Shown here in pieces: positions 1-64,000 of a stretch of DNA of 64,000 nucleotides. The notes below the pieces were generated by a model. It was not told the origin of the DNA. It searched no databases and saw nothing but the letters and a program-made list of their open reading frames with translations. The first letter of the stretch is position 1. Each line of letters begins with the position of its first letter. The stretch spans positions 32,001 to 96,000 of the forward strand of contig JBHLPH010000001.1 in the NCBI GenBank assembly GCA_048939625.1, in the 5' to 3' direction. A program made the translations under genes and the position numbers. The stretch is from Promethearchaeota archaeon. Lineage in GTDB: Archaea; Asgardarchaeota; Hermodarchaeia; Hermodarchaeales; Hermodarchaeaceae.

Positions 1-4
1 AAAA

Positions 5-166
5 ATGAGTACTCAAGAGCGTCCAAAGGATTCAATAGACTTCGACGAAAAAGAGCCTTCAAGGCGTCGGAAAGCCATGGGTTGTTGTGTGATTTTGATC
101 ATTATTATTTTTGTTATAGCCCTTTTTGTGGGATATAGTACATGGTTTGTTCCTGTCCTTCCATAG
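5..166 (+). CDS. Small tail-anchored membrane protein (53 aa; may be the 3' end of a longer ORF cut by the window edge)
   Basis: Translated by hand, below the ORF-track cutoff: MSTQERPKDSIDFDEKEPSRRRKAMGCCVILIIIIFVIALFVGYSTWFVPVLP*. Basic patch, CC, then one C-terminal TM helix. Confidence 0.7.
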   Translation: MSTQERPKDSIDFDEKEPSRRRKAMGCCVILIIIIFVIALFVGYSTWFVPVLP

Positions 167-203
167 ATGAAGGCCTAATTTGTTAATAATAAAAAGGAAG
201 TGG

Positions 204-360
204 AACGGCTCCCAGGACAGCCGATTTGGACCAAGAGGTTGGAGGGGATTGGAGCCATTCGGTCCAAATTTTTCCAATGTTTTCCAATGCTTGGGGGCCT
301 ACTGCTGGTGGACAACGGATTTCGGAAAGCCGGAAATTCGGATGTCCTGAGGGAGCCGTT
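204..360 (+). ncRNA. Putative structured non-coding RNA of unknown class
   Basis: Closing helix AACGGCTCCC(204-213)/GGGAGCCGTT(351-360) continued by AGGACA/TGTCCT; internal helix ATTTGGACC(224-232)/GGTCCAAAT(261-269); hairpin 316-340. GC-rich, between convergent genes. Confidence 0.5.
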
Positions 361-367
361 GGAGGAG

Positions 368-1588
368 TCAGCTTGAAGAGGAAGGAACTTGCCGGCGTCG
401 ATGGACGAGATATACACTAACCACTGAAACAATTACAATAAGGGCTAATGTCCCTATGATGGCTGCTGTGATTAGTTCTCCATTTGGAGGAATATCTCCA
501 CCGACAATAACGCCCGCAGCGGGAAGGATATAGTTCTCCAAGAGAATGTTAGGTTGCATGCAATTGGTCGACGCTGTGAATACGACTACCATATTCAATG
601 CGGGAAAGACATTGATAAATTGGCCAAGGTATCCTCGAGCAGAATATGCACCTATTAGTGGTGAGGTCCACCACTGGTAGCCATATCCTGTGTCCGAATC
701 GAGTAATTCAAAGCTCGAGGTAGCGGTGGTGATCCATTCCTCAGGGACAACCTGGCTACCGTCCCAGGTCCCGTTGTTGAGGAAGAGGAATCCCAATTTG
801 GCCATATCACGGGGGGTTAGACGAAGGCTTGCCCCACCAAAAGCATTGTGGTCTGGATCTTTGCCCCAATCGTAGTGGGTGATACCTAACGGAGTGAAGA
901 GCTTGTCTTCAGCGTAGTCCTGTGTAAATTGACCTGTTGAGATATTGACAAGTGCGGAGAGTAAATGGGAGGCACCTGAGTTATAATACCATACTTCACC
1001 CGGGGTGTGAGCCATTGGCTGGTCTAACACATATTGGACCCAGTCAACACTACTAGTCATCTGTGAGAAGGAGTTAACCCCAGTATAGACGTTTTCATCC
1101 CAGTCGATGCCAGTGGTCATAGTCAGCAGGTGTTCAATAGTCATTGCTTCTTTGCGAGAATCCATATTGGCAATGGTGCGATCACTAAAAAAGTCCAGGA
1201 CATGTTCATCGACACTGGTTATGTAGCCTTCTGTGAGTGCAATCCCAACGAGAGTGGATGTGAAGCTTTTGGTGCATGAAAAGATGTTTCTTCGAGAGTC
1301 GACACCATAACTGCCGTAGTAAGTTTCGTGAGCAATATAGCCATTCTTGATGACAATTGATGAGACCATGGCAAAGCCCCAGTCGATTGTATTAATGTAT
1401 TCGTCCATTGCTTCAAGATAAGCAGCGTTCATGTTTTGGGCTTCGGGTGTTGAAGTTTGCCACCCGGTTGTTGGCCAATAATCGGGAACCCAGGGAGTCT
1501 GTGCTGGTGTTGCATATGTTGGTAGCGCAACTAGCAGTAGTACTAGTGTGGATATGCAAATCAGTGGAGTAAAACGCTTGTTTGTCAT
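368..1588 (-). CDS. Secreted, membrane-anchored serine hydrolase (class C beta-lactamase/esterase family)
   Basis: Signal peptide; SxxK (FSCTKS); YNS; LTPRDMAKLG; YGYQWW; C-terminal TM followed by basic tail. Confidence 0.92.
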   Translation of the reverse strand: MTNKRFTPLICISTLVLLLVALPTYATPAQTPWVPDYWPTTGWQTSTPEAQNMNAAYLEAMDEYINTIDWGFAMVSSIVIKNGYIAHETYYGSYGVDSRRNIFSCTKSFTSTLVGIALTEGYITSVDEHVLDFFSDRTIANMDSRKEAMTIEHLLTMTTGIDWDENVYTGVNSFSQMTSSVDWVQYVLDQPMAHTPGEVWYYNSGASHLLSALVNISTGQFTQDYAEDKLFTPLGITHYDWGKDPDHNAFGGASLRLTPRDMAKLGFLFLNNGTWDGSQVVPEEWITTATSSFELLDSDTGYGYQWWTSPLIGAYSARGYLGQFINVFPALNMVVVFTASTNCMQPNILLENYILPAAGVIVGGDIPPNGELITAAIIGTLALIVIVSVVSVYLVHRRRQVPSSSS

Positions 1589-1765
1589 CCGCGTCCTTCC
1601 TTTGGGTACCAGCTGATTTCAGTTTTCGAATTCAGGTGTATATAGTCGTGGAAACCGGCAAGTTCGAAAAGTGGACTACTAATCGGAATCAATAACAAGA
1701 AACCGAACTGGCTGGTTCACTAATACTCGAAAGCCACTCAAAATACTTTCACAGATATTCAAAGG

Positions 1766-2746
1766 CTAGAAGCCAGCCTGAGCTAGCATTTCTTCTAAGC
1801 GTAGTTCACGAAGCCCTTTGAAATGCCGATAGGGGAAAAACACCAATGTTTCGACTGAATCGATCATTGATGCTCGTCGAAGAGCTTGATGGATTTTTTC
1901 AAATGCACCAACATTTTCCACGATGAATGTACTAAAGAGTAGTGGCTCTGAAGCTGAAGCATATGAGTACCAGTGCTCAACGGGATATTTCTCACGGAGC
2001 CAGGCGTCTAGTTCCGCTGGATTTCCTCTGTCTTCGTTATAGGTAATTCGTGCAGCGTATGAAATATTACCACTCGCGTTTAAATTCCAAAAACTTCGAA
2101 AATGCACGGGTTCATTGGAAGCTCTTTCTTCAGGTCGTATATTTTCACGAATTACAAAGGCGCGGGTCGTTGCTTTATTTCCACCGAGTTGATCAAGAAC
2201 TCGACGAATCGTCCGAGCAGTTAATCCTGTTTCTTTGGCCAAATTCACAATGGACATGCGGGCATCTTTCCGAAGCTGGGCTAACACCTTTAGTTGCAGC
2301 GGTGTGAAAGTGACCTTTCCTCCCTTATCCGTAAGTAAGGTGTGAAGCTCTACTGCTGCAACACCCTCATTATTTCGGAGAAACCGGCTTAACTCATTCA
2401 TCCCAGTTGCACCGTTATACTCGCCAAACGCGACGAGGTTCCCATTTGAAAGATATGCCGCTCGATGAATCATTGAGTTATTGCCAATAGTATTAATCAG
2501 AGATTCATCGTCATGGCTTCCATCCGTTTCGATGAACGCAACTAGCATTTCTGCGTCAATCATGCTGAGGCTAAGCCAAACTGTGAAGCGCTTTAGAACT
2601 CCACTTGTTTGGAGTTTTGTCACACGTTTCTTGATTGCGTTGGCGCTGATATCAAAGTCTCGAGCAAGGGCTTCATATGAAACACGGCAGTTTGCGTCGA
2701 GGGCGTAAAAGATACCTTTATCAATTAGGTCCATCTCAGACACCAC
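1766..2746 (-). CDS. Tandem Lrp/AsnC-type transcriptional regulator (two wHTH-RAM units)
   Basis: MDLIDKGIFYALDANCRVSYEALARDFDISANAIKKRVTKL and a second wHTH LQLKVLAQLRKDARMSIVNLAKETGLT. Confidence 0.85.
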   Translation of the reverse strand: MVSEMDLIDKGIFYALDANCRVSYEALARDFDISANAIKKRVTKLQTSGVLKRFTVWLSLSMIDAEMLVAFIETDGSHDDESLINTIGNNSMIHRAAYLSNGNLVAFGEYNGATGMNELSRFLRNNEGVAAVELHTLLTDKGGKVTFTPLQLKVLAQLRKDARMSIVNLAKETGLTARTIRRVLDQLGGNKATTRAFVIRENIRPEERASNEPVHFRSFWNLNASGNISYAARITYNEDRGNPAELDAWLREKYPVEHWYSYASASEPLLFSTFIVENVGAFEKIHQALRRASMIDSVETLVFFPYRHFKGLRELRLEEMLAQAGF

Positions 2747-2767
2747 GCAGCAGGGAAGACCTTGTAA

Positions 2768-2827
2768 CCGAGCAGGGGAAGCCAGCTCACCCTACGAGAC
2801 CAATCGTCCAGTGAAAGCTCTACTCGG
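2768..2827 (-). promoter_or_regulatory. Structured 5' leader hairpin upstream of the Lrp-type regulator
   Basis: Minus strand CCGAGUAG/CUGCUCGG, UCAC/GUGA, ACGA/UCGU stems; TATA-like TTTAAAAG at 2861-2854 just upstream. Confidence 0.4.
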
Positions 2828-2896
2828 AAGCAGCAAGTGTTCAAAGCTCCCTACTTTTAAACTAAATCATAGCTGCATTAAAACTCACGTAACCCC

Positions 2897-3325
2897 TCAA
2901 GGGGGAAGTAACATCTCAAACAATTCACGGCCAGGTGGCTTATCAATCACCTTAGATGCTGTCCAAAGGCAATCATGTTTAATCACATCGAGTGTAAATC
3001 CAGATCGGTGTAGCTGTAACAAATACTGAAGATGAGTGATCATTTGCGCTAATATTATCCCAAGCTTCTCGTGTTCTGAATCCTCAGCAATGTCTTCTGA
3101 AGCTTCGGAGCCGTTGTCTGAAGAGATATTTGGCAGCCACACTTCAACTTCAACTGACACTATGGAAGGAGTTTCTGAAGTCCGAAGCAAGAGAATACGT
3201 AAAGATGGACTTTGGAAGAGGGGTTGGACTGACTCACCCGATTCGTTTTGGATTGAAGGTGAGTTAAGGGGCTTGGCAGTAAGTTGCTGGTATTTTTTCA
3301 TCAATTGTTCGGAGTTCATTTTCAA
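2897..3325 (-). CDS. Hypothetical protein
   Basis: 142-aa ORF filling the gap; no motif recognised. Confidence 0.7.
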   Translation of the reverse strand: MKMNSEQLMKKYQQLTAKPLNSPSIQNESGESVQPLFQSPSLRILLLRTSETPSIVSVEVEVWLPNISSDNGSEASEDIAEDSEHEKLGIILAQMITHLQYLLQLHRSGFTLDVIKHDCLWTASKVIDKPPGRELFEMLLPP

Positions 3326-3543
3326 TTCCTGATTTTACCATACTTTGGTGTAATATTATTTCATGGCAACCACAGGGTTCGGAAAAAACCCAATGAGCGA
3401 AGGATGGAGGAGAAATTATTATACAATTGGTTCAGATTTCAATCCCCTATCGCAATATTGAAGAGAGTTTGGTCAGTATCCGGATTTTTTAAGGAGAAAT
3501 CATTTGATACTCCTCAATGCATAGTGAGTAAGGAATTGAGAAC

Positions 3544-4029
3544 ATGACGAAAGAAACTGAAAAGCCCTGTTTATCTGATCTGGGAGGAATCTTCCAGTTA
3601 TTTAGCGGAGTGCTTATACTAGGAGCCCAAGTTACCATTTATTTCGCCTTGACACCCTTCTTTGCCCTCATTCCCTCAGTTCCCATTGATATTCGACCAC
3701 TCTATGAGCTGATAGGACAGATGCTTCAGATTATCCTAGTTGTAATGATCCTCTGTGGGATCGTAATCATTATTGCAGGAATCGTATCATTCTTCCGCAG
3801 TGGTACTATCGGGGGATTTCTATCTCTATTCTTTGGCATTCCAGTGATTGTAGCGGGTGTGTGGATGATCTTTGCAGTTGGTTTTTACCCAGGCTTAGCC
3901 CACTTTGCTGGTGCAGTCCTTGCCATGGTTGGAGGAATTGTTAGTATAATTCCAGCTATTCGTGGTCCCCCTAAACCAAAAACCCGCCGAGAAAAGGACA
4001 TTGTGGACAGACAGAAGCGAAAGAAGTGA
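3544..4029 (+). CDS. Small membrane protein (about 4 TM, basic C-tail)
   Basis: Four hydrophobic segments; GAG-rich sequence before ATG. Confidence 0.8.
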   Translation: MTKETEKPCLSDLGGIFQLFSGVLILGAQVTIYFALTPFFALIPSVPIDIRPLYELIGQMLQIILVVMILCGIVIIIAGIVSFFRSGTIGGFLSLFFGIPVIVAGVWMIFAVGFYPGLAHFAGAVLAMVGGIVSIIPAIRGPPKPKTRREKDIVDRQKRKK

Positions 4030-4104
4030 GAGCCAGATTTCGAACGGACAACTGCGCTTTTGTATAACTTCATAGTAATCAAGAAGCTGTAAGGTGGCCT
4101 ACCA

Positions 4105-5265
4105 TTGGATCTTGACATGATAAACGAGCAAATTGCCCATATCTCCGATGTATTTACAAATATTCTCCTCGATCGAGGCCTTTTAGAATCTCAGCTATTC
4201 CCTGTCAATGCCTACATTTCTCTATCCTGTTACAACACATACGAAACCCAGTACAACATTATGAAACAAGTGTGGGACCGGATAACACCTGAAGACCTTG
4301 CCAAACAAAGCAAAGTCTTACTTTCGGAAGTGCAAGGCCTTTCAATTATGTATCAGTGGCTGTACTACGGACTTGGTCGCATGGGGGTAATCTTCAATCA
4401 GTGTGATAATGATCCAAGGAAAGAACCCAAAACTAAACAAGAGGAATGGCGGTATCTTCTCGAACACTGGTACCGGTTAGGTACCCATTATTTCAACACA
4501 GGGAAACCCACCATTGAAGGGTCTGGATATACTAACTTAGCCTTTGGAGATGATGTGCTCAATTGGCTAAAAGATCGGCTCGAACCAGTATCTAGCCCTC
4601 AGGTGTCCGCTTTGCGGAAAGCCATTGGGACCGTCGACCTTTATGCATTCATGGATGAATGTGAAGCCCGCGCAAAAATCAGCGAACATGGACCCTATCC
4701 TTTAGAAAACAAGGAATCCCTCGTAATCACCGAGTATACACATTTGTATGATGGAAAGGAACCCCTATGGTTACCGTGGTCAGAAACGGAGACTCCGCTT
4801 CCTACAGCCTCCCTAGGTGTAGCGATGACATTGAAGGGTGTGAAAGCGAAGTTCAGTGACACAGGAACCATGACCCTTGATCCAGCTGAATATGGAGAGC
4901 ATGTCCAACAAATGGTAGCCTATACTAAGAGTGGTAATAAATTGAAAGAGTTAGGCCTCGATGAGCTTTCTGTATATGCAACTGCTGCTAACGCCTCTCA
5001 AGAGGAATTATTCATGCGGTTTGCAGACTGGGATAAACAAGAACGACTCATTGCTGGTGCTAAAGCGTATATGCGCGGATTCGCTCGATACACCAATCAA
5101 GTGGGGATTACCGATCAAATTGACTGGGACCTGACCTCGCATTCCACGGAAGAATATGTCCCCTATTTTATGACTCATGATGGGGATAACGCCTTTACCC
5201 GTATGTTTCGCTCTCCAGAAGACCGGGCAAAAGATCCCACCTTCTATAAACTCCCAGAATCTTAA
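4105..5265 (+). CDS. Hypothetical soluble protein
   Basis: 386-aa ORF; SD-like AAGGTGG at 4091-4097; 25 bp from the next gene. Confidence 0.8.
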   Translation: MDLDMINEQIAHISDVFTNILLDRGLLESQLFPVNAYISLSCYNTYETQYNIMKQVWDRITPEDLAKQSKVLLSEVQGLSIMYQWLYYGLGRMGVIFNQCDNDPRKEPKTKQEEWRYLLEHWYRLGTHYFNTGKPTIEGSGYTNLAFGDDVLNWLKDRLEPVSSPQVSALRKAIGTVDLYAFMDECEARAKISEHGPYPLENKESLVITEYTHLYDGKEPLWLPWSETETPLPTASLGVAMTLKGVKAKFSDTGTMTLDPAEYGEHVQQMVAYTKSGNKLKELGLDELSVYATAANASQEELFMRFADWDKQERLIAGAKAYMRGFARYTNQVGITDQIDWDLTSHSTEEYVPYFMTHDGDNAFTRMFRSPEDRAKDPTFYKLPES

Positions 5266-5290
5266 GCGACCCAAAGGAAACCCTCGAAAA

Positions 5291-6181
5291 ATGAAAGCCT
5301 TCAAAAATGAAGATGACTACTTACATAAACCTACTAAACACACTGATTGGCGGGAGAGCTTCTACTTCAATTGGGTAGACCTGAAAGCTCAAGTCAGTGG
5401 ATTCACCACCATTGGAATTGTCCCCAATGTGCCACGCCGAGAATTTGTCTTTGCCCTCTTTGTGGAGGGCAGGCCCGAGTTCTACTTCACAGAAACCAAA
5501 GAACCGATACCCACCGAATTCCATGCCGCCATGGGTGATGAAACCTTGGTCTATGAACTCGTGAAACCGCATACTGATTGGCGAATCCATTATACTAATC
5601 CCCGACTCTCCGCCGAAATCCAGTGGCAAAGCCGATTCCCACCCGGCGATTTTGGGAAAGGAAGTGGCACCAGCTGGGGTCGCCACTTCGAGCAATCCGG
5701 ACATATCAAAGGTCATGTTAAGTATCCTGATGGACGCGTCCACCACTTTGCAGGCTTGGGGCAACGGGATAAAAGCTGGGGAGTTCGCAACTGGCATATC
5801 GACCAGTGGTTTGCCTTACACGCCCAATTCGACGAAATGATGATCGGTCTTCGTATTGACACTGTGAAAGGTAAAACACACCAAGCTGGAATAATCAGTT
5901 CAGAAAAAGAAAACATACCAATAGTCAAAGCATCATTTGAGACTGAATTCGAAGAGGAAGCTATCCAAAAACCCGTGAAAGCAATAACAAAGGTAGTAGA
6001 TACCCAGGATCAAACCTATACAATCATTTCTAAGCCCATTCATCCAAATGCTTTTGCCCGATATGCCCGACCCTATAAGTCCGGAGAAACTGAATTGTTT
6101 GAAATAATGGTTGTCCATGAGTGTGAAGAACTCAACGAAACCGGCACTGGACTCACCGAATGGCTTTTCACCCATCCCTAG
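5291..6181 (+). CDS. CrtC/tocopherol-cyclase/AttH-like beta-barrel protein
   Basis: WRESFYFNW and GLGQRDKSWGVRNW motifs; start moved to ATG 5291 (MKAFKNEDD) to remove the overlap. Confidence 0.7.
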   Translation: MKAFKNEDDYLHKPTKHTDWRESFYFNWVDLKAQVSGFTTIGIVPNVPRREFVFALFVEGRPEFYFTETKEPIPTEFHAAMGDETLVYELVKPHTDWRIHYTNPRLSAEIQWQSRFPPGDFGKGSGTSWGRHFEQSGHIKGHVKYPDGRVHHFAGLGQRDKSWGVRNWHIDQWFALHAQFDEMMIGLRIDTVKGKTHQAGIISSEKENIPIVKASFETEFEEEAIQKPVKAITKVVDTQDQTYTIISKPIHPNAFARYARPYKSGETELFEIMVVHECEELNETGTGLTEWLFTHP

Positions 6182-6192
6182 CCTTAAATCGG

Positions 6193-7593
6193 TTATATCC
6201 CTGAAATTAGTCGTATGAACGAAGACCGTAAAATTAGGAAGACAAGAGGAAAGAATACAAGAATTCCAACGATTATCAAACTGCCAGTCCCCAACGTAAA
6301 GAGTTGAAACTGCGAGAGCATTTGAGGGACACTAGTCGAAATATAATCTACGAAACTGGCATCTACCACCATGGCATTAACTGCGTACGAGAAATAAGAT
6401 GAGCCTAGATAGTAATGAGCTAACTGTCCGGCTTTTCCCACTGATTGTTCCATAACTAAATAGCCATAATTTGAAGCCATCATTACAATTTGCGAATCAA
6501 CCAGATCATTAGGTAATCCTGTTATATGATACCGGGAAACCCAAGAGTAATCAACGAATTTCTGAGTATAGTATTGAAATCCTCCTATCAAGTAATCATA
6601 TTCGGCCCAGAATACTTGTAAATTATCACTTCTATCAATCGATAGGCTAAGACGATAGATGTTTTCGTCTTCTGAGAGAACCCTTCCGTCACAAACTAGG
6701 GCAAGACCATCTTGGCTGTTATAGATTTCATAAGCTAAATGAATATTCTCTTGAGAATCGATTGCAGCAGCCCATGTATCATAAACCTCTGAGATATACA
6801 GGCTAGAAATCGTCCAATTGCCACCAATATTGCTTGCTTGATAAAATTCGTCTTCTGGTTTGAAGAGGATAGAAACACGCCCGTCCCTACCGGGGAGGAG
6901 TTCGAATAAATGTTCAGTCCCATAAGGAAATTCAAGAGCCACAAATACGACCTGGGGCGGATTTTGTGAGCCGACTTCCCAGCACATTAATTGCCAGGAA
7001 TCCCAAAATTCGAGAGGGTCAAGGAATTCAATCCATGCAGCATAAAGGATTCCATCTATACTGTACGCGAGTTGAAAATGTGTAATGTTGAATCGCTGTA
7101 AGAGTTGTTCCGGTTGCCCCCAGACTACACCATCATTTAGAATATAGTAAGCAGAGCCAACCATGTCATAATAGTCTTTTTTCACATCTAGCCAGCCTGC
7201 GGCCATTTCGCCTGAATAACTACATGCCAAGGTTGTCTGTACATCCCAAGGAGGTGAATAGATGAAATAATTGTAGGGATTTGAAGTTCGAACGAGATCT
7301 GAAAGGGGCAGCTCACGAAACCAAGTCTCATCATGATAAGTACGGTGCTTAATAATAGCCCGTAAGGATCCATTCTCGAGTCGTAGGCCATCCGCATAGA
7401 TAGCATGGAAATCACCTCCAGCGTCCTGAGCTATTTGGACATTATTCGGTTGGATGTACGGGAATTCAGATAACCGGTAGAGACTTGGAGAGTAGGTTAA
7501 GAAGAGGAAGAAAAAGAAGGCAATTGCAAGTCCTTGTATTGTTCCATAAGCAAGTTGCTTCTTAGTAGTTTGGGATAGTACAATTCGTCTCAT
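6193..7593 (-). CDS. Membrane-anchored extracellular beta-propeller-like protein
   Basis: N- and C-terminal TMs; repeated D/S-x-x-G/N-x-H/Y-hydrophobic-W/Y blades (AIDSQENIHLAY, SIDRSDNLQVFW). Confidence 0.7.
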   Translation of the reverse strand: MRRIVLSQTTKKQLAYGTIQGLAIAFFFFLFLTYSPSLYRLSEFPYIQPNNVQIAQDAGGDFHAIYADGLRLENGSLRAIIKHRTYHDETWFRELPLSDLVRTSNPYNYFIYSPPWDVQTTLACSYSGEMAAGWLDVKKDYYDMVGSAYYILNDGVVWGQPEQLLQRFNITHFQLAYSIDGILYAAWIEFLDPLEFWDSWQLMCWEVGSQNPPQVVFVALEFPYGTEHLFELLPGRDGRVSILFKPEDEFYQASNIGGNWTISSLYISEVYDTWAAAIDSQENIHLAYEIYNSQDGLALVCDGRVLSEDENIYRLSLSIDRSDNLQVFWAEYDYLIGGFQYYTQKFVDYSWVSRYHITGLPNDLVDSQIVMMASNYGYLVMEQSVGKAGQLAHYYLGSSYFSYAVNAMVVDASFVDYISTSVPQMLSQFQLFTLGTGSLIIVGILVFFPLVFLILRSSFIRLISGI

Positions 7594-8258
7594 TCGTTCA
7601 TTCCCTCCGAAGGTGAATCATTTTCAGTTGGTTCATCTTGGAACCAAGGCGATGCGATACGCCGATTCGACCATAAAAACCATAATAGAACGCCGAAGAC
7701 GATGAGTATGAGAAAACTACCAATAAATATTACAAAGATGAATATCAGATATGAAAACCCTATGAGAAAAATAAATAGAAATGAGCAGGCGTTGGCAATT
7801 ACAACCCCAGCAAGAAGCATGATTGTTGAAAATTGCACTCCAGTGTATTGAATGGTTATTCTGTTGTTAAATACAAACCACCTCCAACCTTGGTGCCAAA
7901 TAAAGAATTCCAAGAGAATGGGAACCATAAAGAATCCAAGAAAAACACCTACAGGATTCCAAAATAGATTCACAGCTTGTTGGAGGATATCAAAGTAATA
8001 TGGCATTGGGAGCACCCAGATTAAAGCCCCGTAGATAACCAAGGCGACACCGAACGAAAGAGGTGTGCTTAGGATTTGTACAAGCCCCATCCATCCGACA
8101 AGTGGCATGAACTGCTGCCTAACACCTTGTCGATACAAAATGACCGTCCAGGCGATTGATTCGAGGAAGGCACTCCATGCCCAACTAGCCAATAGGCTGG
8201 TAAAGAAGATTAAACCAGGTGGGAAACTATACCCGAAATTCAGCATTGCAGTCAGCAA
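7590..8258 (-). CDS. Integral membrane protein
   Basis: About 5 TM segments; 4-bp overlap with the downstream gene. Confidence 0.75.
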   Translation of the reverse strand: MLTAMLNFGYSFPPGLIFFTSLLASWAWSAFLESIAWTVILYRQGVRQQFMPLVGWMGLVQILSTPLSFGVALVIYGALIWVLPMPYYFDILQQAVNLFWNPVGVFLGFFMVPILLEFFIWHQGWRWFVFNNRITIQYTGVQFSTIMLLAGVVIANACSFLFIFLIGFSYLIFIFVIFIGSFLILIVFGVLLWFLWSNRRIASPWFQDEPTENDSPSEGMNE

Positions 8259-8359
8259 TCCCCTTATCCCTCAATAAGTGGGTTCGTACATGCTTTTAAT
8301 GGTAATTCCACATTAATTAGTTTATGATTGGGGAAATTCAGCAAGGTCATTGGACGTGA

Positions 8360-8812
8360 TTGGATTTGAGTTTGGATGAGTACAAAAAGAAACGTGATTT
8401 TTCAAAAACCCCGGAACCTGAACCAGAGGTAAAACCAGGTGATGGTCAATTATACGTGATTCAACGGCATCAAGCTCGAAACCTCCATTGGGATTTGCGA
8501 TTAGAGCGGCAAGGAGTTTTGGTGAGCTGGGCTGTACCAAAAGAACCACCTACCAAGAAAGGCATACGACGGTTGGCAATCCAAACCGAAGATCATCCGA
8601 TTGAGTACGGGTCTTTTGAAGGAATGATTCCCGAAGGCGAGTATGGAGCTGGACAAGTCGAACTGTGGGATACGGGGACCTTTGAAGTGGAGAAATGGGA
8701 AGAGAATGAGATTATTGTGTTAATTCAGGGAAAGCGATTAGGGGGACGATATTGCCTGATTCGTTTCAAAAAAGTCGAAGATGGATGGCTGTTCTTTCGG
8801 TGTGGGGAATAA
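8360..8812 (+). CDS. Stand-alone LigD 3'-phosphoesterase (PE) domain protein
   Basis: YVIQRHQARNLHWDLRLE, SWAVPK, LAIQTEDHPIEY, GEYGAGQVELWDTG. Confidence 0.95.
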   Translation: MDLSLDEYKKKRDFSKTPEPEPEVKPGDGQLYVIQRHQARNLHWDLRLERQGVLVSWAVPKEPPTKKGIRRLAIQTEDHPIEYGSFEGMIPEGEYGAGQVELWDTGTFEVEKWEENEIIVLIQGKRLGGRYCLIRFKKVEDGWLFFRCGE

Positions 8813-8895
8813 TTTTTGTCGGAGAATTGTCGTGAGAGGGGCAATCTTTTAGCCTTTGACGCCTCTTTCTGTAATAGGTTCTAGTTAGTTTTCGA

Positions 8896-9768
8896 TTGGA
8901 GAGAAGCTATCAGGTGAAGCTGGTCAGCTACGCAACGGATGCCGGACCGCGTGTTGGATGTTTGGATAATGGAGAGGTAGTACCAACGCCTGGTATTCCA
9001 GATATGATAGATTACCTCAAGGATGCAAGTTTAGAATCAACGATTGAAGCAGCATTGAAAGGTCGAATTGGTGCAAAGCCTGTTGAAGAAATGAAGTTAC
9101 TTGCACCTCTACCACGACCTACGAAAATCATTGCTATTGGGCTAAACTATAAGGACCATGTGAAAGAGACTGGGCGAGAGATACCCCAAGCACCTGTTCT
9201 CTTTTCAAAACCCCCCACAGCAACGATAGGACCCGACGATACCATCATCCTTCCTAATCAGGCCAAGCAAGTCGATTATGAAGTCGAATTAGGAGTTGTT
9301 ATCAGCCAAGGTGGAAGAAATATTCCTCCAGATATGGCCCTGGATCATGTTGGGGGATATACTATCGTAAATGACATATCCGCACGTGATTTCCAATATC
9401 GAGATGGCCAATGGTTCCGTGGAAAAAGTTTCGATACTTTTGCGCCTATGGGTCCCGTTTTGACTCTACCTGATCAACTCCCGGATCCACAAAACCTTCG
9501 ATTGAAGTTACGACTCAATGGGAAAACACGACAAGATAGTTCAACCTCGAAGATGGTGTTCAGTGTTGCGGAGTTAATTGCAGATATTTCTCAAGTACTC
9601 ACCTTAGAGCCAGGTGATGTTATCGCCACTGGAACACCTGCGGGAGTAGGCTTCGCTGCAAAACCCAAACCAGTCTTTTTACAATCAGGGGATGTAGTGG
9701 AAGCTGAGATTGAAGGAATCGGGATTTTAAGCAACCCCGTTACCCGAGATGGCACTCAGGTTGAATAA
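8896..9768 (+). CDS. Fumarylacetoacetate hydrolase family protein
   Basis: IGLNYKDH, DYEVELGVVI, NDISARD, GKSFDTFAPMGP, GDVIATGTPAGVG. Confidence 0.95.
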   Translation: MERSYQVKLVSYATDAGPRVGCLDNGEVVPTPGIPDMIDYLKDASLESTIEAALKGRIGAKPVEEMKLLAPLPRPTKIIAIGLNYKDHVKETGREIPQAPVLFSKPPTATIGPDDTIILPNQAKQVDYEVELGVVISQGGRNIPPDMALDHVGGYTIVNDISARDFQYRDGQWFRGKSFDTFAPMGPVLTLPDQLPDPQNLRLKLRLNGKTRQDSSTSKMVFSVAELIADISQVLTLEPGDVIATGTPAGVGFAAKPKPVFLQSGDVVEAEIEGIGILSNPVTRDGTQVE

Positions 9769-9779
9769 GACCAATTCCA

Positions 9780-11744
9780 CTAATTTTCATTCTCATCGCT
9801 TGATGTGTAATCGAGTAGGCGTTTCTGTTGTTTAGGAGGTTTCCGATCGCGTGATTCTAGAGTTTCTTCAGTCGTGTCATTAAATGGCTGTGCAATCTCA
9901 TCGGAGAGATAAGCATCAAGGGGACGAGATTGCTGTTTGGGAAATTCAATATCTAATGGAACAAGAATTTGTTCAAAGGCCATTTCGAGTTTGCGGATGT
10001 AGTCAGGAATATCGATTTCATCTTTGGTAGCCATATGTGTGGGTTTCACTGTGAAAGTGCGTGCGCCATATCGGAAGGGATTAACCTTGACGAAGCGGAC
10101 TTCGTCCCGTTTTTTCACTTTAATTCCTTTATCACTTAGCTGTTGTAGAGCCTGATATGGTTGTGCCAATGCTGTACCTTTTTCCCGCTCTTTGTCCCCT
10201 TTCCACACTTTGACCCGATACTCCATTTCATCAACTGCAAAATCGCGTCGGCGAAGCCGTGTAATTTCTCGTTGCAAGATGCCTACAATTTCTAGTTTTG
10301 CATCTTCCAATTTGGCGGGGTTTTCGACTAAGGCAAGAGGTTTGACGGCTTCTAAGAAGATTTCTCGAAATCGTGGTGGGGTACTGGACTTTCCTAATGT
10401 AATTCCTTTAATGTCAGGTTTCCCATCCTGGAGAATGCCAAAATAGGCTTTTTTCGCTGAGCTGAAAACACAGAGCTTGTATACTACATCGATGGCGAGT
10501 TTGAGTTTCAGTTCATCTTGAACGATTTTGATTAGCCAATCAATCTGCTTTGGGTTGGGATTGTCCAAAAAGATAGAATCTGTATCACCATAGATAGGAT
10601 GCATGCTGTGTTCAATGGCGAAATCCCAAGTTGTGCGTAATGACCATCGACCGTATGCCATCATTGATTCGGCTAATGGAGGACTTGCCAGACCTTGGAT
10701 GCGAATGGTGACCCCGCCACTGCTGACAAGAAGAAATTTCAAAAGATCAGAAATGGTTCTGGCTTGGGTACGTTGCTTTTGAGGTAAATTCATTTGTCGA
10801 CTGCGCGGTTTGAACCAATGGATTCGGAGGTCTTTGAGAGCCCCGATGAGGGCACTGAAAATTCCTCGTCGTTGGTTACATACATAATGAGGTTCATCGG
10901 GAACTGCATGGGTTTTGCAATCATCATGTTCACAGTCCATAGTTTCATAGGAGAGGTTGTATGTATCAATAAGGCTAGGGTAGAGAGATTCAAAGTCTAA
11001 GACGGTCATGTTGTAATAGGTGCCTGGTGTGGGAGCAATGGTTAGAGCCCCTTCGACACGGTGGGGTTTGTGACCTTTGGTTAGGTCATCTGGATTGGGT
11101 ATTAAGATGCCCAGTTTTCGGTAGGTTGTATGAAGCATGGACCGGATCCATTCGGAGACGCTTCGGCTGGTCAGTGCCCGTCTAAAAGGGATGTTAGCAA
11201 TTCTTGCGAGCATGCTTGCCCATAAAATCTTAGATTCATCATAGGTTGTATTCGATGTAAGTAGAGATTGAGGAATTTCAGGCACAGGTTGAACGGCATA
11301 TCGGAAGTATTCTTTCAAGAAAGCAAATTTTAATGGATCTTGGTCCGCAGTCTCTGCGAAGAGAGTATCGAATTCATCGAGCTCTGTGCTGGGAAAATGT
11401 AAATCGAGAGAGTAGCCTCTTTGTGATTTTATATGGGGGCAGCCAAAACGTTGGTTCTGGTCATAGACATAACTTAGACCTGGATCGATGTTTCGTTCCC
11501 ATTCACGGTCTAGGCGAGTCTGAAGAGAGGAAGGGACCCGCGCAACAGTGATGAACTCGTCTTTCATTAGTTCCTTTCGTTGAACAGCTTCCCCTAACGT
11601 TGCCGGTTGAGCATAGAAGTAGGGCTCAAAATCCAATTTGATGGTGGTGAGTTTTTGACTAGCGGAGTCAAGGAAGGTTAGCATAACTGCGTGATCGGTT
11701 TCGGAATAGACCGCGTCTAATAACCAGAAGCGATTATCCGACAT
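9780..11744 (-). CDS. polB: B-family DNA polymerase, PolB1-like, lacking the 3'-5' exonuclease domain
   Basis: Motif A DFESLYPS; motif C YGDTDS; KKAYFG; altered motif B KFLLVSSGG; C-terminal PIP-like boxes. Confidence 0.9.
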   Translation of the reverse strand: MSDNRFWLLDAVYSETDHAVMLTFLDSASQKLTTIKLDFEPYFYAQPATLGEAVQRKELMKDEFITVARVPSSLQTRLDREWERNIDPGLSYVYDQNQRFGCPHIKSQRGYSLDLHFPSTELDEFDTLFAETADQDPLKFAFLKEYFRYAVQPVPEIPQSLLTSNTTYDESKILWASMLARIANIPFRRALTSRSVSEWIRSMLHTTYRKLGILIPNPDDLTKGHKPHRVEGALTIAPTPGTYYNMTVLDFESLYPSLIDTYNLSYETMDCEHDDCKTHAVPDEPHYVCNQRRGIFSALIGALKDLRIHWFKPRSRQMNLPQKQRTQARTISDLLKFLLVSSGGVTIRIQGLASPPLAESMMAYGRWSLRTTWDFAIEHSMHPIYGDTDSIFLDNPNPKQIDWLIKIVQDELKLKLAIDVVYKLCVFSSAKKAYFGILQDGKPDIKGITLGKSSTPPRFREIFLEAVKPLALVENPAKLEDAKLEIVGILQREITRLRRRDFAVDEMEYRVKVWKGDKEREKGTALAQPYQALQQLSDKGIKVKKRDEVRFVKVNPFRYGARTFTVKPTHMATKDEIDIPDYIRKLEMAFEQILVPLDIEFPKQQSRPLDAYLSDEIAQPFNDTTEETLESRDRKPPKQQKRLLDYTSSDENEN

Positions 11745-11805
11745 TCCTTATACACCTAGCCAGCTTGGAATGGGAGTTCCTTTGGTTTTAACCTTACCCT
11801 AATCG

Positions 11806-13566
11806 CTACAGGTAGATTGGAAGGATGGCGGCCATGAGCCAAGAGAAAAGAAAGGCATTGAAGAAGACTGCAATATAGAAGCGGTTACTTAATCGATAGG
11901 ACCAGGCAAGGTATGTTGTGGAAACAGCGTACATGGGGATGAAAATCCAGAGGAACAGAAGGTAAAAACCCATAAATCCAGAGATAAAGGGACCACCGAT
12001 TATGAAACTCATTACGGTTTGAATGAAAAGGATGAACGCCATAATGAGAACTTTGATGAAAATTGCTTTACTTGTCCACCAGGTCTGAGTGTACCACCAC
12101 TTCTCTTGTGGTTTCGTACGAAGATAGCCCATGATCCAAAGTCCATCAATGAGGGTCACAGGAAGCAAGAGGAAGAAGTATAGTGGAACAAAGAGGGCAC
12201 GCAGAGGTGAGAGGGCTTTCAAGAAAGGGAGAAACACTCGGAAGTCTAAGGCTAAGTATAGGTCAACAGGAATAACCCAAAGGTACAACCAGATAATTCC
12301 GATCAGCCCTAATAGGAAGCCAATAGAGAGGGTCATTATTAGCGATTTGATGCCGCCATTCTTTAAACCATTAAAGCCACCTAAGTCATTCCATGAAGGA
12401 GGATCTTCTTTTCGTTGAAGGAAGAATTTAATGCAGATGAGAAGAAGGAAGGCTACTAATCCCCCCAGAAATAACCCTAAGACAACGGGCAATCCTAGGC
12501 TTTGTGGATAAGTGAAAGGAAGGTTAACCAATAGCATGGCAAATAGGGCTAAAAGACCAAGTACTCCATAAAGAAGACCCATTGCCAGATAAAGTGGTGT
12601 TTTGGCAAAATATCTTGAATTGGGTGAGTGTTGAATTCGACGGAATGGTTTGAATTGAATCAAGATTGTGAAAAGGGCCAGAGTTGATAATACCGCACCA
12701 AGACAGGAAATAAGGCCACCTGCCACCCACATGGGATAAAGGAGAAGGGTGCTTGGAATCCAATAGGCATCAGGGGTTCCCTTCAAACTGGTCATGAGCC
12801 ATTCTGTGGTTGCGCTGATACAAGTTGGATCTATTGTTTCGAACAGATGATTAGTGGGAGGGAGAATGACCATTCGAGCGGTTCCGGTTGCAAAGTTTCC
12901 GTAAAGTTGTCCTGGAATGACAGGTGTAGTGGTGTTAAATGGAGTGGCAAGCGAGTTTAGTAATTCTGGGACATCGAAAAGTTCATCATATAATCCTACA
13001 ACCACAAAGATATTTCGTGGAACCGAAGCATTGGCCCAAGTTGCCATATTACTACTACCGCCTCCAACAAGAACCAAGCTATCGACGGGTGTAGAAGTCT
13101 CGTTTAAGGTCTGGATGGCAATTCCTGCACCCATGCTGTGACCTACCATACCAAGGGTGCTGACATAGGCAAGTCCGTTTAGATAGTCTAGGGCGGCTAT
13201 TCCTCCTTGATCTGTATTTGATCCGACACTGGGTCCTGAATTTCCATGTCCGACAGCATCGATTGTAAGAACCACAAATCCCCGTCGGGCTAGTTCGATG
13301 CCAAAGGCCATTACCCATTCCTTTGATTGAATAACACCATGAATCACTACAACTCCCGGTAATGGAGTCGCAGGTGTAGCAGCAAGAGGTCGCTGGAGAA
13401 TCCCGGAAATTGGGACACCACCGGAAGTCGTTAGGGTAATTTCAGTGGCTTGGACTGTGCCTAAGTTGTTCTGAGCCCCCCAAGCGAGAGCTATTCCACT
13501 TATCATCATAAGGATGCTAAGGATGAAAACAAGATAGCGAGGACGTATTCCTGCCATTGGCTCCAC
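11806..13566 (-). CDS. Alpha/beta hydrolase with C-terminal polytopic membrane domain
   Basis: VVVIHG, GHGNS, GHSMG nucleophile elbow, catalytic D/H candidates (YDE, NH); about 8 C-terminal TMs. Confidence 0.88.
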   Translation of the reverse strand: MEPMAGIRPRYLVFILSILMMISGIALAWGAQNNLGTVQATEITLTTSGGVPISGILQRPLAATPATPLPGVVVIHGVIQSKEWVMAFGIELARRGFVVLTIDAVGHGNSGPSVGSNTDQGGIAALDYLNGLAYVSTLGMVGHSMGAGIAIQTLNETSTPVDSLVLVGGGSSNMATWANASVPRNIFVVVGLYDELFDVPELLNSLATPFNTTTPVIPGQLYGNFATGTARMVILPPTNHLFETIDPTCISATTEWLMTSLKGTPDAYWIPSTLLLYPMWVAGGLISCLGAVLSTLALFTILIQFKPFRRIQHSPNSRYFAKTPLYLAMGLLYGVLGLLALFAMLLVNLPFTYPQSLGLPVVLGLFLGGLVAFLLLICIKFFLQRKEDPPSWNDLGGFNGLKNGGIKSLIMTLSIGFLLGLIGIIWLYLWVIPVDLYLALDFRVFLPFLKALSPLRALFVPLYFFLLLPVTLIDGLWIMGYLRTKPQEKWWYTQTWWTSKAIFIKVLIMAFILFIQTVMSFIIGGPFISGFMGFYLLFLWIFIPMYAVSTTYLAWSYRLSNRFYIAVFFNAFLFSWLMAAILPIYL

Positions 13567-13674
13567 CTTTTCTGAAGCCCCCCTCCTGTGTGATTTTGTA
13601 TATTACTGTATAGGGAATAGCGAATCTAGGTTGAGAAAGCCCGGCAACTTATATAGCCGAGTGAAACTGGCGAG

Positions 13675-14112
13675 TTGTTGATGATATTGAAGCATGTGTT
13701 GTTTGTCTGTGTTCAGAACGCAGGTCGCAGTCAAATGGCGGGTGCCTTTGCTCAGAAATATGGAGAAGGACGAATCACCGTCTCTACGGGAGGTACACAT
13801 CCGGCAAATCAAGTACATCCCGAAGTTGTTAAAGTTATGCAAGAGAAAGGAATTGATATCTCGGAGAATGTTCCGCGTCGAATATCAGTTGCTGAACTGA
13901 ATGCGGCGGATCAGGTAGTGGTAATGGGATGTGGTGCCGAAAGTTTCTGCCCAGCTCCCCTACTCATTAAGGTCATAGATTGGGACTTGGAGGACCCTGC
14001 TGGACAACCCCTTAAAAAAGTTAGAAAAATCCGAGATGAAATTGAACGTCGTGTTGTTCACCTTATCGATAACATGACCGCGATTGAAACACAAGGTACT
14101 AATTCTACTTAA
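13675..14112 (+). CDS. arsC: Arsenate reductase / LMW protein-tyrosine-phosphatase family
   Basis: FVCVQNAGRSQMA P-loop; MGCG..CP; WDLEDP. True start may be TTG 13687. Confidence 0.9.
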   Translation: MLMILKHVLFVCVQNAGRSQMAGAFAQKYGEGRITVSTGGTHPANQVHPEVVKVMQEKGIDISENVPRRISVAELNAADQVVVMGCGAESFCPAPLLIKVIDWDLEDPAGQPLKKVRKIRDEIERRVVHLIDNMTAIETQGTNST

Positions 14113-14201
14113 GGGAAAAGACCTAAGGAAAATCGGTAAATCAGAGGATTTTATAAAAAGGATAATAGTGGATTGAGTATCGAAAGAAATCTTAGGAGCC
14201 T

Positions 14202-14753
14202 GTGAGTATGCAGCCTTTAGAACACCTAGTGAAAGAGCACCGATTAATTGCTCAGGCAGTCAATGTCACAAAGAGTTTTCGCAAAGAGATTGCTTCTGGT
14301 AGCCCCATTCGACCACGCCGTTATTGGTGGCTCATTGATTTTTGGAGCACCTATGCAGATCTGATTCACCATGGAAAGGAAGAACAATGGCTTTTCCCTT
14401 ACGTAATAGAGCATGGAGGGAGCGCTGAGTTCGGAGACACCATAGATAAGTTAGTGGAGGAGCATATGTACCTTCTTGCATATATTGCAGAACTTCGCCG
14501 ATTTGCACGTCCAATGTTTACTGGAGAACCTTCGGCTCGCGAGAGAGTTATCAGCTGTCTTGATAGGTATGTTGAACTCATCCAACCTCATATCAAGTTA
14601 GAGGATGAAGAACTCTTTCCAGCTGCCAATCAACTCCTATCAAAAACTGAATTGGATGAATTAGCCAAAGAGTTTAAGGCAAGGGATGCACGAACGGGGA
14701 CAAAAGTACAAATCTATTATACCGATCTGGTAAACAAACTACAGGAAAAGTGA
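14202..14753 (+). CDS. Hemerythrin/HHE cation-binding domain protein
   Basis: EH, HHGKEE..LFP, EEH, HIKLED..LFP. Confidence 0.9.
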   Translation: MSMQPLEHLVKEHRLIAQAVNVTKSFRKEIASGSPIRPRRYWWLIDFWSTYADLIHHGKEEQWLFPYVIEHGGSAEFGDTIDKLVEEHMYLLAYIAELRRFARPMFTGEPSARERVISCLDRYVELIQPHIKLEDEELFPAANQLLSKTELDELAKEFKARDARTGTKVQIYYTDLVNKLQEK

Positions 14754-15181
14754 AAACCATGGCTCACGACCGTTTGATCGAACTGCTTGAAACCCAACTC
14801 ACCTTAGAAAAAGAATCTGCTCGAGCCCTTCGGAAAGAAATGGAAGACATTGATCATTTGGGAATCAAAATCCTCTTTGAAATCTGTGCAGCAGATTCCA
14901 CAAAACACGCTAGCATGGTACAAATGCTGCTTGATGCTTTGAAGAACGAACCGAAACTCAAAGGGCCTGATGAAAAGACCTATGTGAGTACATGGAAACA
15001 GCGGAACCAAGGACTTGAAGCGATTAAACAGCACATTGACCGTGAAGTGAAGATGATCGAACTCCTTAAGGATGAAATTCTCGCTACCGATGACAAAGTC
15101 CTAAAGACGATTCTCAAACACATCGTCAAAGATGAAGAACGTCATCACAGAATCCTTAAAGAAGAAATTTGGGAGCTCTAG
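14750..15181 (+). CDS. Ferritin-like (rubrerythrin-type) four-helix di-iron protein
   Basis: E..DSTKH and E..DEERHH di-iron ligand pattern. Confidence 0.85.
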   Translation: MKTMAHDRLIELLETQLTLEKESARALRKEMEDIDHLGIKILFEICAADSTKHASMVQMLLDALKNEPKLKGPDEKTYVSTWKQRNQGLEAIKQHIDREVKMIELLKDEILATDDKVLKTILKHIVKDEERHHRILKEEIWEL

Positions 15182-15261
15182 ATCGTTTCTCTGCGAAGAG
15201 GAGAAGTCTTTTTTATAGGTGAATCCCCTTCGGTGTCATTGAAACCCAAGGTGTGAACACC

Positions 15262-15684
15262 ATGTCCGAAGGTCCTCACAAAGAACTACTCGAAATGATT
15301 GCACGGGCAATTAAAATTGAAAAGAAAGCCGTTGCGCTTTACAAAGAAACTGCCGCAACTATAGATAATGCTGCAGTTAAGCTTCTGATTGATGAGCTTG
15401 GTATGGATTCGGGTAAACACGCAAAGATGTATCAAACCGTTGAACGTGTCCTCAAAACCCAGCCATACTCATTCAAAGATTTTCATGAAGAGAAATGGAC
15501 GGATAAGTTGGTTGCCAAACGCGACCTCAAACAGCATATTGAAGTTGAAAAACAAATGATCGAACTTCTGGAAGAACAAATCAAAATCGCCAAGCAACCA
15601 ACAGTAAAAGCCATCCTTGAACACATACTTGAGGATGAAAAACGCCACCACAAAATCCTCATGCAAGTCATTGGCGAGCTCTAA
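15262..15684 (+). CDS. Ferritin-like (rubrerythrin-type) protein, paralog of the upstream gene
   Basis: E..DSGKH and E..DEKRHH; SD AAGGTG before ATG 15262. Confidence 0.85.
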   Translation: MSEGPHKELLEMIARAIKIEKKAVALYKETAATIDNAAVKLLIDELGMDSGKHAKMYQTVERVLKTQPYSFKDFHEEKWTDKLVAKRDLKQHIEVEKQMIELLEEQIKIAKQPTVKAILEHILEDEKRHHKILMQVIGEL

Positions 15685-15745
15685 TTCAACTGAGTTTCAT
15701 AAATTTGCCCACTACATGGGCTAGTTCTCATGTGCCAATCCACTT

Positions 15746-16723
15746 ATGTATAAGGCACGCATGAAAACTGATTTTATGGATATTCGGATTCAGCCCTGGG
15801 ATGAAATTAATCCTGAAGAGATAGCCCGTTTCACTCTTCAGACTAGACGAAACGAAGGCTTAGCCACCAATACGGCTAATATAGACACGTATCTCACTGC
15901 CATCCAATGGTGGACCAATCGAAAACACAGTACACCAATCATCGCCTATGATGGTGACCGAATGGTGGGTTGGCTTGTCTTTTTTTCATTCATTCCAACT
16001 ACCTCGACTATTGGTCGCTGGCATCCAATAGTCGAATCTAATCCCCAAAAAGACGAGATTGCTCAGCAACTCCTCCAAGCAAGCATTAATCACGCCAAGA
16101 AGCATCACTTCGAACGACTCGAAGCTGAATTGGTTGGGATTACAGCTGAGAACGAGACTTGGTATAAACGCTACCAAACTTGGTACAAAACCCTGGGATT
16201 CTTTCTAGCGTCTGAAGAAGCCCGTCTAGAAAAAGAGCTTATTGAGCACCAACCACCTCCAGAACTCCCACCAGAATTCGAGTTCCATTCAATCGACCAT
16301 TTTACTAATGAAGAACTCGAGTCATCATTTTTTGAAATGTTTGATAATAGTAAAGACCGGTTTTGGCTTCACCAGACGAATACCCAACGTAAAGAAACCT
16401 ACGAGTTCTGGTTTGATCGGGAAAGACCCTTTGTAGAAGAAGCGACTGCAGTACTGACGAAAAATGAGGAAATTATCGGATTAACGGTTGTACGTCCTGT
16501 TCAAGAGGCAGGGATGCTGGGACCCATAGCAATAGCTCCAAAATATCGTCGCCGCGGATTAGCACGAACCCTAATGCAATACAGTCTACGGGGGGCAAAG
16601 CATTGCGGAATTACTCGAATACAGCTCGAGTTTGACATTACCAATGAACCTGCGATGAATCTCTACAAGGAGCTGGGGTTCACACATGTGCATCGACTCG
16701 CAATCTTTTCTTTAACATTGTAA
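15746..16723 (+). CDS. Tandem GNAT N-acetyltransferase
   Basis: IAPKYRRRGLARTL, NEPAMNLYKELGF; degenerate N-terminal GNAT repeat. Confidence 0.9.
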   Translation: MYKARMKTDFMDIRIQPWDEINPEEIARFTLQTRRNEGLATNTANIDTYLTAIQWWTNRKHSTPIIAYDGDRMVGWLVFFSFIPTTSTIGRWHPIVESNPQKDEIAQQLLQASINHAKKHHFERLEAELVGITAENETWYKRYQTWYKTLGFFLASEEARLEKELIEHQPPPELPPEFEFHSIDHFTNEELESSFFEMFDNSKDRFWLHQTNTQRKETYEFWFDRERPFVEEATAVLTKNEEIIGLTVVRPVQEAGMLGPIAIAPKYRRRGLARTLMQYSLRGAKHCGITRIQLEFDITNEPAMNLYKELGFTHVHRLAIFSLTL

Positions 16724-16819
16724 TGGGTGAATTACGGAAAACTTCACTGGTATTCCGTTTAAACTTAAATTTACGGAAAAACAGTTAATTTTATATGGGA
16801 GAATCCCCACATTCAAAGA

Positions 16820-17974
16820 TTGGAGACATCGACTTTGCCTAAACCGTCGAGTTGGTCGCCAAACCGTTTCATTCCTTCCAATCGTCCTATATTGGGTGCA
16901 GAAGAAAAAGCGGCGGTTGCAGAGGTCTTAGAAAGTGGCATGCTCACCAACAAATCTGGTGCAGGCCCCTTCACGCTTCGGTTTGAAGAAGCCTTTGCCA
17001 AGTACGTAGGTGCAAAACACGCCATAGCTGTCAACTCTGGAACCGCTGCTCTTCATACTGCATTATTAGCTTTCGACATCAAGGCGGGCGACGAGGTCAT
17101 TGCACCTCCCTTTAGTTTTATAGCGACCACGAACATGGTTCTCCTCAATGGCGCAAAAGTCGTATTTGCCGATATTTCTCCAGATACCTTTAACCTGGAT
17201 CCGAAGAAGGTAGAGGAAGTAATTACTCCAAAGACTAAAGCCATAATGCCTGTTCATCTTTATGGCCACCCCGCCGATATGGATCCATTATTAGACTTAG
17301 CAAAGAAACATGACCTCAAGATTATTGAAGACGCCTGTCAAGCCCACGGATCAAAGTACCGAGGTCGTGATGTTGGCACCGTGGGTGATGTGGGTTGCTT
17401 TAGTCTATATCCGAGTAAAGTCATTACAACCGGTGAAGGAGGACTCCTCACCACCAATGATGACGCGCTTGCTGAAAAACTACGACAAATTCGAACCCAT
17501 GGCGAAATTCGCCCCTATGAATACGTACAACTTGGGCATAATTACCGAATGCCTGAACTTCAATCGGCAATTGGTCTTGCCCAGGTGAAACGGATCCCCA
17601 AGTTTCTAAAAAACCGACGAGCCAACGCCATGTTTCTTACAGAGCAGCTCCAAGACCTCGATAGCATCGTATTACCCACAGAAGCGACTTGGGCGACCCA
17701 TAACTGGTATTTATACACCATCCGAATTCCTCGCCCCCGGAGTCGAGATGCAGTTCAAAAACGCCTCCTTGAAGCGAAGATAGGTGCCGCAATATATTAT
17801 GAGGTTCCCCTCCATCTCACTCCGATTTATCGTCGACTCTTCCAGTATAAGGAAGGGTTGATGCCTATTTCTGAGCAAGCAGCGAAGGAAGTGTTGTCCC
17901 TTCCAGTTCATCCCGCCCTCACTGAGGAAGAGCTAGAATGGATAGTGCAGCAGAGCCGAAACGCCCTCGTGTAG
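16820..17974 (+). CDS. DegT/DnrJ/EryC1/StrS PLP-dependent sugar aminotransferase
   Basis: NSGTAALH, PVHLYG, EDACQAHG, FSLYPSKVITTGEGG, LSLP. Confidence 0.95.
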   Translation: METSTLPKPSSWSPNRFIPSNRPILGAEEKAAVAEVLESGMLTNKSGAGPFTLRFEEAFAKYVGAKHAIAVNSGTAALHTALLAFDIKAGDEVIAPPFSFIATTNMVLLNGAKVVFADISPDTFNLDPKKVEEVITPKTKAIMPVHLYGHPADMDPLLDLAKKHDLKIIEDACQAHGSKYRGRDVGTVGDVGCFSLYPSKVITTGEGGLLTTNDDALAEKLRQIRTHGEIRPYEYVQLGHNYRMPELQSAIGLAQVKRIPKFLKNRRANAMFLTEQLQDLDSIVLPTEATWATHNWYLYTIRIPRPRSRDAVQKRLLEAKIGAAIYYEVPLHLTPIYRRLFQYKEGLMPISEQAAKEVLSLPVHPALTEEELEWIVQQSRNALV

Positions 17975-17978
17975 CAAA

Positions 17979-18030
17979 AATATTTCTGCGAGGCCAGGCG
18001 CAGAATATTGCGTTACCGAGGGCTTCGGTA
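17979..18030. terminator. Two hairpins between convergent genes, probable terminator region
   Basis: AATATTTCTGCG/CGCAGAATATT and TACCGAG/TTCGGTA. Confidence 0.4.
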
Positions 18031-18044
18031 CGATAAGGCGAGTA

Positions 18045-18614
18045 TTAATGATCAATGAGTTCTTGGAGTTTATCCTGGATTTCTTGGGCGAGTGGATGAT
18101 TAGGTTCTTTTTCTAAAAGCTGTTGAGCACGTTCTAGGTCATTGATGGCATCGAAGATAAAACCCGTTTGGCGTTGATGGATAGTTGCAGTCTTGTAGAG
18201 TAGTTCGATAGCCATTGACTCTTGTTCCAAAGCTAAGGAAAGATCGATGGCGTTTTCAACAGCTTGGGTAATATTAATCCAAATATCCTGGTTTTTATCG
18301 CGAACCGCAAAGAAGGAATTGGCAGCCGCCAGAAAAGAATCACGGGCGGCTTCTTGGCGACCAGCCTTTACCTCATATTCAGCGACTCGGAGATAACTTT
18401 TTCCAGCTTGAAGTGGAGCCTCAGCCGCGGTAAATCCAGTGGCTGCGTGGGACCAGAGCTGTTCAAGCTGATTCGTTTGTTGTGCCGCTTCCAGTTTTGC
18501 AGAGGCATTTTCAAATTCCGCGAAGGCGAGTTCGCGTTGCCCTTGGCGAATGAAATCCTCCGCATTTTCAAGATGTGCTTCAAGAACTCGGCGAAGGTCC
18601 TCTTCTTCGTTCAT
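18045..18614 (-). CDS. TPR/alpha-SNAP-like helical repeat protein
   Basis: All-helical repeats A..F..A, W..AA..F, AG.SY...A, A..SF..AA..F; SD AGGAGG upstream. Confidence 0.7.
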   Translation of the reverse strand: MNEEEDLRRVLEAHLENAEDFIRQGQRELAFAEFENASAKLEAAQQTNQLEQLWSHAATGFTAAEAPLQAGKSYLRVAEYEVKAGRQEAARDSFLAAANSFFAVRDKNQDIWINITQAVENAIDLSLALEQESMAIELLYKTATIHQRQTGFIFDAINDLERAQQLLEKEPNHPLAQEIQDKLQELIDH

Positions 18615-18744
18615 GATTATCCTCCTTTACAAGGTGGGGTTAGTTACCCTTCCTACAAATAGGTATGGTGTCAGTCGTAAACATCAAATAAAAGAAAAGG
18701 GGAGGTCTGCATAAGAGAAAATACGATCCACGAAGGGAACTCCT

Positions 18745-19836
18745 GTGACACGAATTTGGTTTGATCCATTAACACCAAAACAAGCATTGTTTTGTAGTAA
18801 AATCGGTGAACGATTTGAGACTCAAGGCTTTGATGTCATTTACACCACACGCGATTATCCGGAGGTCACAGGAAAACTTAAACTATTAGGGTTATCCGCT
18901 GAGGTGATTGGAAAACATGGGGGAGCGGATCGCTTTAAGAAATTAATTGCGAGTGCAGAAAGAATCAAAGCCCTTGCTGAGTATGTCAATTCGAAGGCAA
19001 TAGATCTCGCCTTTAGTTTTGCATCTCCTGAAGGGGCGCGGGTTGCTTATGGATTGGGAATACCATATTTCACCGCGAATGATTCACCGCATTCACGTTT
19101 TGTAGCGAATTTGACAATTCCTTATGCTATATCATTATTTACACCCTGGATAATGGTACAGATTTGGTCGGATTTCGAAGTTTCCCCTCACCGAATCATT
19201 CCGTATCATGGACTGGATCCAGTCGCTTGGTTACAGGATTTCACTCTGGATACGAAAGTGTTTTCCGAACTCGGATTGTCACCAAATTCGGAGTACGTGG
19301 TCATTCGCCCAGAAGAGACTCAAGCCTCCTATTTGCATGAACATGCGAATGAACGAGAACCGGTTACGAATCCAGTAATCACAGCCATCGCAAAGGAGTA
19401 TCCCGCCCTCAAGATAGTTGTCTTATGCCGGTATCCTGGACACCGTAAAGCGACACGTGAATGCTTCGGAGATTCCGTAATAATCCCAGATGGTGTTGTT
19501 GACGCTACTAGCCTACTCTCTTCAGCTCAACTTCTTGTGGGAGCTGGCGGAACGATGAACCAAGAAGCCAGCCTTCTCGGAATCCCTGTCATCTCTTGTT
19601 TCCCCGGTGACCACTTGGCTACTGATCAATTCCTTGCGAAAAAGAAACTATTGTACCGAATTCTGAATCCCGACGATGTTGCTCGGAAAGCCGTAGAGAT
19701 TTTAGGTAATATCAAAGAATTCAAGGATGCCCATAGAAAACGTGCACAGAAACTAATGCAAGAAATGGAAAATCCAGCTGAAATTATCTACACTCATCTT
19801 TTATCGTTTGCTACTGAGAAACTAAAAAAGTCTTGA
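18745..19836 (+). CDS. DUF354 family GT-B fold protein (glycosyltransferase-like)
   Basis: RIWFDPLTPKQ, IGKHGG, SPEGARVAYGLGIP, GAGGTMNQEASLLGIP. Confidence 0.85.
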   Translation: MTRIWFDPLTPKQALFCSKIGERFETQGFDVIYTTRDYPEVTGKLKLLGLSAEVIGKHGGADRFKKLIASAERIKALAEYVNSKAIDLAFSFASPEGARVAYGLGIPYFTANDSPHSRFVANLTIPYAISLFTPWIMVQIWSDFEVSPHRIIPYHGLDPVAWLQDFTLDTKVFSELGLSPNSEYVVIRPEETQASYLHEHANEREPVTNPVITAIAKEYPALKIVVLCRYPGHRKATRECFGDSVIIPDGVVDATSLLSSAQLLVGAGGTMNQEASLLGIPVISCFPGDHLATDQFLAKKKLLYRILNPDDVARKAVEILGNIKEFKDAHRKRAQKLMQEMENPAEIIYTHLLSFATEKLKKS

Positions 19837-19897
19837 GATTTATGAGGACTTGAGGAATTTAAAAAGAATCTACTCAAACGATGTATGAGGGGTTTAA

Positions 19898-20764
19898 GTG
19901 ACAAGAACCCGACAACATTGGTACACCATCGTTATAATTGTTGGACTTATCTTAGTGTCCAATACTTCCGCTTTAACAACCTCATCCCTAGCAGCATACA
20001 ATCCTAAGGTTGGGGACCTAACAGAGTACAATTATGGCTTCATCAACGTATTAAACAATCAATCAGCATCAGACATCAACTATTGGACTGACCTAGCCCT
20101 AGCAGAAAGCAATTACACTATGAAGTGGCATCAACACGTCAACCTGTCAATCCACGTCTCTCACATCACCTCCACCTGTTGTGATATCCACGCTTTTTAC
20201 AACTTCACTGTGAACATCTTCAATAACATTGTTACAATATTTAACAGCACATGGCAGACGACAGCCACTTTGAATGCGTCGGTGCCCACTCCAGCTCCAA
20301 CTGGCGTTAGCTCTGGATTAGTGGAAAATCCCACAACTCAAGGACTTCCAGGATTTTTCTTAGACGATGGAACCTTAAGCTCAATAATTCCAGGTTCGAA
20401 CATCCTAATCGGATCAAGTCGTTGGCAAACAGTAACCCAAACTAACTTTTCACTTGGGGGAAGTGAGCAGTTAAGTTACCACCTCTTTAACCGGAGCACA
20501 TATCCGAGCCAATTAATTGAAACCACTTTCGTCATTGACCAGGATACAGGGATATACTACCAGGCTAATGAAACAACTATTATCACGATTAACTCTTTGG
20601 ATACTACTCTCACTTACTATTATCAAGTAGTGAATTCATCCGTCGCTCTAGTTCCGCCACCAAGCCCCCTTCCCGCCTACATTGTCATTGCTGTAGCTAT
20701 TGTGATTGTGATCATCGTTGTTCTCTTAATGTTTCGACGATGGTGGCGTCGTCGGACCCAATGA
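19898..20764 (+). CDS. Secreted/surface glycoprotein with C-terminal TM anchor
   Basis: Signal peptide; many N-x-S/T sequons; Pro linker, TM and RRWWRRR tail. Confidence 0.85.
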   Translation: MTRTRQHWYTIVIIVGLILVSNTSALTTSSLAAYNPKVGDLTEYNYGFINVLNNQSASDINYWTDLALAESNYTMKWHQHVNLSIHVSHITSTCCDIHAFYNFTVNIFNNIVTIFNSTWQTTATLNASVPTPAPTGVSSGLVENPTTQGLPGFFLDDGTLSSIIPGSNILIGSSRWQTVTQTNFSLGGSEQLSYHLFNRSTYPSQLIETTFVIDQDTGIYYQANETTIITINSLDTTLTYYYQVVNSSVALVPPPSPLPAYIVIAVAIVIVIIVVLLMFRRWWRRRTQ

Positions 20765-20892
20765 TGAATTAAGCCGTGCTTGATCCAGTAATCGATTATG
20801 TGTTTTACAGGCTTCATTAGAAGTTTTGCAACTTTTGAAACTGAGTCAAAACCCATTTATACGAACTTACGAACATCAGGACTGGGCTTGCT

Positions 20893-21942
20893 ATGATACA
20901 TTATCTGTATCATTTTCACAAAAGCGGACTCGTTTTGACTTCTATCGGATTTGGGTCCAAGGAAATGAGTGTAAGTCCTGAACTCGTCTCAGGATTTTTG
21001 TCAGCCCTACGAATGTTTGGACAGGACCTCTTAGCCGATGACGTCACAACCATAGAAACCGGTAACTTCCAGTTTGTATGGGACCTTGCCGATCCAGTTC
21101 TCAGCGTAGCGCTGGCTGACCGCGAAGATGATGATGTTGCGATTATGGCGGTTTTGAAAACACTGAACGCCCTATTCTTGGATCGTTACCAAAAAGAACT
21201 TCGCGGCTGGACTGGAGAGGTAGCCCTTTTTCGAGAATTCAATCCTGTTGCACGAGAGGTCGTACAGGACTATTTGCCTACCTTTGAAAAACCACAAGAT
21301 AGTGAGTTAAGACCTGCGATAATCCGGCTCTGGCGCCGCTTTGGACCCGGTCTAGATATTCTATTGTATGGACTGCTTCGAGGTGTCCCGATATTAGCTG
21401 TGGGGCGCAAATCAAGGAATCAATCTGTCATTCGTGCACTCCAAACCCTGCGTCGACGACGAATTCCCGTCATGTATTTCAACGATGCTGGAGCAGCCCT
21501 CCAAGTTTTACAGGATCGACCTGCAAATGTGTCCTTCATTCTAAGTCTTCCTAATCGGGCGTATGAAGACACCTTTGCAGATTCAGCTACAATGGGAATT
21601 CGATATGTCTGCTTATTGGTAGAAGAGCACATTGTATTACCAGTAGGTTTTGAAGCCAAACCCTTGGGTATCTCAGACAATGTAGCTCACGCTGAGAAGA
21701 TTTTAGGTCAAAGCGGTGCAGAGCTTCGTAACATCGCAGAAACTGCATTTATGACTATTTGGAACCGTATTGATGAAGTAGCAAATCTACTTGCTTATTC
21801 GGAAGCCATTCCAGATGACGAAGCAGCTCAACTTTTACGATTATCCAAGAACGATTTTTCCATCTTCAAAGAATTAGCAGTAGAAGGGGGATATGTACGG
21901 CGTGTCGGAAAAAGAGCCGATCAACAAAAACGAACGGAATGA
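20893..21942 (+). CDS. Longin-domain protein with putative DENN-like C-terminal region
   Basis: N-terminal longin signature (YLYHFHKSG..LVSGFLSAL..F..FLDRY..W.G....F..F); C-terminal LLYGLLRGVPILAVG. Confidence 0.75.
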   Translation: MIHYLYHFHKSGLVLTSIGFGSKEMSVSPELVSGFLSALRMFGQDLLADDVTTIETGNFQFVWDLADPVLSVALADREDDDVAIMAVLKTLNALFLDRYQKELRGWTGEVALFREFNPVAREVVQDYLPTFEKPQDSELRPAIIRLWRRFGPGLDILLYGLLRGVPILAVGRKSRNQSVIRALQTLRRRRIPVMYFNDAGAALQVLQDRPANVSFILSLPNRAYEDTFADSATMGIRYVCLLVEEHIVLPVGFEAKPLGISDNVAHAEKILGQSGAELRNIAETAFMTIWNRIDEVANLLAYSEAIPDDEAAQLLRLSKNDFSIFKELAVEGGYVRRVGKRADQQKRTE

Positions 21943-22438
21943 AGAAGACCCTCTGAGTTTTGAAAAGGTTCATGCCCTCCCCAAACGGTATTTCGAGTTA
22001 ATGAATTCAGGCAGTCAATTAGCCAAACATGGCAAGTTTGAAGAAGCGAAAACACAATTTGCTGAAGCTCGAAAGGAAGTAAGACGGATTATCCAACAGC
22101 TGTTGGAGATGCCAAAGACGAGTTCAGCTCGGATGTGGCAGTTCTTTGGTGTCCTTTGGGCCTTCAAGCTTATTAAAAGCGTGTTTTACTGGTTCCTAGC
22201 AAAAAGTGAAACCGTTGAGACAACTAAACAACGCAAGGAAATCCTAATGGCAGCAGTCGGGGCTCAGCAGATCGGAGCTGATTTGATCCCAGCCTTTGAG
22301 ACCCTGAATCAGAGTTTCAAGGGAGAAGACCTTGACCTACTCCCAATGCTCGGAGAAGCGATTCGAAATTATGAAGAGCGACAACGGATTTTGGTAAAAG
22401 CATTAGAAGAACAGGGACTAGATTTTCGGTTTGAATAG
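21893..22438 (+). CDS. Helical TPR-like protein, coupled to the longin gene
   Basis: GSQLAKHGKFEEAKTQFAEA TPR-like hairpin; overlaps the upstream stop; start uncertain. Confidence 0.7.
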   Translation: MYGVSEKEPINKNERNEEDPLSFEKVHALPKRYFELMNSGSQLAKHGKFEEAKTQFAEARKEVRRIIQQLLEMPKTSSARMWQFFGVLWAFKLIKSVFYWFLAKSETVETTKQRKEILMAAVGAQQIGADLIPAFETLNQSFKGEDLDLLPMLGEAIRNYEERQRILVKALEEQGLDFRFE

Positions 22439-22599
22439 GGCGTATTTTTTGAAAAAAACCCGATTTATATAGTTTATAAGGGAAAGCAGGGCGACCCAAA
22501 CCTTTTTAAAGGAGAAGGCGCCAAACCTCATTTTAGCGGCGTTTCTTCTCATTCTTTGAATAAAGGAGAAGCCGTTTCTTCAAGTTGGAGGAAAAAAAA

Positions 22600-22776
22600 T
22601 TGGCTGTTGATAAAATCGTTAAGAAAGCAATCGCTGCTAAGGCCCACAAGATGGGTTTCAACGTTTCGGGTGACGCCTACCAAGCGATCGATGATGCCGT
22701 TGAAGCACTCATCACTAAGGCGACCCATCGGGCCAAAGCCAATAAGCGTAAGACCTTGATGGCTTACGACTTTTAG
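22600..22776 (+). CDS. Short histone-fold protein (alpha3-truncated, face-to-face/bacterial-type)
   Basis: MAVDKIVKKAIAAKAHKMGFNVSGDAYQAIDDAVEALITKATHRAKANKRKTLMAYDF; RKT....D motif; SD GGAGG at 22587-22591 before TTG 22600; own terminator. Confidence 0.88.
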   Translation: MAVDKIVKKAIAAKAHKMGFNVSGDAYQAIDDAVEALITKATHRAKANKRKTLMAYDF

Positions 22777-22816
22777 TTAATCCAATGACCGTTATTAACT
22801 AAGAAATTAAGGACTG

Positions 22817-22863
22817 GGACAATCTCGTCGGCGAGTGTGTTGCGGGGATTGTCCTCTTTTTTT
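22817..22863 (+). terminator. Hairpin plus U-tract terminator after the histone gene
   Basis: GGACAATCTC/GGGATTGTCC stem followed by TCTTTTTTT. Confidence 0.7.
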
Positions 22864-22885
22864 CTCTCCCATATGACCCTGCCAT

Positions 22886-23485
22886 CTATTCAGTCGGGAA
22901 TGAACTGACTCTTTGGGAACGATATCGTATCAAAAGTGGACTGATAACATAGTTACGAAGGAGTAAGTATAACGAGAGAAACGCTCCAACAAATCCAACA
23001 GCAATTGTCCCAAAGTACACAAAAACGGAGAGAAGACTTGGCAAGTAGGAGAAATCCCATGGAATCCCATATTGGTGGAGAAGAAGCAGAATTCCAAATC
23101 CAAAAGGTGCCGCAAAGGGAATAGTAAGGATTGGAATTAAAGTTGCGACGACTAGTAGAATCGACAGTATAACACCTGTAATGGCTAATGAAAGGATAAC
23201 CGGATCGAGGGGAATTCTTCCTAACCCCGAGAGAAAAATGAGGTATTCGTTGATATTCACAACAAGAGTCAACACGACTGTTGCCATGCAGGTACTGATT
23301 ATCCAACTAAAGAGATAACGAACCCAAGACACCTGCTCGGTTTCAATACCAAACAGGGAGAGAAAGGAATCGTTGTATTTGAAGACAAAAGGGATCCTAT
23401 CTCGAAGAAAGAGTAAGATGAAAGAAATAATGGTAAGAATTATCGTCGTGAGAAGCAGCCATAATTGGTGGAGGGCAAGACTCAT
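22886..23485 (-). CDS. Integral membrane protein
   Basis: About 5 TMs; likely start ATG 23485 (MSLALH) after AAGGTG. Confidence 0.75.
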   Translation of the reverse strand: MSLALHQLWLLLTTIILTIISFILLFLRDRIPFVFKYNDSFLSLFGIETEQVSWVRYLFSWIISTCMATVVLTLVVNINEYLIFLSGLGRIPLDPVILSLAITGVILSILLVVATLIPILTIPFAAPFGFGILLLLHQYGIPWDFSYLPSLLSVFVYFGTIAVGFVGAFLSLYLLLRNYVISPLLIRYRSQRVSSFPTE

Positions 23486-23659
23486 GCGTAAGCACCTTTT
23501 TTTCTGAAACTCTTGGGGAGATAGGTTAGCTAAAAGCTTACGTGTTGGAAACCTATTCGTTTTTCGAACGAAATATGGGACGCAAGCGAGATTTTTAAAC
23601 TGTTGTACCAATTAAGAAGTACTACAGCGGAGAACTATTTGGATATCGGAGGAACTGGT

Positions 23660-24046
23660 ATGCCCTCAACCCTGGATTCGTTGACAAACATCTTAGAGGA
23701 GTTAAATAAGACTGGTCGAGTCAAAGCAAGTATCGTCGCAACCGATGAAGGATTCGTTATTGCTTCAGCAGTTAGCCGGGGAGTCGATGAAAAGGTTGCA
23801 GCAGCCATGGGAAGCTTTGTTTTCAACACTGCAGACCGGGCAAGAGATGAACTAGAACTTGGCCTGATCCGCGATATCACTATTCGATGCGAAAAAGGGA
23901 CCTTGGTATGTAAATCCACCTTATTAGAGGATAACCGACCGGTAGTTCTAGCTGCACTAGTACCCCGAAAAACCCGATTCTTCATTCGGGAAGTTAACAA
24001 CGCCTTACGAAGAATACGCGAAGTTCTAAGAGAGTTAGAAATTTAA
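23660..24046 (+). CDS. Roadblock/LC7 domain protein
   Basis: ASIVATDEGFVIAS...EKVAAAM...ELELG.I..ITI....G; SD GGAGG before ATG 23660. Confidence 0.92.
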   Translation: MPSTLDSLTNILEELNKTGRVKASIVATDEGFVIASAVSRGVDEKVAAAMGSFVFNTADRARDELELGLIRDITIRCEKGTLVCKSTLLEDNRPVVLAALVPRKTRFFIREVNNALRRIREVLRELEI

Positions 24047-24084
24047 TCTCACAGAACAGAAGTCACCTTACTAACTTGGGGTGA

Positions 24085-24822
24085 TTGTTTCTGGATAAAT
24101 TAAATGAGGAAGAGCGGATACTCACCTCCCTCAGGGATGGGTCACCACTTCGACAATTGTTGCTTGCAACAAAGGGCGAAACGGCGTTTCAGACAATCCA
24201 ACTCCCCGAAAACATTCAAAATCAAACTTTTTTACACACATTAGAATCAGCTCAGCTTCTTCACAAAGATGCAAATAGCTGGACCTTTCCAGGATATGCC
24301 AAGGTTCAAGTTGCCATTCGCGCTCTCCAGCTAGGAGAACCGAATCGAACAGTACTTTCAGCCTTAACCTGGCAGGAGTTCGAAGAATTTGTCGCTCGCG
24401 TATTAACTTTTCATGAATTCCAAGTGTGCCATCGATTTCGATTCTCAGATACTCGTCGGTATGAGATAGATATCCTAGCAGGTCGACAGCCGGTATTATT
24501 TTGCATTGATTGTAAGCAGTATGGTGTCCGATTGAATAAAGCATCGAGTCTTCGCACAGCAGCAGATGAACAACTACACCGAACCCGAGCCCTGGCAAAT
24601 GCCTTCGCTGAGTTTCAAGTGAAAATTGGCTGTCTTGACTGGTCTAGCCCTGTTCTCATTCCAATGCTTGTTACAATGCTCATTGAAGATATCCAATTTC
24701 ACGAAAAGATCCCAATTGTTCCCGCTTCACTCTTGAACGCTTTTCTTCTCAAATACGAAGAGCGCCTAGATTCTTTATGCACAGTAGAACCAAGTTCTAG
24801 TCGACAACTCCGCCTTATCTAA
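24085..24822 (+). CDS. Mrr-like PD-(D/E)xK endonuclease
   Basis: LTWQEFEEFVARVL, EIDILA, IDCKQY; C-terminal RQLRLI. Confidence 0.85.
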   Translation: MFLDKLNEEERILTSLRDGSPLRQLLLATKGETAFQTIQLPENIQNQTFLHTLESAQLLHKDANSWTFPGYAKVQVAIRALQLGEPNRTVLSALTWQEFEEFVARVLTFHEFQVCHRFRFSDTRRYEIDILAGRQPVLFCIDCKQYGVRLNKASSLRTAADEQLHRTRALANAFAEFQVKIGCLDWSSPVLIPMLVTMLIEDIQFHEKIPIVPASLLNAFLLKYEERLDSLCTVEPSSSRQLRLI

Positions 24823-25150
24823 GCAGCCGTGGAGTTCCCCCATTTTTCGCAATGGCGCAATTGAGAATCCACAAAAAATCTTCAAGAAGCCTCAGTAACT
24901 GATCGAGATTCTGATGAGATCCAGAAGAAAGCATTGAGCCACTCTCATTGATAATAGAATGGCCTTCTTGGACTAGGAATACGTGGATGTGTTCAAGGTT
25001 GTGAAAGAGCCTATTTAATTCAGTTAGGCGTTCTTGCGTGATACGTTTCTCGCCGATCCCACGACCAGGTCCACGTCGTCGACCTTGTTTTAGATCTGTC
25101 TCACGATCTAATATCGTTGGAGATTTGGCTTGTTTATGGGGTTCTTGCAT
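24815..25150 (-). CDS. Hypothetical protein with basic RRRGPGRG motif
   Basis: 111 aa; SD AGGAGG upstream; 21 bp after the preceding gene's stop. Confidence 0.75.
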   Translation of the reverse strand: MQEPHKQAKSPTILDRETDLKQGRRRGPGRGIGEKRITQERLTELNRLFHNLEHIHVFLVQEGHSIINESGSMLSSGSHQNLDQLLRLLEDFLWILNCAIAKNGGTPRLLR

Positions 25151-25171
25151 TTTCTTCCTCCTATAAATTGA

Positions 25172-26935
25172 TTAACCGGTAAAATGCACACTTCCTGTCT
25201 CCTGAATTTCTCGGACCTGTGATTCAAGATGATCAAATGCGGTTGGTAAGTATTCACGAAACCATTGCCATTGCCCCAACTCAGTATTGAATTGACAGCG
25301 TTGTCGAACCTGATTCATGATGAAATCTTTCGCACCACTTCCATAGAATACAGCTGCATCGAAGTCAGTTTGTTCAAGAAAAAGACGATTGAGTTCTCTT
25401 TCTACTTTGAGTGCTAAGCCTATTGGTAAACCAAAAGCAACAATACAGCCTGGAGTTGGATGATGAAATATGGAGCCCCCGTATAGAGGAGCTTCGCGAC
25501 AGCCTGAGAGGAAATTGCGAACTACTTCTTCACTCCCTTCGAGTATGATGAAGAGCGTTTCATTCAGTCCAAGATGATACATTGACAAATCTGGGCGTTT
25601 AAATAACACCTCTTGTGTGATTAATGATTTGAGATGTCGCCGAACAACGTGGACTGATTGACCTAGAATTAAGGCGAGGTCTTCCGCTGTTGTATCAGGT
25701 TTGACCTGCGATAGGATTTGATATGCAAGAGGGTCTAAATCTGCAGGATCGACATTAGGTTCAGCGTACTTGTAAATATAGGGTTGGCTTAGGATCTCCC
25801 CATACCCTTCTCGAATTAGAACATCACGAAGATACCGTACCCAGGCTACCCATCTAAACCTTTCTGACACGGGGACATCTGCTTCGTGGGCGAGATAGCT
25901 TCGAAGGTTATAGCCATTGAAAACGCCACTTAAGGGGTAGAAACGGTAACGGAGAAGATGACCTAACCCTACCAATTCTTGTAACCATTCTTGCAGTCGT
26001 CGAAGGCGTAATCGGGGGAGGGTGTAACTGAGAAGAAAGGGAGCACCACTTCCTCCGAATCTGTGAATTTTCCGGAGGTAGGGACATTGTTCAAAATATC
26101 GTGATACCCTACTTCCAGGGGCAGGATAAGCAAGGACTGCAATATGGTTTAGTCGTATTCGTGGATAGTTTATGCGGAAGTATCGGGAGAAAAGGAGTTT
26201 TTCACGAAAACTGGCCAGGTAGTTGCTTAAGCTTCCTAGAGAATATGATGAAATTTGTTGGAGCTGTCGAAGAGTCGATGTGGGATTTTCGATCATCAAA
26301 TGAAGAACGCGTAATTCTTGTTCGTTCAAGGGGGAGGCATAATTGAGCATAAATGTCTCCAGTAACTCAACATATTCTCGTGAGGTTAGAGGAGTGATCG
26401 CAGGTTCGAGTTCATCGAAATGAGGAAGGATTCGTTTGAGAAATGTTCCTTGGGTTACTCGGTTGAATAGGGGGAAAGAGTACGGTGCATTGTAGATTGT
26501 GTCGCCAAAAAACTGGCGTGGGGAAACTACTTGCCATAATTTCATGAGTTGGCTGAGATTAGGTTGAGCGGTGTGATGATAGGCACATAGGATGCCTAAA
26601 TCCCCACTTTCGGGAACACCCTTTACTACAGAGGGAATCAAGGTTGTGTACATTTCTCGGTAGAGGACTGTTTTAAGAAGGAGAGGACGAGTCAGGAGTT
26701 GAGAAGCGATACGGAATTTTCCCGCTCCGTATGAACCACAGAATCGTGGGCTTGTAAGAGTGTCATCGTCATAAAACTGAATTCGCGTAGGTAGGAGTGG
26801 TGAACGGTCTGTCAACTCAGTGATTTCTCGCTGAATGGTTTTCAATTGCTTCGTGATTTCCTGCCGATGGTGCCGACGTTGATTCGTGGTGAGTTTTTCT
26901 TTTGCAGTATGTTGTGTACGTGCCGTAGTCGCCAA
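25172..26935 (-). CDS. Large tandem Lrp-like wHTH regulator with N-terminal extension
   Basis: wHTH1 LNEQELRVLHLMIENPTSTLRQLQQ..; wHTH2 LDPLAYQILSQV..TAEDLALILGQSVHVVRRHLKSL; each followed by an alpha/beta domain. Confidence 0.72.
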   Translation of the reverse strand: MATTARTQHTAKEKLTTNQRRHHRQEITKQLKTIQREITELTDRSPLLPTRIQFYDDDTLTSPRFCGSYGAGKFRIASQLLTRPLLLKTVLYREMYTTLIPSVVKGVPESGDLGILCAYHHTAQPNLSQLMKLWQVVSPRQFFGDTIYNAPYSFPLFNRVTQGTFLKRILPHFDELEPAITPLTSREYVELLETFMLNYASPLNEQELRVLHLMIENPTSTLRQLQQISSYSLGSLSNYLASFREKLLFSRYFRINYPRIRLNHIAVLAYPAPGSRVSRYFEQCPYLRKIHRFGGSGAPFLLSYTLPRLRLRRLQEWLQELVGLGHLLRYRFYPLSGVFNGYNLRSYLAHEADVPVSERFRWVAWVRYLRDVLIREGYGEILSQPYIYKYAEPNVDPADLDPLAYQILSQVKPDTTAEDLALILGQSVHVVRRHLKSLITQEVLFKRPDLSMYHLGLNETLFIILEGSEEVVRNFLSGCREAPLYGGSIFHHPTPGCIVAFGLPIGLALKVERELNRLFLEQTDFDAAVFYGSGAKDFIMNQVRQRCQFNTELGQWQWFREYLPTAFDHLESQVREIQETGSVHFTG

Positions 26936-27225
26936 GCGTTGATTCGCCCCCTGCTCAGCGGTTACCCTTGAAAGAAATTGAGAGCCCTTGCTTTTTATTT
27001 AAAGTCCACGACGGGGTGTCGATAAATGTTGGAATTCCCTTAGAATTACAATTTAACTGACCTGAATGTTTTTTTTCTATTTTTAGATATTTTTAGGCTT
27101 CTTTAATAAAAAAAGTCGACTTAGACGCCGTTTTATATTATAAATTGAGACGATCCTACTTCTTTACTGGATAAATCTTTCATCAAGAAAAAAATGAAGC
27201 GTGATATTGCTATCAAGAAAAGAGC

Positions 27226-28164
27226 CTATTTTGGAGTACGCCGAGTGAGGGAATGGACTTCGCAGGTTCGGTTTTTGCATTCTGTGCATTCAGAGCTTTG
27301 GTGAACCCAATATTGGTCAAAGCGTTGGATGAATTGTGTGACGAATTCGAGGTTATTGGTCCAGGTGGCTTGCTCGCCGATCCCGGATAGCCCCTTGGCT
27401 GTGAAGTTTGCACTCCCTTCTAGAACCTCTGAATCGTCAATAATGACAGATTTGATGTGCATTTGTGCACAGACAAGAATTTCAATCGATGGAGCTTCTT
27501 GAAGAAGTTTCTCGACGGCTTCTTGGAAGTGCTTGGATGCAGCCCCAAATGCTTCTGGTTCACGAATGATGATTCGAATTTGAACACCTTGGTTAGCTTT
27601 TGTGATTAAGCGGTCGAGGAGGTTTACGTCACAGGATTCCGTTCCAACAGTCACTGTTTTGACATCTGTAAAGTTTTGAACCATGATCCGAATACTTTGA
27701 ATTGCCCGATCTAACATCTCCACTAGGGTGAAGGCAATTGAGATCCCATTAAGGAGTTGATGCTGCATAACTTCTGAACCAGTAGAGGAGGGAAGCGAAG
27801 TTTTTTCATCAGTTAATTCGATTTCTTCGACAGTGTCTGTTTCTGGAGATTCAACTGCTTTTTCAACAGCAGATGCAGCTGGAAGGAGATTTTCGTCGTC
27901 TGGAAAAAAACTGTCAAGGGAGTCAACCATGTGTAATGGGAGGGGTTCTTCACGCCTTAGCGCTTTGGTTATTTCAACGAGACTTCGGGCCCTCTGATAT
28001 GCAAGTTTGGACGCTGAACCTGTAGAATGTTTAGCAAGTTCATTAAACGCTTCGGCAGCCTTTAGAGCAGCGTTGGAGGCTCGTTGAAAATCGCCTTGAC
28101 TCATGAACTTGCGGATCAATTGGAGTGCTTCTTTTGCAACGCGTCCAAGTCGGGCCGTGCTCAT
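27226..28164 (-). CDS. MIT-domain / phospholipase D-family (single HKD) fusion protein
   Basis: N-terminal three-helix MIT-like segment; acidic linker; HIKSVIID..GSANFT motif; C-terminal CxxCxxxxC. Confidence 0.85.
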   Translation of the reverse strand: MSTARLGRVAKEALQLIRKFMSQGDFQRASNAALKAAEAFNELAKHSTGSASKLAYQRARSLVEITKALRREEPLPLHMVDSLDSFFPDDENLLPAASAVEKAVESPETDTVEEIELTDEKTSLPSSTGSEVMQHQLLNGISIAFTLVEMLDRAIQSIRIMVQNFTDVKTVTVGTESCDVNLLDRLITKANQGVQIRIIIREPEAFGAASKHFQEAVEKLLQEAPSIEILVCAQMHIKSVIIDDSEVLEGSANFTAKGLSGIGEQATWTNNLEFVTQFIQRFDQYWVHQSSECTECKNRTCEVHSLTRRTPK

Positions 28165-28436
28165 CTTCTAGCCCCATAATTTTGTTCATTTTAGCTACAC
28201 GTCCGAGCCATAAGAAGTTTAGGAACTGGACGCTAATCGGGTGTCAGGGTTGAGGAGACCAGGCCTTTTTTCGTCAGTCAAACTTCACAAGACCCTTCGT
28301 GCAAAACACATTGTTTTCGTGAATTGTCTACGTGGAACTATGTCAAGAAGAATTAAAATTATCGTGAGCGTTTAGTATTCGAATTTGAATGTCGTGTTTT
28401 GTAACAAGGATATTGTGTTTTACACACATTTTCGTT

Positions 28437-28937
28437 TCACTCTAAAAATAAGAGAAGAACAACAGCTCCAAATCCCAGTCCAAATAGTAGACTGCCAAGT
28501 GTTGTGTAGGACTTCAATTCGAAGAGTGCAGGAAGGACAAGGAACGGGAGCGGGATGATGATGGGAACAAGAAGAAGGGTCCAAGCATAGATAAAAGGGC
28601 GAAGAGAATAATTGATGAGAAGAAAGGTAACAGTGAAGACACTGAGTAGACATATACTGGAATTGAACCGGTGATTGCCCTGCTTAGAGGAAGATTGGGC
28701 TAAATCAGTGAGAAGGAGTCTAGAGAGTTGTGGATCGAAATCTGAAATGGGTTGGTCCGTTGGGATTTTTTGGCGTGACTGGGATGGATTTTCAATTATT
28801 AGAAAGGATTGATTTTGTAGGGTTTTGGATTTGTGGTGGCTTCGATATTTTCGATAGATTCGCAGAGTGATGATAATCTCAAGAAAAAAGATAAACAGAA
28901 TCACCATTGTGAGTAGCGAGGAGCAGTTAAGGTTCAC
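28437..28937 (-). CDS. Small membrane protein
   Basis: About 4 TMs; GTG 28937 after SD AGGTGA, overlapping the M28 gene stop. Confidence 0.65.
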   Translation of the reverse strand: MNLNCSSLLTMVILFIFFLEIIITLRIYRKYRSHHKSKTLQNQSFLIIENPSQSRQKIPTDQPISDFDPQLSRLLLTDLAQSSSKQGNHRFNSSICLLSVFTVTFLLINYSLRPFIYAWTLLLVPIIIPLPFLVLPALFELKSYTTLGSLLFGLGFGAVVLLLFLE

Positions 28938-31900
28938 TGTGATCACCTGCTTCCTTCTGTGTGAAAGTTGATTCTGAGAGTATTTTGAATAGCGGTTGAA
29001 TGAGTTCTCTGTTATTACCTTGTAATAGGATATGAAGTTCTTGTCCTTTCTTTTCCCAGGCAAGGACTACGCGGTCATTGGAATAGCGGTTCTTGCCACT
29101 CTTAGTTAATTCTAACTTCTGGATAACCTGCGCTAGTTCGTGCTTTATTTGAGGAGTAAGGCGGAATTGGTGTTCGGCATCATCTTTACTTGTTCCCCAA
29201 TGAATTTGCATTCCCTGATCTCCCGGGAGAACGAACCGGGGAGATTGAGAGGTATTAGCCTGGTTTTGGTGCTGAGAACGTTTTCCATTTCTTAACCAGC
29301 AAATCCCAATAATACAGAGTGCGATTAGAAATGCAGGAGGTAGCAGAGTGAGAATGGTGTTCACTGTGGAATAGCCAACATAAATTGGACTTTCAACAGC
29401 AAGGATTCGTTGGTCACTCGAGTACAGAGCGAGGGATAATGAACGAATGCCGGTATCCATGATTGCCGTGGGGACATATTGGAGTTGGAGGATGATTGAT
29501 CGGGTCGTGTTACTTTGGACGATGACTTGGGTGAATCCCAAGAAATTCGAATCTGCCATAATGTCAAAGATACGGGTTTGGGTTCCTAAGTTGGTGAGAT
29601 TCACCATGACTGAGAAAAGTTGATTCTGCAGGGTAGATTCGGGCTTTTCAAGAACTGTAAGGATGAAGGCAGGTTCAACAATGAGGGGAACGTGGTCGGC
29701 CAGTAAGAGTAGTGAGGAAGTTGAAATCTGGAGAGAGAGGTTATAAGTGCGTGGTGTGCAGCTTGGCTGTATTTCAAGTGTAATATGAAAGACGTTTTCA
29801 CCTGGAATGAGTAAGAGATTGGGTATAGATGTGAATCCAACCTCTTCAGCACTGAGACTGAGGTTTACGTATACTGTGGACATCCAAGAGGAGTTAATTT
29901 TACAAAAAATTGTGAGAAGTTCACCCTGTGGGATAGATGGAAGATATTCGAGGTGTGCTGAGCATAATGCGCGGGGAACAAAGAGAAACCAACCTTCTAG
30001 CTCCAATGCGGAGTGTGCGTGAATCAAGTAGGGCAGTGGGACTTTTAAAAAGAGTGAGACAGACGCAACCCCTGAACCATTTGTGATAACCTGGAATTCC
30101 ATTGAGGTCCCTTGGACTGTCAGGTTGAGGTGGACTAGTTGATCTGTAAGACCCGTCCAATTGGTGAAATCGCCAACGAATATATAGAGTGTTAGAGTCC
30201 TTCCTACGACTGGTTCTTGTTGGTCGAGTCCTAGTCCGATTCCCATCATTTTATGTTCAATAAGCCAGGCTAGTCCGTTTTCGGCAATTGTCTGTACAGT
30301 TGGGGTGTTTGGTAAATTGGGCCCTAAGAAAAGAACCGGAATCGATGTTAATGCCGGAGGAAAATAAGCTAGCGATGACCAGATTGTATTCCCTACTAAG
30401 ACGAGACTTGAGTTGTGGACTGAAACTGCGTGAACAGTTGAGCAATTTCGGAATAACTGGGCAGCTGCACCATTAAGGAGTGAAGAACTCTGTATGACCG
30501 GGTGAAATACTTTGAGCCCATTCACTGTTAGCAGATTCGCACCAAGATCTGTAAAGGTGAGATGTGCAGAATGGTGTAAAAATAAAGCACCCCCCTTACC
30601 CAAAGCAAGGAGAGGAAGGGAATGTCGTGTTAAGTGTAGAATCATTGCATCATTAGTGAAGACTAAAGGATCAATGATTAGGGCTTGATATTTTCCCAGT
30701 CGTGGGTCTAAGTAATCAGTGATTGTAATGTTTGCGATTTCCTTGAAAACCGGAACCCAATCCGCTGATTTATTCGGAGGTGTGGGAGGCAGATCAAAGA
30801 CAAAATCGAAAACAAGACCAAGGATTAGTTGAGTCGTATTTATGAGGTTAATGAGCTTGCAGTGTGACACTCCATCATAGAGAGAATGTTTGTATGGATC
30901 CGGATATTGATTAGTTGATATAGTGATAGCAGGAATTCCATTGGTATGAAAGGTCCATTCGGAGATGCACCAACCAAAATCGTGGTGGAGGTCCTCAATG
31001 GTTTCAATTCGTGGAGTTTGCGTATCGACTAGTGGAATGTTCAGATTCACTGATGTTTCGAGAAGGCTTTGCTGAAGAGGGGAAACATAATCACCGGAAA
31101 AATAGTATAGGGCAAGGATGGTGGGCCAGACGAGCCCAGCATATGCAATTTCATCGATATTTAAGATAAATGCTGTTGATGGGTTGATGCCTAGCGTGAG
31201 AAGACCATGAGAGAGGAGTTGGTTTGAGCCCCATAAGGATTGGGTCCCGTTTCCTTCTTCACCCCCTAAAAATGCAAATAACACATTCCACTTATTGAAG
31301 GATCCAGGGCAGGCAACAAGGATATGTAAGGCTTCAAGTAGGGTTGCAATCCCAGCAGCATTATCATTAGCCCCATGAGCGATGGTGGTTGATAGACCTA
31401 GCAAGTCATACCGGGCAGAATCGAGGTGACAAGTGATTATTATTGTGGAGGCCGAGGTATTAATGCTCCAGGGAGTAACATAGAGATTCCGTGTCCAGAA
31501 ATTCTGGTAGATGAATGTAGTTCCTGTCCATGTGGCTTTAGGGATGCAAAACCAGTCACTAACGAATGAAGTTCCAATCGACATTAGATATGATGCAATA
31601 AAATCAATTGAAGCATTTGCATCCGGATGGAAGGGATGTCTACTATTATATCCAGCAAGGAAAGTGAGAAGACCCATTAGACGTGTCGAATTTACGCAAG
31701 TGGCCATTTCTCGTTGCCAGTAGGCTAGACTTGAACTATTGGTCAGATAAGCGACGGATGGAGGGGACAATACGGGTGGAGAAACAGAGCAGGAATTCAG
31801 AGAGGGCAGAGCCGCGACTTGTGACCAAGCATTAGGGGTTGTAAGAGACACAGAAAAACACGGTTCTGTGAAAGGTAGCATTGAGGTGATACTACTAAGC

Positions 31901-31944
31901 AGCAGACAAATGAATACCAGCGAAAGAACTGTGACTCGCCTCAT
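28927..31944 (-). CDS. Large membrane-anchored surface protein with M28 metallopeptidase domain and Ig-like repeats
   Basis: CHLDS, GANDNAAG, GGEEG, NIDEI, HSLYD Zn-ligand set; beta-rich C-half; TM near the C-terminus. Confidence 0.88.
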   Translation of the reverse strand: MRRVTVLSLVFICLLLSSITSMLPFTEPCFSVSLTTPNAWSQVAALPSLNSCSVSPPVLSPPSVAYLTNSSSLAYWQREMATCVNSTRLMGLLTFLAGYNSRHPFHPDANASIDFIASYLMSIGTSFVSDWFCIPKATWTGTTFIYQNFWTRNLYVTPWSINTSASTIIITCHLDSARYDLLGLSTTIAHGANDNAAGIATLLEALHILVACPGSFNKWNVLFAFLGGEEGNGTQSLWGSNQLLSHGLLTLGINPSTAFILNIDEIAYAGLVWPTILALYYFSGDYVSPLQQSLLETSVNLNIPLVDTQTPRIETIEDLHHDFGWCISEWTFHTNGIPAITISTNQYPDPYKHSLYDGVSHCKLINLINTTQLILGLVFDFVFDLPPTPPNKSADWVPVFKEIANITITDYLDPRLGKYQALIIDPLVFTNDAMILHLTRHSLPLLALGKGGALFLHHSAHLTFTDLGANLLTVNGLKVFHPVIQSSSLLNGAAAQLFRNCSTVHAVSVHNSSLVLVGNTIWSSLAYFPPALTSIPVLFLGPNLPNTPTVQTIAENGLAWLIEHKMMGIGLGLDQQEPVVGRTLTLYIFVGDFTNWTGLTDQLVHLNLTVQGTSMEFQVITNGSGVASVSLFLKVPLPYLIHAHSALELEGWFLFVPRALCSAHLEYLPSIPQGELLTIFCKINSSWMSTVYVNLSLSAEEVGFTSIPNLLLIPGENVFHITLEIQPSCTPRTYNLSLQISTSSLLLLADHVPLIVEPAFILTVLEKPESTLQNQLFSVMVNLTNLGTQTRIFDIMADSNFLGFTQVIVQSNTTRSIILQLQYVPTAIMDTGIRSLSLALYSSDQRILAVESPIYVGYSTVNTILTLLPPAFLIALCIIGICWLRNGKRSQHQNQANTSQSPRFVLPGDQGMQIHWGTSKDDAEHQFRLTPQIKHELAQVIQKLELTKSGKNRYSNDRVVLAWEKKGQELHILLQGNNRELIQPLFKILSESTFTQKEAGDHSEP

Positions 31945-31968
31945 GGGTTCTTCGCTACCCTGGCGAAA

Positions 31969-31993
31969 TTTGGTTCGTTTATATGCGTTATGG
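31969..31993 (-). promoter_or_regulatory. Promoter (TATA plus downstream CGAACC) of the M28 gene
   Basis: Minus strand CCATAACGCATATAAACGAACCAAA; 21/25 identical to 37523-37499. Confidence 0.65.
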
Positions 31994-32115
31994 TGAGCAA
32001 TGTTACTCGGGCTACAGGAGAGAATCTTGGCGAAAAAATCCGATGTTTAAATATGTATGAGCTGGTTTTTTGCTTAGATAGACTAGAGGAGAAGTATCAG
32101 TTTTGTTCAGAAAAA

Positions 32116-32532
32116 TTAAGTGAGTGGGATGATACGGATGGTATCTTCCCTTTTCTCTAGAAAGCCTTCAGCATGGAGGGTTTTAATTGCCTCTTGCACT
32201 TCTTTTGGAATGAGCCCAGCTTCAATTGAACGTCGAAATACCTCTTGGACGGGTAACCATTTTGGAGTATCTAAGTAATGGGAGCGAAGAAGCTGGAGAA
32301 TTTGCTTTGTTGGACGAAGATCTGTTCCCTGGGGTATTATTCCTTGAAAGACGTATTGTTTTTGTTGAATCTGCTTTTTTGCTTCTTTGGCACTAATGAC
32401 TAAAGTTCCGTGTAATTCGTGAAGCGCGATTTTTACTTTACATCGCGGGCAGAAGTTACTGGGTACTATATCTGGGATGTAGGCGTATTCTAAACAATGG
32501 GGGCATTGGATTACTTTGTACTGTTTGGACAT
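32116..32532 (-). CDS. Zn-ribbon plus C-terminal winged-helix protein (DUF1922-like)
   Basis: CPHC...CPRC; VQEAIKTLHAEGFLE; start set at MSKQYK (32532). Confidence 0.75.
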   Translation of the reverse strand: MSKQYKVIQCPHCLEYAYIPDIVPSNFCPRCKVKIALHELHGTLVISAKEAKKQIQQKQYVFQGIIPQGTDLRPTKQILQLLRSHYLDTPKWLPVQEVFRRSIEAGLIPKEVQEAIKTLHAEGFLEKREDTIRIIPLT

Positions 32533-32533
32533 T

Positions 32534-35500
32534 TTAATCATCATCCAGTGAATCAGTGGAGCTCGTTTCACCGGGTTGATTAGTAAGAAATTGGAGTAAT
32601 TCATGAGATGACTCAAGTATGGTTTTCTGAGAAGGACGAATGCGGCTTAAGAAGTCATTAAGCCGCTTCTGCTGACGTATGAATAAGAAAGCACCTATTA
32701 TTACTCCGAATATCATTACGATGAGGGACCAAATGAGAAGGGAAGTATCAACGCCTCCGATACGGTTCAGGGGATTTCGAACTAATAAGGGGGTTGTCGC
32801 CTGACAAGGAACAAATCCACGTTGTCCTTCGAAGCGAACCGTGATAGTGTAGATTCCAGGTTGGGGTGTCATTATTGTTAGTTGACCGATGCCCATGGAA
32901 TCTGTTTTGATTATAAAAGTGTCGAGGAGGGTGGTATCTTGACTAAGTAATTGCACGGTTAGATTGGCTACAAGACCTAAAGAAAGAGTTTCGTTAGTAT
33001 AAGACAATTGAACTTCTATTTGGAGAGTTGGCTGCAAAAGAATATCTTCTATCTCTAGGGGGGTAACTGTGAGTTTGAGTGTTGGTAGTATAACTCCTTG
33101 TAATGTTATGAGTAATGTTGCCTGGCTTTCATGATAGATATCCGGAGCGTCCAGTTGCCCGAAGAGGACAATGATTAGATGCTCACCGGTGATTTCAGTA
33201 TACTGTGTTGTGAGTGTGATTTCACCATAACCGTTAGAGATGGTGACATGCTGTCGCAATACTCCATCCCAGTAAAGAGCGGCAGTGCCATTGGGAGTGA
33301 GAGACATACCTGTGGTGATAGTGAGTTCGATGAAGATAGTGTCGCCGGCATAGACAGATGTTGAGTTGCTTGAGACGGAAAGGGAGGTGGTATCCCGAAG
33401 GAGAACTTGGAGTGATGAGGATACCCAGGAGTCATGTGTACTGGTTTCAGTGATCATAAGGTGTAAGTCCCGGTATCCGAGAGAACCACCTGCGATCCAT
33501 TGGCAATTAGCTTCACCCCACATATCGGTTGAAGCTGTTACTAAGAGGACTTCACCTTCGTAGAGACCCACTAGTAGATTGGGTAGGAGAGATCCATTGA
33601 GAGCATCTGAGACCTTGATTTGAAAATTGGTTTGGTTGCCGATGAAAAATGTGGAGGAGGGTAATATGTTGATAGTACATGCAAGGGGACGACGACTAAC
33701 TTGAATCATTGTGGTTGTCTGAGAGGCATTATACATTTCGCACTCAGCAAATTTTACACTAATTTGCCATTGTCCTACTTTGTCAGGTGTCCAGGAGCCC
33801 AGTGCAAGACCGGTTTGATTTGTGGTTAAGCTGTCAGAATGATAGGGAATGGAATCACCTGGCCGAGTAAAGTTAAAAGTGACCCTAAAGCCTGTGAGCT
33901 TCGTGCCACTTTCATTATTGAGACTAATTTCTATGGCCACAGGATCAAACAGAACTGGAGTTTCTGGCAGGATATTCTCTACGAGTAATGTGGTATCAAA
34001 CACTATTACCATAATTTGAGTTGTCTTAGTGTGGAAATTACAGTAAGGTACACTGGCATTGACGTGGAGAATGTGGCTGGTAGGTTCAAGATTTTGTGTT
34101 GGAATGGATACGTGATACTGGCTCGAACCGGCATAGCTTGCAGTATAGGTTACTGATGTTGTTAATAATGTCAGTACAACTTCTCCATTTGCAATGGGGT
34201 ATTGGGGCAAACTCGCGCCTGCGAGTCCAACATTGATCGTGACATTGAGCGGAATGCTTCGGGGAACCAAGGTTCCAGGCACAAAGGTAGTATTGAGGGA
34301 AAGAACACCCCATCCTGTACAGAAACTTGATGTAATCGAATAAGCAGGAATTGAGCCGGGGGAAAAGGCGAGAAGTGTGAGGTTCTGAGGACCTAGGGCG
34401 TTTAGATTGACTGGAATGAGCTCTTGAAGCATGAATGAGCCAGGAGGATTAATCCCACAAGAACTGAGAAAGGTGGTGTTGAAGAGGAGGGTTTGGATTT
34501 GAATTTTTTCCGGCAGTTGTCCCCATCTTGTTTCGATTACTGTTGCTGATAGAGCGAAAGGGTCACCAAGAGCAACAGTGCCAAGAGGAGACGAGATTTG
34601 CGTGAGATGTAGGATTGGGCTAACATCCAGATAAGAGAGAAGATTCATGCGTTGAACTAGTTCGAGCCCTAAGCTGATCAGGTATGGGATCCATTTGCCT
34701 TTAGGAAGAAGTGGTTCTGTGACTAATCCTTCATAGGAAAAGGCGGCGAGAAGCCGGTTATGAATGATTGACCAATCAGGACCTTGGAAGGCATTAGGAT
34801 TGAGTCCCATTTCAACCAGGAAATACAAGATTTCGGTGGCATAATAGACGCTAATCAAAGATGCATTCCCGTGGATGTACTGCTTAGCGAACATCGCTAG
34901 TTTATCTCCATTGAGACCCGAAAGGGAAGGATTCAGATAGGCATAAGCGCGTAGCCCAAGCCAGGTTTCAGCGAGATACTCATCAGCAGCTCGCCATTGA
35001 GCAGGCAGAAAAATCGGATGGGCTAGGTCTTGGAAATATTGATGAGTTGCATTATCTTGTAAGCAGCTGGTTAGGTAGGCAAGTATTGCTGATGCATTAT
35101 TCAGGTCTGTGGGTAGTCCACCTAGCCCTTGATGGGCTAATAAATTCCAGCAGGTTGTATCGAAACGGAAAGTTAGATCACTTTCGTGACCAACATAGAG
35201 ATGATGAATTCCCAACATTCCTGTATATTCTGAAGCTGTTGTTTGGCAGGCTTCGATTTCTTGTCGAATATGAAAGGCTCGTGTTGTCCAAGGTTCATAA
35301 TTTAGCCCTAGTTTTGCCATCAATTGGCTATACCCATAGTGATAGAGCGGTCCGAAGGTACCCGTTTCCAAGACGATACGATCAGGCGTTGGACTATCCG
35401 TGTCGATTCCTATAGAAGATGGAAGTTGATGGGCTACAAAAGAGCTGCGACTTGTGGACCAACAATTATCCAGATAGCTCAGAAAGGCTGAAAGGTTCAA

Positions 35501-37459
35501 AAAGTTCAACCCGTCAACCTGCCATAAAATTAGGATTATATCAACGCTTGATAAAAAATCACCAAAAATAACCGGTTCAGTTGCCCCACCCCAGCCCGTT
35601 AAACAATGAGTTAGATATTCGAGTAGAGTAGGTTCAGTAGTGCCTAATCCGCCAGTCAAGGCTAGCGCTTGGGCACCGTACCAAGTTTCATCGGGTGAAT
35701 TGTGAAAATCATGAAGCAAATCACCCCGTCCCCATCCTCCGTTAGGAAATTGATTTGTTAGAATATAGGTGCGACTAGCACTCGAATTGTATATGGGTAA
35801 TTTACCAAGAATAGAAAGGATTTGGAGAGCACAAGAAGTGCCAAGTATCCACTCATCTGAGTCCATGGAATATTTTGTATCGAAGACACTGCTTCCTATT
35901 GGTTCCTCACAGTTAGCAAGGAAAAGAAGAAGCGCCGTTTGATTGATGGCATCTAGTGCTTCAAGTTGAACAAGAGCCTTGAGTGCATGCAGAGTGTCAA
36001 TCAGGCTTGCGCTGAAGCTACCACTCGCTGAGGAATAGAAGCCACCGTATTCAGAATCTAGGGGATTAAGCTCTTGACAGGCAACCACAAAGTCGAGTGC
36101 AGCCTGAACATCAATGGCACTAAGTTGGTCAAGAGCTGATAGGCTTTCTAGCGCAAAACTGGTCGCGGCTAGGGTGGTCTGTTGTGCGTCGATTTCAGTG
36201 AAGAAGCCTCCTGAAATAGCATCTTGACATGAAGCTAGATACGCGCTGATTTGGGTCTGGTTAAATTGGTCAAGGATATTCAAATCCTTAGCCATGAGAA
36301 CACCCATGGCTGTGGTCATGCAACGATCGTTGAGCTGTGAACTTGCTAAATCTTCAAAGAAACCGAGAAGAGGATTATAACAGGTATTTAGCCATGATGC
36401 AAAACTGGAGATGTTCACAGCTAAATCAAAGGATTCAACCAAGTTGGTCACATAATACGAGAAGCGAAGCGATGGCTCAAGCGGATACCCAAACCCACCA
36501 GCACCTTGGATCTTCCAGTATCCTTCGGTTACATTCGAGGGTAATTGCCAATTGGAAAGCGTGTTTCCGAGCCGTTGTTGAAGGGTTGGACGGATTAACC
36601 AGTGTATGAGATTTTCACAAAACTGCTTGCCATGAATATTCAGGTTTTCTACTTGATTGATTCCCCAATAGTAAATGAAGGGAGTATTAACGAGTTTGCG
36701 GAACCAAAGGAGCTGAACACCAGACCCATCAAAGTTTGTTCCTAAAATTTCCGCTTTATCAGGTAATGCTGTTTTACGATAGGCATCGTAATGGACTAGT
36801 TGTGAATAGAGCCCATACCGTCCACTGCTTAGTGGAATGTTATGGGGAAGAGAGAAAATCTGAGAGCTATTAAGGGGTGACCAAAGATATCGTTCAACAG
36901 AGGGAATGAAGTGGGTCACTGGATTAAAACCATAAAGGCGATCTAGCACTTCATGACCATATCCGAGAAGTAAAAGTGGTTGGGAATAATTACTAAGAAT
37001 TTCCGCTGCATTCTGGCTAACGCCGAATGATGCATCACTTGTCCCTACACTCGGTGTAACGATGATTAGATCATTTCCTGAGGTATAGGTTAGGTTATTA
37101 ATGTGCGAGATAGTGGTATTGAAGCCTAGGTTTTGAAAGAAAGTGACCCAAACCTCTACTGGTTCCTGATGGGATTCATTTACATAATCACCATAGATAA
37201 GCATGAGATTACCGAAAGTGAGGAGGGATTGTGCGTTCTCCGGTGCTGGTAGTTCTCTGAAGGGTATTGCTGAATAAGGAGAATATGAAGAAGAGGTTGT
37301 AAGGGGTTGTTGGTATGCTTGAATTTCGTTGGGAGGTGATAATGCCCCCAATCTAGTCTCTGCTTCTTCGAAGAGAGTTAGAGGGTGACCACTAAGAAGA
37401 GGAAGAAGAAAAAGACAAAGGAAAATAATATGACGCAAACAGTATTTGTAACGGGACAT
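32534..37459 (-). CDS. Giant surface protein with prenyltransferase/squalene-cyclase-type alpha/alpha-barrel repeats and Ig-like stalk
   Basis: Signal peptide; repeats CQDAISGGF, CQE..YGGF, NQFPNGGWG; T(N/D)xxG Ig-like repeats; C-terminal TM. Confidence 0.85.
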   Translation of the reverse strand: MSRYKYCLRHIIFLCLFLLPLLSGHPLTLFEEAETRLGALSPPNEIQAYQQPLTTSSSYSPYSAIPFRELPAPENAQSLLTFGNLMLIYGDYVNESHQEPVEVWVTFFQNLGFNTTISHINNLTYTSGNDLIIVTPSVGTSDASFGVSQNAAEILSNYSQPLLLLGYGHEVLDRLYGFNPVTHFIPSVERYLWSPLNSSQIFSLPHNIPLSSGRYGLYSQLVHYDAYRKTALPDKAEILGTNFDGSGVQLLWFRKLVNTPFIYYWGINQVENLNIHGKQFCENLIHWLIRPTLQQRLGNTLSNWQLPSNVTEGYWKIQGAGGFGYPLEPSLRFSYYVTNLVESFDLAVNISSFASWLNTCYNPLLGFFEDLASSQLNDRCMTTAMGVLMAKDLNILDQFNQTQISAYLASCQDAISGGFFTEIDAQQTTLAATSFALESLSALDQLSAIDVQAALDFVVACQELNPLDSEYGGFYSSASGSFSASLIDTLHALKALVQLEALDAINQTALLLFLANCEEPIGSSVFDTKYSMDSDEWILGTSCALQILSILGKLPIYNSSASRTYILTNQFPNGGWGRGDLLHDFHNSPDETWYGAQALALTGGLGTTEPTLLEYLTHCLTGWGGATEPVIFGDFLSSVDIILILWQVDGLNFLNLSAFLSYLDNCWSTSRSSFVAHQLPSSIGIDTDSPTPDRIVLETGTFGPLYHYGYSQLMAKLGLNYEPWTTRAFHIRQEIEACQTTASEYTGMLGIHHLYVGHESDLTFRFDTTCWNLLAHQGLGGLPTDLNNASAILAYLTSCLQDNATHQYFQDLAHPIFLPAQWRAADEYLAETWLGLRAYAYLNPSLSGLNGDKLAMFAKQYIHGNASLISVYYATEILYFLVEMGLNPNAFQGPDWSIIHNRLLAAFSYEGLVTEPLLPKGKWIPYLISLGLELVQRMNLLSYLDVSPILHLTQISSPLGTVALGDPFALSATVIETRWGQLPEKIQIQTLLFNTTFLSSCGINPPGSFMLQELIPVNLNALGPQNLTLLAFSPGSIPAYSITSSFCTGWGVLSLNTTFVPGTLVPRSIPLNVTINVGLAGASLPQYPIANGEVVLTLLTTSVTYTASYAGSSQYHVSIPTQNLEPTSHILHVNASVPYCNFHTKTTQIMVIVFDTTLLVENILPETPVLFDPVAIEISLNNESGTKLTGFRVTFNFTRPGDSIPYHSDSLTTNQTGLALGSWTPDKVGQWQISVKFAECEMYNASQTTTMIQVSRRPLACTINILPSSTFFIGNQTNFQIKVSDALNGSLLPNLLVGLYEGEVLLVTASTDMWGEANCQWIAGGSLGYRDLHLMITETSTHDSWVSSSLQVLLRDTTSLSVSSNSTSVYAGDTIFIELTITTGMSLTPNGTAALYWDGVLRQHVTISNGYGEITLTTQYTEITGEHLIIVLFGQLDAPDIYHESQATLLITLQGVILPTLKLTVTPLEIEDILLQPTLQIEVQLSYTNETLSLGLVANLTVQLLSQDTTLLDTFIIKTDSMGIGQLTIMTPQPGIYTITVRFEGQRGFVPCQATTPLLVRNPLNRIGGVDTSLLIWSLIVMIFGVIIGAFLFIRQQKRLNDFLSRIRPSQKTILESSHELLQFLTNQPGETSSTDSLDDD

Positions 37460-37498
37460 AAGTTGTAAGCTCTTGTGAATGGTTGGCGCAGCGGGGTT

Positions 37499-37523
37499 TT
37501 TGGTTCGTTTTTAAGCATTTTGG
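37499..37523 (-). promoter_or_regulatory. Promoter (TATA plus downstream CGAACC) of the giant surface protein gene
   Basis: Minus strand CCAAAATGCTTAAAAACGAACCAAA. Confidence 0.65.
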
Positions 37524-37524
37524 C

Positions 37525-38355
37525 TCATTGGGTGGAAATTGGGTGTTTTCTATGTGTTGGAAGGAGATGTTGGATTAGATAATAGAGGAGAAGCGTTACT
37601 AATGTGGCTCCAAGAAAGGCTATGATAAATGATTGATAGTTTATCCAATAATGAAAGAGAATATGGATTTGAGGAAAGGCGGGATATGACGAGGAGAGCG
37701 CTAAATAGACTTCATGAACCGGTTGGGAGTTTTCGACTAGGATTGATGTAGCACTGATAAGAATACCAGTATGAAATTCGTAGTAATAGATTTCATACTG
37801 TGGTTGGTTTGAGAAATAGGTGAGTTGCCAGCACAAACAAGGGGCTTCTTTGACATAGAGTGAAACCAAGTCGGTTACCGTAAAGGGTGCTATGCGAAGA
37901 AAATTATTAGTTGCAGGAGCATCGCCGTCAATGCGAATCTGATCGCCTAACTGAGGCCCAGGAAGGATCCACCAAGCAGTGTAAAGGGTGAGACCTGCAA
38001 ACACGTAGCTGCGATTCCAACTGTAGGTGTAGGAGGCGTAATTCGTAGTCCAAGTGGTTCCTTCATCCCATGTAAGGTTCCAAGTTAATGAACCGAGGTA
38101 GTAATGATCATCCGTTGAATTCAGAACAAGTTCTACAATACCCCGATAGGAGTTTGAGAGATTGCCATAACAGGATTTAACCACGAGATGATAATTTCGT
38201 ATTTGATTCTGGCTCATTTGTTTATTGTTTGTTTCTATGGAATCCGAAACTGCAATGGGAAGGAGTGTACTAATTAATACCAATAAAGAGATGAAAAGGA
38301 TTGAAAGCAGTTGGGATTTCCTTTTAGGTCGGAGCCTTTTCATTTCACTAAGCAT
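37525..38355 (-). CDS. Secreted protein with C-terminal TM anchor
   Basis: Signal peptide; YYYEFHTGILI resembles FVIDQDTGIYY of 19898-20764; C-terminal TM. Confidence 0.78.
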   Translation of the reverse strand: MLSEMKRLRPKRKSQLLSILFISLLVLISTLLPIAVSDSIETNNKQMSQNQIRNYHLVVKSCYGNLSNSYRGIVELVLNSTDDHYYLGSLTWNLTWDEGTTWTTNYASYTYSWNRSYVFAGLTLYTAWWILPGPQLGDQIRIDGDAPATNNFLRIAPFTVTDLVSLYVKEAPCLCWQLTYFSNQPQYEIYYYEFHTGILISATSILVENSQPVHEVYLALSSSYPAFPQIHILFHYWINYQSFIIAFLGATLVTLLLYYLIQHLLPTHRKHPISTQ

Positions 38356-38412
38356 GATGTATCACGTGAGAACACTGCCAATGTTCAGGGTGTGGTGGAT
38401 TTTTGTTGTTTT

Positions 38413-39081
38413 TTAGGAATTTCGGTGTGGTTTGAGAAGCTGCCATAATATCAGGGCTAAAACACTACTACCGATAATTAAAGCACCAAGAAGGATGATT
38501 GAAAACGTTGCGCCGGTTAGTGAGTTATATATCAGGTATAAGCAGCCGGCGATAAGAGGAAGGGAAAGTAGCAGTAGTTCCAGAAATGTTTGACTAGGTC
38601 GATTCTTTGCAACAGAGATGACAAGTTGGACATCTGCTTTACTAGGTGATAGACCAATAAAGAAACAGAAGGCGAAATAGATAACCAGCCCTTGATGCAT
38701 AGGGAGGACATGCCAGGAGGAAATTAACAGATACAAACCAAACGCGAGTATGAAAAAGGGAGCAAAAGCCACAAGAATACTGCTTGTAAAAGTCTGAATC
38801 TTATCTACATCAACGATGACACCCCCTACAACTCCTTCGTGTTTTCCAAGAAATATACGATGTTCGAGAATAGGAATACCGGTTAGGCGGCAGAGAAGAT
38901 CATGACAAATTTCATGAAGCACAATACCGGGAAATGCGAGGTAGCGGATAAGGGTCCCAAGACGACAGCTTAGAATATCGATGAATTTCATCAGAGCCAA
39001 GCTAGCGGTGAGAAAAAGGGGAATATAGACCATTGCTTCAAATAACATTGCCAAGACAAAGAGATCAAAAGTTGCTTGCAT
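38413..39081 (-). CDS. Membrane-embedded HExxH metalloprotease (M50-like/DUF3267-like)
   Basis: PGIVLHEICH, AFAPF, PSKAD; several TMs. Confidence 0.82.
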   Translation of the reverse strand: MQATFDLFVLAMLFEAMVYIPLFLTASLALMKFIDILSCRLGTLIRYLAFPGIVLHEICHDLLCRLTGIPILEHRIFLGKHEGVVGGVIVDVDKIQTFTSSILVAFAPFFILAFGLYLLISSWHVLPMHQGLVIYFAFCFFIGLSPSKADVQLVISVAKNRPSQTFLELLLLSLPLIAGCLYLIYNSLTGATFSIILLGALIIGSSVLALILWQLLKPHRNS

Positions 39082-39090
39082 CTTCTCACC

Positions 39091-40008
39091 CTATTTATTG
39101 AAAACCTCCGATTTTTGCTTCCGACGTCGATGCGGTGGGAATATAGCCAATTCAGTATTTGCCTTATCAGGGGTAGACGTGGGTGAAGAAGAAGGCACGA
39201 GAGAAGGTAGTGTTTCAGACTGAATTTCATCCTGGTGATTTTGGAGAGTTGAGGTTTCAAGGGGTTGAGCAGCTTGGACGGGAATCATATTTTTAATTCG
39301 AAAATGCTCGAATAATTTCGTTGCTCGATGAAGGAGAATAATGGGTCCCACAATTCCCAGAGTCAGTGTTATTAAAGCGATTGGAAAAAGGCCAAGACTA
39401 GCTAGGATTCCAGAAAGCCCGAGAAATAGTGGGAACATAATCAAGGAAAGACCAAGCTTTTGATAGGATTTCTTAAGCTCCTGAACATTTGGGCTTTGGG
39501 TGTCTGAGGAAAAAGTTCGTTGGGGAAGATTTTGGGTTAGAAATTCGTCAAGATTGTTGGTATGCATCACTTGGGCTGGATAGGCTGTAACATGGTCTCT
39601 AATGGATGATAGAAAGTCATCGGTTTGATAGAGGATTAGTGGAACCATTTGGCAATAAAGAGGTTGTGTTGTGCTGTATGTGAGGACATGGGCCTTTTTA
39701 CCAAGAAAGCTGATGGCATGGCTTTGAAAGTTGGAATTTAAGTGGTGTGGACTATCAGGAAGTTGACTTTGGAGATGTTTTAACGTTTGTATAAGAAGAG
39801 TAACCTCTCTTCTAAGCGCTATACCAGTTTCTTTGACTAACCGAAAGACAAGGATATCGCAGCAAACAGCACCATGATTTTGATATGTTCGAACAGCAAT
39901 GTAGGAGCCATTTCCTCTTGTCGGCAAGACTACGAACTCGTGCTGACAGAGAGTATTCACAAGCAGTTCAGAATCATGGTTAACTTGGTTCGCTTCAACT
40001 TGGGTCAT
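39091..40008 (-). CDS. Hypothetical membrane protein (2 TM)
   Basis: ORF 39091-40026; the TATA at about 40035-40042 suggests a leaderless start at ATG 40008. Confidence 0.7.
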   Translation of the reverse strand: MTQVEANQVNHDSELLVNTLCQHEFVVLPTRGNGSYIAVRTYQNHGAVCCDILVFRLVKETGIALRREVTLLIQTLKHLQSQLPDSPHHLNSNFQSHAISFLGKKAHVLTYSTTQPLYCQMVPLILYQTDDFLSSIRDHVTAYPAQVMHTNNLDEFLTQNLPQRTFSSDTQSPNVQELKKSYQKLGLSLIMFPLFLGLSGILASLGLFPIALITLTLGIVGPIILLHRATKLFEHFRIKNMIPVQAAQPLETSTLQNHQDEIQSETLPSLVPSSSPTSTPDKANTELAIFPPHRRRKQKSEVFNK

Positions 40009-40206
40009 AACGGTTGCGCGCGGCATTTGAAGAATTTTTAAGGATTTCTATTAGTAGCACCATTCGGAAAAACTACAGGTGTAGCACTTCATCAAGTTGC
40101 TAAAAACAAAGCCGCTTCCTTTTAAGAACGTAATTTTCACTGACCGGTTATAGACTGCTTACAGATTGCTTACTGGCAGGTTCAGAAACTACAAATTTGC
40201 GAGTAT

Positions 40207-40234
40207 GTTCAGAAATATCTCGTGAAATCTGAAC
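40207..40234. promoter_or_regulatory. Palindromic site GTTCAG-N16-CTGAAC, copy 1
   Basis: GTTCAG AAATATCTCGTGAAAT CTGAAC. Confidence 0.55.
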
Positions 40235-40348
40235 AAGCTAGCCCTCCTTGTAATAACTGATCCAAAATTTTATGATAAAGACTACAGTTTTTAAAATTCG
40301 AAGATACTCGAAAAACGGCAATGCAAGCTCTGCTGATCGAAGAATTCC

Positions 40349-40376
40349 GTTCAGTAAAGATTCCGTAGAGCTGAAC
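40349..40376. promoter_or_regulatory. Palindromic site GTTCAG-N16-CTGAAC, copy 2
   Basis: GTTCAG TAAAGATTCCGTAGAG CTGAAC. Confidence 0.55.
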
Positions 40377-40476
40377 ACAGAAACTCGATGATAGTTGTTT
40401 TCGAAAGACCCCGCCTATGTGGTGTGTGGTTTAAGTAGTCTTTATCCCTAGAATTGAGAATTCGGAGGTTAAAGGA

Positions 40477-40761
40477 ATGACAAAATCTCATTGGCTGATT
40501 TATTCCGTTTTGGGGCGAGTCGCAGTACAAGCCAGAGGGCCAGCATTGCCTTTAGCGAAGGGATTGTTAGAACTGATTTCCCAGTATATTGCATCAGGAA
40601 TGCCGGTGAAAATGGCTCTGCGCGAATCACTTCTATTAGCAATCCATTCAGCTCAAGTCAAAGCAAAGCATTGTGTTGGAAGTGAACGCTATGCCCTTGA
40701 TGATTTTATTAATTATTGTATGAACATAGAAGTAATGACTGAGCAACTTGTTAGGATATAG
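40477..40761 (+). CDS. Small hypothetical helical protein
   Basis: 94 aa; SD GGAGGT at 40464-40469. Confidence 0.7.
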   Translation: MTKSHWLIYSVLGRVAVQARGPALPLAKGLLELISQYIASGMPVKMALRESLLLAIHSAQVKAKHCVGSERYALDDFINYCMNIEVMTEQLVRI

Positions 40762-40902
40762 TTGGTGCATGAAATATCATCATATTTTGAAATCGTTGAA
40801 TTATAGTTCCTTCAAATGCCTAGGAGCAGGGAAGAGAAGAAAACCTTTAATCACAGTGTGTCGGGTGAAGGCATCAGAGACCAGAAAGGAAGGTTACACT
40901 CA

Positions 40903-41142
40903 ATGTCAGTTTCAGTTTATATCTTGTGCAAAGTGTTTATGGGACACATCCAAAACGTTGTGGAATCTTTGCGGGGATTGAAGGAAGCGACCAGTATTAC
41001 GGTTACAACAGGAGAATATGATGTCGTTGCGCGCCTTAACTTACCCAACCTTGAAGCCTTGTATAATCTTACAGTCAATCATATTGGCAAAATCCAAGGC
41101 TTGGAAAGCGTCACTACAGCAGTTGTTGAAAAGGAATTCTAG
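40903..41142 (+). CDS. Stand-alone Lrp/AsnC ligand-binding (RAM) domain protein
   Basis: VYILCKV...VTTGEYDVVARL...IGKIQGLESVTTAVV; start ATG 40903. Confidence 0.88.
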   Translation: MSVSVYILCKVFMGHIQNVVESLRGLKEATSITVTTGEYDVVARLNLPNLEALYNLTVNHIGKIQGLESVTTAVVEKEF

Positions 41143-41177
41143 AGAAAGGTTGAGATAGAGAAGCGGGGGGAACGAGC

Positions 41178-42461
41178 TTGCGAGCAGCGATGGAACAACT
41201 CATCGGCGCCCGACAAGCGAAAACCGTCTTCTATTTCCTTGCCCTCATATCGGGCGTATTGTATGCGTTCTCCGTCTTCTTCGACGTCTTTATTTACCGA
41301 GTTTTTTTCCACCCTTTCCTTCCCAGTATTTATGCATCTGTAACATTTGCTCTTTCAGAACAGTGGCTTGCGTTATTGTTTACCGTTATTTTACTCCTCA
41401 TTCTTAGTATTCCCACTAATCGTGCCAGACGTCGAAGCGTGGGCACCATAATTGATCGGTCCTTTGCCCACATTACCTTCCCGTCTCGGAAGATTATTCG
41501 CGACATTATCCTGGCGGGACTATTTTCTGGCATCGCCACTTTCGCCTATTACTATGTTGCAGGTCAAAGTTCGGATGTCTCAGCAGTGATTCCCTTCTCA
41601 CGATTATCGCTAATCTACCTCATGATTGGTGACTTAATCCTGATTCGGGATTGGCCTAGCTCCATTGAAGCTCTCTCAATCCTTGCCATCACTTTTGGAG
41701 TCATCTTGGTCGGGATTACCCCAGTAGGAATTTTTAATCCCTATTTGTTGTTGTTCGTGATAACGGTATGGGCAGGTGGAATTGCGTTCAGTATATTCTT
41801 TCAAAGTCGGGCGAAACGTGCGGAAATTCGACCGAACACAACCACAGACTCGCTAAATTTACGGTTATGGATCCTACTGTTTCTAAACACCATCATGACA
41901 GTATTCATGATTCCCTTCATAACACCAGATGTTATCACATTACTCATTGTCCTTCTACCATTAATTTGGGGCTGGTTATTATTACCAGTCTCTCTAACGT
42001 TTTTTTCACTCGTTGCATACCTACAAGCGTTAGGAAGAGGAAAAATGTCAGTCGTCCAAAGCATTGGATCGATAGCTATAATCTTGGGTATCCCATTAAC
42101 AATGGTTGGCGCTTTTCTGTTGCCAGGAATATTCAATCCCCCAGCGACCGATTTCTTGTCTTGGATGCTCAAACTCACCGGCACAATTTTTGTTGTAGCT
42201 GGAATCATCGCTTTATCAAGCGCCACTCTACGCGGATATGTGTTTGTGAAACTAAGACCTGGCACAGGCGACATCATGGATGCTTTACGGCATATTCACG
42301 GAGTTCGCCGCGTCTCAGCAGTATCAGGTCCTTGGGACTACCTAATTAGGATTGAAATACGTACGTTAAGCAGCACCCGAGTGAAGACACTCCGAAAAAT
42401 CGAAGAAGTAAAAGGCGTCGCGGATATGGAGACCTCGCTCATCCTAAAAGAATGGGAATAA
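41178..42461 (+). CDS. EamA/DMT-like transporter fused to a C-terminal Lrp/AsnC RAM domain
   Basis: About 10 TMs in two repeats; C-terminal GYVFVKL..VSGPWDYLIRIE..IEEVKGVADMETSLIL. Confidence 0.8.
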   Translation: MRAAMEQLIGARQAKTVFYFLALISGVLYAFSVFFDVFIYRVFFHPFLPSIYASVTFALSEQWLALLFTVILLLILSIPTNRARRRSVGTIIDRSFAHITFPSRKIIRDIILAGLFSGIATFAYYYVAGQSSDVSAVIPFSRLSLIYLMIGDLILIRDWPSSIEALSILAITFGVILVGITPVGIFNPYLLLFVITVWAGGIAFSIFFQSRAKRAEIRPNTTTDSLNLRLWILLFLNTIMTVFMIPFITPDVITLLIVLLPLIWGWLLLPVSLTFFSLVAYLQALGRGKMSVVQSIGSIAIILGIPLTMVGAFLLPGIFNPPATDFLSWMLKLTGTIFVVAGIIALSSATLRGYVFVKLRPGTGDIMDALRHIHGVRRVSAVSGPWDYLIRIEIRTLSSTRVKTLRKIEEVKGVADMETSLILKEWE

Positions 42462-42535
42462 TCACAATTTGGTTCAAATTAGTTTTCGATTAGCCTCCGT
42501 AAGCTATATAAAAAAACTAAATTCCGCGCACCCCC

Positions 42536-43492
42536 GTGATAACCATGGAACCAAACACCCTATTACCCTTGGAAGGGCTGAGCGAAGGATATGGTCTTCG
42601 AGATGAAGCCTTGGATCAAATGCTCATGACTACAGGTTATCGAGAGGTTACCCTACAGTACAGGGCAGCCATCAAACGTGTTCAAGATGCATTTTGTAAC
42701 GATATGCGACTGCGCATTATCTCTATGCCCTCAGAGGATGAAGAACCCCCCCTCTGGCCTCATATGGCTTGGATGCCATTATGGTCCAACCGAGATACCT
42801 GTGTTCTGGTCGCAGACCCATTACAACCCCAAAGCCGCCACAATATCGAATACCTCATTCCATTAGGATATGCTCAGCATTTTGCCCACACAGAAGAAGA
42901 TTACCCCTATTACATGCCTATCAACACACCAGAAATGGTGCTCCCCCCATATCTCGAATGCCATCCTATACGCCTTTCGCCAATATCCATTCTTAACCCT
43001 CGAATCCCTCATGATCCCACTGATAGTGATCCCACGATTTATTCTTTAACTCTTGAAGTAATTTTGCGCCTAAGGGCGTATCTTGCCGATCAACTCCTCA
43101 TTGAAAGGGGATACACTAATGGTGTGTCATATCAGCACACAACCCTACTCTATGAGCTGCCACTCCCAGCTTACCTCGAGGCCGCAGAAGAACCCTGGGC
43201 GCTTTCTTTTCTCCTAATCGATACTGCAAGAGCGATAATCACCTTGGGCCAGACTAATTATCTTACATGGGGGGGACTTAACAACCTCATCGAGTATGTA
43301 CGAAACCGATTACAAGAGTTTGACCGCCTAGTTGGAATCGTGAGCCCACATCCAAGGTTCCTGAACCAATTTGATCAAATTCACCAATATTTCGCTAATA
43401 TCCACCAAACGTTACTTCGAGCTCCTTCAGAAACAAACGAATTCATCTACGAACTATCTCTGAAAGCCGGAATTATCCAAGAAGAAGACTAG
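42536..43492 (+). CDS. Hypothetical protein
   Basis: 318-aa ORF; TATA (TATATAAA) at about 42505. Confidence 0.75.
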   Translation: MITMEPNTLLPLEGLSEGYGLRDEALDQMLMTTGYREVTLQYRAAIKRVQDAFCNDMRLRIISMPSEDEEPPLWPHMAWMPLWSNRDTCVLVADPLQPQSRHNIEYLIPLGYAQHFAHTEEDYPYYMPINTPEMVLPPYLECHPIRLSPISILNPRIPHDPTDSDPTIYSLTLEVILRLRAYLADQLLIERGYTNGVSYQHTTLLYELPLPAYLEAAEEPWALSFLLIDTARAIITLGQTNYLTWGGLNNLIEYVRNRLQEFDRLVGIVSPHPRFLNQFDQIHQYFANIHQTLLRAPSETNEFIYELSLKAGIIQEED

Positions 43493-43679
43493 CCAACATA
43501 AATCGTAGGTCACAAATCCCTAATTGAAACCAAAGCCGAGTCGCCTCTGATTTAGTGTGAACGCTAACTATTTTGATCTAATATTGGACAGCCAGCAATC
43601 CATCAAGATATTTGGAGTTTAAATGCTTAAAAGAGTAAACGAATTACTGATACCCCACCATCCCCTGGTGAGAAACCCT

Positions 43680-44369
43680 ATGCAGTTTCCCTCTCCGGAT
43701 CCTCTTTGGATAATTGAAATCTTTAAGGTCACTGTTCTGTTTTTACTCGCAGCACTATTATTTTGGAAATGGGGGAAGGCAGAACGTCGATTCTATACTG
43801 ATTTTCCTTTCTTAATCGCGTTAGCAATTTCGTTCATCGCTTTTGGTGAATGCATGGAGATAATTGTTCATTCAGGTCTCGCTGTTTTTACCCTTGAACT
43901 CTTCAAACTTCGTGCATCAATTACCGGTGTCTCAATGCTCATGATTCTGTTCATTATCATACGCATTTGGCTTGCTGAGAATATGCGCATTGGTTGGATC
44001 TTAATGGCCATCTTTGCAATTACCTTCTTCACAGCAATTGCACTTGCCCCAACAATGGAGTTAGCACAATTGTTTGCCATTGCGTTCCTACCAATTATCA
44101 TGATTGTGTTCATCATCACCTTTCTTTGGGCATGGCGGCTTCGTCGGCTCCCTGATGTCCACAGCCTGGTCCTAGTCTTGGGAGTCATTATCCTTATGAC
44201 CGCACAGGTGATTAAAGCAGTTCTTCAAGTAATTGGTCTCGTTTACCTAGTTTGGGTTACTGAACTTGTTGACCTTCTTGGATATACCATTTTGGCAACT
44301 AGTTTCCTTGTCAAACCAGGATGGGCGAAACAAAGCCAAGTTGCTTCAACTTCACCCACACCAACCTAA
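43680..44369 (+). CDS. 7-TM membrane protein of unknown function
   Basis: Seven hydrophobic helices; start ATG 43680 after GGTGA. Confidence 0.78.
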   Translation: MQFPSPDPLWIIEIFKVTVLFLLAALLFWKWGKAERRFYTDFPFLIALAISFIAFGECMEIIVHSGLAVFTLELFKLRASITGVSMLMILFIIIRIWLAENMRIGWILMAIFAITFFTAIALAPTMELAQLFAIAFLPIIMIVFIITFLWAWRLRRLPDVHSLVLVLGVIILMTAQVIKAVLQVIGLVYLVWVTELVDLLGYTILATSFLVKPGWAKQSQVASTSPTPT

Positions 44370-44427
44370 CCGAAGAGTCTCCAATTTCGAATTCGCTAGC
44401 CAAATTGAAGAGCCAACAAAAGCTACG

Positions 44428-46005
44428 CTAGGCAATTAGCTGTGTCACTGTGGGTAGCAGGTTAGTAGTTACTTCTTCAAATTTTATAATTCGCCGAATC
44501 TTGGTTTGCCCAGCTATTGAAACGCCGTTCTGCAAACAATGCTGTTGATATTGATCGAAGCTTCCTGGAGCTAAAACATGGATTGAAGGGAGCTGTAAGG
44601 TTCCTGCGTGTCGCACATGTTGGTATAAGTTATTTGTGTTTTGTAGAGCGTCATCAAATTCTTGAGTGAATTTTTTAAGATCCTCTGGCCGATTGGAAAG
44701 TTCGGCAAAAATGTGATAGGAGGCTCCTGATGCATTGATTTCTGGTGCAACAACGTATTCTCGGAGTTGAATTCCATGGTCGTCACACGTGGCGGTTAGT
44801 GCGGAACTGACATCCCATTCTGTAACTTTCTCTCCGCTAAGGTTCATCACATTCTCGCTTTTTCCAAGACATTTGAAGGTTAAAGGATTCAGTGAAGTGA
44901 ATTGAACAAGATCATGAACATCATACCTCCAGAGACTGGTGGGTGAGCTAATGACGATACGATAGGGCGTATTGATTTTCACATCACTTAGTGGAATTGT
45001 TTCAACATCTGCTGCTAGTGGTCCATCTTGAACTGGAGCAAATTCGAAGAAATTATCATCCACAAATGGTGCCACACCATCGGAATCTTGGAAGACTTGT
45101 AGACCATACATGGCTTCTGTACCCGAATAGGAATCATGAATGTGGACATCACCAACTAGATCATGAATAGTTGCAGTATAAAGATCACGGGTAACTCCTG
45201 CACTGACAATTACGGATAACTCAGGCCAGATAGTCCGTAAATCAAGACTGCCATCATCATTAACAGCTTTATCTAGAACTCTCTGTGTGTTTTTTGAGAG
45301 GGTTGGTTCATCCTTTAACCAGCCATAGGATTCATACTTCGTTCGACGGAGAACCGCTAGGACAAAGGAGGTTATGCCTGCTGCCCCCGTGAGATTGCGG
45401 GTTTCAACTCCTTGTTGGATAGAAACACGGAACTTTTGATCCCAATCCTGTAAATCAAACACTTCTCCCTTGGGTACGATTTTTCGAGAAAGCAATGGGT
45501 TTCCGTTTTTTGCTAAATGTCCTGAAACAAAGCCCACATCCCACTTACCTATACGCTTATAGACGGACGGGGCGGCCATCACTAGAAGTTTTCCATGGAA
45601 AAACGGCCTTAGATAATCAGCAAATGCGAAAACCCGCATTCGTAACTTCGCACAGGACTTATTGCACGTATGTGTATAAGGGATAAGCTTTGGTTCACCT
45701 GTTGTGCCACTGGTAGCCATGACATTTTCAATGGGTTCGGGATATAGCACATTTGAATTCCCTTCTAGTTCACGTAGAATCAGAGGTTCAAAATCAGCAT
45801 ATTGATTAACTGGAATCCGTTGCACCAAGTCCTCAAAACCACGAATATCACTGAATCTATGTTTTTTTCCATAATGCGTATTTGCCGCATAGTTCAGTAA
45901 ACGCTTAAGTGAGTCTTCTTGGGCAGCTATAGGATCCTCCAGTGTTTTTAGAAAAGGTTTCACACTTATTCGATGAAGCAATTTTGAGGCTAGTTTCCAA
46001 ATCAT
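44428..46005 (-). CDS. GH3 (auxin-responsive) family acyl-adenylate-forming ligase
   Basis: ANTHYGKKH, ATSGTTGEPKLIP, YSGTEA, FFEF.P, LWRYDVHDLV, GEKV, QTK. Confidence 0.9.
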   Translation of the reverse strand: MIWKLASKLLHRISVKPFLKTLEDPIAAQEDSLKRLLNYAANTHYGKKHRFSDIRGFEDLVQRIPVNQYADFEPLILRELEGNSNVLYPEPIENVMATSGTTGEPKLIPYTHTCNKSCAKLRMRVFAFADYLRPFFHGKLLVMAAPSVYKRIGKWDVGFVSGHLAKNGNPLLSRKIVPKGEVFDLQDWDQKFRVSIQQGVETRNLTGAAGITSFVLAVLRRTKYESYGWLKDEPTLSKNTQRVLDKAVNDDGSLDLRTIWPELSVIVSAGVTRDLYTATIHDLVGDVHIHDSYSGTEAMYGLQVFQDSDGVAPFVDDNFFEFAPVQDGPLAADVETIPLSDVKINTPYRIVISSPTSLWRYDVHDLVQFTSLNPLTFKCLGKSENVMNLSGEKVTEWDVSSALTATCDDHGIQLREYVVAPEINASGASYHIFAELSNRPEDLKKFTQEFDDALQNTNNLYQHVRHAGTLQLPSIHVLAPGSFDQYQQHCLQNGVSIAGQTKIRRIIKFEEVTTNLLPTVTQLIA

Positions 46006-46570
46006 TTAGTTCACTTCTTAGTAATTATAAGAAGCGAGAAATGCGAATCCATAGAGCCGCCCAAAATGCGTTGGATTCCATACTCTATCAGAGCTAGTGA
46101 AATCAACCTTTGCTTTTGGATTTTATAATTGGAGTCCGCATGTTCTCGCTCCAGCAAGCTTGTTTGCGTGATTTCACCATTTTTTAAGCGCTATGGGGAC
46201 TAGCTCCACAACTGAATGACTTTTCTAACCTTCTGAGTGCGCTCCCTAGAGCTAGAAGACGTCGCTTTCCTGCTATGAAATCCAGCAGAACATAATTCGA
46301 AATAGCCTGAAGGTTTCAAAATCCGTCTTGTTGATAGATTTTTTTGGTACATCGAATATTGCTTGAATAATTTTCTCCAATCTGCATTGGAATTTCATTT
46401 CGTTTCACCTGAATACGGAAACAAAGATTAAATGCCATAGTAAGGGGTTTCACGGCGTAAGAATAGTATCGGGAAAAATGGTTTTTGGCATAACGCTTTT
46501 AAACTAATCAAATTCCGCGCGGTTCCAGACACAACTTACCTACAAGCGAAAAATGAAGGTGCGGAACAAC

Positions 46571-46609
46571 ATGGACCCACGCTCAGATGGACCAATCTGG
46601 CCTTGTTAA
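46571..46609 (+). CDS. Putative micro-ORF MDPRSDGPIWPC (or 18-aa MKVRNNMDPRSDGPIWPC from 46553)
   Basis: TATA-like CTTTTAAA at about 46496-46503; SD-like GAAGGTG 46555-46561; followed by a +strand terminator. Confidence 0.35.
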   Translation: MDPRSDGPIWPC

Positions 46610-46632
46610 GGACCATTAACTTCAATGATTCT

Positions 46633-46679
46633 TGGGATGCGCAGCCTATTGTTGCTGCCATCCCAGCTTCTTTTTCTTT
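46633..46679 (+). terminator. Hairpin plus U-tract terminator oriented on + although both flanking genes are on -
   Basis: TGGGATG-C-GCAGC/GCTGC-CATCCCA then GCTTCTTTTTCTTT. Confidence 0.6.
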
Positions 46680-47562
46680 AACCCTTTAGCTCCTGGAGAA
46701 TGTAGGAGATAATTTCGTCAGCAGCGTCGACGCCCGTCGCTTTTTGTAATCCACTCCAGTTGGGAGCCGCGTTGACTTCACTAACGACTAACTGATCGTT
46801 ATCCTCAAGGATATCAATACCTGCAAAATCCATTTCCAAGGCGTCTGCAGCCTTTAAGGCGAGTTTTTCAAGTTCAGAGGAAAGTGGACATGCCTGAGGT
46901 TTGCCACCCCGTGACACATTGGTTTTCCACTCACCGGGCTTCGCATACCGGTACATGGCACCAATGACCCGTTTTCCAACAATAAAAACCCGAATATCTC
47001 GACCGGGAGTTTCAATGAATTCTTGAATAAGCATAGTTTGGTTTTCGGTTTGTAGAATCTTGAAAATGCGGAATGCCAAATCAGGATCCTGTAATCGGAA
47101 AATGCCTTGCCCCTGAGAACCCCGCAGGGGTTTAGACACGATGTCTTCATATCGTCTGGTTGCTGCGACCGCGACAGCTAGTCGTTCTGTAACGGTTGTT
47201 CGAGGAATCGGAATACCATTATGTGCCAGCCAGACTAGTGTGGCGAGTTTATCTTTTGCACGTCGATGACTATAAGCTCGGTTAAAAACACGGATGCCGG
47301 AGAATTCCAATGCCTCAAGTACTGAAATCCGGCTAGTAATTTGATCTGTTGAACCTCCACCAATGCTTCGAAGAATAATTCCTGACACGTCTAGCGGTCG
47401 TCGACGTGGAAGCAGAAATTGGGATTTCCCAGAATCCATGTGCACTGAGAGATTCTTCAAACAGAAGGTCAGACTTTCACAAGACTGGGCAGCTAGGGCA
47501 CGAATTAGTCGTCGAACGGGCCAGTTGGGGCGGTCACGACTCATAGCGATTCCAATTCGCAT
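46678..47562 (-). CDS. RimK/MptN/CofF-type ATP-grasp alpha-L-glutamate ligase
   Basis: DKLAT, KPLRGSQGQGI, QEFI, DIRVFIVG, WKTNVSRGG, EVNAAP; start ATG 47562. Confidence 0.92.
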   Translation of the reverse strand: MRIGIAMSRDRPNWPVRRLIRALAAQSCESLTFCLKNLSVHMDSGKSQFLLPRRRPLDVSGIILRSIGGGSTDQITSRISVLEALEFSGIRVFNRAYSHRRAKDKLATLVWLAHNGIPIPRTTVTERLAVAVAATRRYEDIVSKPLRGSQGQGIFRLQDPDLAFRIFKILQTENQTMLIQEFIETPGRDIRVFIVGKRVIGAMYRYAKPGEWKTNVSRGGKPQACPLSSELEKLALKAADALEMDFAGIDILEDNDQLVVSEVNAAPNWSGLQKATGVDAADEIISYILQELKG

Positions 47563-47645
47563 TATAGGCACACTCAAACCACAATTGGGTATAGAGTATG
47601 CGTTTCCCCTCATGGAATATAAAAGACGCTAGACTGAAGAATGCC

Positions 47646-48713
47646 CTAGATGGGACGTGTGCTGCGAATAAAATGTTCAAATATCGTTTCACTTAGTGAG
47701 AGCGGATAAGGATGAGGTGGCGCTTTAAATCCATAGGAACACACTGCGTCAATGGGTCCTGTAAATCCCCGATCGATACCAATCTGAACTCCCCGAATTA
47801 TATCTAGAAGAATCGAGGTGCTGTTTGGAGCGTCTTCACTAATTAAGCGAAGATCAATTTTGAAATCAGCATTTCCAATGTATTGACCGCGAAGATAGAA
47901 GTAGCTTTCACGACGGTTACCTAGGAAGTACACATAGTCGGTTGATCCTGCCGTAATGGGAACCTCATAAGGCACTTCCTTGGAGACAATATTGGTTTTC
48001 ATCGAGCGTTTCTGGTCCCTGGCCCGGGTCAAGGATTCGAGGGATTCGGTGGCTCCCCCCACATCAAGTTGATAGCTTTCCTTGATATGTACACCACGTT
48101 TAACCAAAAAATCAAGAAGAGCACGGTGAAGAGCTGTAGCTCCTACTTGACTCATTAAATCGTCTCCGACAATCGAGAGTGTTTCTTCATGAAATCGTTG
48201 AGCCCATTTCCGGTCGCTAGCCAACATGACGGGAGAGGTGTTGATATAGGCACACTTCGCCTGTAACGCAGCGCCTGCATAATGGTATGTAGCTTCACTA
48301 GCCCCACTAGGAAGGAGTCCAACCAACATGTGTGTACCACTTTCTTTTAGCACACCTGGAATATCTACTGGTTTCGCCGTACTTTCTTTGACAAGTTCAC
48401 TAAGTTCCGGAGTAATTCCATCAAGCGTGGGTCCACGTTGAACTACAACGTTCTTGGTTTGAACTTCTGTGAATTTCGGGGCATTGTTCGGATGAGCGAA
48501 AATCGCTTCACTGAGATCCTTTCCAACTTTATCTTGGTGGACATCAAACGCCGCGACGATTTCGATATCACTTACAGCATAATTCCCGATCATGGGATGG
48601 GCAAGTCCAGCACTTTCCGTTGCTTTTGTGGGATTTCCGTAATGATAGATGGCTTGAACCAGGCTACTGGCACAGTTGCCAATGCCAGCAAGAGCAATCT
48701 TGATTTTTCCCAT
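47646..48713 (-). CDS. ino1: myo-Inositol-1-phosphate synthase
   Basis: GIGNCASSLVQ, KVGKDLSEAIF, GDDLMSQVGAT, YQLDVGG, EDAPNS, FK.PP. Confidence 0.92.
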   Translation of the reverse strand: MGKIKIALAGIGNCASSLVQAIYHYGNPTKATESAGLAHPMIGNYAVSDIEIVAAFDVHQDKVGKDLSEAIFAHPNNAPKFTEVQTKNVVVQRGPTLDGITPELSELVKESTAKPVDIPGVLKESGTHMLVGLLPSGASEATYHYAGAALQAKCAYINTSPVMLASDRKWAQRFHEETLSIVGDDLMSQVGATALHRALLDFLVKRGVHIKESYQLDVGGATESLESLTRARDQKRSMKTNIVSKEVPYEVPITAGSTDYVYFLGNRRESYFYLRGQYIGNADFKIDLRLISEDAPNSTSILLDIIRGVQIGIDRGFTGPIDAVCSYGFKAPPHPYPLSLSETIFEHFIRSTRPI

Positions 48714-48843
48714 CGTAAACGACCTCGTAATTATTTTACAGTCATTAAGTATTTAGGTGTTAGGTGGCGTTCTGCCATAAATGAATTTAAGCATTTCTCT
48801 TACTAAATCAATAGAATCCCAATTCCTACCTGAGCGTGGTAAT

Positions 48844-49275
48844 ATGCAGAACAAAATCGTTCCCTGTGTAGGTGCCGTGATTCTTGATGAAAAAAATCGA
48901 GTTCTATTAGTGAAGCATGTACTCGAAAAAGGTGGCTTTTGGCAGGGCAAATATATTTGTCCCGGTGGTCGTCTCGAATTTGGTGAATCGCTCGAAGTTG
49001 GTGTGCAACGCGAGGTCCGTGAGGAAACTGGGTTAGAGATTAAAATATTACAGTGGGTGCGACCCATGGAACGGCTTATCTTTGGTGCTGCAGGGACTCT
49101 TGAGGAACATATCTTGTATCTGGACGTTGTTGCTCGGGTTCAACATGGTCAATTTAAACCTGCATCAGATGTTGGAGAAGGCGATTGGTTTTCCAAAACT
49201 CAACTTCCACTCATGCTGACAGAAATCCATGAAGATACCCAAAAGCTCCTAAAAGAAGCTGGATTCCTCAAATAA
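48844..49275 (+). CDS. NUDIX hydrolase
   Basis: GGRLEFGESLEVGVQREVREETGL Nudix box. Confidence 0.92.
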   Translation: MQNKIVPCVGAVILDEKNRVLLVKHVLEKGGFWQGKYICPGGRLEFGESLEVGVQREVREETGLEIKILQWVRPMERLIFGAAGTLEEHILYLDVVARVQHGQFKPASDVGEGDWFSKTQLPLMLTEIHEDTQKLLKEAGFLK

Positions 49276-49288
49276 GAAGGAAAACCGT

Positions 49289-49837
49289 CTACTTCAGATA
49301 CTTCTGGAGATGATCTTTGATTTCGGAAGGATGTTCCAAGATTATCATCCCTTCCATAGCTCGAAGCTTTTCGACATTCTCTAAATCGAGTTTCCGTGTC
49401 GTTAAATCTAACTTTTTTCCACTGGGTAGCACAGTGGTTACAGTGCCCGGTTTTTGGTCAACAGGGTAAATATAAATTGGCACACCTGTCTTCATGGCTT
49501 GAGCAACCGCGTTGGTCACAAGGGTGTCAGCGATGCCATAAGCAAGTTTTGCTACTGTATTAGCCGTTGCGGGCATCACAGCGATGAACTGATGCGTGCG
49601 CTTTTGGAGCGCCCCTACAATGAAAGGGGTGTTTGCATCAACTTCGGTGCGTATCTGCGAAGAAATTGATTCTAGGTCAGGGAGCAGTTTGTACCATTTG
49701 ATGACTTGCATTCCAGCCTTAGTTAAGAAGACGAGAATCTGCGCCTTGTACTGAGATACGATTTCTTGCATAACTTCAACCGATTCGCGTATGTAATCGC
49801 CTGCACCAGTAATCGCCCAAGCAAACTTCAACTGCAT
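49289..49837 (-). CDS. afpA: Archaeal flavoprotein AfpA (HFCD family)
   Basis: AWAITGAG, PATANTVAKLAYGIADTLVTNAV, PVD, TVLPSG, RKLDLENVEKL. Confidence 0.85.
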   Translation of the reverse strand: MQLKFAWAITGAGDYIRESVEVMQEIVSQYKAQILVFLTKAGMQVIKWYKLLPDLESISSQIRTEVDANTPFIVGALQKRTHQFIAVMPATANTVAKLAYGIADTLVTNAVAQAMKTGVPIYIYPVDQKPGTVTTVLPSGKKLDLTTRKLDLENVEKLRAMEGMIILEHPSEIKDHLQKYLK

Positions 49838-49967
49838 CCATCATCACTCCGAAATAGATTGTATGATAGTGCTTCCCGCTTTTTTGTGTTATTTCTTTTC
49901 CTAGTCCTGTGCGTGTATGCTTCTTGATAATTGATAAGGTATATACAACGGAACCCCATTCAATGTA

Positions 49968-50588
49968 ATGGTGACCCTGATGAGTGGAAAACCCTATCGT
50001 ATCCTAGGAATTTCGGGAAGTCCACGAAAGGCTGCTACGGATTTTGTCGTACAAGAAGCCCTCAAATATTTGGAAGCCAAAGGTTCAGTGGAAACCAAAT
50101 ATTTCTCAGTCATGGACAAAAAATTGAATTTCTGCATACATTGTGATCACTGCATCCGAAAAAAGCAGGGATGCATTTTCAAAGATGATATGGAAGAAGT
50201 TTATCAACTCCTTGAATGGGCAGATGCTTTTGTCTTTGCGAGCCCCGTCTATCAGGGAAACATCAGTGGCCAATTGAAAACGCTCTTCGATCGTACTCGA
50301 GCCTTATTAGTTCAAAAGCCCCAAGTCTTTGAAGGCAAAGTTGGTGTTGGAATCGCTGTTGGCGGAGATCGCGTTGGAGGGCAAGAACCGACCTTACGGA
50401 CCATCCATGATTTCTATATCATTAACCATATTTTTTCAACGGGCGGAGGAGCCTTTGGAGCCAACCTTGGAGCTACAATTTGGTCAAAAGACAAACGGGC
50501 GGAAGGAGCTGCAGCTGACAAGCGAGGGCTTAAGACCCTATATAAAACGATGGACCGTCTGTTTGTTGTATTAGAAAAGCTCTGTTAA
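49968..50588 (+). CDS. Iron-sulfur flavoprotein (Isf/flavodoxin-like)
   Basis: GISGSPR; CIHCDHCIRKKQGC; ASPVY; LKTLFDR. Confidence 0.92.
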   Translation: MVTLMSGKPYRILGISGSPRKAATDFVVQEALKYLEAKGSVETKYFSVMDKKLNFCIHCDHCIRKKQGCIFKDDMEEVYQLLEWADAFVFASPVYQGNISGQLKTLFDRTRALLVQKPQVFEGKVGVGIAVGGDRVGGQEPTLRTIHDFYIINHIFSTGGGAFGANLGATIWSKDKRAEGAAADKRGLKTLYKTMDRLFVVLEKLC

Positions 50589-50757
50589 ACTGCCTACGAT
50601 TTCTTTTGTGTATGAGTGCTAGTTAGAAAAAAGACCAAAAGAGCAACCAATGCTGCAAGGATTTCCATTAAATTCCGGGCTGCAAGACCACAGGACTAAT
50701 CCTTTCTACTGAAATAGTGCTTCATGATTGACTAAAATCAACAACGTCCGAGTCTTC

Positions 50758-52494
50758 TTAGCTTATCAATAGGAACCTAGCAAATAGTTTGCCTAAGAGA
50801 TAGTTCAGTAGAATTCCGAGCCATAAACCAACTAGACCGACAAGATGAGCAATCTGCACAGGATATCCGGATAGGAAAATGATGGACCACAGCAGAGCAA
50901 AACACCCAAGGGGAATGAAGGCAAATATAGTATTTAGTATTCCAACTATTATCATTTGAGCAATATGTTGTCCTATTTCAAACCCAATTAGACGTCCACC
51001 ACCAACTACACGTGTAAACAGGACCAAGGAAATGTATGCTGACACATAAACCCCAGGAATCATTGAGGCGGCAATAGCGAATGAGATTGGATTAGTGAAA
51101 GGTTTGAAAAGAGAAGCGATGAGGACGAAAACGGGGATGGCGAGGGATATTAAAGTAATTAGCTGGGCTTTTGCTCGTAGAATACGTTCAGTTGGGAGCG
51201 GGAGAGTCATGGTGTAAGCCATTCCACGGGCTTCGACACTGAGGAAGAAGATTGAGAAGAAGCCTAAGGTGATTGTGGGAATGGTGATTAAAAAAATGAT
51301 GTCGGAGACATGTACTACACCAAGATCTAAGATGAATTGTAAAAAGATTGGAAGCATCATCAGAACGGGTAAGAAGAACATCATGGCTTGTCCGGGGGTT
51401 CGAAAGGCAATCCGAAGATCTTTGCGTAGTAGTGCAATTCCGACACGACTCACTTTCATATCCACTGGACGAACAATGCTAGTTGTAGATGCAGTTACAC
51501 CTCCCGAACCTAATTGCTGTAGGAAGTTTCGAGACCAGCGAATTCCAATGAAAGCTAGTGCACCATATACAATTACGGCGATGAAGTCTAACCAGTAGGC
51601 AGGAGTACCAGGGATTCCAGTGATAAGCACAACAAAGGTTCCCATTGAGAAAGGATAGCCAAAATAGAGGATATGCCAAAAAGGCGCAAGGATGATGGCG
51701 AAGCCCTCAAGGAGGGGAATGATGAAGTTGAGAAGTTGGAAGGATAGAGAAAAGCTGAGAATAGCAAACGCCCATAGAAGGATGAAAAGAAAACGCACTA
51801 ATGACCCAAGTCGTGAACCTCCACTCGACTGAATCCGAGTGTAAAAGTACAGAGCTAGAAGCAACATTATGGTGATTGCTATACCGACAGTGATTAGGTA
51901 CACAGTAAGGCAGGCGAGAGTTGCAAGAATGGCAGAATAAACGAGTCCTGAAACAAGGTATATCACCACCCCATAAGCTAATGGAAAACTAAAGATGATT
52001 GATATCATCTGGGCATCGAATAGGCGAATATAAGCTAAGAGGGCGAGTTTTCCGGTATCTATACGAGATACAGGGAGATAATGACCGATGCTAGCCGCGT
52101 TTGTTGATATGAAAGAAGTGGAAACCATAATTCCCCAAAAAACAAGAAAGGCAAAGCCAACGAGGCAGAAAATAGAAATTGTGAATGCGACAGTTATCCA
52201 TTGATATTCAGCTGGTGTGCCATAAAGGCCGCTCAGAGTCCCCCAGACAATAATCCCAAAAACACCAGCTAAAATTGCAATGAAGATACTAACCATTACT
52301 TTGTTGACTCGAGCATTACTTCTTGCTTTTTCAATCGTTCGCTCAACAGACTGAGTCATTGCACCGGAACTCATTGACATAGCGGAACGAAACTGAACTT
52401 CAAAAGCAATCGTTCCAGCAATTTTCCAAGCTTGACGCCAACCAATGTTCTGTTTCTCTTCTGGAAGATCAGTCAAAAATCCTGGACCACCCAA
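50758..52494 (-). CDS. ABC transporter permease (ABC-2-like)
   Basis: About 13 TMs; LLRKDLRIAFRTP; TLPL; directly downstream of the ATPase. Confidence 0.82.
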   Translation of the reverse strand: MGGPGFLTDLPEEKQNIGWRQAWKIAGTIAFEVQFRSAMSMSSGAMTQSVERTIEKARSNARVNKVMVSIFIAILAGVFGIIVWGTLSGLYGTPAEYQWITVAFTISIFCLVGFAFLVFWGIMVSTSFISTNAASIGHYLPVSRIDTGKLALLAYIRLFDAQMISIIFSFPLAYGVVIYLVSGLVYSAILATLACLTVYLITVGIAITIMLLLALYFYTRIQSSGGSRLGSLVRFLFILLWAFAILSFSLSFQLLNFIIPLLEGFAIILAPFWHILYFGYPFSMGTFVVLITGIPGTPAYWLDFIAVIVYGALAFIGIRWSRNFLQQLGSGGVTASTTSIVRPVDMKVSRVGIALLRKDLRIAFRTPGQAMMFFLPVLMMLPIFLQFILDLGVVHVSDIIFLITIPTITLGFFSIFFLSVEARGMAYTMTLPLPTERILRAKAQLITLISLAIPVFVLIASLFKPFTNPISFAIAASMIPGVYVSAYISLVLFTRVVGGGRLIGFEIGQHIAQMIIVGILNTIFAFIPLGCFALLWSIIFLSGYPVQIAHLVGLVGLWLGILLNYLLGKLFARFLLIS

Positions 52495-52498
52495 TAAA

Positions 52499-53299
52499 TT
52501 ACCGATTGTTATTTCTTGCTAACGCTTTTCGAAGTGCTTGGACAGTTTCAGCGACTTCAGCATCTTGTTGAACAGCACGGAGGAAAATTTCCTCAAGTGA
52601 CCCATGGGCTTTGACCATTTCGCGAAGCTCATCCACGGTGCCTTCAGCGACCATTTTACCATCGTCGATGATTCCGATTCGGTTACAAAGGCTTTCAGCT
52701 ACTTCAAGAATGTGGCTGCTAAACAAAATGCCTCCACCATTTTCCAAATGAATGTTAAGAATGTCTTTGAACACTCGAGCAGTTCGGGCATCTAATCCAC
52801 TAAAGGGTTCATCAAGAACCAACAGAGGAGGATCATGAATGATGGCAGCGATGATGCTAGCCTTTTGTCGATTCCCATGACTAAGCGCAGCTATTGGTTT
52901 ATCATAATATTCCTCGAATTCAAATGCATCGATAAGTGATGGAACACGGGTTATAAGCTCTGACGGTTCTAGTTGACGAATGGATGCAATGAAATTGAAG
53001 AATTCACGGGGAGTCAGTGACTCATAGAGTATGTGTTCCTCAGGCACTAATCCGATTCGATTCTTGACTTCAATTGGCTGTGCCATCGGATCAAAACCAA
53101 ATACTTTCACCTGCCCAAGAGTTGGAGGGAGTAATCCACTGACCATTTTGACCGTAGTAGTTTTTCCAGCGCCATTCGGTCCGAGAAGCCCATAAATTTC
53201 ACCGGCACGAACTTCAAAGGATAAATGATCAACTGCAACCGTCTCTCCGAAATTACGCACCAAGTCGTTTGCAATGATTGGCTTGCCGTTACCTTTCAT
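52499..53299 (-). CDS. ABC transporter ATP-binding protein
   Basis: GPNGAGKTT, LSHGNRQK, LVLDEPFSGLD, SSH. Confidence 0.95.
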   Translation of the reverse strand: MKGNGKPIIANDLVRNFGETVAVDHLSFEVRAGEIYGLLGPNGAGKTTTVKMVSGLLPPTLGQVKVFGFDPMAQPIEVKNRIGLVPEEHILYESLTPREFFNFIASIRQLEPSELITRVPSLIDAFEFEEYYDKPIAALSHGNRQKASIIAAIIHDPPLLVLDEPFSGLDARTARVFKDILNIHLENGGGILFSSHILEVAESLCNRIGIIDDGKMVAEGTVDELREMVKAHGSLEEIFLRAVQQDAEVAETVQALRKALARNNNR

Positions 53300-53359
53300 C
53301 GTTTGTCTCCTATTGTTTTCAGGTTAACTCATGGCTAAATAATTTCTGAAAAGAGGAAG

Positions 53360-54577
53360 TCATTCAACCATTGAGTTCGTATCACGTCGATGAACAAAGG
53401 GAACTAAGAACGCAGCAAATAACCCAAGGAGTGCTAGAATGAAGAATCCAGCAACCCAGGTTCCGAAGATGAAGAAGCTAATGGTGATAATTGGAATGCC
53501 AAAGGCACCAAGTCCAAAACGAGTGAAAAAGCTCCAACCAAAGACCTTACCACGGCTACCAGGACTAGACAGGTGGGCAACCATGGTATTATTTGCAGCC
53601 TGAGCTGCAAAAAAGGAAAAACCAAAAATCATAACGGCAGCGATTAACAATGAATCCCCAAAGATAGTTGGTGAATAAGGCACCGCTAAGAGTACCAATG
53701 AAACAGTTGTAAGTAAAGTCATTATAATTAGAATTTTACGCCAGCCATACCGATCGGTGAGCCGACCACCCACTTCTTGACCGAACATTCCGCCAATATA
53801 AACTAGCGTTCCAATAAACCCAGCAATGACTAGTAGTGCACCTAACTCGAGGGTAATATAGACCGGTAAAGCAGTAACAGTCCCACGGTAGAGCATCCCT
53901 CGAGCAGCGAAGATGAACGAGACAAGAATCATCACACCAACCGATGCTGCACTAAAGAAACCTAATCCCTTTTCTTTATCATCATTTGTCCATGCAGGAA
54001 TTTCGGAGGTTTGTACTCTGACACGTAGAGTAATTACTGCGATTATTATGCCAATTGCTGCAAGAAAGAGGAAAATTGCTTGCCAAAAGATTGTGCTTAA
54101 AATCAATGCAGAAATCAGAGGAGCCATCATTTGGCCAATACTGCCACCAATACCATGACGGCCCAAAGCCTTTCCACGATTTTTTTCAAAGGTGTTTGAA
54201 ACCCATGTTGTACCTGCCGGATGATATAATCCAGCGCCGAAAGCATAGGTCATAAAGAGGAATGCAATCACACCAATTCCCAAAGGCCAGAGAAAGAACA
54301 AAGCAATCCCTGAAAACACCGAGAGCATTAATCCAATGGCGATTACCAGACGTGGACCAATACGGTCACAAAGAAAACCTGCTGGAATTGCTCCAAAACC
54401 AAACACAAAGTATGCAGGTGTATTAAGCAGTAAGACAACTAACCATTCCAAACCCGGAGTAATCGGAGTTACAAGAAGAAGCTTGGTTGTAATATAGGGA
54501 AGTGCAAGCATTAACAGATGAACCATACCATGTGCTGCACCCGTAATGAGCAAAGTGGTATTTTGCTGGTTCACCAT
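53360..54577 (-). CDS. MFS transporter
   Basis: GFLCDRIGPR and GRLTDRYGWR motif A; 12 TMs. Confidence 0.92.
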   Translation of the reverse strand: MVNQQNTTLLITGAAHGMVHLLMLALPYITTKLLLVTPITPGLEWLVVLLLNTPAYFVFGFGAIPAGFLCDRIGPRLVIAIGLMLSVFSGIALFFLWPLGIGVIAFLFMTYAFGAGLYHPAGTTWVSNTFEKNRGKALGRHGIGGSIGQMMAPLISALILSTIFWQAIFLFLAAIGIIIAVITLRVRVQTSEIPAWTNDDKEKGLGFFSAASVGVMILVSFIFAARGMLYRGTVTALPVYITLELGALLVIAGFIGTLVYIGGMFGQEVGGRLTDRYGWRKILIIMTLLTTVSLVLLAVPYSPTIFGDSLLIAAVMIFGFSFFAAQAANNTMVAHLSSPGSRGKVFGWSFFTRFGLGAFGIPIITISFFIFGTWVAGFFILALLGLFAAFLVPFVHRRDTNSMVE

Positions 54578-54738
54578 CAGCTACACCAAGAAAATAATTG
54601 TTAGAAACCGGCTATTGCGAATCTCCTTAAGATTCTTTCACATCAATTAAGTCCTCAGTGTCGTAATCTGACTGTGAGATGATAGAAACACATTAAATGA
54701 GTAAGCGTTTGGTTAGCCCAATCACAAGAGGGTCAACC

Positions 54739-56115
54739 ATGGAGACTACGACTCCAGCAACACCTGTTAAACCATGGGGTAGACGCGATCGAGTCACGTA
54801 TGGAATTCTTTTTGTTCTTGGAATTATTGTTGCAGCAGCAAGCGCCCTTCTACCACCAATGACAGGTGTTCTAGTTTCCGCCCTAGGAGTCCCTTCCGAT
54901 GACTGGATTGCCCTAATAGTTACAATCTTTCTTCTTATCTCGGGTTTTGCCGCCATTCCATGGGCGTATTTTGCAGATCGATCGACTCGACGAAATCTGC
55001 TTATCATCAGCACCTTCTTCTGGTTATTTTGGTTCATTCCAATCCTCCTACCCTCTATCACATACCTACAATTGCTTCTCTTCTATTGTCTAGCAGCTGT
55101 TGGCGTGGGAGCGGCAGGACCCCTTTCCCTTTCAATGACGATTGACTGTGTTCCCGCTCATTACCGTTCGACTACAATTGGAATTCTTGGAACTGCTGCG
55201 GGGGCAGGGTATGGATTGGGATTTATTATTGCAGGCTTGCTTGTTGAAACCTTTGGTTGGCAAACACCCTTTCTAATATTAACAGTATTTGGATTTTCAG
55301 CTGCATTCCTGCTATTTCTCACCCGAGAACCACCACGAGGTCAATATGAAGAATGTCTATTAGACCTTCAAGACACAGGAGTTGTGTACACCTATACCCT
55401 AAATAAAAAAGATTTACAGCGTATGTGGTCTAAGAAATCTAACATCTGGCTCATCGTTGTGGGGATAATTGCCATTATTCCAACAGCCGCTTTTGGGGCA
55501 TGGGCTGTTCGATGGCTAAACGTGGATCACAATCTTAGTATTTTTGTTGCTACTCTTTTCATGACCCTAGCCCTCGCTAGCCAAATTATTGGCACAACTG
55601 TTTTTGGGCGACTAGGAGACCGTTATTTCAAAAAAGACAAACGAGGACGCGCCTACCTCATCTTAGTTTGTTGTCTAGTTGCTGGCCCAATACTCATCAT
55701 TGCTAGTCTGTATCCCTTCACAGTTGCACCTTCTTCAACAATATGGGACCTATTTCTCAATCCTGCAACTTTTGTCTTCTTTCTTATCATCTTTGTGGGA
55801 ACTCTTTTTGACGCTGGAATAACCCCTCTGATTTATGTTAGTGCAGGGGACGTTAATCCTCCCGAAATTCGCAGTACGGCTCTCTCTCTGAATATGCTAG
55901 CTCACGTAATTGGGGTAGCTATAGGAACCCAACTTGTTCCGACGATTGCAGTTATTTTCTTCGCGGGATTCTATTCGCCTGCGTTTGTTATTATTTGCCT
56001 TTTCTTCTTCGTTGGTGCCCTTGTAACAATCCCTATTATCAGCAGTATCCGGAAGGATATCCAAACCACCGAAGAGGATACTCGGCAACGGTTTGAAAAT
56101 CAAACCAATAGATAA
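54739..56115 (+). CDS. MFS transporter (spinster-like)
   Basis: YFADRSTRR, GWQTPF, REPPRG, GRLGDR, DVNPPEIRSTA. Confidence 0.9.
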   Translation: METTTPATPVKPWGRRDRVTYGILFVLGIIVAAASALLPPMTGVLVSALGVPSDDWIALIVTIFLLISGFAAIPWAYFADRSTRRNLLIISTFFWLFWFIPILLPSITYLQLLLFYCLAAVGVGAAGPLSLSMTIDCVPAHYRSTTIGILGTAAGAGYGLGFIIAGLLVETFGWQTPFLILTVFGFSAAFLLFLTREPPRGQYEECLLDLQDTGVVYTYTLNKKDLQRMWSKKSNIWLIVVGIIAIIPTAAFGAWAVRWLNVDHNLSIFVATLFMTLALASQIIGTTVFGRLGDRYFKKDKRGRAYLILVCCLVAGPILIIASLYPFTVAPSSTIWDLFLNPATFVFFLIIFVGTLFDAGITPLIYVSAGDVNPPEIRSTALSLNMLAHVIGVAIGTQLVPTIAVIFFAGFYSPAFVIICLFFFVGALVTIPIISSIRKDIQTTEEDTRQRFENQTNR

Positions 56116-56205
56116 TCTAAATTTGGAAGCTAATCACGTTTTTAAGGCACAAAGGATTTCTAAGCAACCTGAAACCCATGGCTTTCCTTTGCCTGGTGAG
56201 TCATT

Positions 56206-57228
56206 ATGCCTGAATCAGCGATAAAGATGGGACTTGTTAGTACTGGAGTCTATCTCCCAAAATACCGCCATACAGCTGCTTTCATCTCGAAAGAAACCGG
56301 TATTCCTGAAGATATTCTCAAAACGAAATTTGGACTTACAAGTAAAACAGTGGGTGGTCCTGAAGATGGCCCAGTCAGCATGGGGATCCGAGCAGCAAAT
56401 ACTGCTTTGAAAAAGGCTCCAAAGATATCTACCGAGGACATCGATGTCGTTCTTTGGACAGGTGAGACGTTTATTGAACGCCCGATGCAAGTAGCGGGTG
56501 TCAAACTCTCCTATGAGATAGGTGCCAATAGAGCCTGGGCCTTGGACCTCAGCGCTCGATGTGCAACCCTGATGGGGGGAATCCGGCTAACAAAAGCGTT
56601 GATGGCAACGGAACCAGATGTTCGCACCGTTTTACTAGCGAGCGGATACCAGAATTGTGACCTGATTAATTACAAGAATGAAAGAAGCCGGTTTATGTTC
56701 AGCCTCGCGGCAAGCGGAGTGGCAGCCATCCTGCAAAGGGATTACCCGCACAATCAGGTGCTTGAAACCTCGATTATCACTGATGGCGCCTTTGCAGACG
56801 ATGTCTATTGTCCTGCTGGGGGCACTGAATTACCCATTAGTTGTGAAGCCATCAAAAAGGGACTCCAATACTTAGACGTCCCTGACCCACCGAGTATGAA
56901 AGCTCGACTGGATAAACTCTCCATGCAGAACTTCATTCGCGTGGTCAAAGACGCCACCAACCGTAGTGGATACTCAATCAATGATATCGATTACTTGGCT
57001 TTACTCCATATGAAACGATCTGCTTTCACGTATGTCCTCAATGAACTTGGACTTACCATGGATCAAACGACATATTTTGAAGAATGGGGACACATGGGAC
57101 AAAATGATGCCATTGTCTCCATTGAAGAAGGATTAAAAACAGGCAAAATAAAGACTGGAGATCTCGTGTGCTTAGCGGCCGCTGGAATCGGATATACCTG
57201 GTCGTCGACCTGTATCAAATGGGGCTAA
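56206..57228 (+). CDS. 3-oxoacyl-ACP/CoA synthase III (FabH-like)
   Basis: TGVYLP, ETGIP, catalytic C (ARCA), H (LLHM), GHMG, AAAGIGYTW. Confidence 0.9.
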   Translation: MPESAIKMGLVSTGVYLPKYRHTAAFISKETGIPEDILKTKFGLTSKTVGGPEDGPVSMGIRAANTALKKAPKISTEDIDVVLWTGETFIERPMQVAGVKLSYEIGANRAWALDLSARCATLMGGIRLTKALMATEPDVRTVLLASGYQNCDLINYKNERSRFMFSLAASGVAAILQRDYPHNQVLETSIITDGAFADDVYCPAGGTELPISCEAIKKGLQYLDVPDPPSMKARLDKLSMQNFIRVVKDATNRSGYSINDIDYLALLHMKRSAFTYVLNELGLTMDQTTYFEEWGHMGQNDAIVSIEEGLKTGKIKTGDLVCLAAAGIGYTWSSTCIKWG

Positions 57229-57335
57229 ACAACCGAATATCACATTTGCTTAAGATGCCGTTCCAAACAACTGAGTTGGTGTTCCGCACCTTCAAGATTT
57301 CCCTCGACAATTAGTTTCCGTGCTGTAGTTACGTG

Positions 57336-57357
57336 TTTCAGGGCACAGCCCTTGAAA
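57336..57357. promoter_or_regulatory. Inverted repeat between convergent genes (terminator or protein-binding site)
   Basis: TTTCA-GGGC ACA GCCC-T-TGAAA. Confidence 0.35.
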
Positions 57358-57466
57358 TCATTGGTTAATTCACATTCCTGACATTTTCCTTCCGACATTG
57401 AAAAATCACCATAGAACCACTTGGGCTTGAAAGTTCCTCTTATGCTTTATGTGCTATCAGGTTTGA

Positions 57467-59407
57467 TTAGTCCAAGGGTTGAATAACCAATGAATGATGT
57501 CCCGGTTTCAGCACTCGAAAACCGAAAAGTTGGTCATCACCAGTATCAATATGTTCCCAATCAGATAACACAACTTGAAATCCTTCTGGATAATGAAAAG
57601 CTGGAACATAAATGATAGATGGTGCTTTGATTTTGGGATCAGCATCGAACTCCAAGCGAAACTCTTTCTGCTTTATCGAAAAACCCATTGACAAAGGTGT
57701 TCCAGCAATTGCTACGATGTGGGGACGGCAAAATCCAGCAGTACCACGACCGCCACTGTTAATGTCAAAAGGATCAATCTGTTGTGAGATGCTAAAGATT
57801 GAGAAATCTTCTTGATTCCATTGGTCACCCCATGTATTGTCATTATCAGCAGAATAATTCCAAAGCATAGAATGGAGTAGATTTGCATCCATTGCATTGT
57901 AATACATTGAGAGTGCCATGACATGCTTCTTCCACGCCTTTTTGGGGTTTGTTTTCCAGTGCCTGAAGCCTTCACGGTTGTTTAAATCAAAGGATAAACC
58001 AAACTCACCGATAATTGTGGGAACCCCTCCATGAATTTCATGGGATAATGCTTTAATTTTCGCTAGTTGTTGGGTAAACATCTTTTGTACATTCTTGGTT
58101 CCGAGCACTAGTTTATTCCGAGTGGTGTCAAAACTAAACCATCCACGAAATCGTTTCAATCCTACAGCAATTTCATCATACCAGTGACTGGAGTTCACAC
58201 TATTGGTTGGTGGGTTTTGAGGGAAGGCTTCTCCACGCATCGCAGCCTCTGGTGGCGGTTCAACTCCAATAATGGCATTTGGACAAATCGTACGAATCCC
58301 CTCAGCAAATTGATAGATAAACGGTGACAAGAACTGCTCTAAGAAATCAACATGTCTTCCATTTTGAATCAGAAAATAATCGTTGTGTAAAATGACTGGA
58401 AACCCTTCTTTGTTAACATCCCATACCCCATGTTCTCGCCAGATATCCTCGAAGCCATCAAGCCAACATGAAACCCCGTTGGGATTCAGAACTTCCCGTC
58501 GAATCTCTCGCACCGCAAACCGTTTGATAAGACTATAAGGAATTTCACGCGGAAACCCTGAGGCCATTACCATGGCGTCGAAGGGATTAATTCCGTAAAA
58601 CAATTCGCGGGAAATAAGTTTTGATGCGCCATCCACACGTTGACCGATCCATCCTGGACAGGGTTCATTCATTGCTTCAAAACCTATCACATTGGGATTG
58701 TCCCGAACACGCTTTGCCACCTGCTTCAAGGCGTTAAGATAGTGATCTTGAAGGAAGTTTTGAACGGGAATACCGTGAACTGTGCATTTAGGCGCAAAGG
58801 TATTACCTCCGAAAAAGAGTGTAAACATTGTGCAAGTAGCGAAGCGCCCATAATTTTGTAACCACGCCATTGGGGGGTATGCGTCGGGATTATTTGGGTC
58901 ATATCGATGTTGCATGACAAATGCTGCAGCAGATTCATCAAATTTTGTAATATCAAGCCCCACTTTTTCAAAGGTCCAGATAGGAGCACCATCGCCACCC
59001 GAAGCTCGACTCCAGAGGTCTTGATGAGGATCGATGAATATATAGAACTGAAATTCTGCGGCGATTTTTAACACTTCTTCGATGTAGTCGAGATACTCTT
59101 TGTCGTAGTTTTTGGGTCCGTTGTGTTCGATTGATTCCCAGGTCACGATGAACCGGAGAGCATTGAACCCCCAATGTTGGATACGTGAGAAATGATTTGT
59201 TGCATCTTTGAGTGGAAAGGGGCGACCTACAAACGAGATATTATAGTCAGTAAAATCGGTTTTCAGATGAGTAGCACCATTTGGTTTAAACGGGACCTTG
59301 GAACTGCCTCCAAGATTGATACCTCGGAGTAACACTTTTCGCCCATCTTCATCTCGGAACCATTCATTATAAATGGTAAGCAAGAATATGACCTCAGTTC
59401 TAGGCAA
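57467..59407 (-). CDS. GH5 glycoside hydrolase, endoglycoceramidase/EGCrP-like
   Basis: LRGINLGGSSKVP, TWESIEH, DPHQDLWSRASGGDGAP, acid/base NEP, nucleophile GEFG, WNY, EDFSIFS. Confidence 0.9.
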   Translation of the reverse strand: MPRTEVIFLLTIYNEWFRDEDGRKVLLRGINLGGSSKVPFKPNGATHLKTDFTDYNISFVGRPFPLKDATNHFSRIQHWGFNALRFIVTWESIEHNGPKNYDKEYLDYIEEVLKIAAEFQFYIFIDPHQDLWSRASGGDGAPIWTFEKVGLDITKFDESAAAFVMQHRYDPNNPDAYPPMAWLQNYGRFATCTMFTLFFGGNTFAPKCTVHGIPVQNFLQDHYLNALKQVAKRVRDNPNVIGFEAMNEPCPGWIGQRVDGASKLISRELFYGINPFDAMVMASGFPREIPYSLIKRFAVREIRREVLNPNGVSCWLDGFEDIWREHGVWDVNKEGFPVILHNDYFLIQNGRHVDFLEQFLSPFIYQFAEGIRTICPNAIIGVEPPPEAAMRGEAFPQNPPTNSVNSSHWYDEIAVGLKRFRGWFSFDTTRNKLVLGTKNVQKMFTQQLAKIKALSHEIHGGVPTIIGEFGLSFDLNNREGFRHWKTNPKKAWKKHVMALSMYYNAMDANLLHSMLWNYSADNDNTWGDQWNQEDFSIFSISQQIDPFDINSGGRGTAGFCRPHIVAIAGTPLSMGFSIKQKEFRLEFDADPKIKAPSIIYVPAFHYPEGFQVVLSDWEHIDTGDDQLFGFRVLKPGHHSLVIQPLD

Positions 59408-59457
59408 AGAGCAAGGGGATATTGGTTAAATGACTTGCAGGAAGGGAAAAGTCTATT

Positions 59458-59472
59458 TTATGTTTAACATAA
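59458..59472. promoter_or_regulatory. Perfect 7-1-7 palindrome in the GH5/DinB divergent promoter
   Basis: TTATGTT-T-AACATAA. Confidence 0.5.
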
Positions 59473-59505
59473 TCCCATGCCTACCTAAAAATTGAGGTTT
59501 CCAAC

Positions 59506-59997
59506 ATGACAAAATATCCATGGTTAACCAAGGCATTTACAGATGCTCTTTACGGAAAATATGCCCATTATGATGTCTTGAAAGCACTTCGGGGACTCAC
59601 CGCTGAGCAAGCAAAACAACAACCAATCAAGAATGAACGATCGATTTGGGATCAATTATACCATATTGTGTTTTGGCATGATATGGCATTTCGAGCAGTT
59701 CAGGGTGAAGAGTTTGATTGGAAAGCCATTCAAGGGACAGACTGGTTACCTGAAGGTGCAGTATTTACTGAAAAAGCGTGGAATGAACTTGTGGAGAGTT
59801 TTACTGATCATCTTATCAAGCTAAAAGAGATTACAGAAAAGGACGATATTGATCGGCTCCTCAAAGGTTTTGACAATACACCCCTTGGTAGAAACATTAT
59901 CATTGAATTTCAACACAATGCCTATCATATAGGTCAAATCGTCCTCCTTCGCAAGTTACAGGGGTATTGGCCCCCACCAGAAGACGAACAGGAATAA
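59506..59997 (+). CDS. DinB/YfiT family protein
   Basis: SIWDQLYHIVFW, HNAYHIGQIVLLRK. Confidence 0.9.
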   Translation: MTKYPWLTKAFTDALYGKYAHYDVLKALRGLTAEQAKQQPIKNERSIWDQLYHIVFWHDMAFRAVQGEEFDWKAIQGTDWLPEGAVFTEKAWNELVESFTDHLIKLKEITEKDDIDRLLKGFDNTPLGRNIIIEFQHNAYHIGQIVLLRKLQGYWPPPEDEQE

Positions 59998-60105
59998 CCA
60001 AGCTTACCGGTTCAGATACTCAAAAACTTCTCACCAAGATTTCTCAAAGTCCTACACTTACCCTGACACGATATGCTTGAGGTGAGGATGTATCTCTCCG
60101 TACAA

Positions 60106-61668
60106 TTATTTCCTCCGGGCTTCTTGCTCTAATTTTCGCTTATCTATCTTACCAGCACTGGTTTGGGGCAATTCAGGTAGGAATATAATTGTTTTTGGCA
60201 CTTTATAGCGGGCAAGTTTTGACCGCATGAACTCAAAGAGCTCCATCTCGGTGACTTCAGCATTCTTCTCTAACACAACAAAAGCGCAACCTACTTCACC
60301 CCATTTTTCATCCGGAACTCCTACGACTGCAGTCTGATCAACCGCCGGGTGCTCATCTAGGACTCTTTCAATTTCGATTGGGAATACGTTTTCCCCGCCA
60401 GAAATGTACATGGCTTTTTTGCGACCTGCGATATAGAAGAACCCATCTTCGTCTTGACGAACCAAATCTCCTGTGTGAATCCAGCCATTGGGTTCGATGA
60501 CATCTTGGGTTGCTTGCGGGTTGTTCCAGTAGCCGCTGAAGGCATGTGGTCCTCTAAGTAAGAGTTCTCCAACGTCCCCAGGCTTAACATCTTCCAAAGC
60601 GTCGTTAACAACGCGTACCTCGTTATGGAAGAAGGGTAATCCGACGGATGTCGGCTTCTCCTTCGATGTCCCCGGAGGCATATAGAAATTATTGGGACCC
60701 ACTTCGGTCAGACCATACCCCATGGCAAATTCTTGCGCCCTAGCCCAAAACGCCTCCATTATCGACAGAGGACATGGAGCACCACCACTCAACCAGAACC
60801 GGACTGAGCTGAAATCGGTTTTTTCGAACTCTGGCGAATTAATCATCATATGATACATAGTGGGGACGCCAATGATGATTGTACACCGCTCTTGCTCAAT
60901 TCGTCGAAGAGTATCCACGGCATCGAATTTCTGCCATAAAAGCACACGCGCTCCGACATGGAACAGTGGAATGAGTAATACGTTCCAGCCTCCGGTATGG
61001 AATAAAGGGAAGATGATAGGGCAGATATCAGTGGGGCCTAATCCCCAGCACACCACGGTGTTGATGGCATTCCAGAAGATGTGGCGATGGGACAAAACTG
61101 CGCCTTTGGGTAACCCAGTAGTTCCCCCAGTGGGAAGAATAAAAGCCGGATCTTCGAATCGGATAGTGGGTCGAGGGGGCGATGTCCGTGCCTGTTTTTT
61201 AAGGAGCGTGTAATAAGACTGACTTTGAGTTAGGCGTGATTTGTCGACTGCTAGTAGGTGAGTGAGGGTTGGTGTGTTAGAGTGAAACACTTCGATGGTG
61301 GAATCGAAGGCTCCTTCATAGATGAGTGTTGTAGGTGCAATATTGGTGAGGTATTCCTGATGTTCGATGGGGGCTAATCGAGCGTTAAGAGGTACCAGAA
61401 TGGCACCAAGTTTTCCACACGCAGCAAAGGCATCAATACATTCAAGGCGATTATTCAGCAGGAAAGCCACACGGTCACCCTTGCCGATGTCGCACTCCTT
61501 GGCTAGAAGATGTGCCAGTTGATTCCCCCGTTCGTTAAGCTCTGAGTACGAATAGCGACGATTCGTTGTTGTGTCCAGTAAAGCTTCGCGGTCAGATGAA
61601 AGCAAAGCACGTCGTCCTAACCAATCACCTATCCAGGTCCAATCCTCTGGGGGAGAAACATTCATCAT
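60106..61668 (-). CDS. Long-chain acyl-CoA synthetase (AMP-binding)
   Basis: PTGGTTGLPKG, PLFHTGG, GYGLTE, HTGD, ISGGENV, GKIDK. Confidence 0.95.
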   Translation of the reverse strand: MMNVSPPEDWTWIGDWLGRRALLSSDREALLDTTTNRRYSYSELNERGNQLAHLLAKECDIGKGDRVAFLLNNRLECIDAFAACGKLGAILVPLNARLAPIEHQEYLTNIAPTTLIYEGAFDSTIEVFHSNTPTLTHLLAVDKSRLTQSQSYYTLLKKQARTSPPRPTIRFEDPAFILPTGGTTGLPKGAVLSHRHIFWNAINTVVCWGLGPTDICPIIFPLFHTGGWNVLLIPLFHVGARVLLWQKFDAVDTLRRIEQERCTIIIGVPTMYHMMINSPEFEKTDFSSVRFWLSGGAPCPLSIMEAFWARAQEFAMGYGLTEVGPNNFYMPPGTSKEKPTSVGLPFFHNEVRVVNDALEDVKPGDVGELLLRGPHAFSGYWNNPQATQDVIEPNGWIHTGDLVRQDEDGFFYIAGRKKAMYISGGENVFPIEIERVLDEHPAVDQTAVVGVPDEKWGEVGCAFVVLEKNAEVTEMELFEFMRSKLARYKVPKTIIFLPELPQTSAGKIDKRKLEQEARRK

Positions 61669-61701
61669 GGATAGTCCCACATCACCTTGCGTGGCTCAGT
61701 G

Positions 61702-62481
61702 TTAGCCCATTTCGTCAACTTTGGCGAGGAAGTTCAGAACAAGCTGGTTGAATTCTTCTGGATTATCCACCGGTGTCATATGGGAGGCACCTTTCATGAC
61801 AACGAATTCAGCGGATGGCATCCAGCTTTTCAGCTGCTCTGCATGCCACATAGGCACTGTTTGATCTTTTTCACCCTGAATAATGAGAACCGGGGATTTG
61901 ATTTTTTTCAAGTCATCTGCGATGTTAAATCCTGCTGTGGAAATGATAGCTAATCGATAATCAGTCCGATCGACCCGACGAATCATCTCTCGCACATGCT
62001 CCTTTGCCTCCTTATCTGCCAGACGCAAGATTTTCTTGACACCATAGTTACCAAACCAGTTCATGTCATGCTCTGAGATTAAGGTGAGTCGTTCGGTTAT
62101 AGCATCATTAGAAATCATTGCAGCGGAATCCGCGAGAACCAACCCTTTCACAAGTTGGGGATACTTGATAGCGAGGACTTCTGCAACCATTCCCCCCATG
62201 GAGAGTCCGCAAACATGAGTTTGGGAGATATTCAGCTGTTTCAGTAAAGCGTGGAGATCGTCTGCATGAGAGTGAACACGATATTCATATTGAGGCTTTG
62301 TGGATTTACCGAAACCCTTCAAATCAACAGCAATTACATGATATCGGGTGGAAAAAGGTTTAATTTGATATTTCCAACTCGTCAAGTCGCTAAGCAAACC
62401 ATGAATGAGTAATAGGGGAAACCCTTGTCCAGCTTCCTCAAAATAGAGCGTGAGTTCATCGTCTAATTGGACTTTAGGCAT
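61702..62481 (-). CDS. Alpha/beta hydrolase (esterase/enol-lactonase-like)
   Basis: LIHG, DLKGFGKS, GLSMGG, GEKD, ASH. Confidence 0.93.
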   Translation of the reverse strand: MPKVQLDDELTLYFEEAGQGFPLLLIHGLLSDLTSWKYQIKPFSTRYHVIAVDLKGFGKSTKPQYEYRVHSHADDLHALLKQLNISQTHVCGLSMGGMVAEVLAIKYPQLVKGLVLADSAAMISNDAITERLTLISEHDMNWFGNYGVKKILRLADKEAKEHVREMIRRVDRTDYRLAIISTAGFNIADDLKKIKSPVLIIQGEKDQTVPMWHAEQLKSWMPSAEFVVMKGASHMTPVDNPEEFNQLVLNFLAKVDEMG

Positions 62482-62593
62482 TAAAATCTCCTCTTAGAGA
62501 TTGTTGAGGTGTAAATTGGGGTGTTCTATTCACGCTTATATATCTTAAGCGTACGAAAGAGAACCCACAACACCTTCAATGGAAGTTTGCGTT

Positions 62594-63943
62594 ATGTCAG
62601 ATGAACAACCTTTAGAGAATCAAGTATGGCGTCCTGTTGTCACAGAACGCCGATGGAACTGGGTTGTCTCCGGATTCGTTAATCTCATTTTGATCCTACT
62701 GATTGCCCTCATCATCTGGTGGGTATTAGTCGATCCACGAATTGAATTCAGTGGTGTGCATAACTGGCTCTATACCTGGTATGCCTCAGTCATTGCCGGA
62801 TTTGGAATCCTTGCTGTTGTTGTGCAGATCTGGTTTGATCATTATCCCTACGGACGCTTCAGAGACATCTTCAGTCATGCAATGTGGGGAATCATCATCA
62901 ATATCCTCCTCGTAGCGTTAGCCATCGTCTTCTTCTGGTTTATCGTTGGACCCTTTATGATTCCAATGTTTAGTCCACTTGCACTCATGAACGTGCCAGA
63001 TCCCATCTTCCTAGATCCCGATATGATTGTGTTCCTCTCTGCTAGTGCAATGGGAACAATCCTATCTTGTGGTTTCTCCTTTGCAGCCATCTGGGTCGCA
63101 GGCGGAATGTTCTGGCCTTTCACTGAACTGAAGCCCGTCAAACGAGGATTTGCCGTCTTCACTGTAGCCGCGATTATTACGGCCATCGCCTGGTTCATCC
63201 TCTACTGGCCCTATCAGATTCTGACCGCCGTACCACCCTTACCCTCCGTAGTGACTTGGACTATATGGACTGCGGTCCCAATCTGGGCTCTCTACGACCC
63301 CATCATCGGAGTCACTAATTGGGGGGCATACATTTCACTAAACTTCACACAGTGGATCATTGTATTTGGTCTACTGACCTTGATGACCTATGAGTATGGT
63401 CCGTGGAATCGTCTTGGGAAGCAACCATGGATAGGACTTGGCGCTTTAATCGGCTCTATCGTTCTTGGTGCGCTATTCTCACTCTACCTCATGCCGTATC
63501 TGATTCTACCAACATTGCTTCCTGGGCTTAATGTATCAGGCACCATGTTTGAGTACCACGCTACATCAGTGCAGATTGCTGTCTGGATTTTACTAATGAT
63601 CGTCATCTGGACCTATTACTTCAGTAACAAACCCACCCGATTCCACCCTGCAGTGAATAACCTATTACGCACTTTAGCTATCGTGTTCTTTGCGATTGTC
63701 GCGTATATTCTGTTCTGGTTCATTGCACCTATATTGATTGGCGAGACCGCACTGGTTGCTACGCAGAATCCTGTTCGTTGGGTTCTTTGGCTACTCTGGT
63801 TTATGCTTCTTCACATCTACATAATGAAGCGGTGGCCAGGGTGGAAGATAGTCAGCTTTGCTGAAGGAAAACACCGAAAACCCAAACCGGAATCCGAACC
63901 TCAACCTGAAGCGGAAGAGATGCCAGAATCTGGATTCGAATAA
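62594..63943 (+). CDS. Polytopic membrane protein with internal repeats, possible transporter
   Basis: About 12 TMs; loops ending HYPY, FWPF, YGPW, NKPT, RWPG. Confidence 0.75.
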   Translation: MSDEQPLENQVWRPVVTERRWNWVVSGFVNLILILLIALIIWWVLVDPRIEFSGVHNWLYTWYASVIAGFGILAVVVQIWFDHYPYGRFRDIFSHAMWGIIINILLVALAIVFFWFIVGPFMIPMFSPLALMNVPDPIFLDPDMIVFLSASAMGTILSCGFSFAAIWVAGGMFWPFTELKPVKRGFAVFTVAAIITAIAWFILYWPYQILTAVPPLPSVVTWTIWTAVPIWALYDPIIGVTNWGAYISLNFTQWIIVFGLLTLMTYEYGPWNRLGKQPWIGLGALIGSIVLGALFSLYLMPYLILPTLLPGLNVSGTMFEYHATSVQIAVWILLMIVIWTYYFSNKPTRFHPAVNNLLRTLAIVFFAIVAYILFWFIAPILIGETALVATQNPVRWVLWLLWFMLLHIYIMKRWPGWKIVSFAEGKHRKPKPESEPQPEAEEMPESGFE

Positions 63944-63950
63944 ATCCTAT

Positions 63951-63992
63951 AGAGAAGGGACGTACTGCTCCTTCTCTCCCCCTTTCTTTTTA
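63951..63992 (+). terminator. Hairpin plus U-tract terminator
   Basis: AGAGAAGG/CCTTCTCT followed by TTTCTTTTTT. Confidence 0.65.
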
Positions 63993-64000
63993 TAAATTAT

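Follow-up and report, generated by a model that had tools for sequence, protein, structure and literature searches.

The PolB2 polymerase of Sulfolobus islandicus, Dpo2, is an active family-B enzyme without exonuclease activity. On undamaged DNA its nucleotide insertion is highly faithful, and its speciality is the extension of mismatched and lesion-containing termini (PMC8764526). PolB2s keep a decayed exonuclease domain, and most of them have lost the first aspartate of motif C. Pol zeta (Rev3), an extender of mismatches and lesions (summarized in PMC7544198 and PMC8764526), and Pol alpha are likewise non-proofreading family-B polymerases that stand beside proofreading replicases. In these eukaryotic enzymes the exonuclease fold persists in inactivated form, and metal-binding domains at the C-terminus bind B-subunits. 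The available part of the published schemes for archaeal family-B polymerases (B1–B3 plus minor groups, Kazlauskas et al. 2020) does not mention a PolB1-derived form from which the exonuclease domain has been removed. Searches of the openly accessible literature for exonuclease-less PolB1 and for PolB of Hermodarchaeota or Bathyarchaeia likewise returned no description.

Here we analyse such a gene, found in a window of 64,000 nucleotides of Hermodarchaeota DNA (Table 1). Its product shares with PolB1 (Saccharolobus solfataricus Dpo1, 1s5j, NF004417) a homologous N-terminal domain and palm-fingers-thumb core, the chemistry of motifs A and C, the KxY motif, and a Cys/His cluster as found in the PolB1s of Asgard archaea and Bathyarchaeia. 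It differs from PolB1 in lacking the exonuclease domain (~190 residues, ExoI–III) and the PolB1 N-terminal extension, in possessing a new C-terminal tail with two PIP-like motifs, and in being an additional paralogue in a genome that also has a true PolB1. Like Dpo2, it is a non-proofreading family-B polymerase that coexists with replicative polymerases and a Y-family polymerase, but its exonuclease domain is excised rather than decayed and the DTD of motif C is intact. The resemblance to Pol zeta and Pol alpha is a functional analogy only; neither the inactivated exonuclease fold nor the C-terminal metal-binding domains of these enzymes are seen in the short form, and a B-subunit partner is not seen either. 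On balance, the protein is probably a functional, PCNA-recruited, non-proofreading accessory polymerase from a PolB1-derived subfamily in which the exonuclease domain was lost precisely, and its most likely task is extension or short-patch repair.

Table 1 Features of the short polymerase gene and its upstream region, in window positions
Feature	Residues	Positions	Strand	Basis or remark
Whole CDS, exonuclease-less PolB1-derived polymerase, 654 aa	1–654	9780..11744	(-)	ORF; stop codon 9780-9782
N-terminal domain, ends in QPVPEIP	1–155	11280..11744	(-)	Homologous to PolB1 N-terminal domain (alignment)
Junction/linker in place of whole ExoI–ExoIII exonuclease domain	156–170	11235..11279	(-)	PolB1 alignment
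Motif A, DFESLYPS; catalytic Asp250, steric-gate Tyr255	250–257	10974..10997	(-)	Family alignment
Cys/His cluster C271-x-H273-xx-C276...H286-xx-C289, palm insert	271–289	10878..10934	(-)	Putative metal site
Motif B, KFLLVSSGG; Lys kept, Asn→Val, Tyr→Gly	336–344	10713..10739	(-)	Family alignment
Motif C, YGDTDS, both catalytic aspartates	385–390	10575..10592	(-)	Invariant 113/113
KxY primer-contact motif, K432-A-Y434	432–434	10443..10451	(-)	K432 and Y434 invariant
Proximal PIP-like motif, Q-SRPLDAYL	605–613	9906..9932	(-)	Tail alignment
Distal PIP-like motif, QKRLLDYT	640–647	9804..9827	(-)	Tail alignment
TATA-like TTAAAA, 41 nt upstream of ATG		11786..11791	(-)	Read from sequence; consensus resemblance only

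Excision of the exonuclease domain

The reading frame is intact, without interruption. When the short polymerase is aligned with several full-length PolB1s, among them the copy from the same genome, it is collinear with PolB1 through QPVPEIP, the segment that immediately precedes ExoI, and the position of ExoI itself (DIEV in PolB1) is aligned to SLLTSN in the linker. A gap between query residues 165 and 166 then leaves 186–193 PolB1 residues without a counterpart. In the PolB1 of the same genome the missing segment corresponds to residues 240–432 and takes in both ExoII (320) and ExoIII (420). Alignment restarts at TTYDESKILWASMLARIANIP, which represents the post-exonuclease helices. The preliminary description of this locus had placed the junction between QPVPEIP and the post-ExoIII region, and the alignment places it at the same point. 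A Pfam search of the 654-aa protein gives DNA_pol_B as the sole match and no exonuclease domain.

The AF2 model of the short polymerase is compact (pLDDT 87, pTM 0.81). No exonuclease fold is left in it and no β-strand lies between residues 114 and 240; instead, the helices that follow the exonuclease domain in PolB1 come straight after the N-terminal domain (pLDDT mostly 86–97), and the core of palm, fingers and thumb is complete. When the model is superposed on 1s5j and on Tgo, the aligned region begins at model residues 1–7. Alignment and model thus both bear out the proposed deletion of the proofreading domain.

The absence of a whole domain, together with the generic or hypothetical names given by annotation pipelines (“DNA polymerase domain-containing protein”, a generic family-B name, or “hypothetical protein”), could also point to a dead or decaying PolB1 remnant, or to an assembly artefact. 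We find this scarcely credible. dN/dS values of 0.096 and 0.102 in two close pairs indicate strong purifying selection, and contigs from three independent studies span the junction with no indels or joints; these two results, which answer the concern about recent decay or misassembly raised at the outset, effectively rule out both. In addition, the catalytic residues are invariant in 113 homologues, the same architecture is found in two phyla, and the model is confident.

Relationship to PolB1 and PolB2

The short polymerase scores 343 bits against the NCBIfam PolB1 model NF004417, which is below the full-length equivalog cut-off of 780, and 71 bits against the PolB2-type model NF004416. Sso PolB1 (1s5j) is matched with E=1.6e-64 at the sequence level and with Z 34.3 and an rmsd of 3.0 over 503 aligned residues at the structural level. 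BLAST identity in the polymerase domain is 31–38% to PolB1s, compared to 21–28% to PolB2-like and PolB3 sequences. In the tree, the short polymerases form one clade (SH-aLRT 100), and the clade that unites them with PolB1 has an SH-aLRT of 99–100. Best model and PDB matches, tree and Cys/His cluster all agree with the proposed descent from PolB1, and the single clade under purifying selection agrees with a distinct conserved subfamily. Support for the monophyly of PolB1 is only 70–81 and the short family sits on a long stem, so the family could be nested inside PolB1, its position relative to PolB1 being weakly resolved in these sequence trees. The family collapses to ~7 clusters at 50% identity, and its score gap to ordinary PolB1s runs from 407 to 285 bits.

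Could the protein instead be a PolB2, of the basal TACK type that keeps the DxD, acting in a PolB2–iRadA–PPB2 mutasome? It has lost proofreading, has Val in place of the motif B Asn and has DFES in motif A, as do the two DxD-retaining sequences L040 and L041, and TACK PolB2s with an intact DxD have been reported by Timinskas et al. (PMC11791011). Nevertheless we consider this very improbable. The family falls with PolB1 in the tree, and forcing it together with PolB2 lowers the likelihood by 58 lnL units and is rejected (AU p=0.0014), long branches being a caveat; the difference between the two model scores and the PolB1-type Cys/His cluster speak against it as well. The bathyarchaeal genomes G151 and G236 encode the short form beside both a PolB1 and a separate PolB2-like gene. 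Furthermore, PolB2 is encoded in an operon with iRadA and PPB2, whereas neither iRadA nor PPB2 (arCOG07300) is found in the window among the ten ORFs scanned around the gene (~3.5–14.8 kb), or within 8 kb on each side of the gene in three relatives (one bathyarchaeal chromosome and two Hermodarchaeota-type contigs).

Two sets of candidates were rejected while the family was delimited. L040 and L041 (~660 aa, DTD kept, VSSYG) are PolB2-like by HMM and tree. P0147 (676 aa) and P0194 (632 aa), considered as independent losses of the exonuclease domain, fall inside ordinary PolB1 and have a canonical motif B; they lie on contigs of 4.2 and 2.4 kb and are most likely truncated gene calls.

Catalytic core and motif B

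Judged from its sequence, the catalytic core is complete, in that every residue required for catalysis is retained. D250, Y255, the fingers residues R307 and K312, K336, D387, D389, K432 and Y434 are invariant across the family, and motif A is invariant among the 113 full-length relatives except at position 257 (112/113). The initial reading of motifs A and C as intact, with the steric-gate Tyr kept, therefore holds for the family. At position 3 of motif A, the short form has Glu where PolB1 has Ala. In the putative metal site of the palm insert, C271, H273, C276 and C289 are invariant in the short family; the cluster is common to the full-length PolB1s of Asgard and Bathyarchaeia type and absent from PolB3 and most PolB2-like sequences.

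In family-B polymerases, the Asn and Tyr of motif B normally pack against the nascent base pair. PolB1s have KxxxNA(S/T)YG at this position, whereas the short form has KxxxVSS(Y/G)G. That motif B departs from KxxxNxxYG had been noted from the start, and the alignment shows the same, with the Lys retained. Among the 113 relatives, K336, V340, S341 and G344 are invariant, so that Val replaces the Asn in 113/113, while residue 343 varies (76 Tyr, 36 Gly and one Phe). In the sampled sequences, Gly343 is confined to those of Hermodarchaeota type. The expectation that orthologues would conserve VSSGG is thus correct for Val-Ser-Ser, but the Tyr-to-Gly change occurs in the Hermodarchaeota clade alone, and the Asn is retained in one subclade. 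Members of that subclade, the P0136 cluster, are without the exonuclease domain yet have a canonical KxxxNASYG, so the change in motif B is not essential to the role of the family. The cluster falls in a poorly resolved part of the family tree and is not basal; retention of the Asn and reversal to it are therefore indistinguishable.

PolB2-like sequences also carry Val at the Asn position (KWILVASFG in the Sulfolobales type, KMILVSSYG in the DxD type). Because the tree separates the short family from PolB2, we read the shared substitution as convergence.

Distribution and companion polymerases

More than 100 full-length homologues are found in Hermodarchaeota and Bathyarchaeia. Within the family to which the window belongs, 18 of 19 sampled genomes have the short form, the remaining copy looking split or shifted; among the sampled Bathyarchaeia it occurs in 22 of 201 (~11%). 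None of the 132 other sampled Asgard genomes has it; these have PolB1s of 830–990 aa instead. The public runs listed as containing the gene include no RNA run. In a comparison of orthologues from one genus (g2), stops inside the reading frame were reported; we read these as the alignment overrunning the natural stop of shorter tails.

Other polymerase genes in the genome specify a full-length PolB1, which has an exonuclease domain and carries an intein, the DP2 subunit of PolD and a Y-family polymerase; PCNA is encoded as well. A separate replicative polymerase, which had been called for if the short form were to be an additional enzyme, is thus present in the form of both PolB1 and PolD. No PolB3 is found in this genome, which is 87.6% complete, where only PolB1 and the short form were matched.

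The missing PolB3 leaves room for a specialized replication enzyme, an archaeal counterpart of Pol alpha that would extend primers or fill Okazaki gaps at PCNA and hand over to PolD or PolB1, and would rely on PolB1, or on the DP1 subunit of PolD, for editing in trans. The candidate PCNA-binding motifs and the highly conserved core under strong purifying selection would suit such an enzyme, and the subclade that keeps the Asn indicates that a canonical active site is compatible with the deletion. We regard a replicative role as unlikely, if worth serious attention. The distribution is patchy, covering one Asgard family and about a tenth of the sampled Bathyarchaeia, and an accessory function therefore fits better than a core one. 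Near relatives replicate without the short polymerase, and two motif B positions that sense the base pair differ in it from the replicative consensus.

The C-terminal tail and PCNA

The preliminary description proposed two PIP-like boxes, QSRPLDAY (residues 605–612) and QKRLLDY (residues 640–646). Both are present and conserved in Hermodarchaeota-type members, but the first needs adjustment. The PIP register fits one residue further on, as SRPLDAYL (606–613), in which Leu4, Tyr7 and Leu8 are present and Ser replaces the canonical Gln at position 1. The pattern [SG]xxLDx[YF]L is kept in nearly all Hermodarchaeota-type members, and the motif occupies the place of the C-terminal (L/I)(S/T)(D/E)W(F/L) with which the bathyarchaeal proteins finish. 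The distal motif has Gln1, Leu4 and Tyr7, and its position 8 is Thr, Ser or Asp and not aromatic. Q(K/R)xLxx(Y/F) is kept in all Hermodarchaeota-type tails. It lies within a disordered C-terminal extension that is specific to the Hermodarchaeota clade and has a pLDDT below 50 in the model of the protein alone.

Prediction of a complex between the tail and PCNA of the same genome gives a score of 0.62, compared to 0.07 for the best control. This mark is met by 58 of 80 solved complexes and by 2 of 110 mismatched pairs (counts that are approximate because our own alignment was supplied). In the predicted interface, tail residues 637–648 contact PCNA residues 40–47, 123–128, 224–226 and 242–248. 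The proposed tethering to PCNA is therefore supported to the extent that the distal motif is predicted to dock on the PCNA pocket, but the three prediction runs disagree in their contacts (agreement at least 0%), with a partner pLDDT of at least 39 and low confidence for the tail. Since PCNA–PIP complexes are abundant among solved structures, the passing score may reflect likeness to these rather than binding by this particular copy.

Proposed role

The observations can be combined in the following scheme. A PolB1-type gene would have lost its 3'–5' exonuclease domain precisely, giving rise to a discrete subfamily in Hermodarchaeota and a minority of Bathyarchaeia. The disordered tail would tether the enzyme to PCNA through the distal QKRLLDYT, with the proximal SRPLDAYL possibly providing a further tether, and at the clamp the polymerase would carry out DNA synthesis that is not open to editing. 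Val and Gly in motif B should enlarge and de-polarize the pocket for the nascent base pair. The likeliest job would be the extension of distorted primer termini after insertion by a Y-family polymerase, or short-patch repair synthesis, and not bulk replication. We favour it because PolB2/Dpo2, which has been shown to extend mismatches and lesions, independently evolved the same Asn-to-Val substitution.

By analogy, then, a role in translesion synthesis or extension is what we infer; the enzyme may also have the low fidelity and template-relaxed behaviour suggested in the preliminary description. Against the analogy stands the operon of Dpo2 with iRadA and PPB2, neither of which lies beside the short polymerase gene in the stretches examined. 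Regarding fidelity, the accurate insertion by Dpo2 on undamaged DNA (PMC8764526) means that loss of proofreading and an altered motif B do not by themselves predict sloppy insertion. It is also quite possible, though we would stop short of calling it probable, that with this family a family-B extender arose in Archaea for a second time, independently; it would be derived from PolB1, convergent with PolB2 in motif B and analogous, among prokaryotes, to Pol zeta. The Asgard members would then have added the loss of the motif B Tyr and a second, eukaryote-style clamp motif, Q(K/R)xLxD(F/Y).

If active, the enzymes would constitute a natural experiment on a family-B core without its editing domain and on a rebuilt pocket for the nascent base pair, with three states available (Asn/Tyr, Val/Tyr and Val/Gly). 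The motif B convergence with PolB2 would provide a specific, testable determinant of mismatch and lesion extension. The division of labour among PolD, PolB1, the Y-family polymerase and the short form in Asgard archaea and Bathyarchaeia is a further question on which the family bears. In practical terms, family-B polymerases that naturally lack an exonuclease and have relaxed pockets are possible starting points for enzymes that accept modified nucleotides.

Gene neighbourhood and upstream region

A patchy occurrence in two distant phyla and a long stem branch would also be expected of a mobile-element or viral polymerase that had moved between Bathyarchaeia and Hermodarchaeota and served the element rather than the host, and family-B polymerases are generally known to be common in archaeal mobile elements (see PMC4104785). 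Such an origin has little to recommend it at this locus. The chromosomal order α/β hydrolase–polymerase–FAA hydrolase–LigD_N holds throughout Hermodarchaeota, to identities as low as 55%. Neither integrase nor capsid genes, nor any others belonging to an element, occur among the neighbours in the window or in the flanks of three relatives, and the GC content of the gene resembles that of its surroundings. Moreover, the Hermodarchaeota sequences form one clade apart from the Bathyarchaeia-type sequences. As to the function of the polymerase, the gene neighbourhood is uninformative: the gene for the LigD-type phosphoesterase near the Hermodarchaeota polymerase gene is convergent with it, and the neighbourhood in Bathyarchaeia differs. 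The polymerase gene follows that of the α/β hydrolase after a 61-nt spacer that contains the TTAAAA element, and a GGTG lies 9–12 nt ahead of its ATG, read from the sequence by resemblance to the consensus only.

A PolB1-derived polymerase without an exonuclease domain

The short-form polymerase is encoded by a single unbroken ORF in which Pfam places a family-B polymerase domain at residues 185–594 and finds no exonuclease domain. Among curated models the PolB1 equivalog NF004417 matches best, at 343 bits and over model positions 414–850 of 858 only; the PolB2-type model NF004416 gives 71 bits. The closest solved relative is Saccharolobus solfataricus PolB1 (PDB entry 1s5j, E=1.6e-64), chain residues 381–827 of which match residues 157–602. 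In alignments with full-length PolB1s, including the copy from the same genome, the protein tracks the PolB1 N-terminal domain as far as QPVPEIP, the linker SLLTSN takes the position of ExoI (DIEV in PolB1), and the alignment picks up again at the post-exonuclease helices, leaving 186–193 PolB1 residues without a counterpart. The missing stretch corresponds to residues 240–432 of the own-genome PolB1 and includes ExoII (NGDNFDLQY, 320) and ExoIII (YNWQDA, 420). The preliminary description had placed the junction between QPVPEIP and the post-exonuclease region and had seen no exonuclease motifs; the alignment matches the first exactly and bears out the second. A confident AlphaFold2 model built from 60 family members (pLDDT 87, pTM 0.81) has no beta-strands between residues 114 and 240, and thus no RNase-H-like sheet or retained exonuclease fold. 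Superposition on 1s5j gives Z 34.3 and rmsd 3.0 over 503 aligned residues, and the model also superposes on Thermococcales PolBs, in these from the first residue through the thumb.

Coordinates of the short-form polymerase and related features
Feature	Location	Strand	Description
Short-form polymerase	window 9780–11744	(-)	654 residues
Cys/His cluster (C-x-H-xx-C ... H-xx-C) in the palm insert	window 10878–10934, residues 271–289	(-)	invariant
Stand-alone LigD-type 3'-phosphoesterase	window 8360–8812	(+)	Pfam LigD_N, E=4e-39
Own-genome full-length PolB1	G000 contig C45, locus L005:1675–5364	(-)	1230 aa
P0136 subclade members P0136, P0283, P0285	locus L135:2778–4649		keep KLLLNASYG
PolB2-like proteins, Thermoproteota	L040 (G234), L041 (G242)		about 660 aa; YGDTDS kept, motif B KMILVSSYG, motif A DFESMFPN

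Sequence searches return more than 100 full-length homologues of 612–679 residues with identical architecture; those at 55–90% identity are labelled Hermodarchaeota, Promethearchaeota or similar, and those at 41–45% are Bathyarchaeota. The family forms about seven clusters at 50% clustering and is separated from ordinary PolB1s by a gap in scores from 407 to 285 bits. One member, at 41% identity, lies on a 5-kb contig binned as Krumholzibacteriaceae bacterium (L102, DATKLC010000111.1), most likely a mis-binned Bathyarchaeal contig. Two close pairs give dN/dS values of 0.096 and 0.102, and three studies have yielded public sediment metagenomes with contigs that contain the gene. The junction (about 11222–11297) is spanned without indel or joint by contig pieces from runs other than those flagged as the source, and one set of these pieces carries strain-level substitutions. 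The deletion is therefore neither an assembly artefact nor recent decay, and the short-form polymerase is a real gene under selection.

Conservation of the polymerase motifs

Motif A (D250, F/Y251, E252, S253, L254, Y255, P256) and motif C (YGDTDS), earlier described as intact, are invariant in 113 full-length relatives, as are K336, V340, S341, G344, R307, K312, K432 and Y434. The motif-B Asn is replaced by Val in all 113. Conservation of the motif-B sequence VSSGG was borne out in part: the deletion, the Val, the Ser and the final Gly are kept, whereas Gly replaces Tyr in just 36 of the 113, restricted to Hermodarchaeota-type sequences among the sampled rows, and the Tyr is retained in 76. 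Searching the 50%-identity representatives exhaustively extended the family by the nine-member P0136 cluster, a subclade in which the deletion accompanies a canonical motif B (KLLLNASYG), so exonuclease loss and motif-B rewiring are separable. The palm-insert cluster of C271, H273, C276, H286 and C289, possibly a metal site or disulphide pair, is also found in Asgard and Bathyarchaeia full-length PolB1s, which makes it a PolB1 heirloom and not an innovation; it does not occur in Sulfolobales-type PolB1.

Relationship to PolB1 and PolB2

We built a polymerase-domain tree of the family with PolB1s from Asgard and Thermoproteota genomes, PolB3s and PolB2-like sequences, assigned to PolB groups by HMM score, length and motifs. 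The family is a single clade (SH-aLRT 100) that joins PolB1 with support of 99–100, in line with the proposed separate subfamily, and PolB2 falls outside this grouping. Since PolB1 monophyly against the family is weakly supported (70–81) and the family's stem branch is long, positions as sister of PolB1 or nested inside it are both compatible with the tree. A search of the available literature found no description of an exonuclease-less PolB1-derived family.

Most PolB2s lack the first Asp of motif C (PMC7544198), and the contrast drawn earlier with PolB2 on this point holds, DTD being intact here. Basal TACK PolB2s retaining DxD have been reported by Timinskas et al. (PMC11791011), and L040 and L041 are probably of this kind. 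The short form could be taken for such a PolB2, and it does have the motif-B Val for Asn in common with both PolB2-like groups (KWILVASFG in the Sulfolobales-type, KMILVSSYG in the DxD-type). Against this stand the tree, the AU test (uniting the family with PolB2 is 58 log-likelihood units worse, p=0.0014), the HMM scores (343 vs 71 bits) and the separate PolB2-like gene that accompanies the short form in Bathyarchaeal genomes G151 and G236; given the separation in the tree, we take the shared Val as convergence. The neighbours also count against a PolB2: no iRadA or PPB2 gene was found among the ten adjacent ORFs scanned in the window (about 3.5–14.8 kb) or within 8 kb on either side in three relatives. 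G151 (CP070826.1) and G236 have three or four family-B polymerases together, unusually many at genome sizes of 1.2–1.9 Mb; in G236 the exonuclease-less form is accompanied by a PolB1, what is likely a PolB3, and a PolB2-like gene (733 aa) that lacks DTD.

A paralogue beside proofreading PolB1

The source genome, a MAG with 87.6% completeness, comprises 2.3 Mb on 83 contigs; its closest named relatives are Hermodarchaeota. A separate full-length replicative polymerase, whose presence the preliminary description had proposed to confirm, is encoded as a PolB1 of 1230 residues with the exonuclease domain kept, together with a PolD large subunit, a Y-family polymerase and one PCNA; the Pfam model found no PolB2 or PolB3 in this incomplete MAG. 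The short form is thus a paralogue beside a proofreading PolB1. Between polymerase-domain positions 183 and 184 that PolB1 is interrupted by an intein, about 350 inserted residues that include a LAGLIDADG-like domain, and many Asgard PolB1 frames are likewise long (1240–1670 aa).

Of the 151 Asgard genomes sampled, only those of the window's family (f1) have the short form: it was found in 18 of the 19 sampled there, and the remaining copy appears split or shifted. Several of these genomes also have a full-length PolB1. Other Asgard families have PolB1s of 830–990 residues at 31–40% identity. In Bathyarchaeia, the short form occurs in 22 of 201 sampled genomes.

Clamp-type motifs and proposed function

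Both PIP-like tail motifs recognized earlier belong to conserved patterns. Bathyarchaeal members have a PIP-like C-terminus, (L/I)(S/T)(D/E)W(F/L), and Hermodarchaeota members carry (S/G)xxLDx(Y/F)L at the corresponding position (here SRPLDAYL, 606–613), followed by a charged, disordered tail that ends Q(K/R)xLxx(Y/F) (here QKRLLDYT, 640–647). A complex prediction for residues 590–654 with the own-genome PCNA scores 0.62 vs 0.07 for the best control (run agreement at least 0% of contacts, partner pLDDT at least 39). Of 80 solved complexes 58 attain this mark, and of 110 mismatched pairs 2 do; these counts are rough, as the alignment was self-made. The predicted interface pairs tail residues 637–648 with PCNA 40–47, 123–128, 224–226 and 242–248, the usual PIP pocket. 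PCNA–PIP complexes abound among solved structures, so the prediction shows likeness and not binding.

The polymerase core of the short form is intact and its editing domain is gone, the clamp-type motifs are conserved, and the gene is under purifying selection. The protein is very probably a functional accessory polymerase that lacks an exonuclease and belongs to a distinct subfamily derived from PolB1. Such an enzyme would be active and brought to PCNA by its tail, and the DNA it made could not be edited by the enzyme itself. The motif-B Asn and Tyr pack against the nascent base pair, roles known from RB69, phi29 and archaeal PolBs; Val and Gly in their place may allow distorted termini to be tolerated. 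Dpo2, the PolB2 of S. islandicus, is an active polymerase without exonuclease activity that is accurate on undamaged templates, inserts weakly opposite lesions and efficiently extends mismatched and lesion termini (PMC8764526), properties through which the motif-B Val common to PolB2 bears on the function of the short form. The analogy with Dpo2 and Pol zeta suggests that its work would most likely be extension after Y-family insertion, or short repair patches. An extender or TLS role specifically has an even chance or slightly less, the main rival being a Pol-alpha-like role in replication; the accessory-polymerase reading and the extender role, blended together, seem reasonably likely.

Genomic neighbourhood

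Hermodarchaeota loci are syntenic: a membrane alpha/beta hydrolase is followed by the polymerase and then, in convergent orientation, by an FAA hydrolase and the stand-alone LigD-type 3'-phosphoesterase. About 1 kb separates the polymerase 3' end from the LigD-type gene, which lies beyond it on the other strand and points towards it; the FAA-hydrolase gene is in between. This arrangement is kept at three Hermodarchaeota loci (L018, L020, L021) and absent at Bathyarchaeal L017; since the neighbourhood differs in Bathyarchaeia, it gives no firm functional lead. Elsewhere in the window, at 26000–40000, GC skew is strongly positive (0.15–0.25) and coincides with large minus-strand genes, among them one for a protein of 1005 aa with an M28-peptidase domain and one for a protein of 1641 aa that has prenyltransferase-toroid and Ig-like domains.

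Follow-up and report, generated by a model that had tools for sequence, protein, structure and literature searches.

P0001 is an Asgard archaeal protein in which a divergent MIT-type domain is joined to a single PLD domain with an apparently intact HKD site. Its gene (27226..28164, minus strand) lies in a 64,000-nucleotide stretch of DNA from a Promethearchaeota archaeon, referred to here as the window. The open frame is found on the minus strand only and runs from ATG to TAA (stop codon 27226-27228, minus strand), encoding 312 amino acids that comprise a MIT-like domain, a linker, an HKD-PLD domain and a Cys tail. A MIT, linker and single-PLD protein with an intact HKD had been proposed at this place, with no strand named, and this is confirmed by the open reading frame, the Pfam PLDc_2 match, the catalytic motifs and the evidence on the N-domain. 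The preferred reading, to which we give roughly an even chance (about 50%), is that P0001 is a cytosolic single-HKD phosphodiesterase, most likely acting on nucleic acid, that is recruited to ESCRT-III by its divergent MIT domain. No description of an Asgard or archaeal MIT-PLD fusion was found in the literature searched, whose reach ended short of subscription journals and supplements; the check for reported Asgard MIT fusions that accompanied the original prediction thus brought up no archaeal MIT-PLD fusion in the searchable literature.

The start codon of P0001 is supported, since some 20 homologues in the family alignment share this Met as their first residue. The protein belongs to a set of 46 homologous clusters whose names, where given, are all Asgard, and its gene is single-copy, syntenic and found in 15 of the 18 genomes of its family. 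In the window and related loci, it is accompanied by conserved genes for a 587-aa multi-winged-helix protein, an Mrr-like nuclease and a Roadblock protein, with the Mrr_cat gene located 2.4 kb from the P0001 gene. The downstream 587-aa protein, usually conserved, gave no informative match. Neither the window nor five related loci place the P0001 gene beside ESCRT genes.

The MIT-like N-domain occupies residues 1-88 (27901..28164, minus strand). In the AF2 model (pLDDT 90, pTM 0.81), it forms a three-helix bundle with helices at residues 3-22, 26-45 and 49-70, followed by a conserved short fourth helix at residues 77-85 with the motif PLPxxLVDALDSF. Vps4 MIT has neither this strongly conserved fourth helix nor the AKHSxG loop seen here. 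Fold searches with both domains, which had been suggested at the outset, led from the N-domain to the Sulfolobus CdvC MIT domain (2w2u) and from the PLD domain to NucT and Nuc. For the N-domain, 2w2u ranked first across all of the PDB in Foldseek (TM 0.82-0.85, rmsd 1.8-2.0 Å, 73 columns) and was the best natural chain in the Foldseek-independent VIA search (Z 10.6, rmsd 2.0 Å, 73 of 74 residues), with Foldseek E-values of at least 0.07 and a Z of about 10 that fall inside the noise range quoted for helical bundles. The VIA matches listed also include the MIT domains of calpain-7, MITD1, VPS4A, SKD1, yeast Vps4, LIP5 and katanin.

Profile comparisons point in the same direction. When the family N-domain profile was aligned by hhalign to nine Asgard Vps4 MIT domains, the match reached a probability of 90% and an E-value of 1.7e-6 over 69 columns, and its score of 36.6 stood 11 standard deviations above 200 column shuffles (10.8 +/- 2.2, maximum 19.9), with 15.5 for the reversed profile. 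The likeness peaks in helices 2 and 3, the helices of the MIM1 groove, whose conserved surface includes A36, A37, F40 and R58. The same profile also finds the MIT domain in a bona fide Vps4 encoded within an ESCRT cluster of another Asgard family (E 2e-4). In the reciprocal direction, a Vps4-MIT profile searched against the whole 2.3-Mb genome has a sole match at E<=1, namely P0001 residues ~8-72 (E 0.054). Moreover, the nearest PLD relatives beyond the family share its Cys tail, and their N-termini match Pfam MIT itself, with E 1e-6 (29.2 bits) for P0071 and E 3e-4 for P0054. In the protein atlas, the language-model neighbours found for residues 1-92 all belong to MIT-type clusters, at scores of 0.76-0.79 that lie below the level counted as more than a lead.

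Pfam MIT (PF04212, cut-off 30 bits) itself gave no match at E<=10, either to the whole protein or to residues 1-92, and likewise missed the P0001 gene in relatives' genomes. Searches of the N-domain with Pfam and NCBIfam brought up no MIT, TPR or other credible family, and a search of PDB sequences with the N-domain profile (hmmsearch) returned no MIT chain and no meaningful match, with a 'petal death protein' in first place (E 0.14), followed by designed helical repeats. Because the curated Pfam model gives no match, the N-domain is filed as MIT-like or divergent rather than as a member of PF04212. The N-terminus is supported as a divergent MIT-type three-helix domain by profile-profile, fold, reciprocal genome-match and transitive evidence, and the original prediction of a MIT-type N-terminus holds in this sense (hhalign probability 90%, CdvC MIT as top natural fold match, reciprocal match). 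The N-terminal string on which that prediction was based is present at residues 6-58; its ungapped alignment to the CdvC MIT domain of Sulfolobus was not recovered at the sequence level. The structure-based alignment to CdvC MIT covers 73 columns at 18-20% identity, and the profile alignment to Asgard Vps4 MIT requires two small gaps.

The N-domain is followed by an acidic, variable, disordered linker rich in Pro, Ser and Thr (residues 89-132; 27769..27900, minus strand), which shows a pLDDT of 29-31 in the AF2 model (all values below 50) and is without conserved columns in the family alignment. An acidic linker of ~55 aa had been expected; its acidity is borne out, and its length is closer to 44 aa. 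It comes after the fourth helix at residues 77-85.

The C-terminal part is a single PLD-superfamily catalytic domain with one HKD site (residues 133-289; 27298..27768, minus strand). Pfam PLDc_2 spans residues 147-286 at full model length (1-132) with an E-value of 1.2e-18, and its 67.7 bits against a cut-off of 27 place the match far beyond chance. The model is confident here, with pLDDT mostly at or above 90 at residues 135-289. In VIA, NucT (Z 17.5) and Nuc (Z 17.1) align with an rmsd of 2.3 Å over 141-143 residues at 20-23% identity, and Zucchini scores Z ~15. True phospholipases also appear among the structural neighbours at Z ~16, with Z 16-17 for human PLD1, plant PLD-alpha and bacterial PLD. 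The NCBIfam NucT model matches at E 5e-4, far under its cut-off. TrmBL2, which ranked first in Foldseek for the full-length model, was rejected as an architecture match because P0001 is without a winged-helix domain; the N-terminal helices were spuriously overlaid (rmsd 18-26 Å over ~315 columns), and the match traces to the non-catalytic PLD-like C-domain of TrmB proteins.

The HxKxxxxD, GSAN and CxxCxxxxC motifs read from the sequence originally were all recovered. The catalytic HxKx4D motif is H236-I-K238-S-V-I-I-D243 (27436..27459, minus strand), in which H236 is nearly invariant and K238 invariant across 24 homologues, and the His is invariant across the wider clan. The GSAN motif, G250-S-A-N253 (27406..27417, minus strand), has G250, S251 and N253 invariant in the same 24 homologues; both motifs are followed by the conserved acidic E264. 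The C-terminal cluster C293-x2-C296-x4-C301-x2-H304 (27253..27288, minus strand) is conserved in the family and is also found in distant Asgard relatives and some bacterial single-HKD proteins. Cys232 (27469..27471, minus strand), four residues before the catalytic His, is invariant across the PLD-Cys clan (column C103 of A5), which suggests that it is the putative fourth ligand of a Cys4 metal site formed with the C-terminal cluster. Judging by this conservation, C232, C293, C296 and C301 probably bind a structural metal.

P0001 resembles Nuc (Salmonella, 1byr), NucT (Helicobacter, 6ehi) and Zucchini/MitoPLD in having one HKD per chain, a domain of ~150 aa, GSxN and a downstream acidic residue, with sequence likeness at the domain level only. 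Zucchini has a zinc-binding Cys/His element; the placement of the cysteines in P0001, in a C-terminal tail and at one position before the catalytic His, differs from that group. Nuc, NucT and Zucchini/MitoPLD are secreted, periplasmic or located in the mitochondrial membrane, and none carries a MIT domain. On the other side of the protein, the N-terminal three-helix bundle of ~70 aa followed by a flexible linker is shared with Vps4/CdvC, although in P0001 it is joined to a hydrolase rather than to an AAA+ ATPase. In the eukaryotic fusions calpain-7, AMSH, USP8 and ULK3, a MIT adaptor takes an enzyme to ESCRT-III tails (PMC9477494). The logic of P0001 parallels theirs, with different catalytic domains and no implied orthology. 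No archaeal MIT-enzyme fusion of this kind is described in the searchable papers.

The closest parallel in layout is human MITD1 (PDB 4a5x, 2ymb), which likewise has a MIT-type bundle at its N-terminus, a linker and, at the C-terminus, a PLD-fold domain. Its MIT domain aligns with the P0001 N-domain model at Z 9.7 and an rmsd of 2.3 Å over 71 residues, and the PLD-fold domains of both proteins are expected to dimerise. MITD1 binds membrane, and no catalysis is known for it. Unlike MITD1, P0001 has a canonical HKD PLDc_2 domain at its C-terminus. MIT_C has a non-canonical site and forms a separate PLD branch (PMC12065111). Pfam MIT_C (PF16565) gave no match in the P0001 PLD domain at E<=10 and exceeded its cut-off in none of the 301 Asgard genomes searched, and the MITD1 PLD-fold chain is not among the 50 best PLD-domain matches listed by Foldseek or VIA. 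Since the domain is PLDc_2 and not MIT_C, NucT and Nuc are closest, and MIT_C was found above cut-off in none of the 301 Asgard genomes, the MITD1-like architecture is most simply convergent. Thus, of the MITD1 architecture proposed originally, the layout stands and the kinship is not supported; the resemblance is one of architecture, probably of convergent origin.

Relatives of P0001 indicate how its parts have been re-used. A second paralogue in the same genome has a degenerate H-x-N site, and no direct resemblance was detected between the paralogous N-domains A2 and A7. In a sister genus, the same N-domain, including the fourth helix, is joined to a transglutaminase-like core (hhalign 98.6%, E 7e-16), a MIT-like and transglutaminase-like (papain-fold) combination that echoes the layout of calpain-7. 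On these sequence comparisons, the MIT-like N-domain is a portable module. The unrooted PLD tree does not discriminate between one ancient MIT fusion and two independent ones. Among distant MIT-PLD relatives, one adjoins PCNA, an RPA-like OB protein and Hjc, and another adjoins XPB and Bax1. The surroundings of one distant relative are small ORFs that resemble those of a virus or plasmid.

The genome encodes ESCRT-III, including a Vps2/24/46-like subunit with the tail motif LPEPxxKxSELEKEIxRLKEE, and the lineage has two ESCRT-III paralogues (L004:3690-4301 and L004:4306-4938). A MIT/Vps4 gene was not found in the window's own assembly, where the single-AAA candidates for Vps4 turned out to be PAN and a PRS2-type ATPase. 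Of 14 congeners, 13 encode a 387-aa Vps4, and in congeners its gene lies ~7.4 kb from ESCRT-III, on the side where contig C56 ends. This position, together with the presence in congeners and a genome completeness of 87.6%, makes an assembly gap the most likely explanation for its absence. A complex of P0001 with this genome's ESCRT-III C-terminus, proposed earlier as a check, was predicted from the N-domain and a 56-aa tail; it separated from the controls (ipSAE 0.53 versus 0.00 for the best control) and was graded as 'weak support'. Of the 80 solved complexes, 58 reach the pass mark, as do 2 of the 110 mismatched pairs; passes at or below 0.60 comprise 7 of the 80 solved complexes and both of the passing mismatches, and unless the pairing had been probable from the start, a pass this low is wrong more often than it is right. 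At least 43% of contacts agree between runs, and the partner pLDDT is at least 52. Because MIT-MIM complexes have already been solved, the pass may reflect likeness to them and not binding. The modelling lends at most weak support to binding of the ESCRT-III tail by the P0001 N-domain.

The single-HKD enzymes Nuc, NucT and Zucchini homodimerise, with one active site per dimer. By analogy, a P0001 homodimer would build one active site. Nucleic acid would be the most likely substrate. The four-Cys metal site, if it binds metal as its residues suggest, would clamp the C-terminal tail beside the catalytic strand. The proposed docking site of the MIT-like domain is the MIM-type tail at the C-terminus of ESCRT-III in its polymerised form, and docking there would concentrate P0001 at ESCRT-III assemblies, which could be division necks, vesicle necks or ESCRT-bound chromatin. 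Asgard ESCRT-III is reported to bind chromatin, and the foci of Asgard ESCRT-III and Vps4 come from co-expression in yeast or mammalian cells (bioRxiv 10.1101/2021.11.29.470303).

Other readings differ in which half of the protein they reinterpret. The N-domain could be of MIT descent and no longer serve ESCRT-III, binding instead another helical or proline-rich ligand, or its own fourth helix as a MIM-like plug that regulates PLD dimerisation or activity. Its strong divergence from Vps4 MIT with no Pfam MIT match, the conserved fourth helix and AKHSxG loop that Vps4 MIT lacks, and the lack of ESCRT synteny in the loci examined all fit this view, as do certain eukaryotic MIT domains with partners outside ESCRT, those of NRBF2 and katanin among them. 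We nevertheless regard it as doubtful, as the likeness to Vps4 MIT is best precisely in helices 2-3, the MIM1 groove, the tail complex earned 'weak support' with controls at zero, and the occurrence of the module on different enzymes fits a recruitment adaptor. More radically, P0001 could be a stand-alone DpdK/DrmC-type defence or mobile-element nuclease whose N-terminal bundle is a generic oligomerisation or sensor domain with a coincidental likeness to MIT. PADLOC matches to DpdK (E 1e-10) and DrmC (E 3e-10), an NCBIfam DpdK match (E 5e-10), the nearby Mrr_cat gene and the relative in the virus- or plasmid-like stretch speak for it. These scores are, however, far under the curated NCBIfam cut-offs (39.3 versus 100 for DpdK, 31.9 versus 133 for DrmC), and the PADLOC matches (DpdK, DrmC, Mko) are confined to the shared PLD core. 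Partner genes of the Dpd, DISARM or other systems are absent nearby, and the single-copy, syntenic occurrence in most family genomes is unlike a patchy defence island. As coincidence is also hard to square with the shuffle control and the reciprocal match, this reading is very improbable.

The substrate raises a separate question, for P0001 could be a lipid enzyme and not a nuclease: as a phospholipase or transphosphatidylase, it would remodel the membrane lipid at sites of ESCRT-III, comparable to MitoPLD acting on cardiolipin or MITD1 binding membranes. Many HKD enzymes act on lipid, and the phospholipases among the structural neighbours score near the nucleases. Additionally, the best PDB sequence match is named mitochondrial cardiolipin hydrolase (E 0.03), and JGI names homologues phosphatidylserine/cardiolipin synthase-like. 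This is set against a single HKD of ~155 aa with no second HKD, membrane-insertion or lipid-binding domain, and neither the sequence nor the model was noted to contain a TM segment or membrane-binding element. The two best structural matches are nucleases, as are those nearest at the family level (NucT, Nuc, DpdK and DrmC between them), and the neighbourhoods of the distant relatives are DNA-related. Archaeal ether lipids are not known to have been tried with an HKD enzyme. This reading seems quite unlikely.

Roughly twenty eukaryotic MIT proteins, including ATPases, proteases, kinases and MITD1, read the C-terminal tails of ESCRT-III in a code that organises abscission and endosomal sorting (PMC9477494). 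The archaeal ESCRT literature searchable here treats Vps4/CdvC as the sole MIT protein (PMC10936438, PMC7240154, PMC8970359). The present analysis, conducted in silico, suggests that enzymes besides Vps4 were already recruited to the ESCRT scission machinery in archaeal relatives of eukaryotes. A wider and on balance improbable conjecture is that Asgard archaea had already diversified the MIT-MIM code, with divergent MIT domains in one lineage bringing to ESCRT-III an intact HKD nuclease, the H-x-N paralogue, a transglutaminase-like enzyme and, elsewhere, a roadblock/longin-like protein, with the HKD enzyme clearing DNA or RNA trapped at the scission neck. The H-x-N paralogue could then resemble MITD1 in lacking catalysis, and the HKD enzyme would be an archaeal forerunner of eukaryotic accessory abscission factors.

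The MIT-like fusion proteins are small and soluble, which makes them tractable for binding and nuclease assays. If the fusions do not bind ESCRT-III, the family would still be an HKD enzyme conserved in Asgard archaea, whose portable adaptor of helices serves another ligand. If the preferred reading of ESCRT-III recruitment is right, binding would offer a testable lead on the role of Asgard ESCRT-III in division, vesicles or chromatin, and the adaptor logic of MIT-like fusions would be older than eukaryotes.

The gene for P0001, a 312-aa protein, occupies window positions 27226-28164, as originally predicted, and lies on the minus strand, the sole open strand there. Its start codon is backed by about 20 homologues with the same Met-Ser/Asn-Thr-x-Arg-Leu beginning. 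Because the gene has flanks of its own of about 270-290 bp and T-runs after the stop, it looks monocistronic. A word-indexed search returned 46 homologous clusters with identities of 49-82%, and those named by source all come from Asgard MAGs (Promethearchaeota, Hermodarchaeota or Thorarchaeota). HMMER, run exhaustively against 1.8 billion representatives, found the N-terminal part in no other family, the remaining matches being to the PLD domain. An AlphaFold2 model based on the family alignment contains helices at residues 3-23, 26-45, 49-70 and 77-85 (pLDDT >90 in the first three), a region of disorder spanning 89-132 (pLDDT ~30) and an alpha/beta domain at 135-289.

The helical N-domain (residues 1-88) is probably a divergent MIT homologue, with a probability of about 0.8. 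Folded alone, it reaches pLDDT 90 and pTM 0.81. Its top Foldseek match in the whole PDB is the MIT domain of Sulfolobus CdvC/Vps4, 2w2u (TM 0.82-0.85 by target, rmsd 1.8-2.0 A, 73 columns), and further MIT domains are dispersed in the list (2v6y, SKD1, spartin, yeast Vps4, MITD1, NRBF2, katanin), with E-values of at least 0.07 that are not significant on their own. VIA-align, independent of Foldseek, again placed 2w2u as the best natural chain among 48,161 representatives (Z 10.6), ahead of calpain-7 (10.2), MITD1 (9.7), VPS4A (9.5), SKD1 (9.4), yeast Vps4 (8.8) and then LIP5 and katanin MIT, in a range below ~13 that is common for helical bundles. Profile comparison by hhalign with nine Asgard MIT domains taken from genuine Vps4 genes gave Prob 90% and E 1.7e-6 over 69 columns, helices 2 and 3 matching best. 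The score was 36.6, against 10.8 +/- 2.2 (maximum 19.9) when the columns of the Vps4 alignment were shuffled 200 times and 15.5 with the reversed alignment; composition does not explain this match.

Searches in both directions point the same way. A search of 301 Asgard genomes with the N-domain profile found, outside the P0001 family, the MIT of a 384-aa protein (E 2e-4) with MIT, AAA and Vps4_C domains, whose gene adjoins ESCRT-II and two Snf7 genes. Reciprocally, the Vps4-MIT profile had one match at E<=1 in six frames of the 2.3-Mb genome, namely the P0001 ORF at residues ~8-72 (E 0.054). Protein-language-model neighbours of residues 1-92 are MIT-type clusters only, with scores that serve as leads. 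Outside the family, the closest PLD relatives have the Cys tail in common at 24-35% identity. Among them, the N-terminus of P0071, a PLDc_2 protein, matches Pfam MIT with E 1e-6 and 29.2 bits, slightly below the 30-bit cut-off, and that of P0054, a distant MIT and HKD-PLD relative, with E 3e-4. P0054 is encoded at ~8001-8771 of locus L079 (JGI 3300005099 contig) among many small ORFs; PCNA, an RPA-like OB protein and the Holliday-junction resolvase Hjc lie nearby, and the locus may be an archaeal virus or plasmid. Taken as a whole, these results support the predicted MIT identity of the N-terminus, but Pfam MIT does not match the P0001 N-domain even at E<=10, and searching PDB sequences with the family profile brought up no MIT chain. 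Because the domain falls outside the curated Pfam rule, it is termed MIT-like here.

In the catalytic part, Pfam PLDc_2 covers residues 147-286 (E 1.2e-18), and the intact HKD site of the original prediction is indeed present as H236-x-K238-x4-D243 and G250-S-A-N253, (near-)invariant among 24 homologues, with a likewise conserved acidic E264 farther downstream. The proposed CxxCxxxxC is also found, as a conserved tail C293-x2-C296-x4-C301(-x2-H304). With distant relatives included, C232 (four positions ahead of the catalytic His), C293 and C296 are invariant and C301 nearly so; the four cysteines probably form a Cys4 metal site joining the tail, modelled with low pLDDT, to the catalytic strand. 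Some bacterial single-HKD proteins have similar C-terminal Cys clusters, and this feature therefore predates the MIT-PLD fusion.

As to activity, NucT (Z 17.5) and Nuc (Z 17.1) rank first among the structural neighbours, both with rmsd 2.3 A over ~142 residues. Next, at Z 14-17, come eukaryotic PLD1, PLD3/4, FAM83, TrmBL2 and Zucchini; PLD3/4 are 5' exonucleases. Family-level matches are the nucleases DpdK, DrmC and NucT, each far below cut-off, and DNA-metabolism genes adjoin two distant MIT-PLD relatives (P0054, with the neighbours given above, and another next to XPB and Bax1). The domain would rather be a nuclease, a reading held with moderate confidence, while a lipid enzyme appears unlikely.

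The suggested kinship with human MITD1 was not borne out. The PLD-fold domain of MITD1 is MIT_C (PF16565), which forms a PLD branch of its own and has a particular motif (PMC12065111), whereas the P0001 PLD domain has no PF16565 match, and none of 301 Asgard genomes had a PF16565 match above the cut-off. The original prediction had taken a PLD domain grouping far from MITD1 as the mark of convergence and, as far as the tools used allow, the shared architecture is probably convergent.

A profile of the PLD domain with its Cys tail picked up clan members in 35 of the 301 Asgard genomes, including 17 of 18 from the window's own family, most of those with two copies. The second-copy family (~275 aa) carries names from Thor-, Hod- and Promethearchaeota MAGs, where it is widespread. 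Since its members have an invariant H-x-N (Lys->Asn) and GTAPLT replacing GSANFT, their site is non-canonical and possibly inactive. The copy in the window's genome lies outside the window, on contig C78 (12480-13289, plus strand, locus L081); its N-domain matches Asgard Vps4 MIT (Prob 93%, E 3.6e-7) and has no match to that of P0001. In an unrooted maximum-likelihood tree of PLD domains, the P0001 family forms one clade (support 98/97), and the H-x-N family is sister to two canonical-HKD relatives with Pfam-detectable MIT (95/89), with Asgard members lacking MIT interspersed. Because the tree is unrooted, it accommodates both one ancient MIT fusion followed by losses and two independent fusions.

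Recruitment of P0001 by ESCRT-III, as originally predicted, is plausible. On contig C56 of the same genome (locus L004), two adjacent Snf7-family genes stand beside a bPH/Vps23-core protein and a small winged-helix-like protein. The tails of the two Snf7-family proteins end in LP-x-P and then an amphipathic helix; this motif, conserved across Asgard lineages, is similar to a MIM1-like helix known from Asgard Vps2/24/46 (PMC7240154). With alignments of the N-domain and of a 56-aa ESCRT-III tail as input, the predicted complex gave ipSAE 0.53, 0.54 and 0.53 against 0.00 in three controls, a score classed as weak support; by the calibration of the method, most passes at <=0.60 are false unless the pairing was likely beforehand. 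The runs had at least 43% of contacts in common and partner pLDDT of at least 52; model memory is possible, since structures of MIT-MIM complexes have been solved. No ESCRT genes occur near the P0001 gene in the window locus or related syntenic loci. Because of this missing neighbourhood link and the low-scoring prediction, we infer binding by the N-domain with odds only slightly in its favour. The assembly contains no Vps4; the probable reason is that C56 ends ~3.7 kb from ESCRT-III, on the side where congeners have Vps4 at a distance of ~7.4 kb.

The P0001 locus is syntenic in relatives. The genes downstream encode a multi-winged-helix protein of 587 aa, a protein of 110 aa, and Mrr-like and Roadblock proteins. 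The 587-aa protein (25172-26935, minus strand) has at least two winged-helix segments (HTH_24/MarR_2) and no informative match in PDB or NCBIfam; it is conserved in most relatives and missing at the P0042 locus. The Roadblock/LC7 gene (23603-24046, plus strand; Pfam E 2e-8) and the Mrr_cat/NERD-like nuclease gene (24085-24822, plus strand) lie 2.4-3.6 kb downstream of P0001, an arrangement kept in relatives, and an alpha-SNAP-like gene (Pfam SNAP) occurs farther along the related locus L076. Upstream are an M28 peptidase and variable genes. Two very large proteins are encoded on this side, one of 1005 aa with the M28 domain (28927-31944, minus strand) and one of 1641 aa that has Ig-like domains and a prenyltransferase alpha-alpha toroid (32534-37459, minus strand), the genes between these and the MIT-PLD gene differing among relatives.

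MIT-like domains also occur on other partners. Genome G062, from another Asgard family, encodes a 222-aa protein (L041:1598-2266, minus strand) whose N-terminus matches Vps4 MIT (hhalign 89%, E 2e-6); its C-terminal region has weak MPN-like and longin-like Pfam matches and looks roadblock/longin-like by eye. In a sister genus, a 279-aa protein (L042:525-1364 and L043:1137-1970, both minus strand), its gene adjoined by a 9-repeat TPR gene, combines the N-domain, fourth helix included (hhalign to the P0001 profile 98.6%, E 7e-16), with a core that Pfam matches as transglutaminase-like (E 1e-5).

Full-text searches of openly accessible papers brought up no account of an MIT-PLD fusion, or of any MIT-enzyme fusion apart from Vps4, in archaea; P0071 appears as MIT (weak) plus PLDc_2 in one public precomputed annotation. 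P0001 adds to the known MIT-adaptor enzyme fusions an Asgard one whose Nuc-like HKD domain is intact. Since the same N-domain is found on a transglutaminase-like core, a combination that recalls the MIT-protease fusion calpain-7, it is a portable adaptor module, as eukaryotic MIT domains are.
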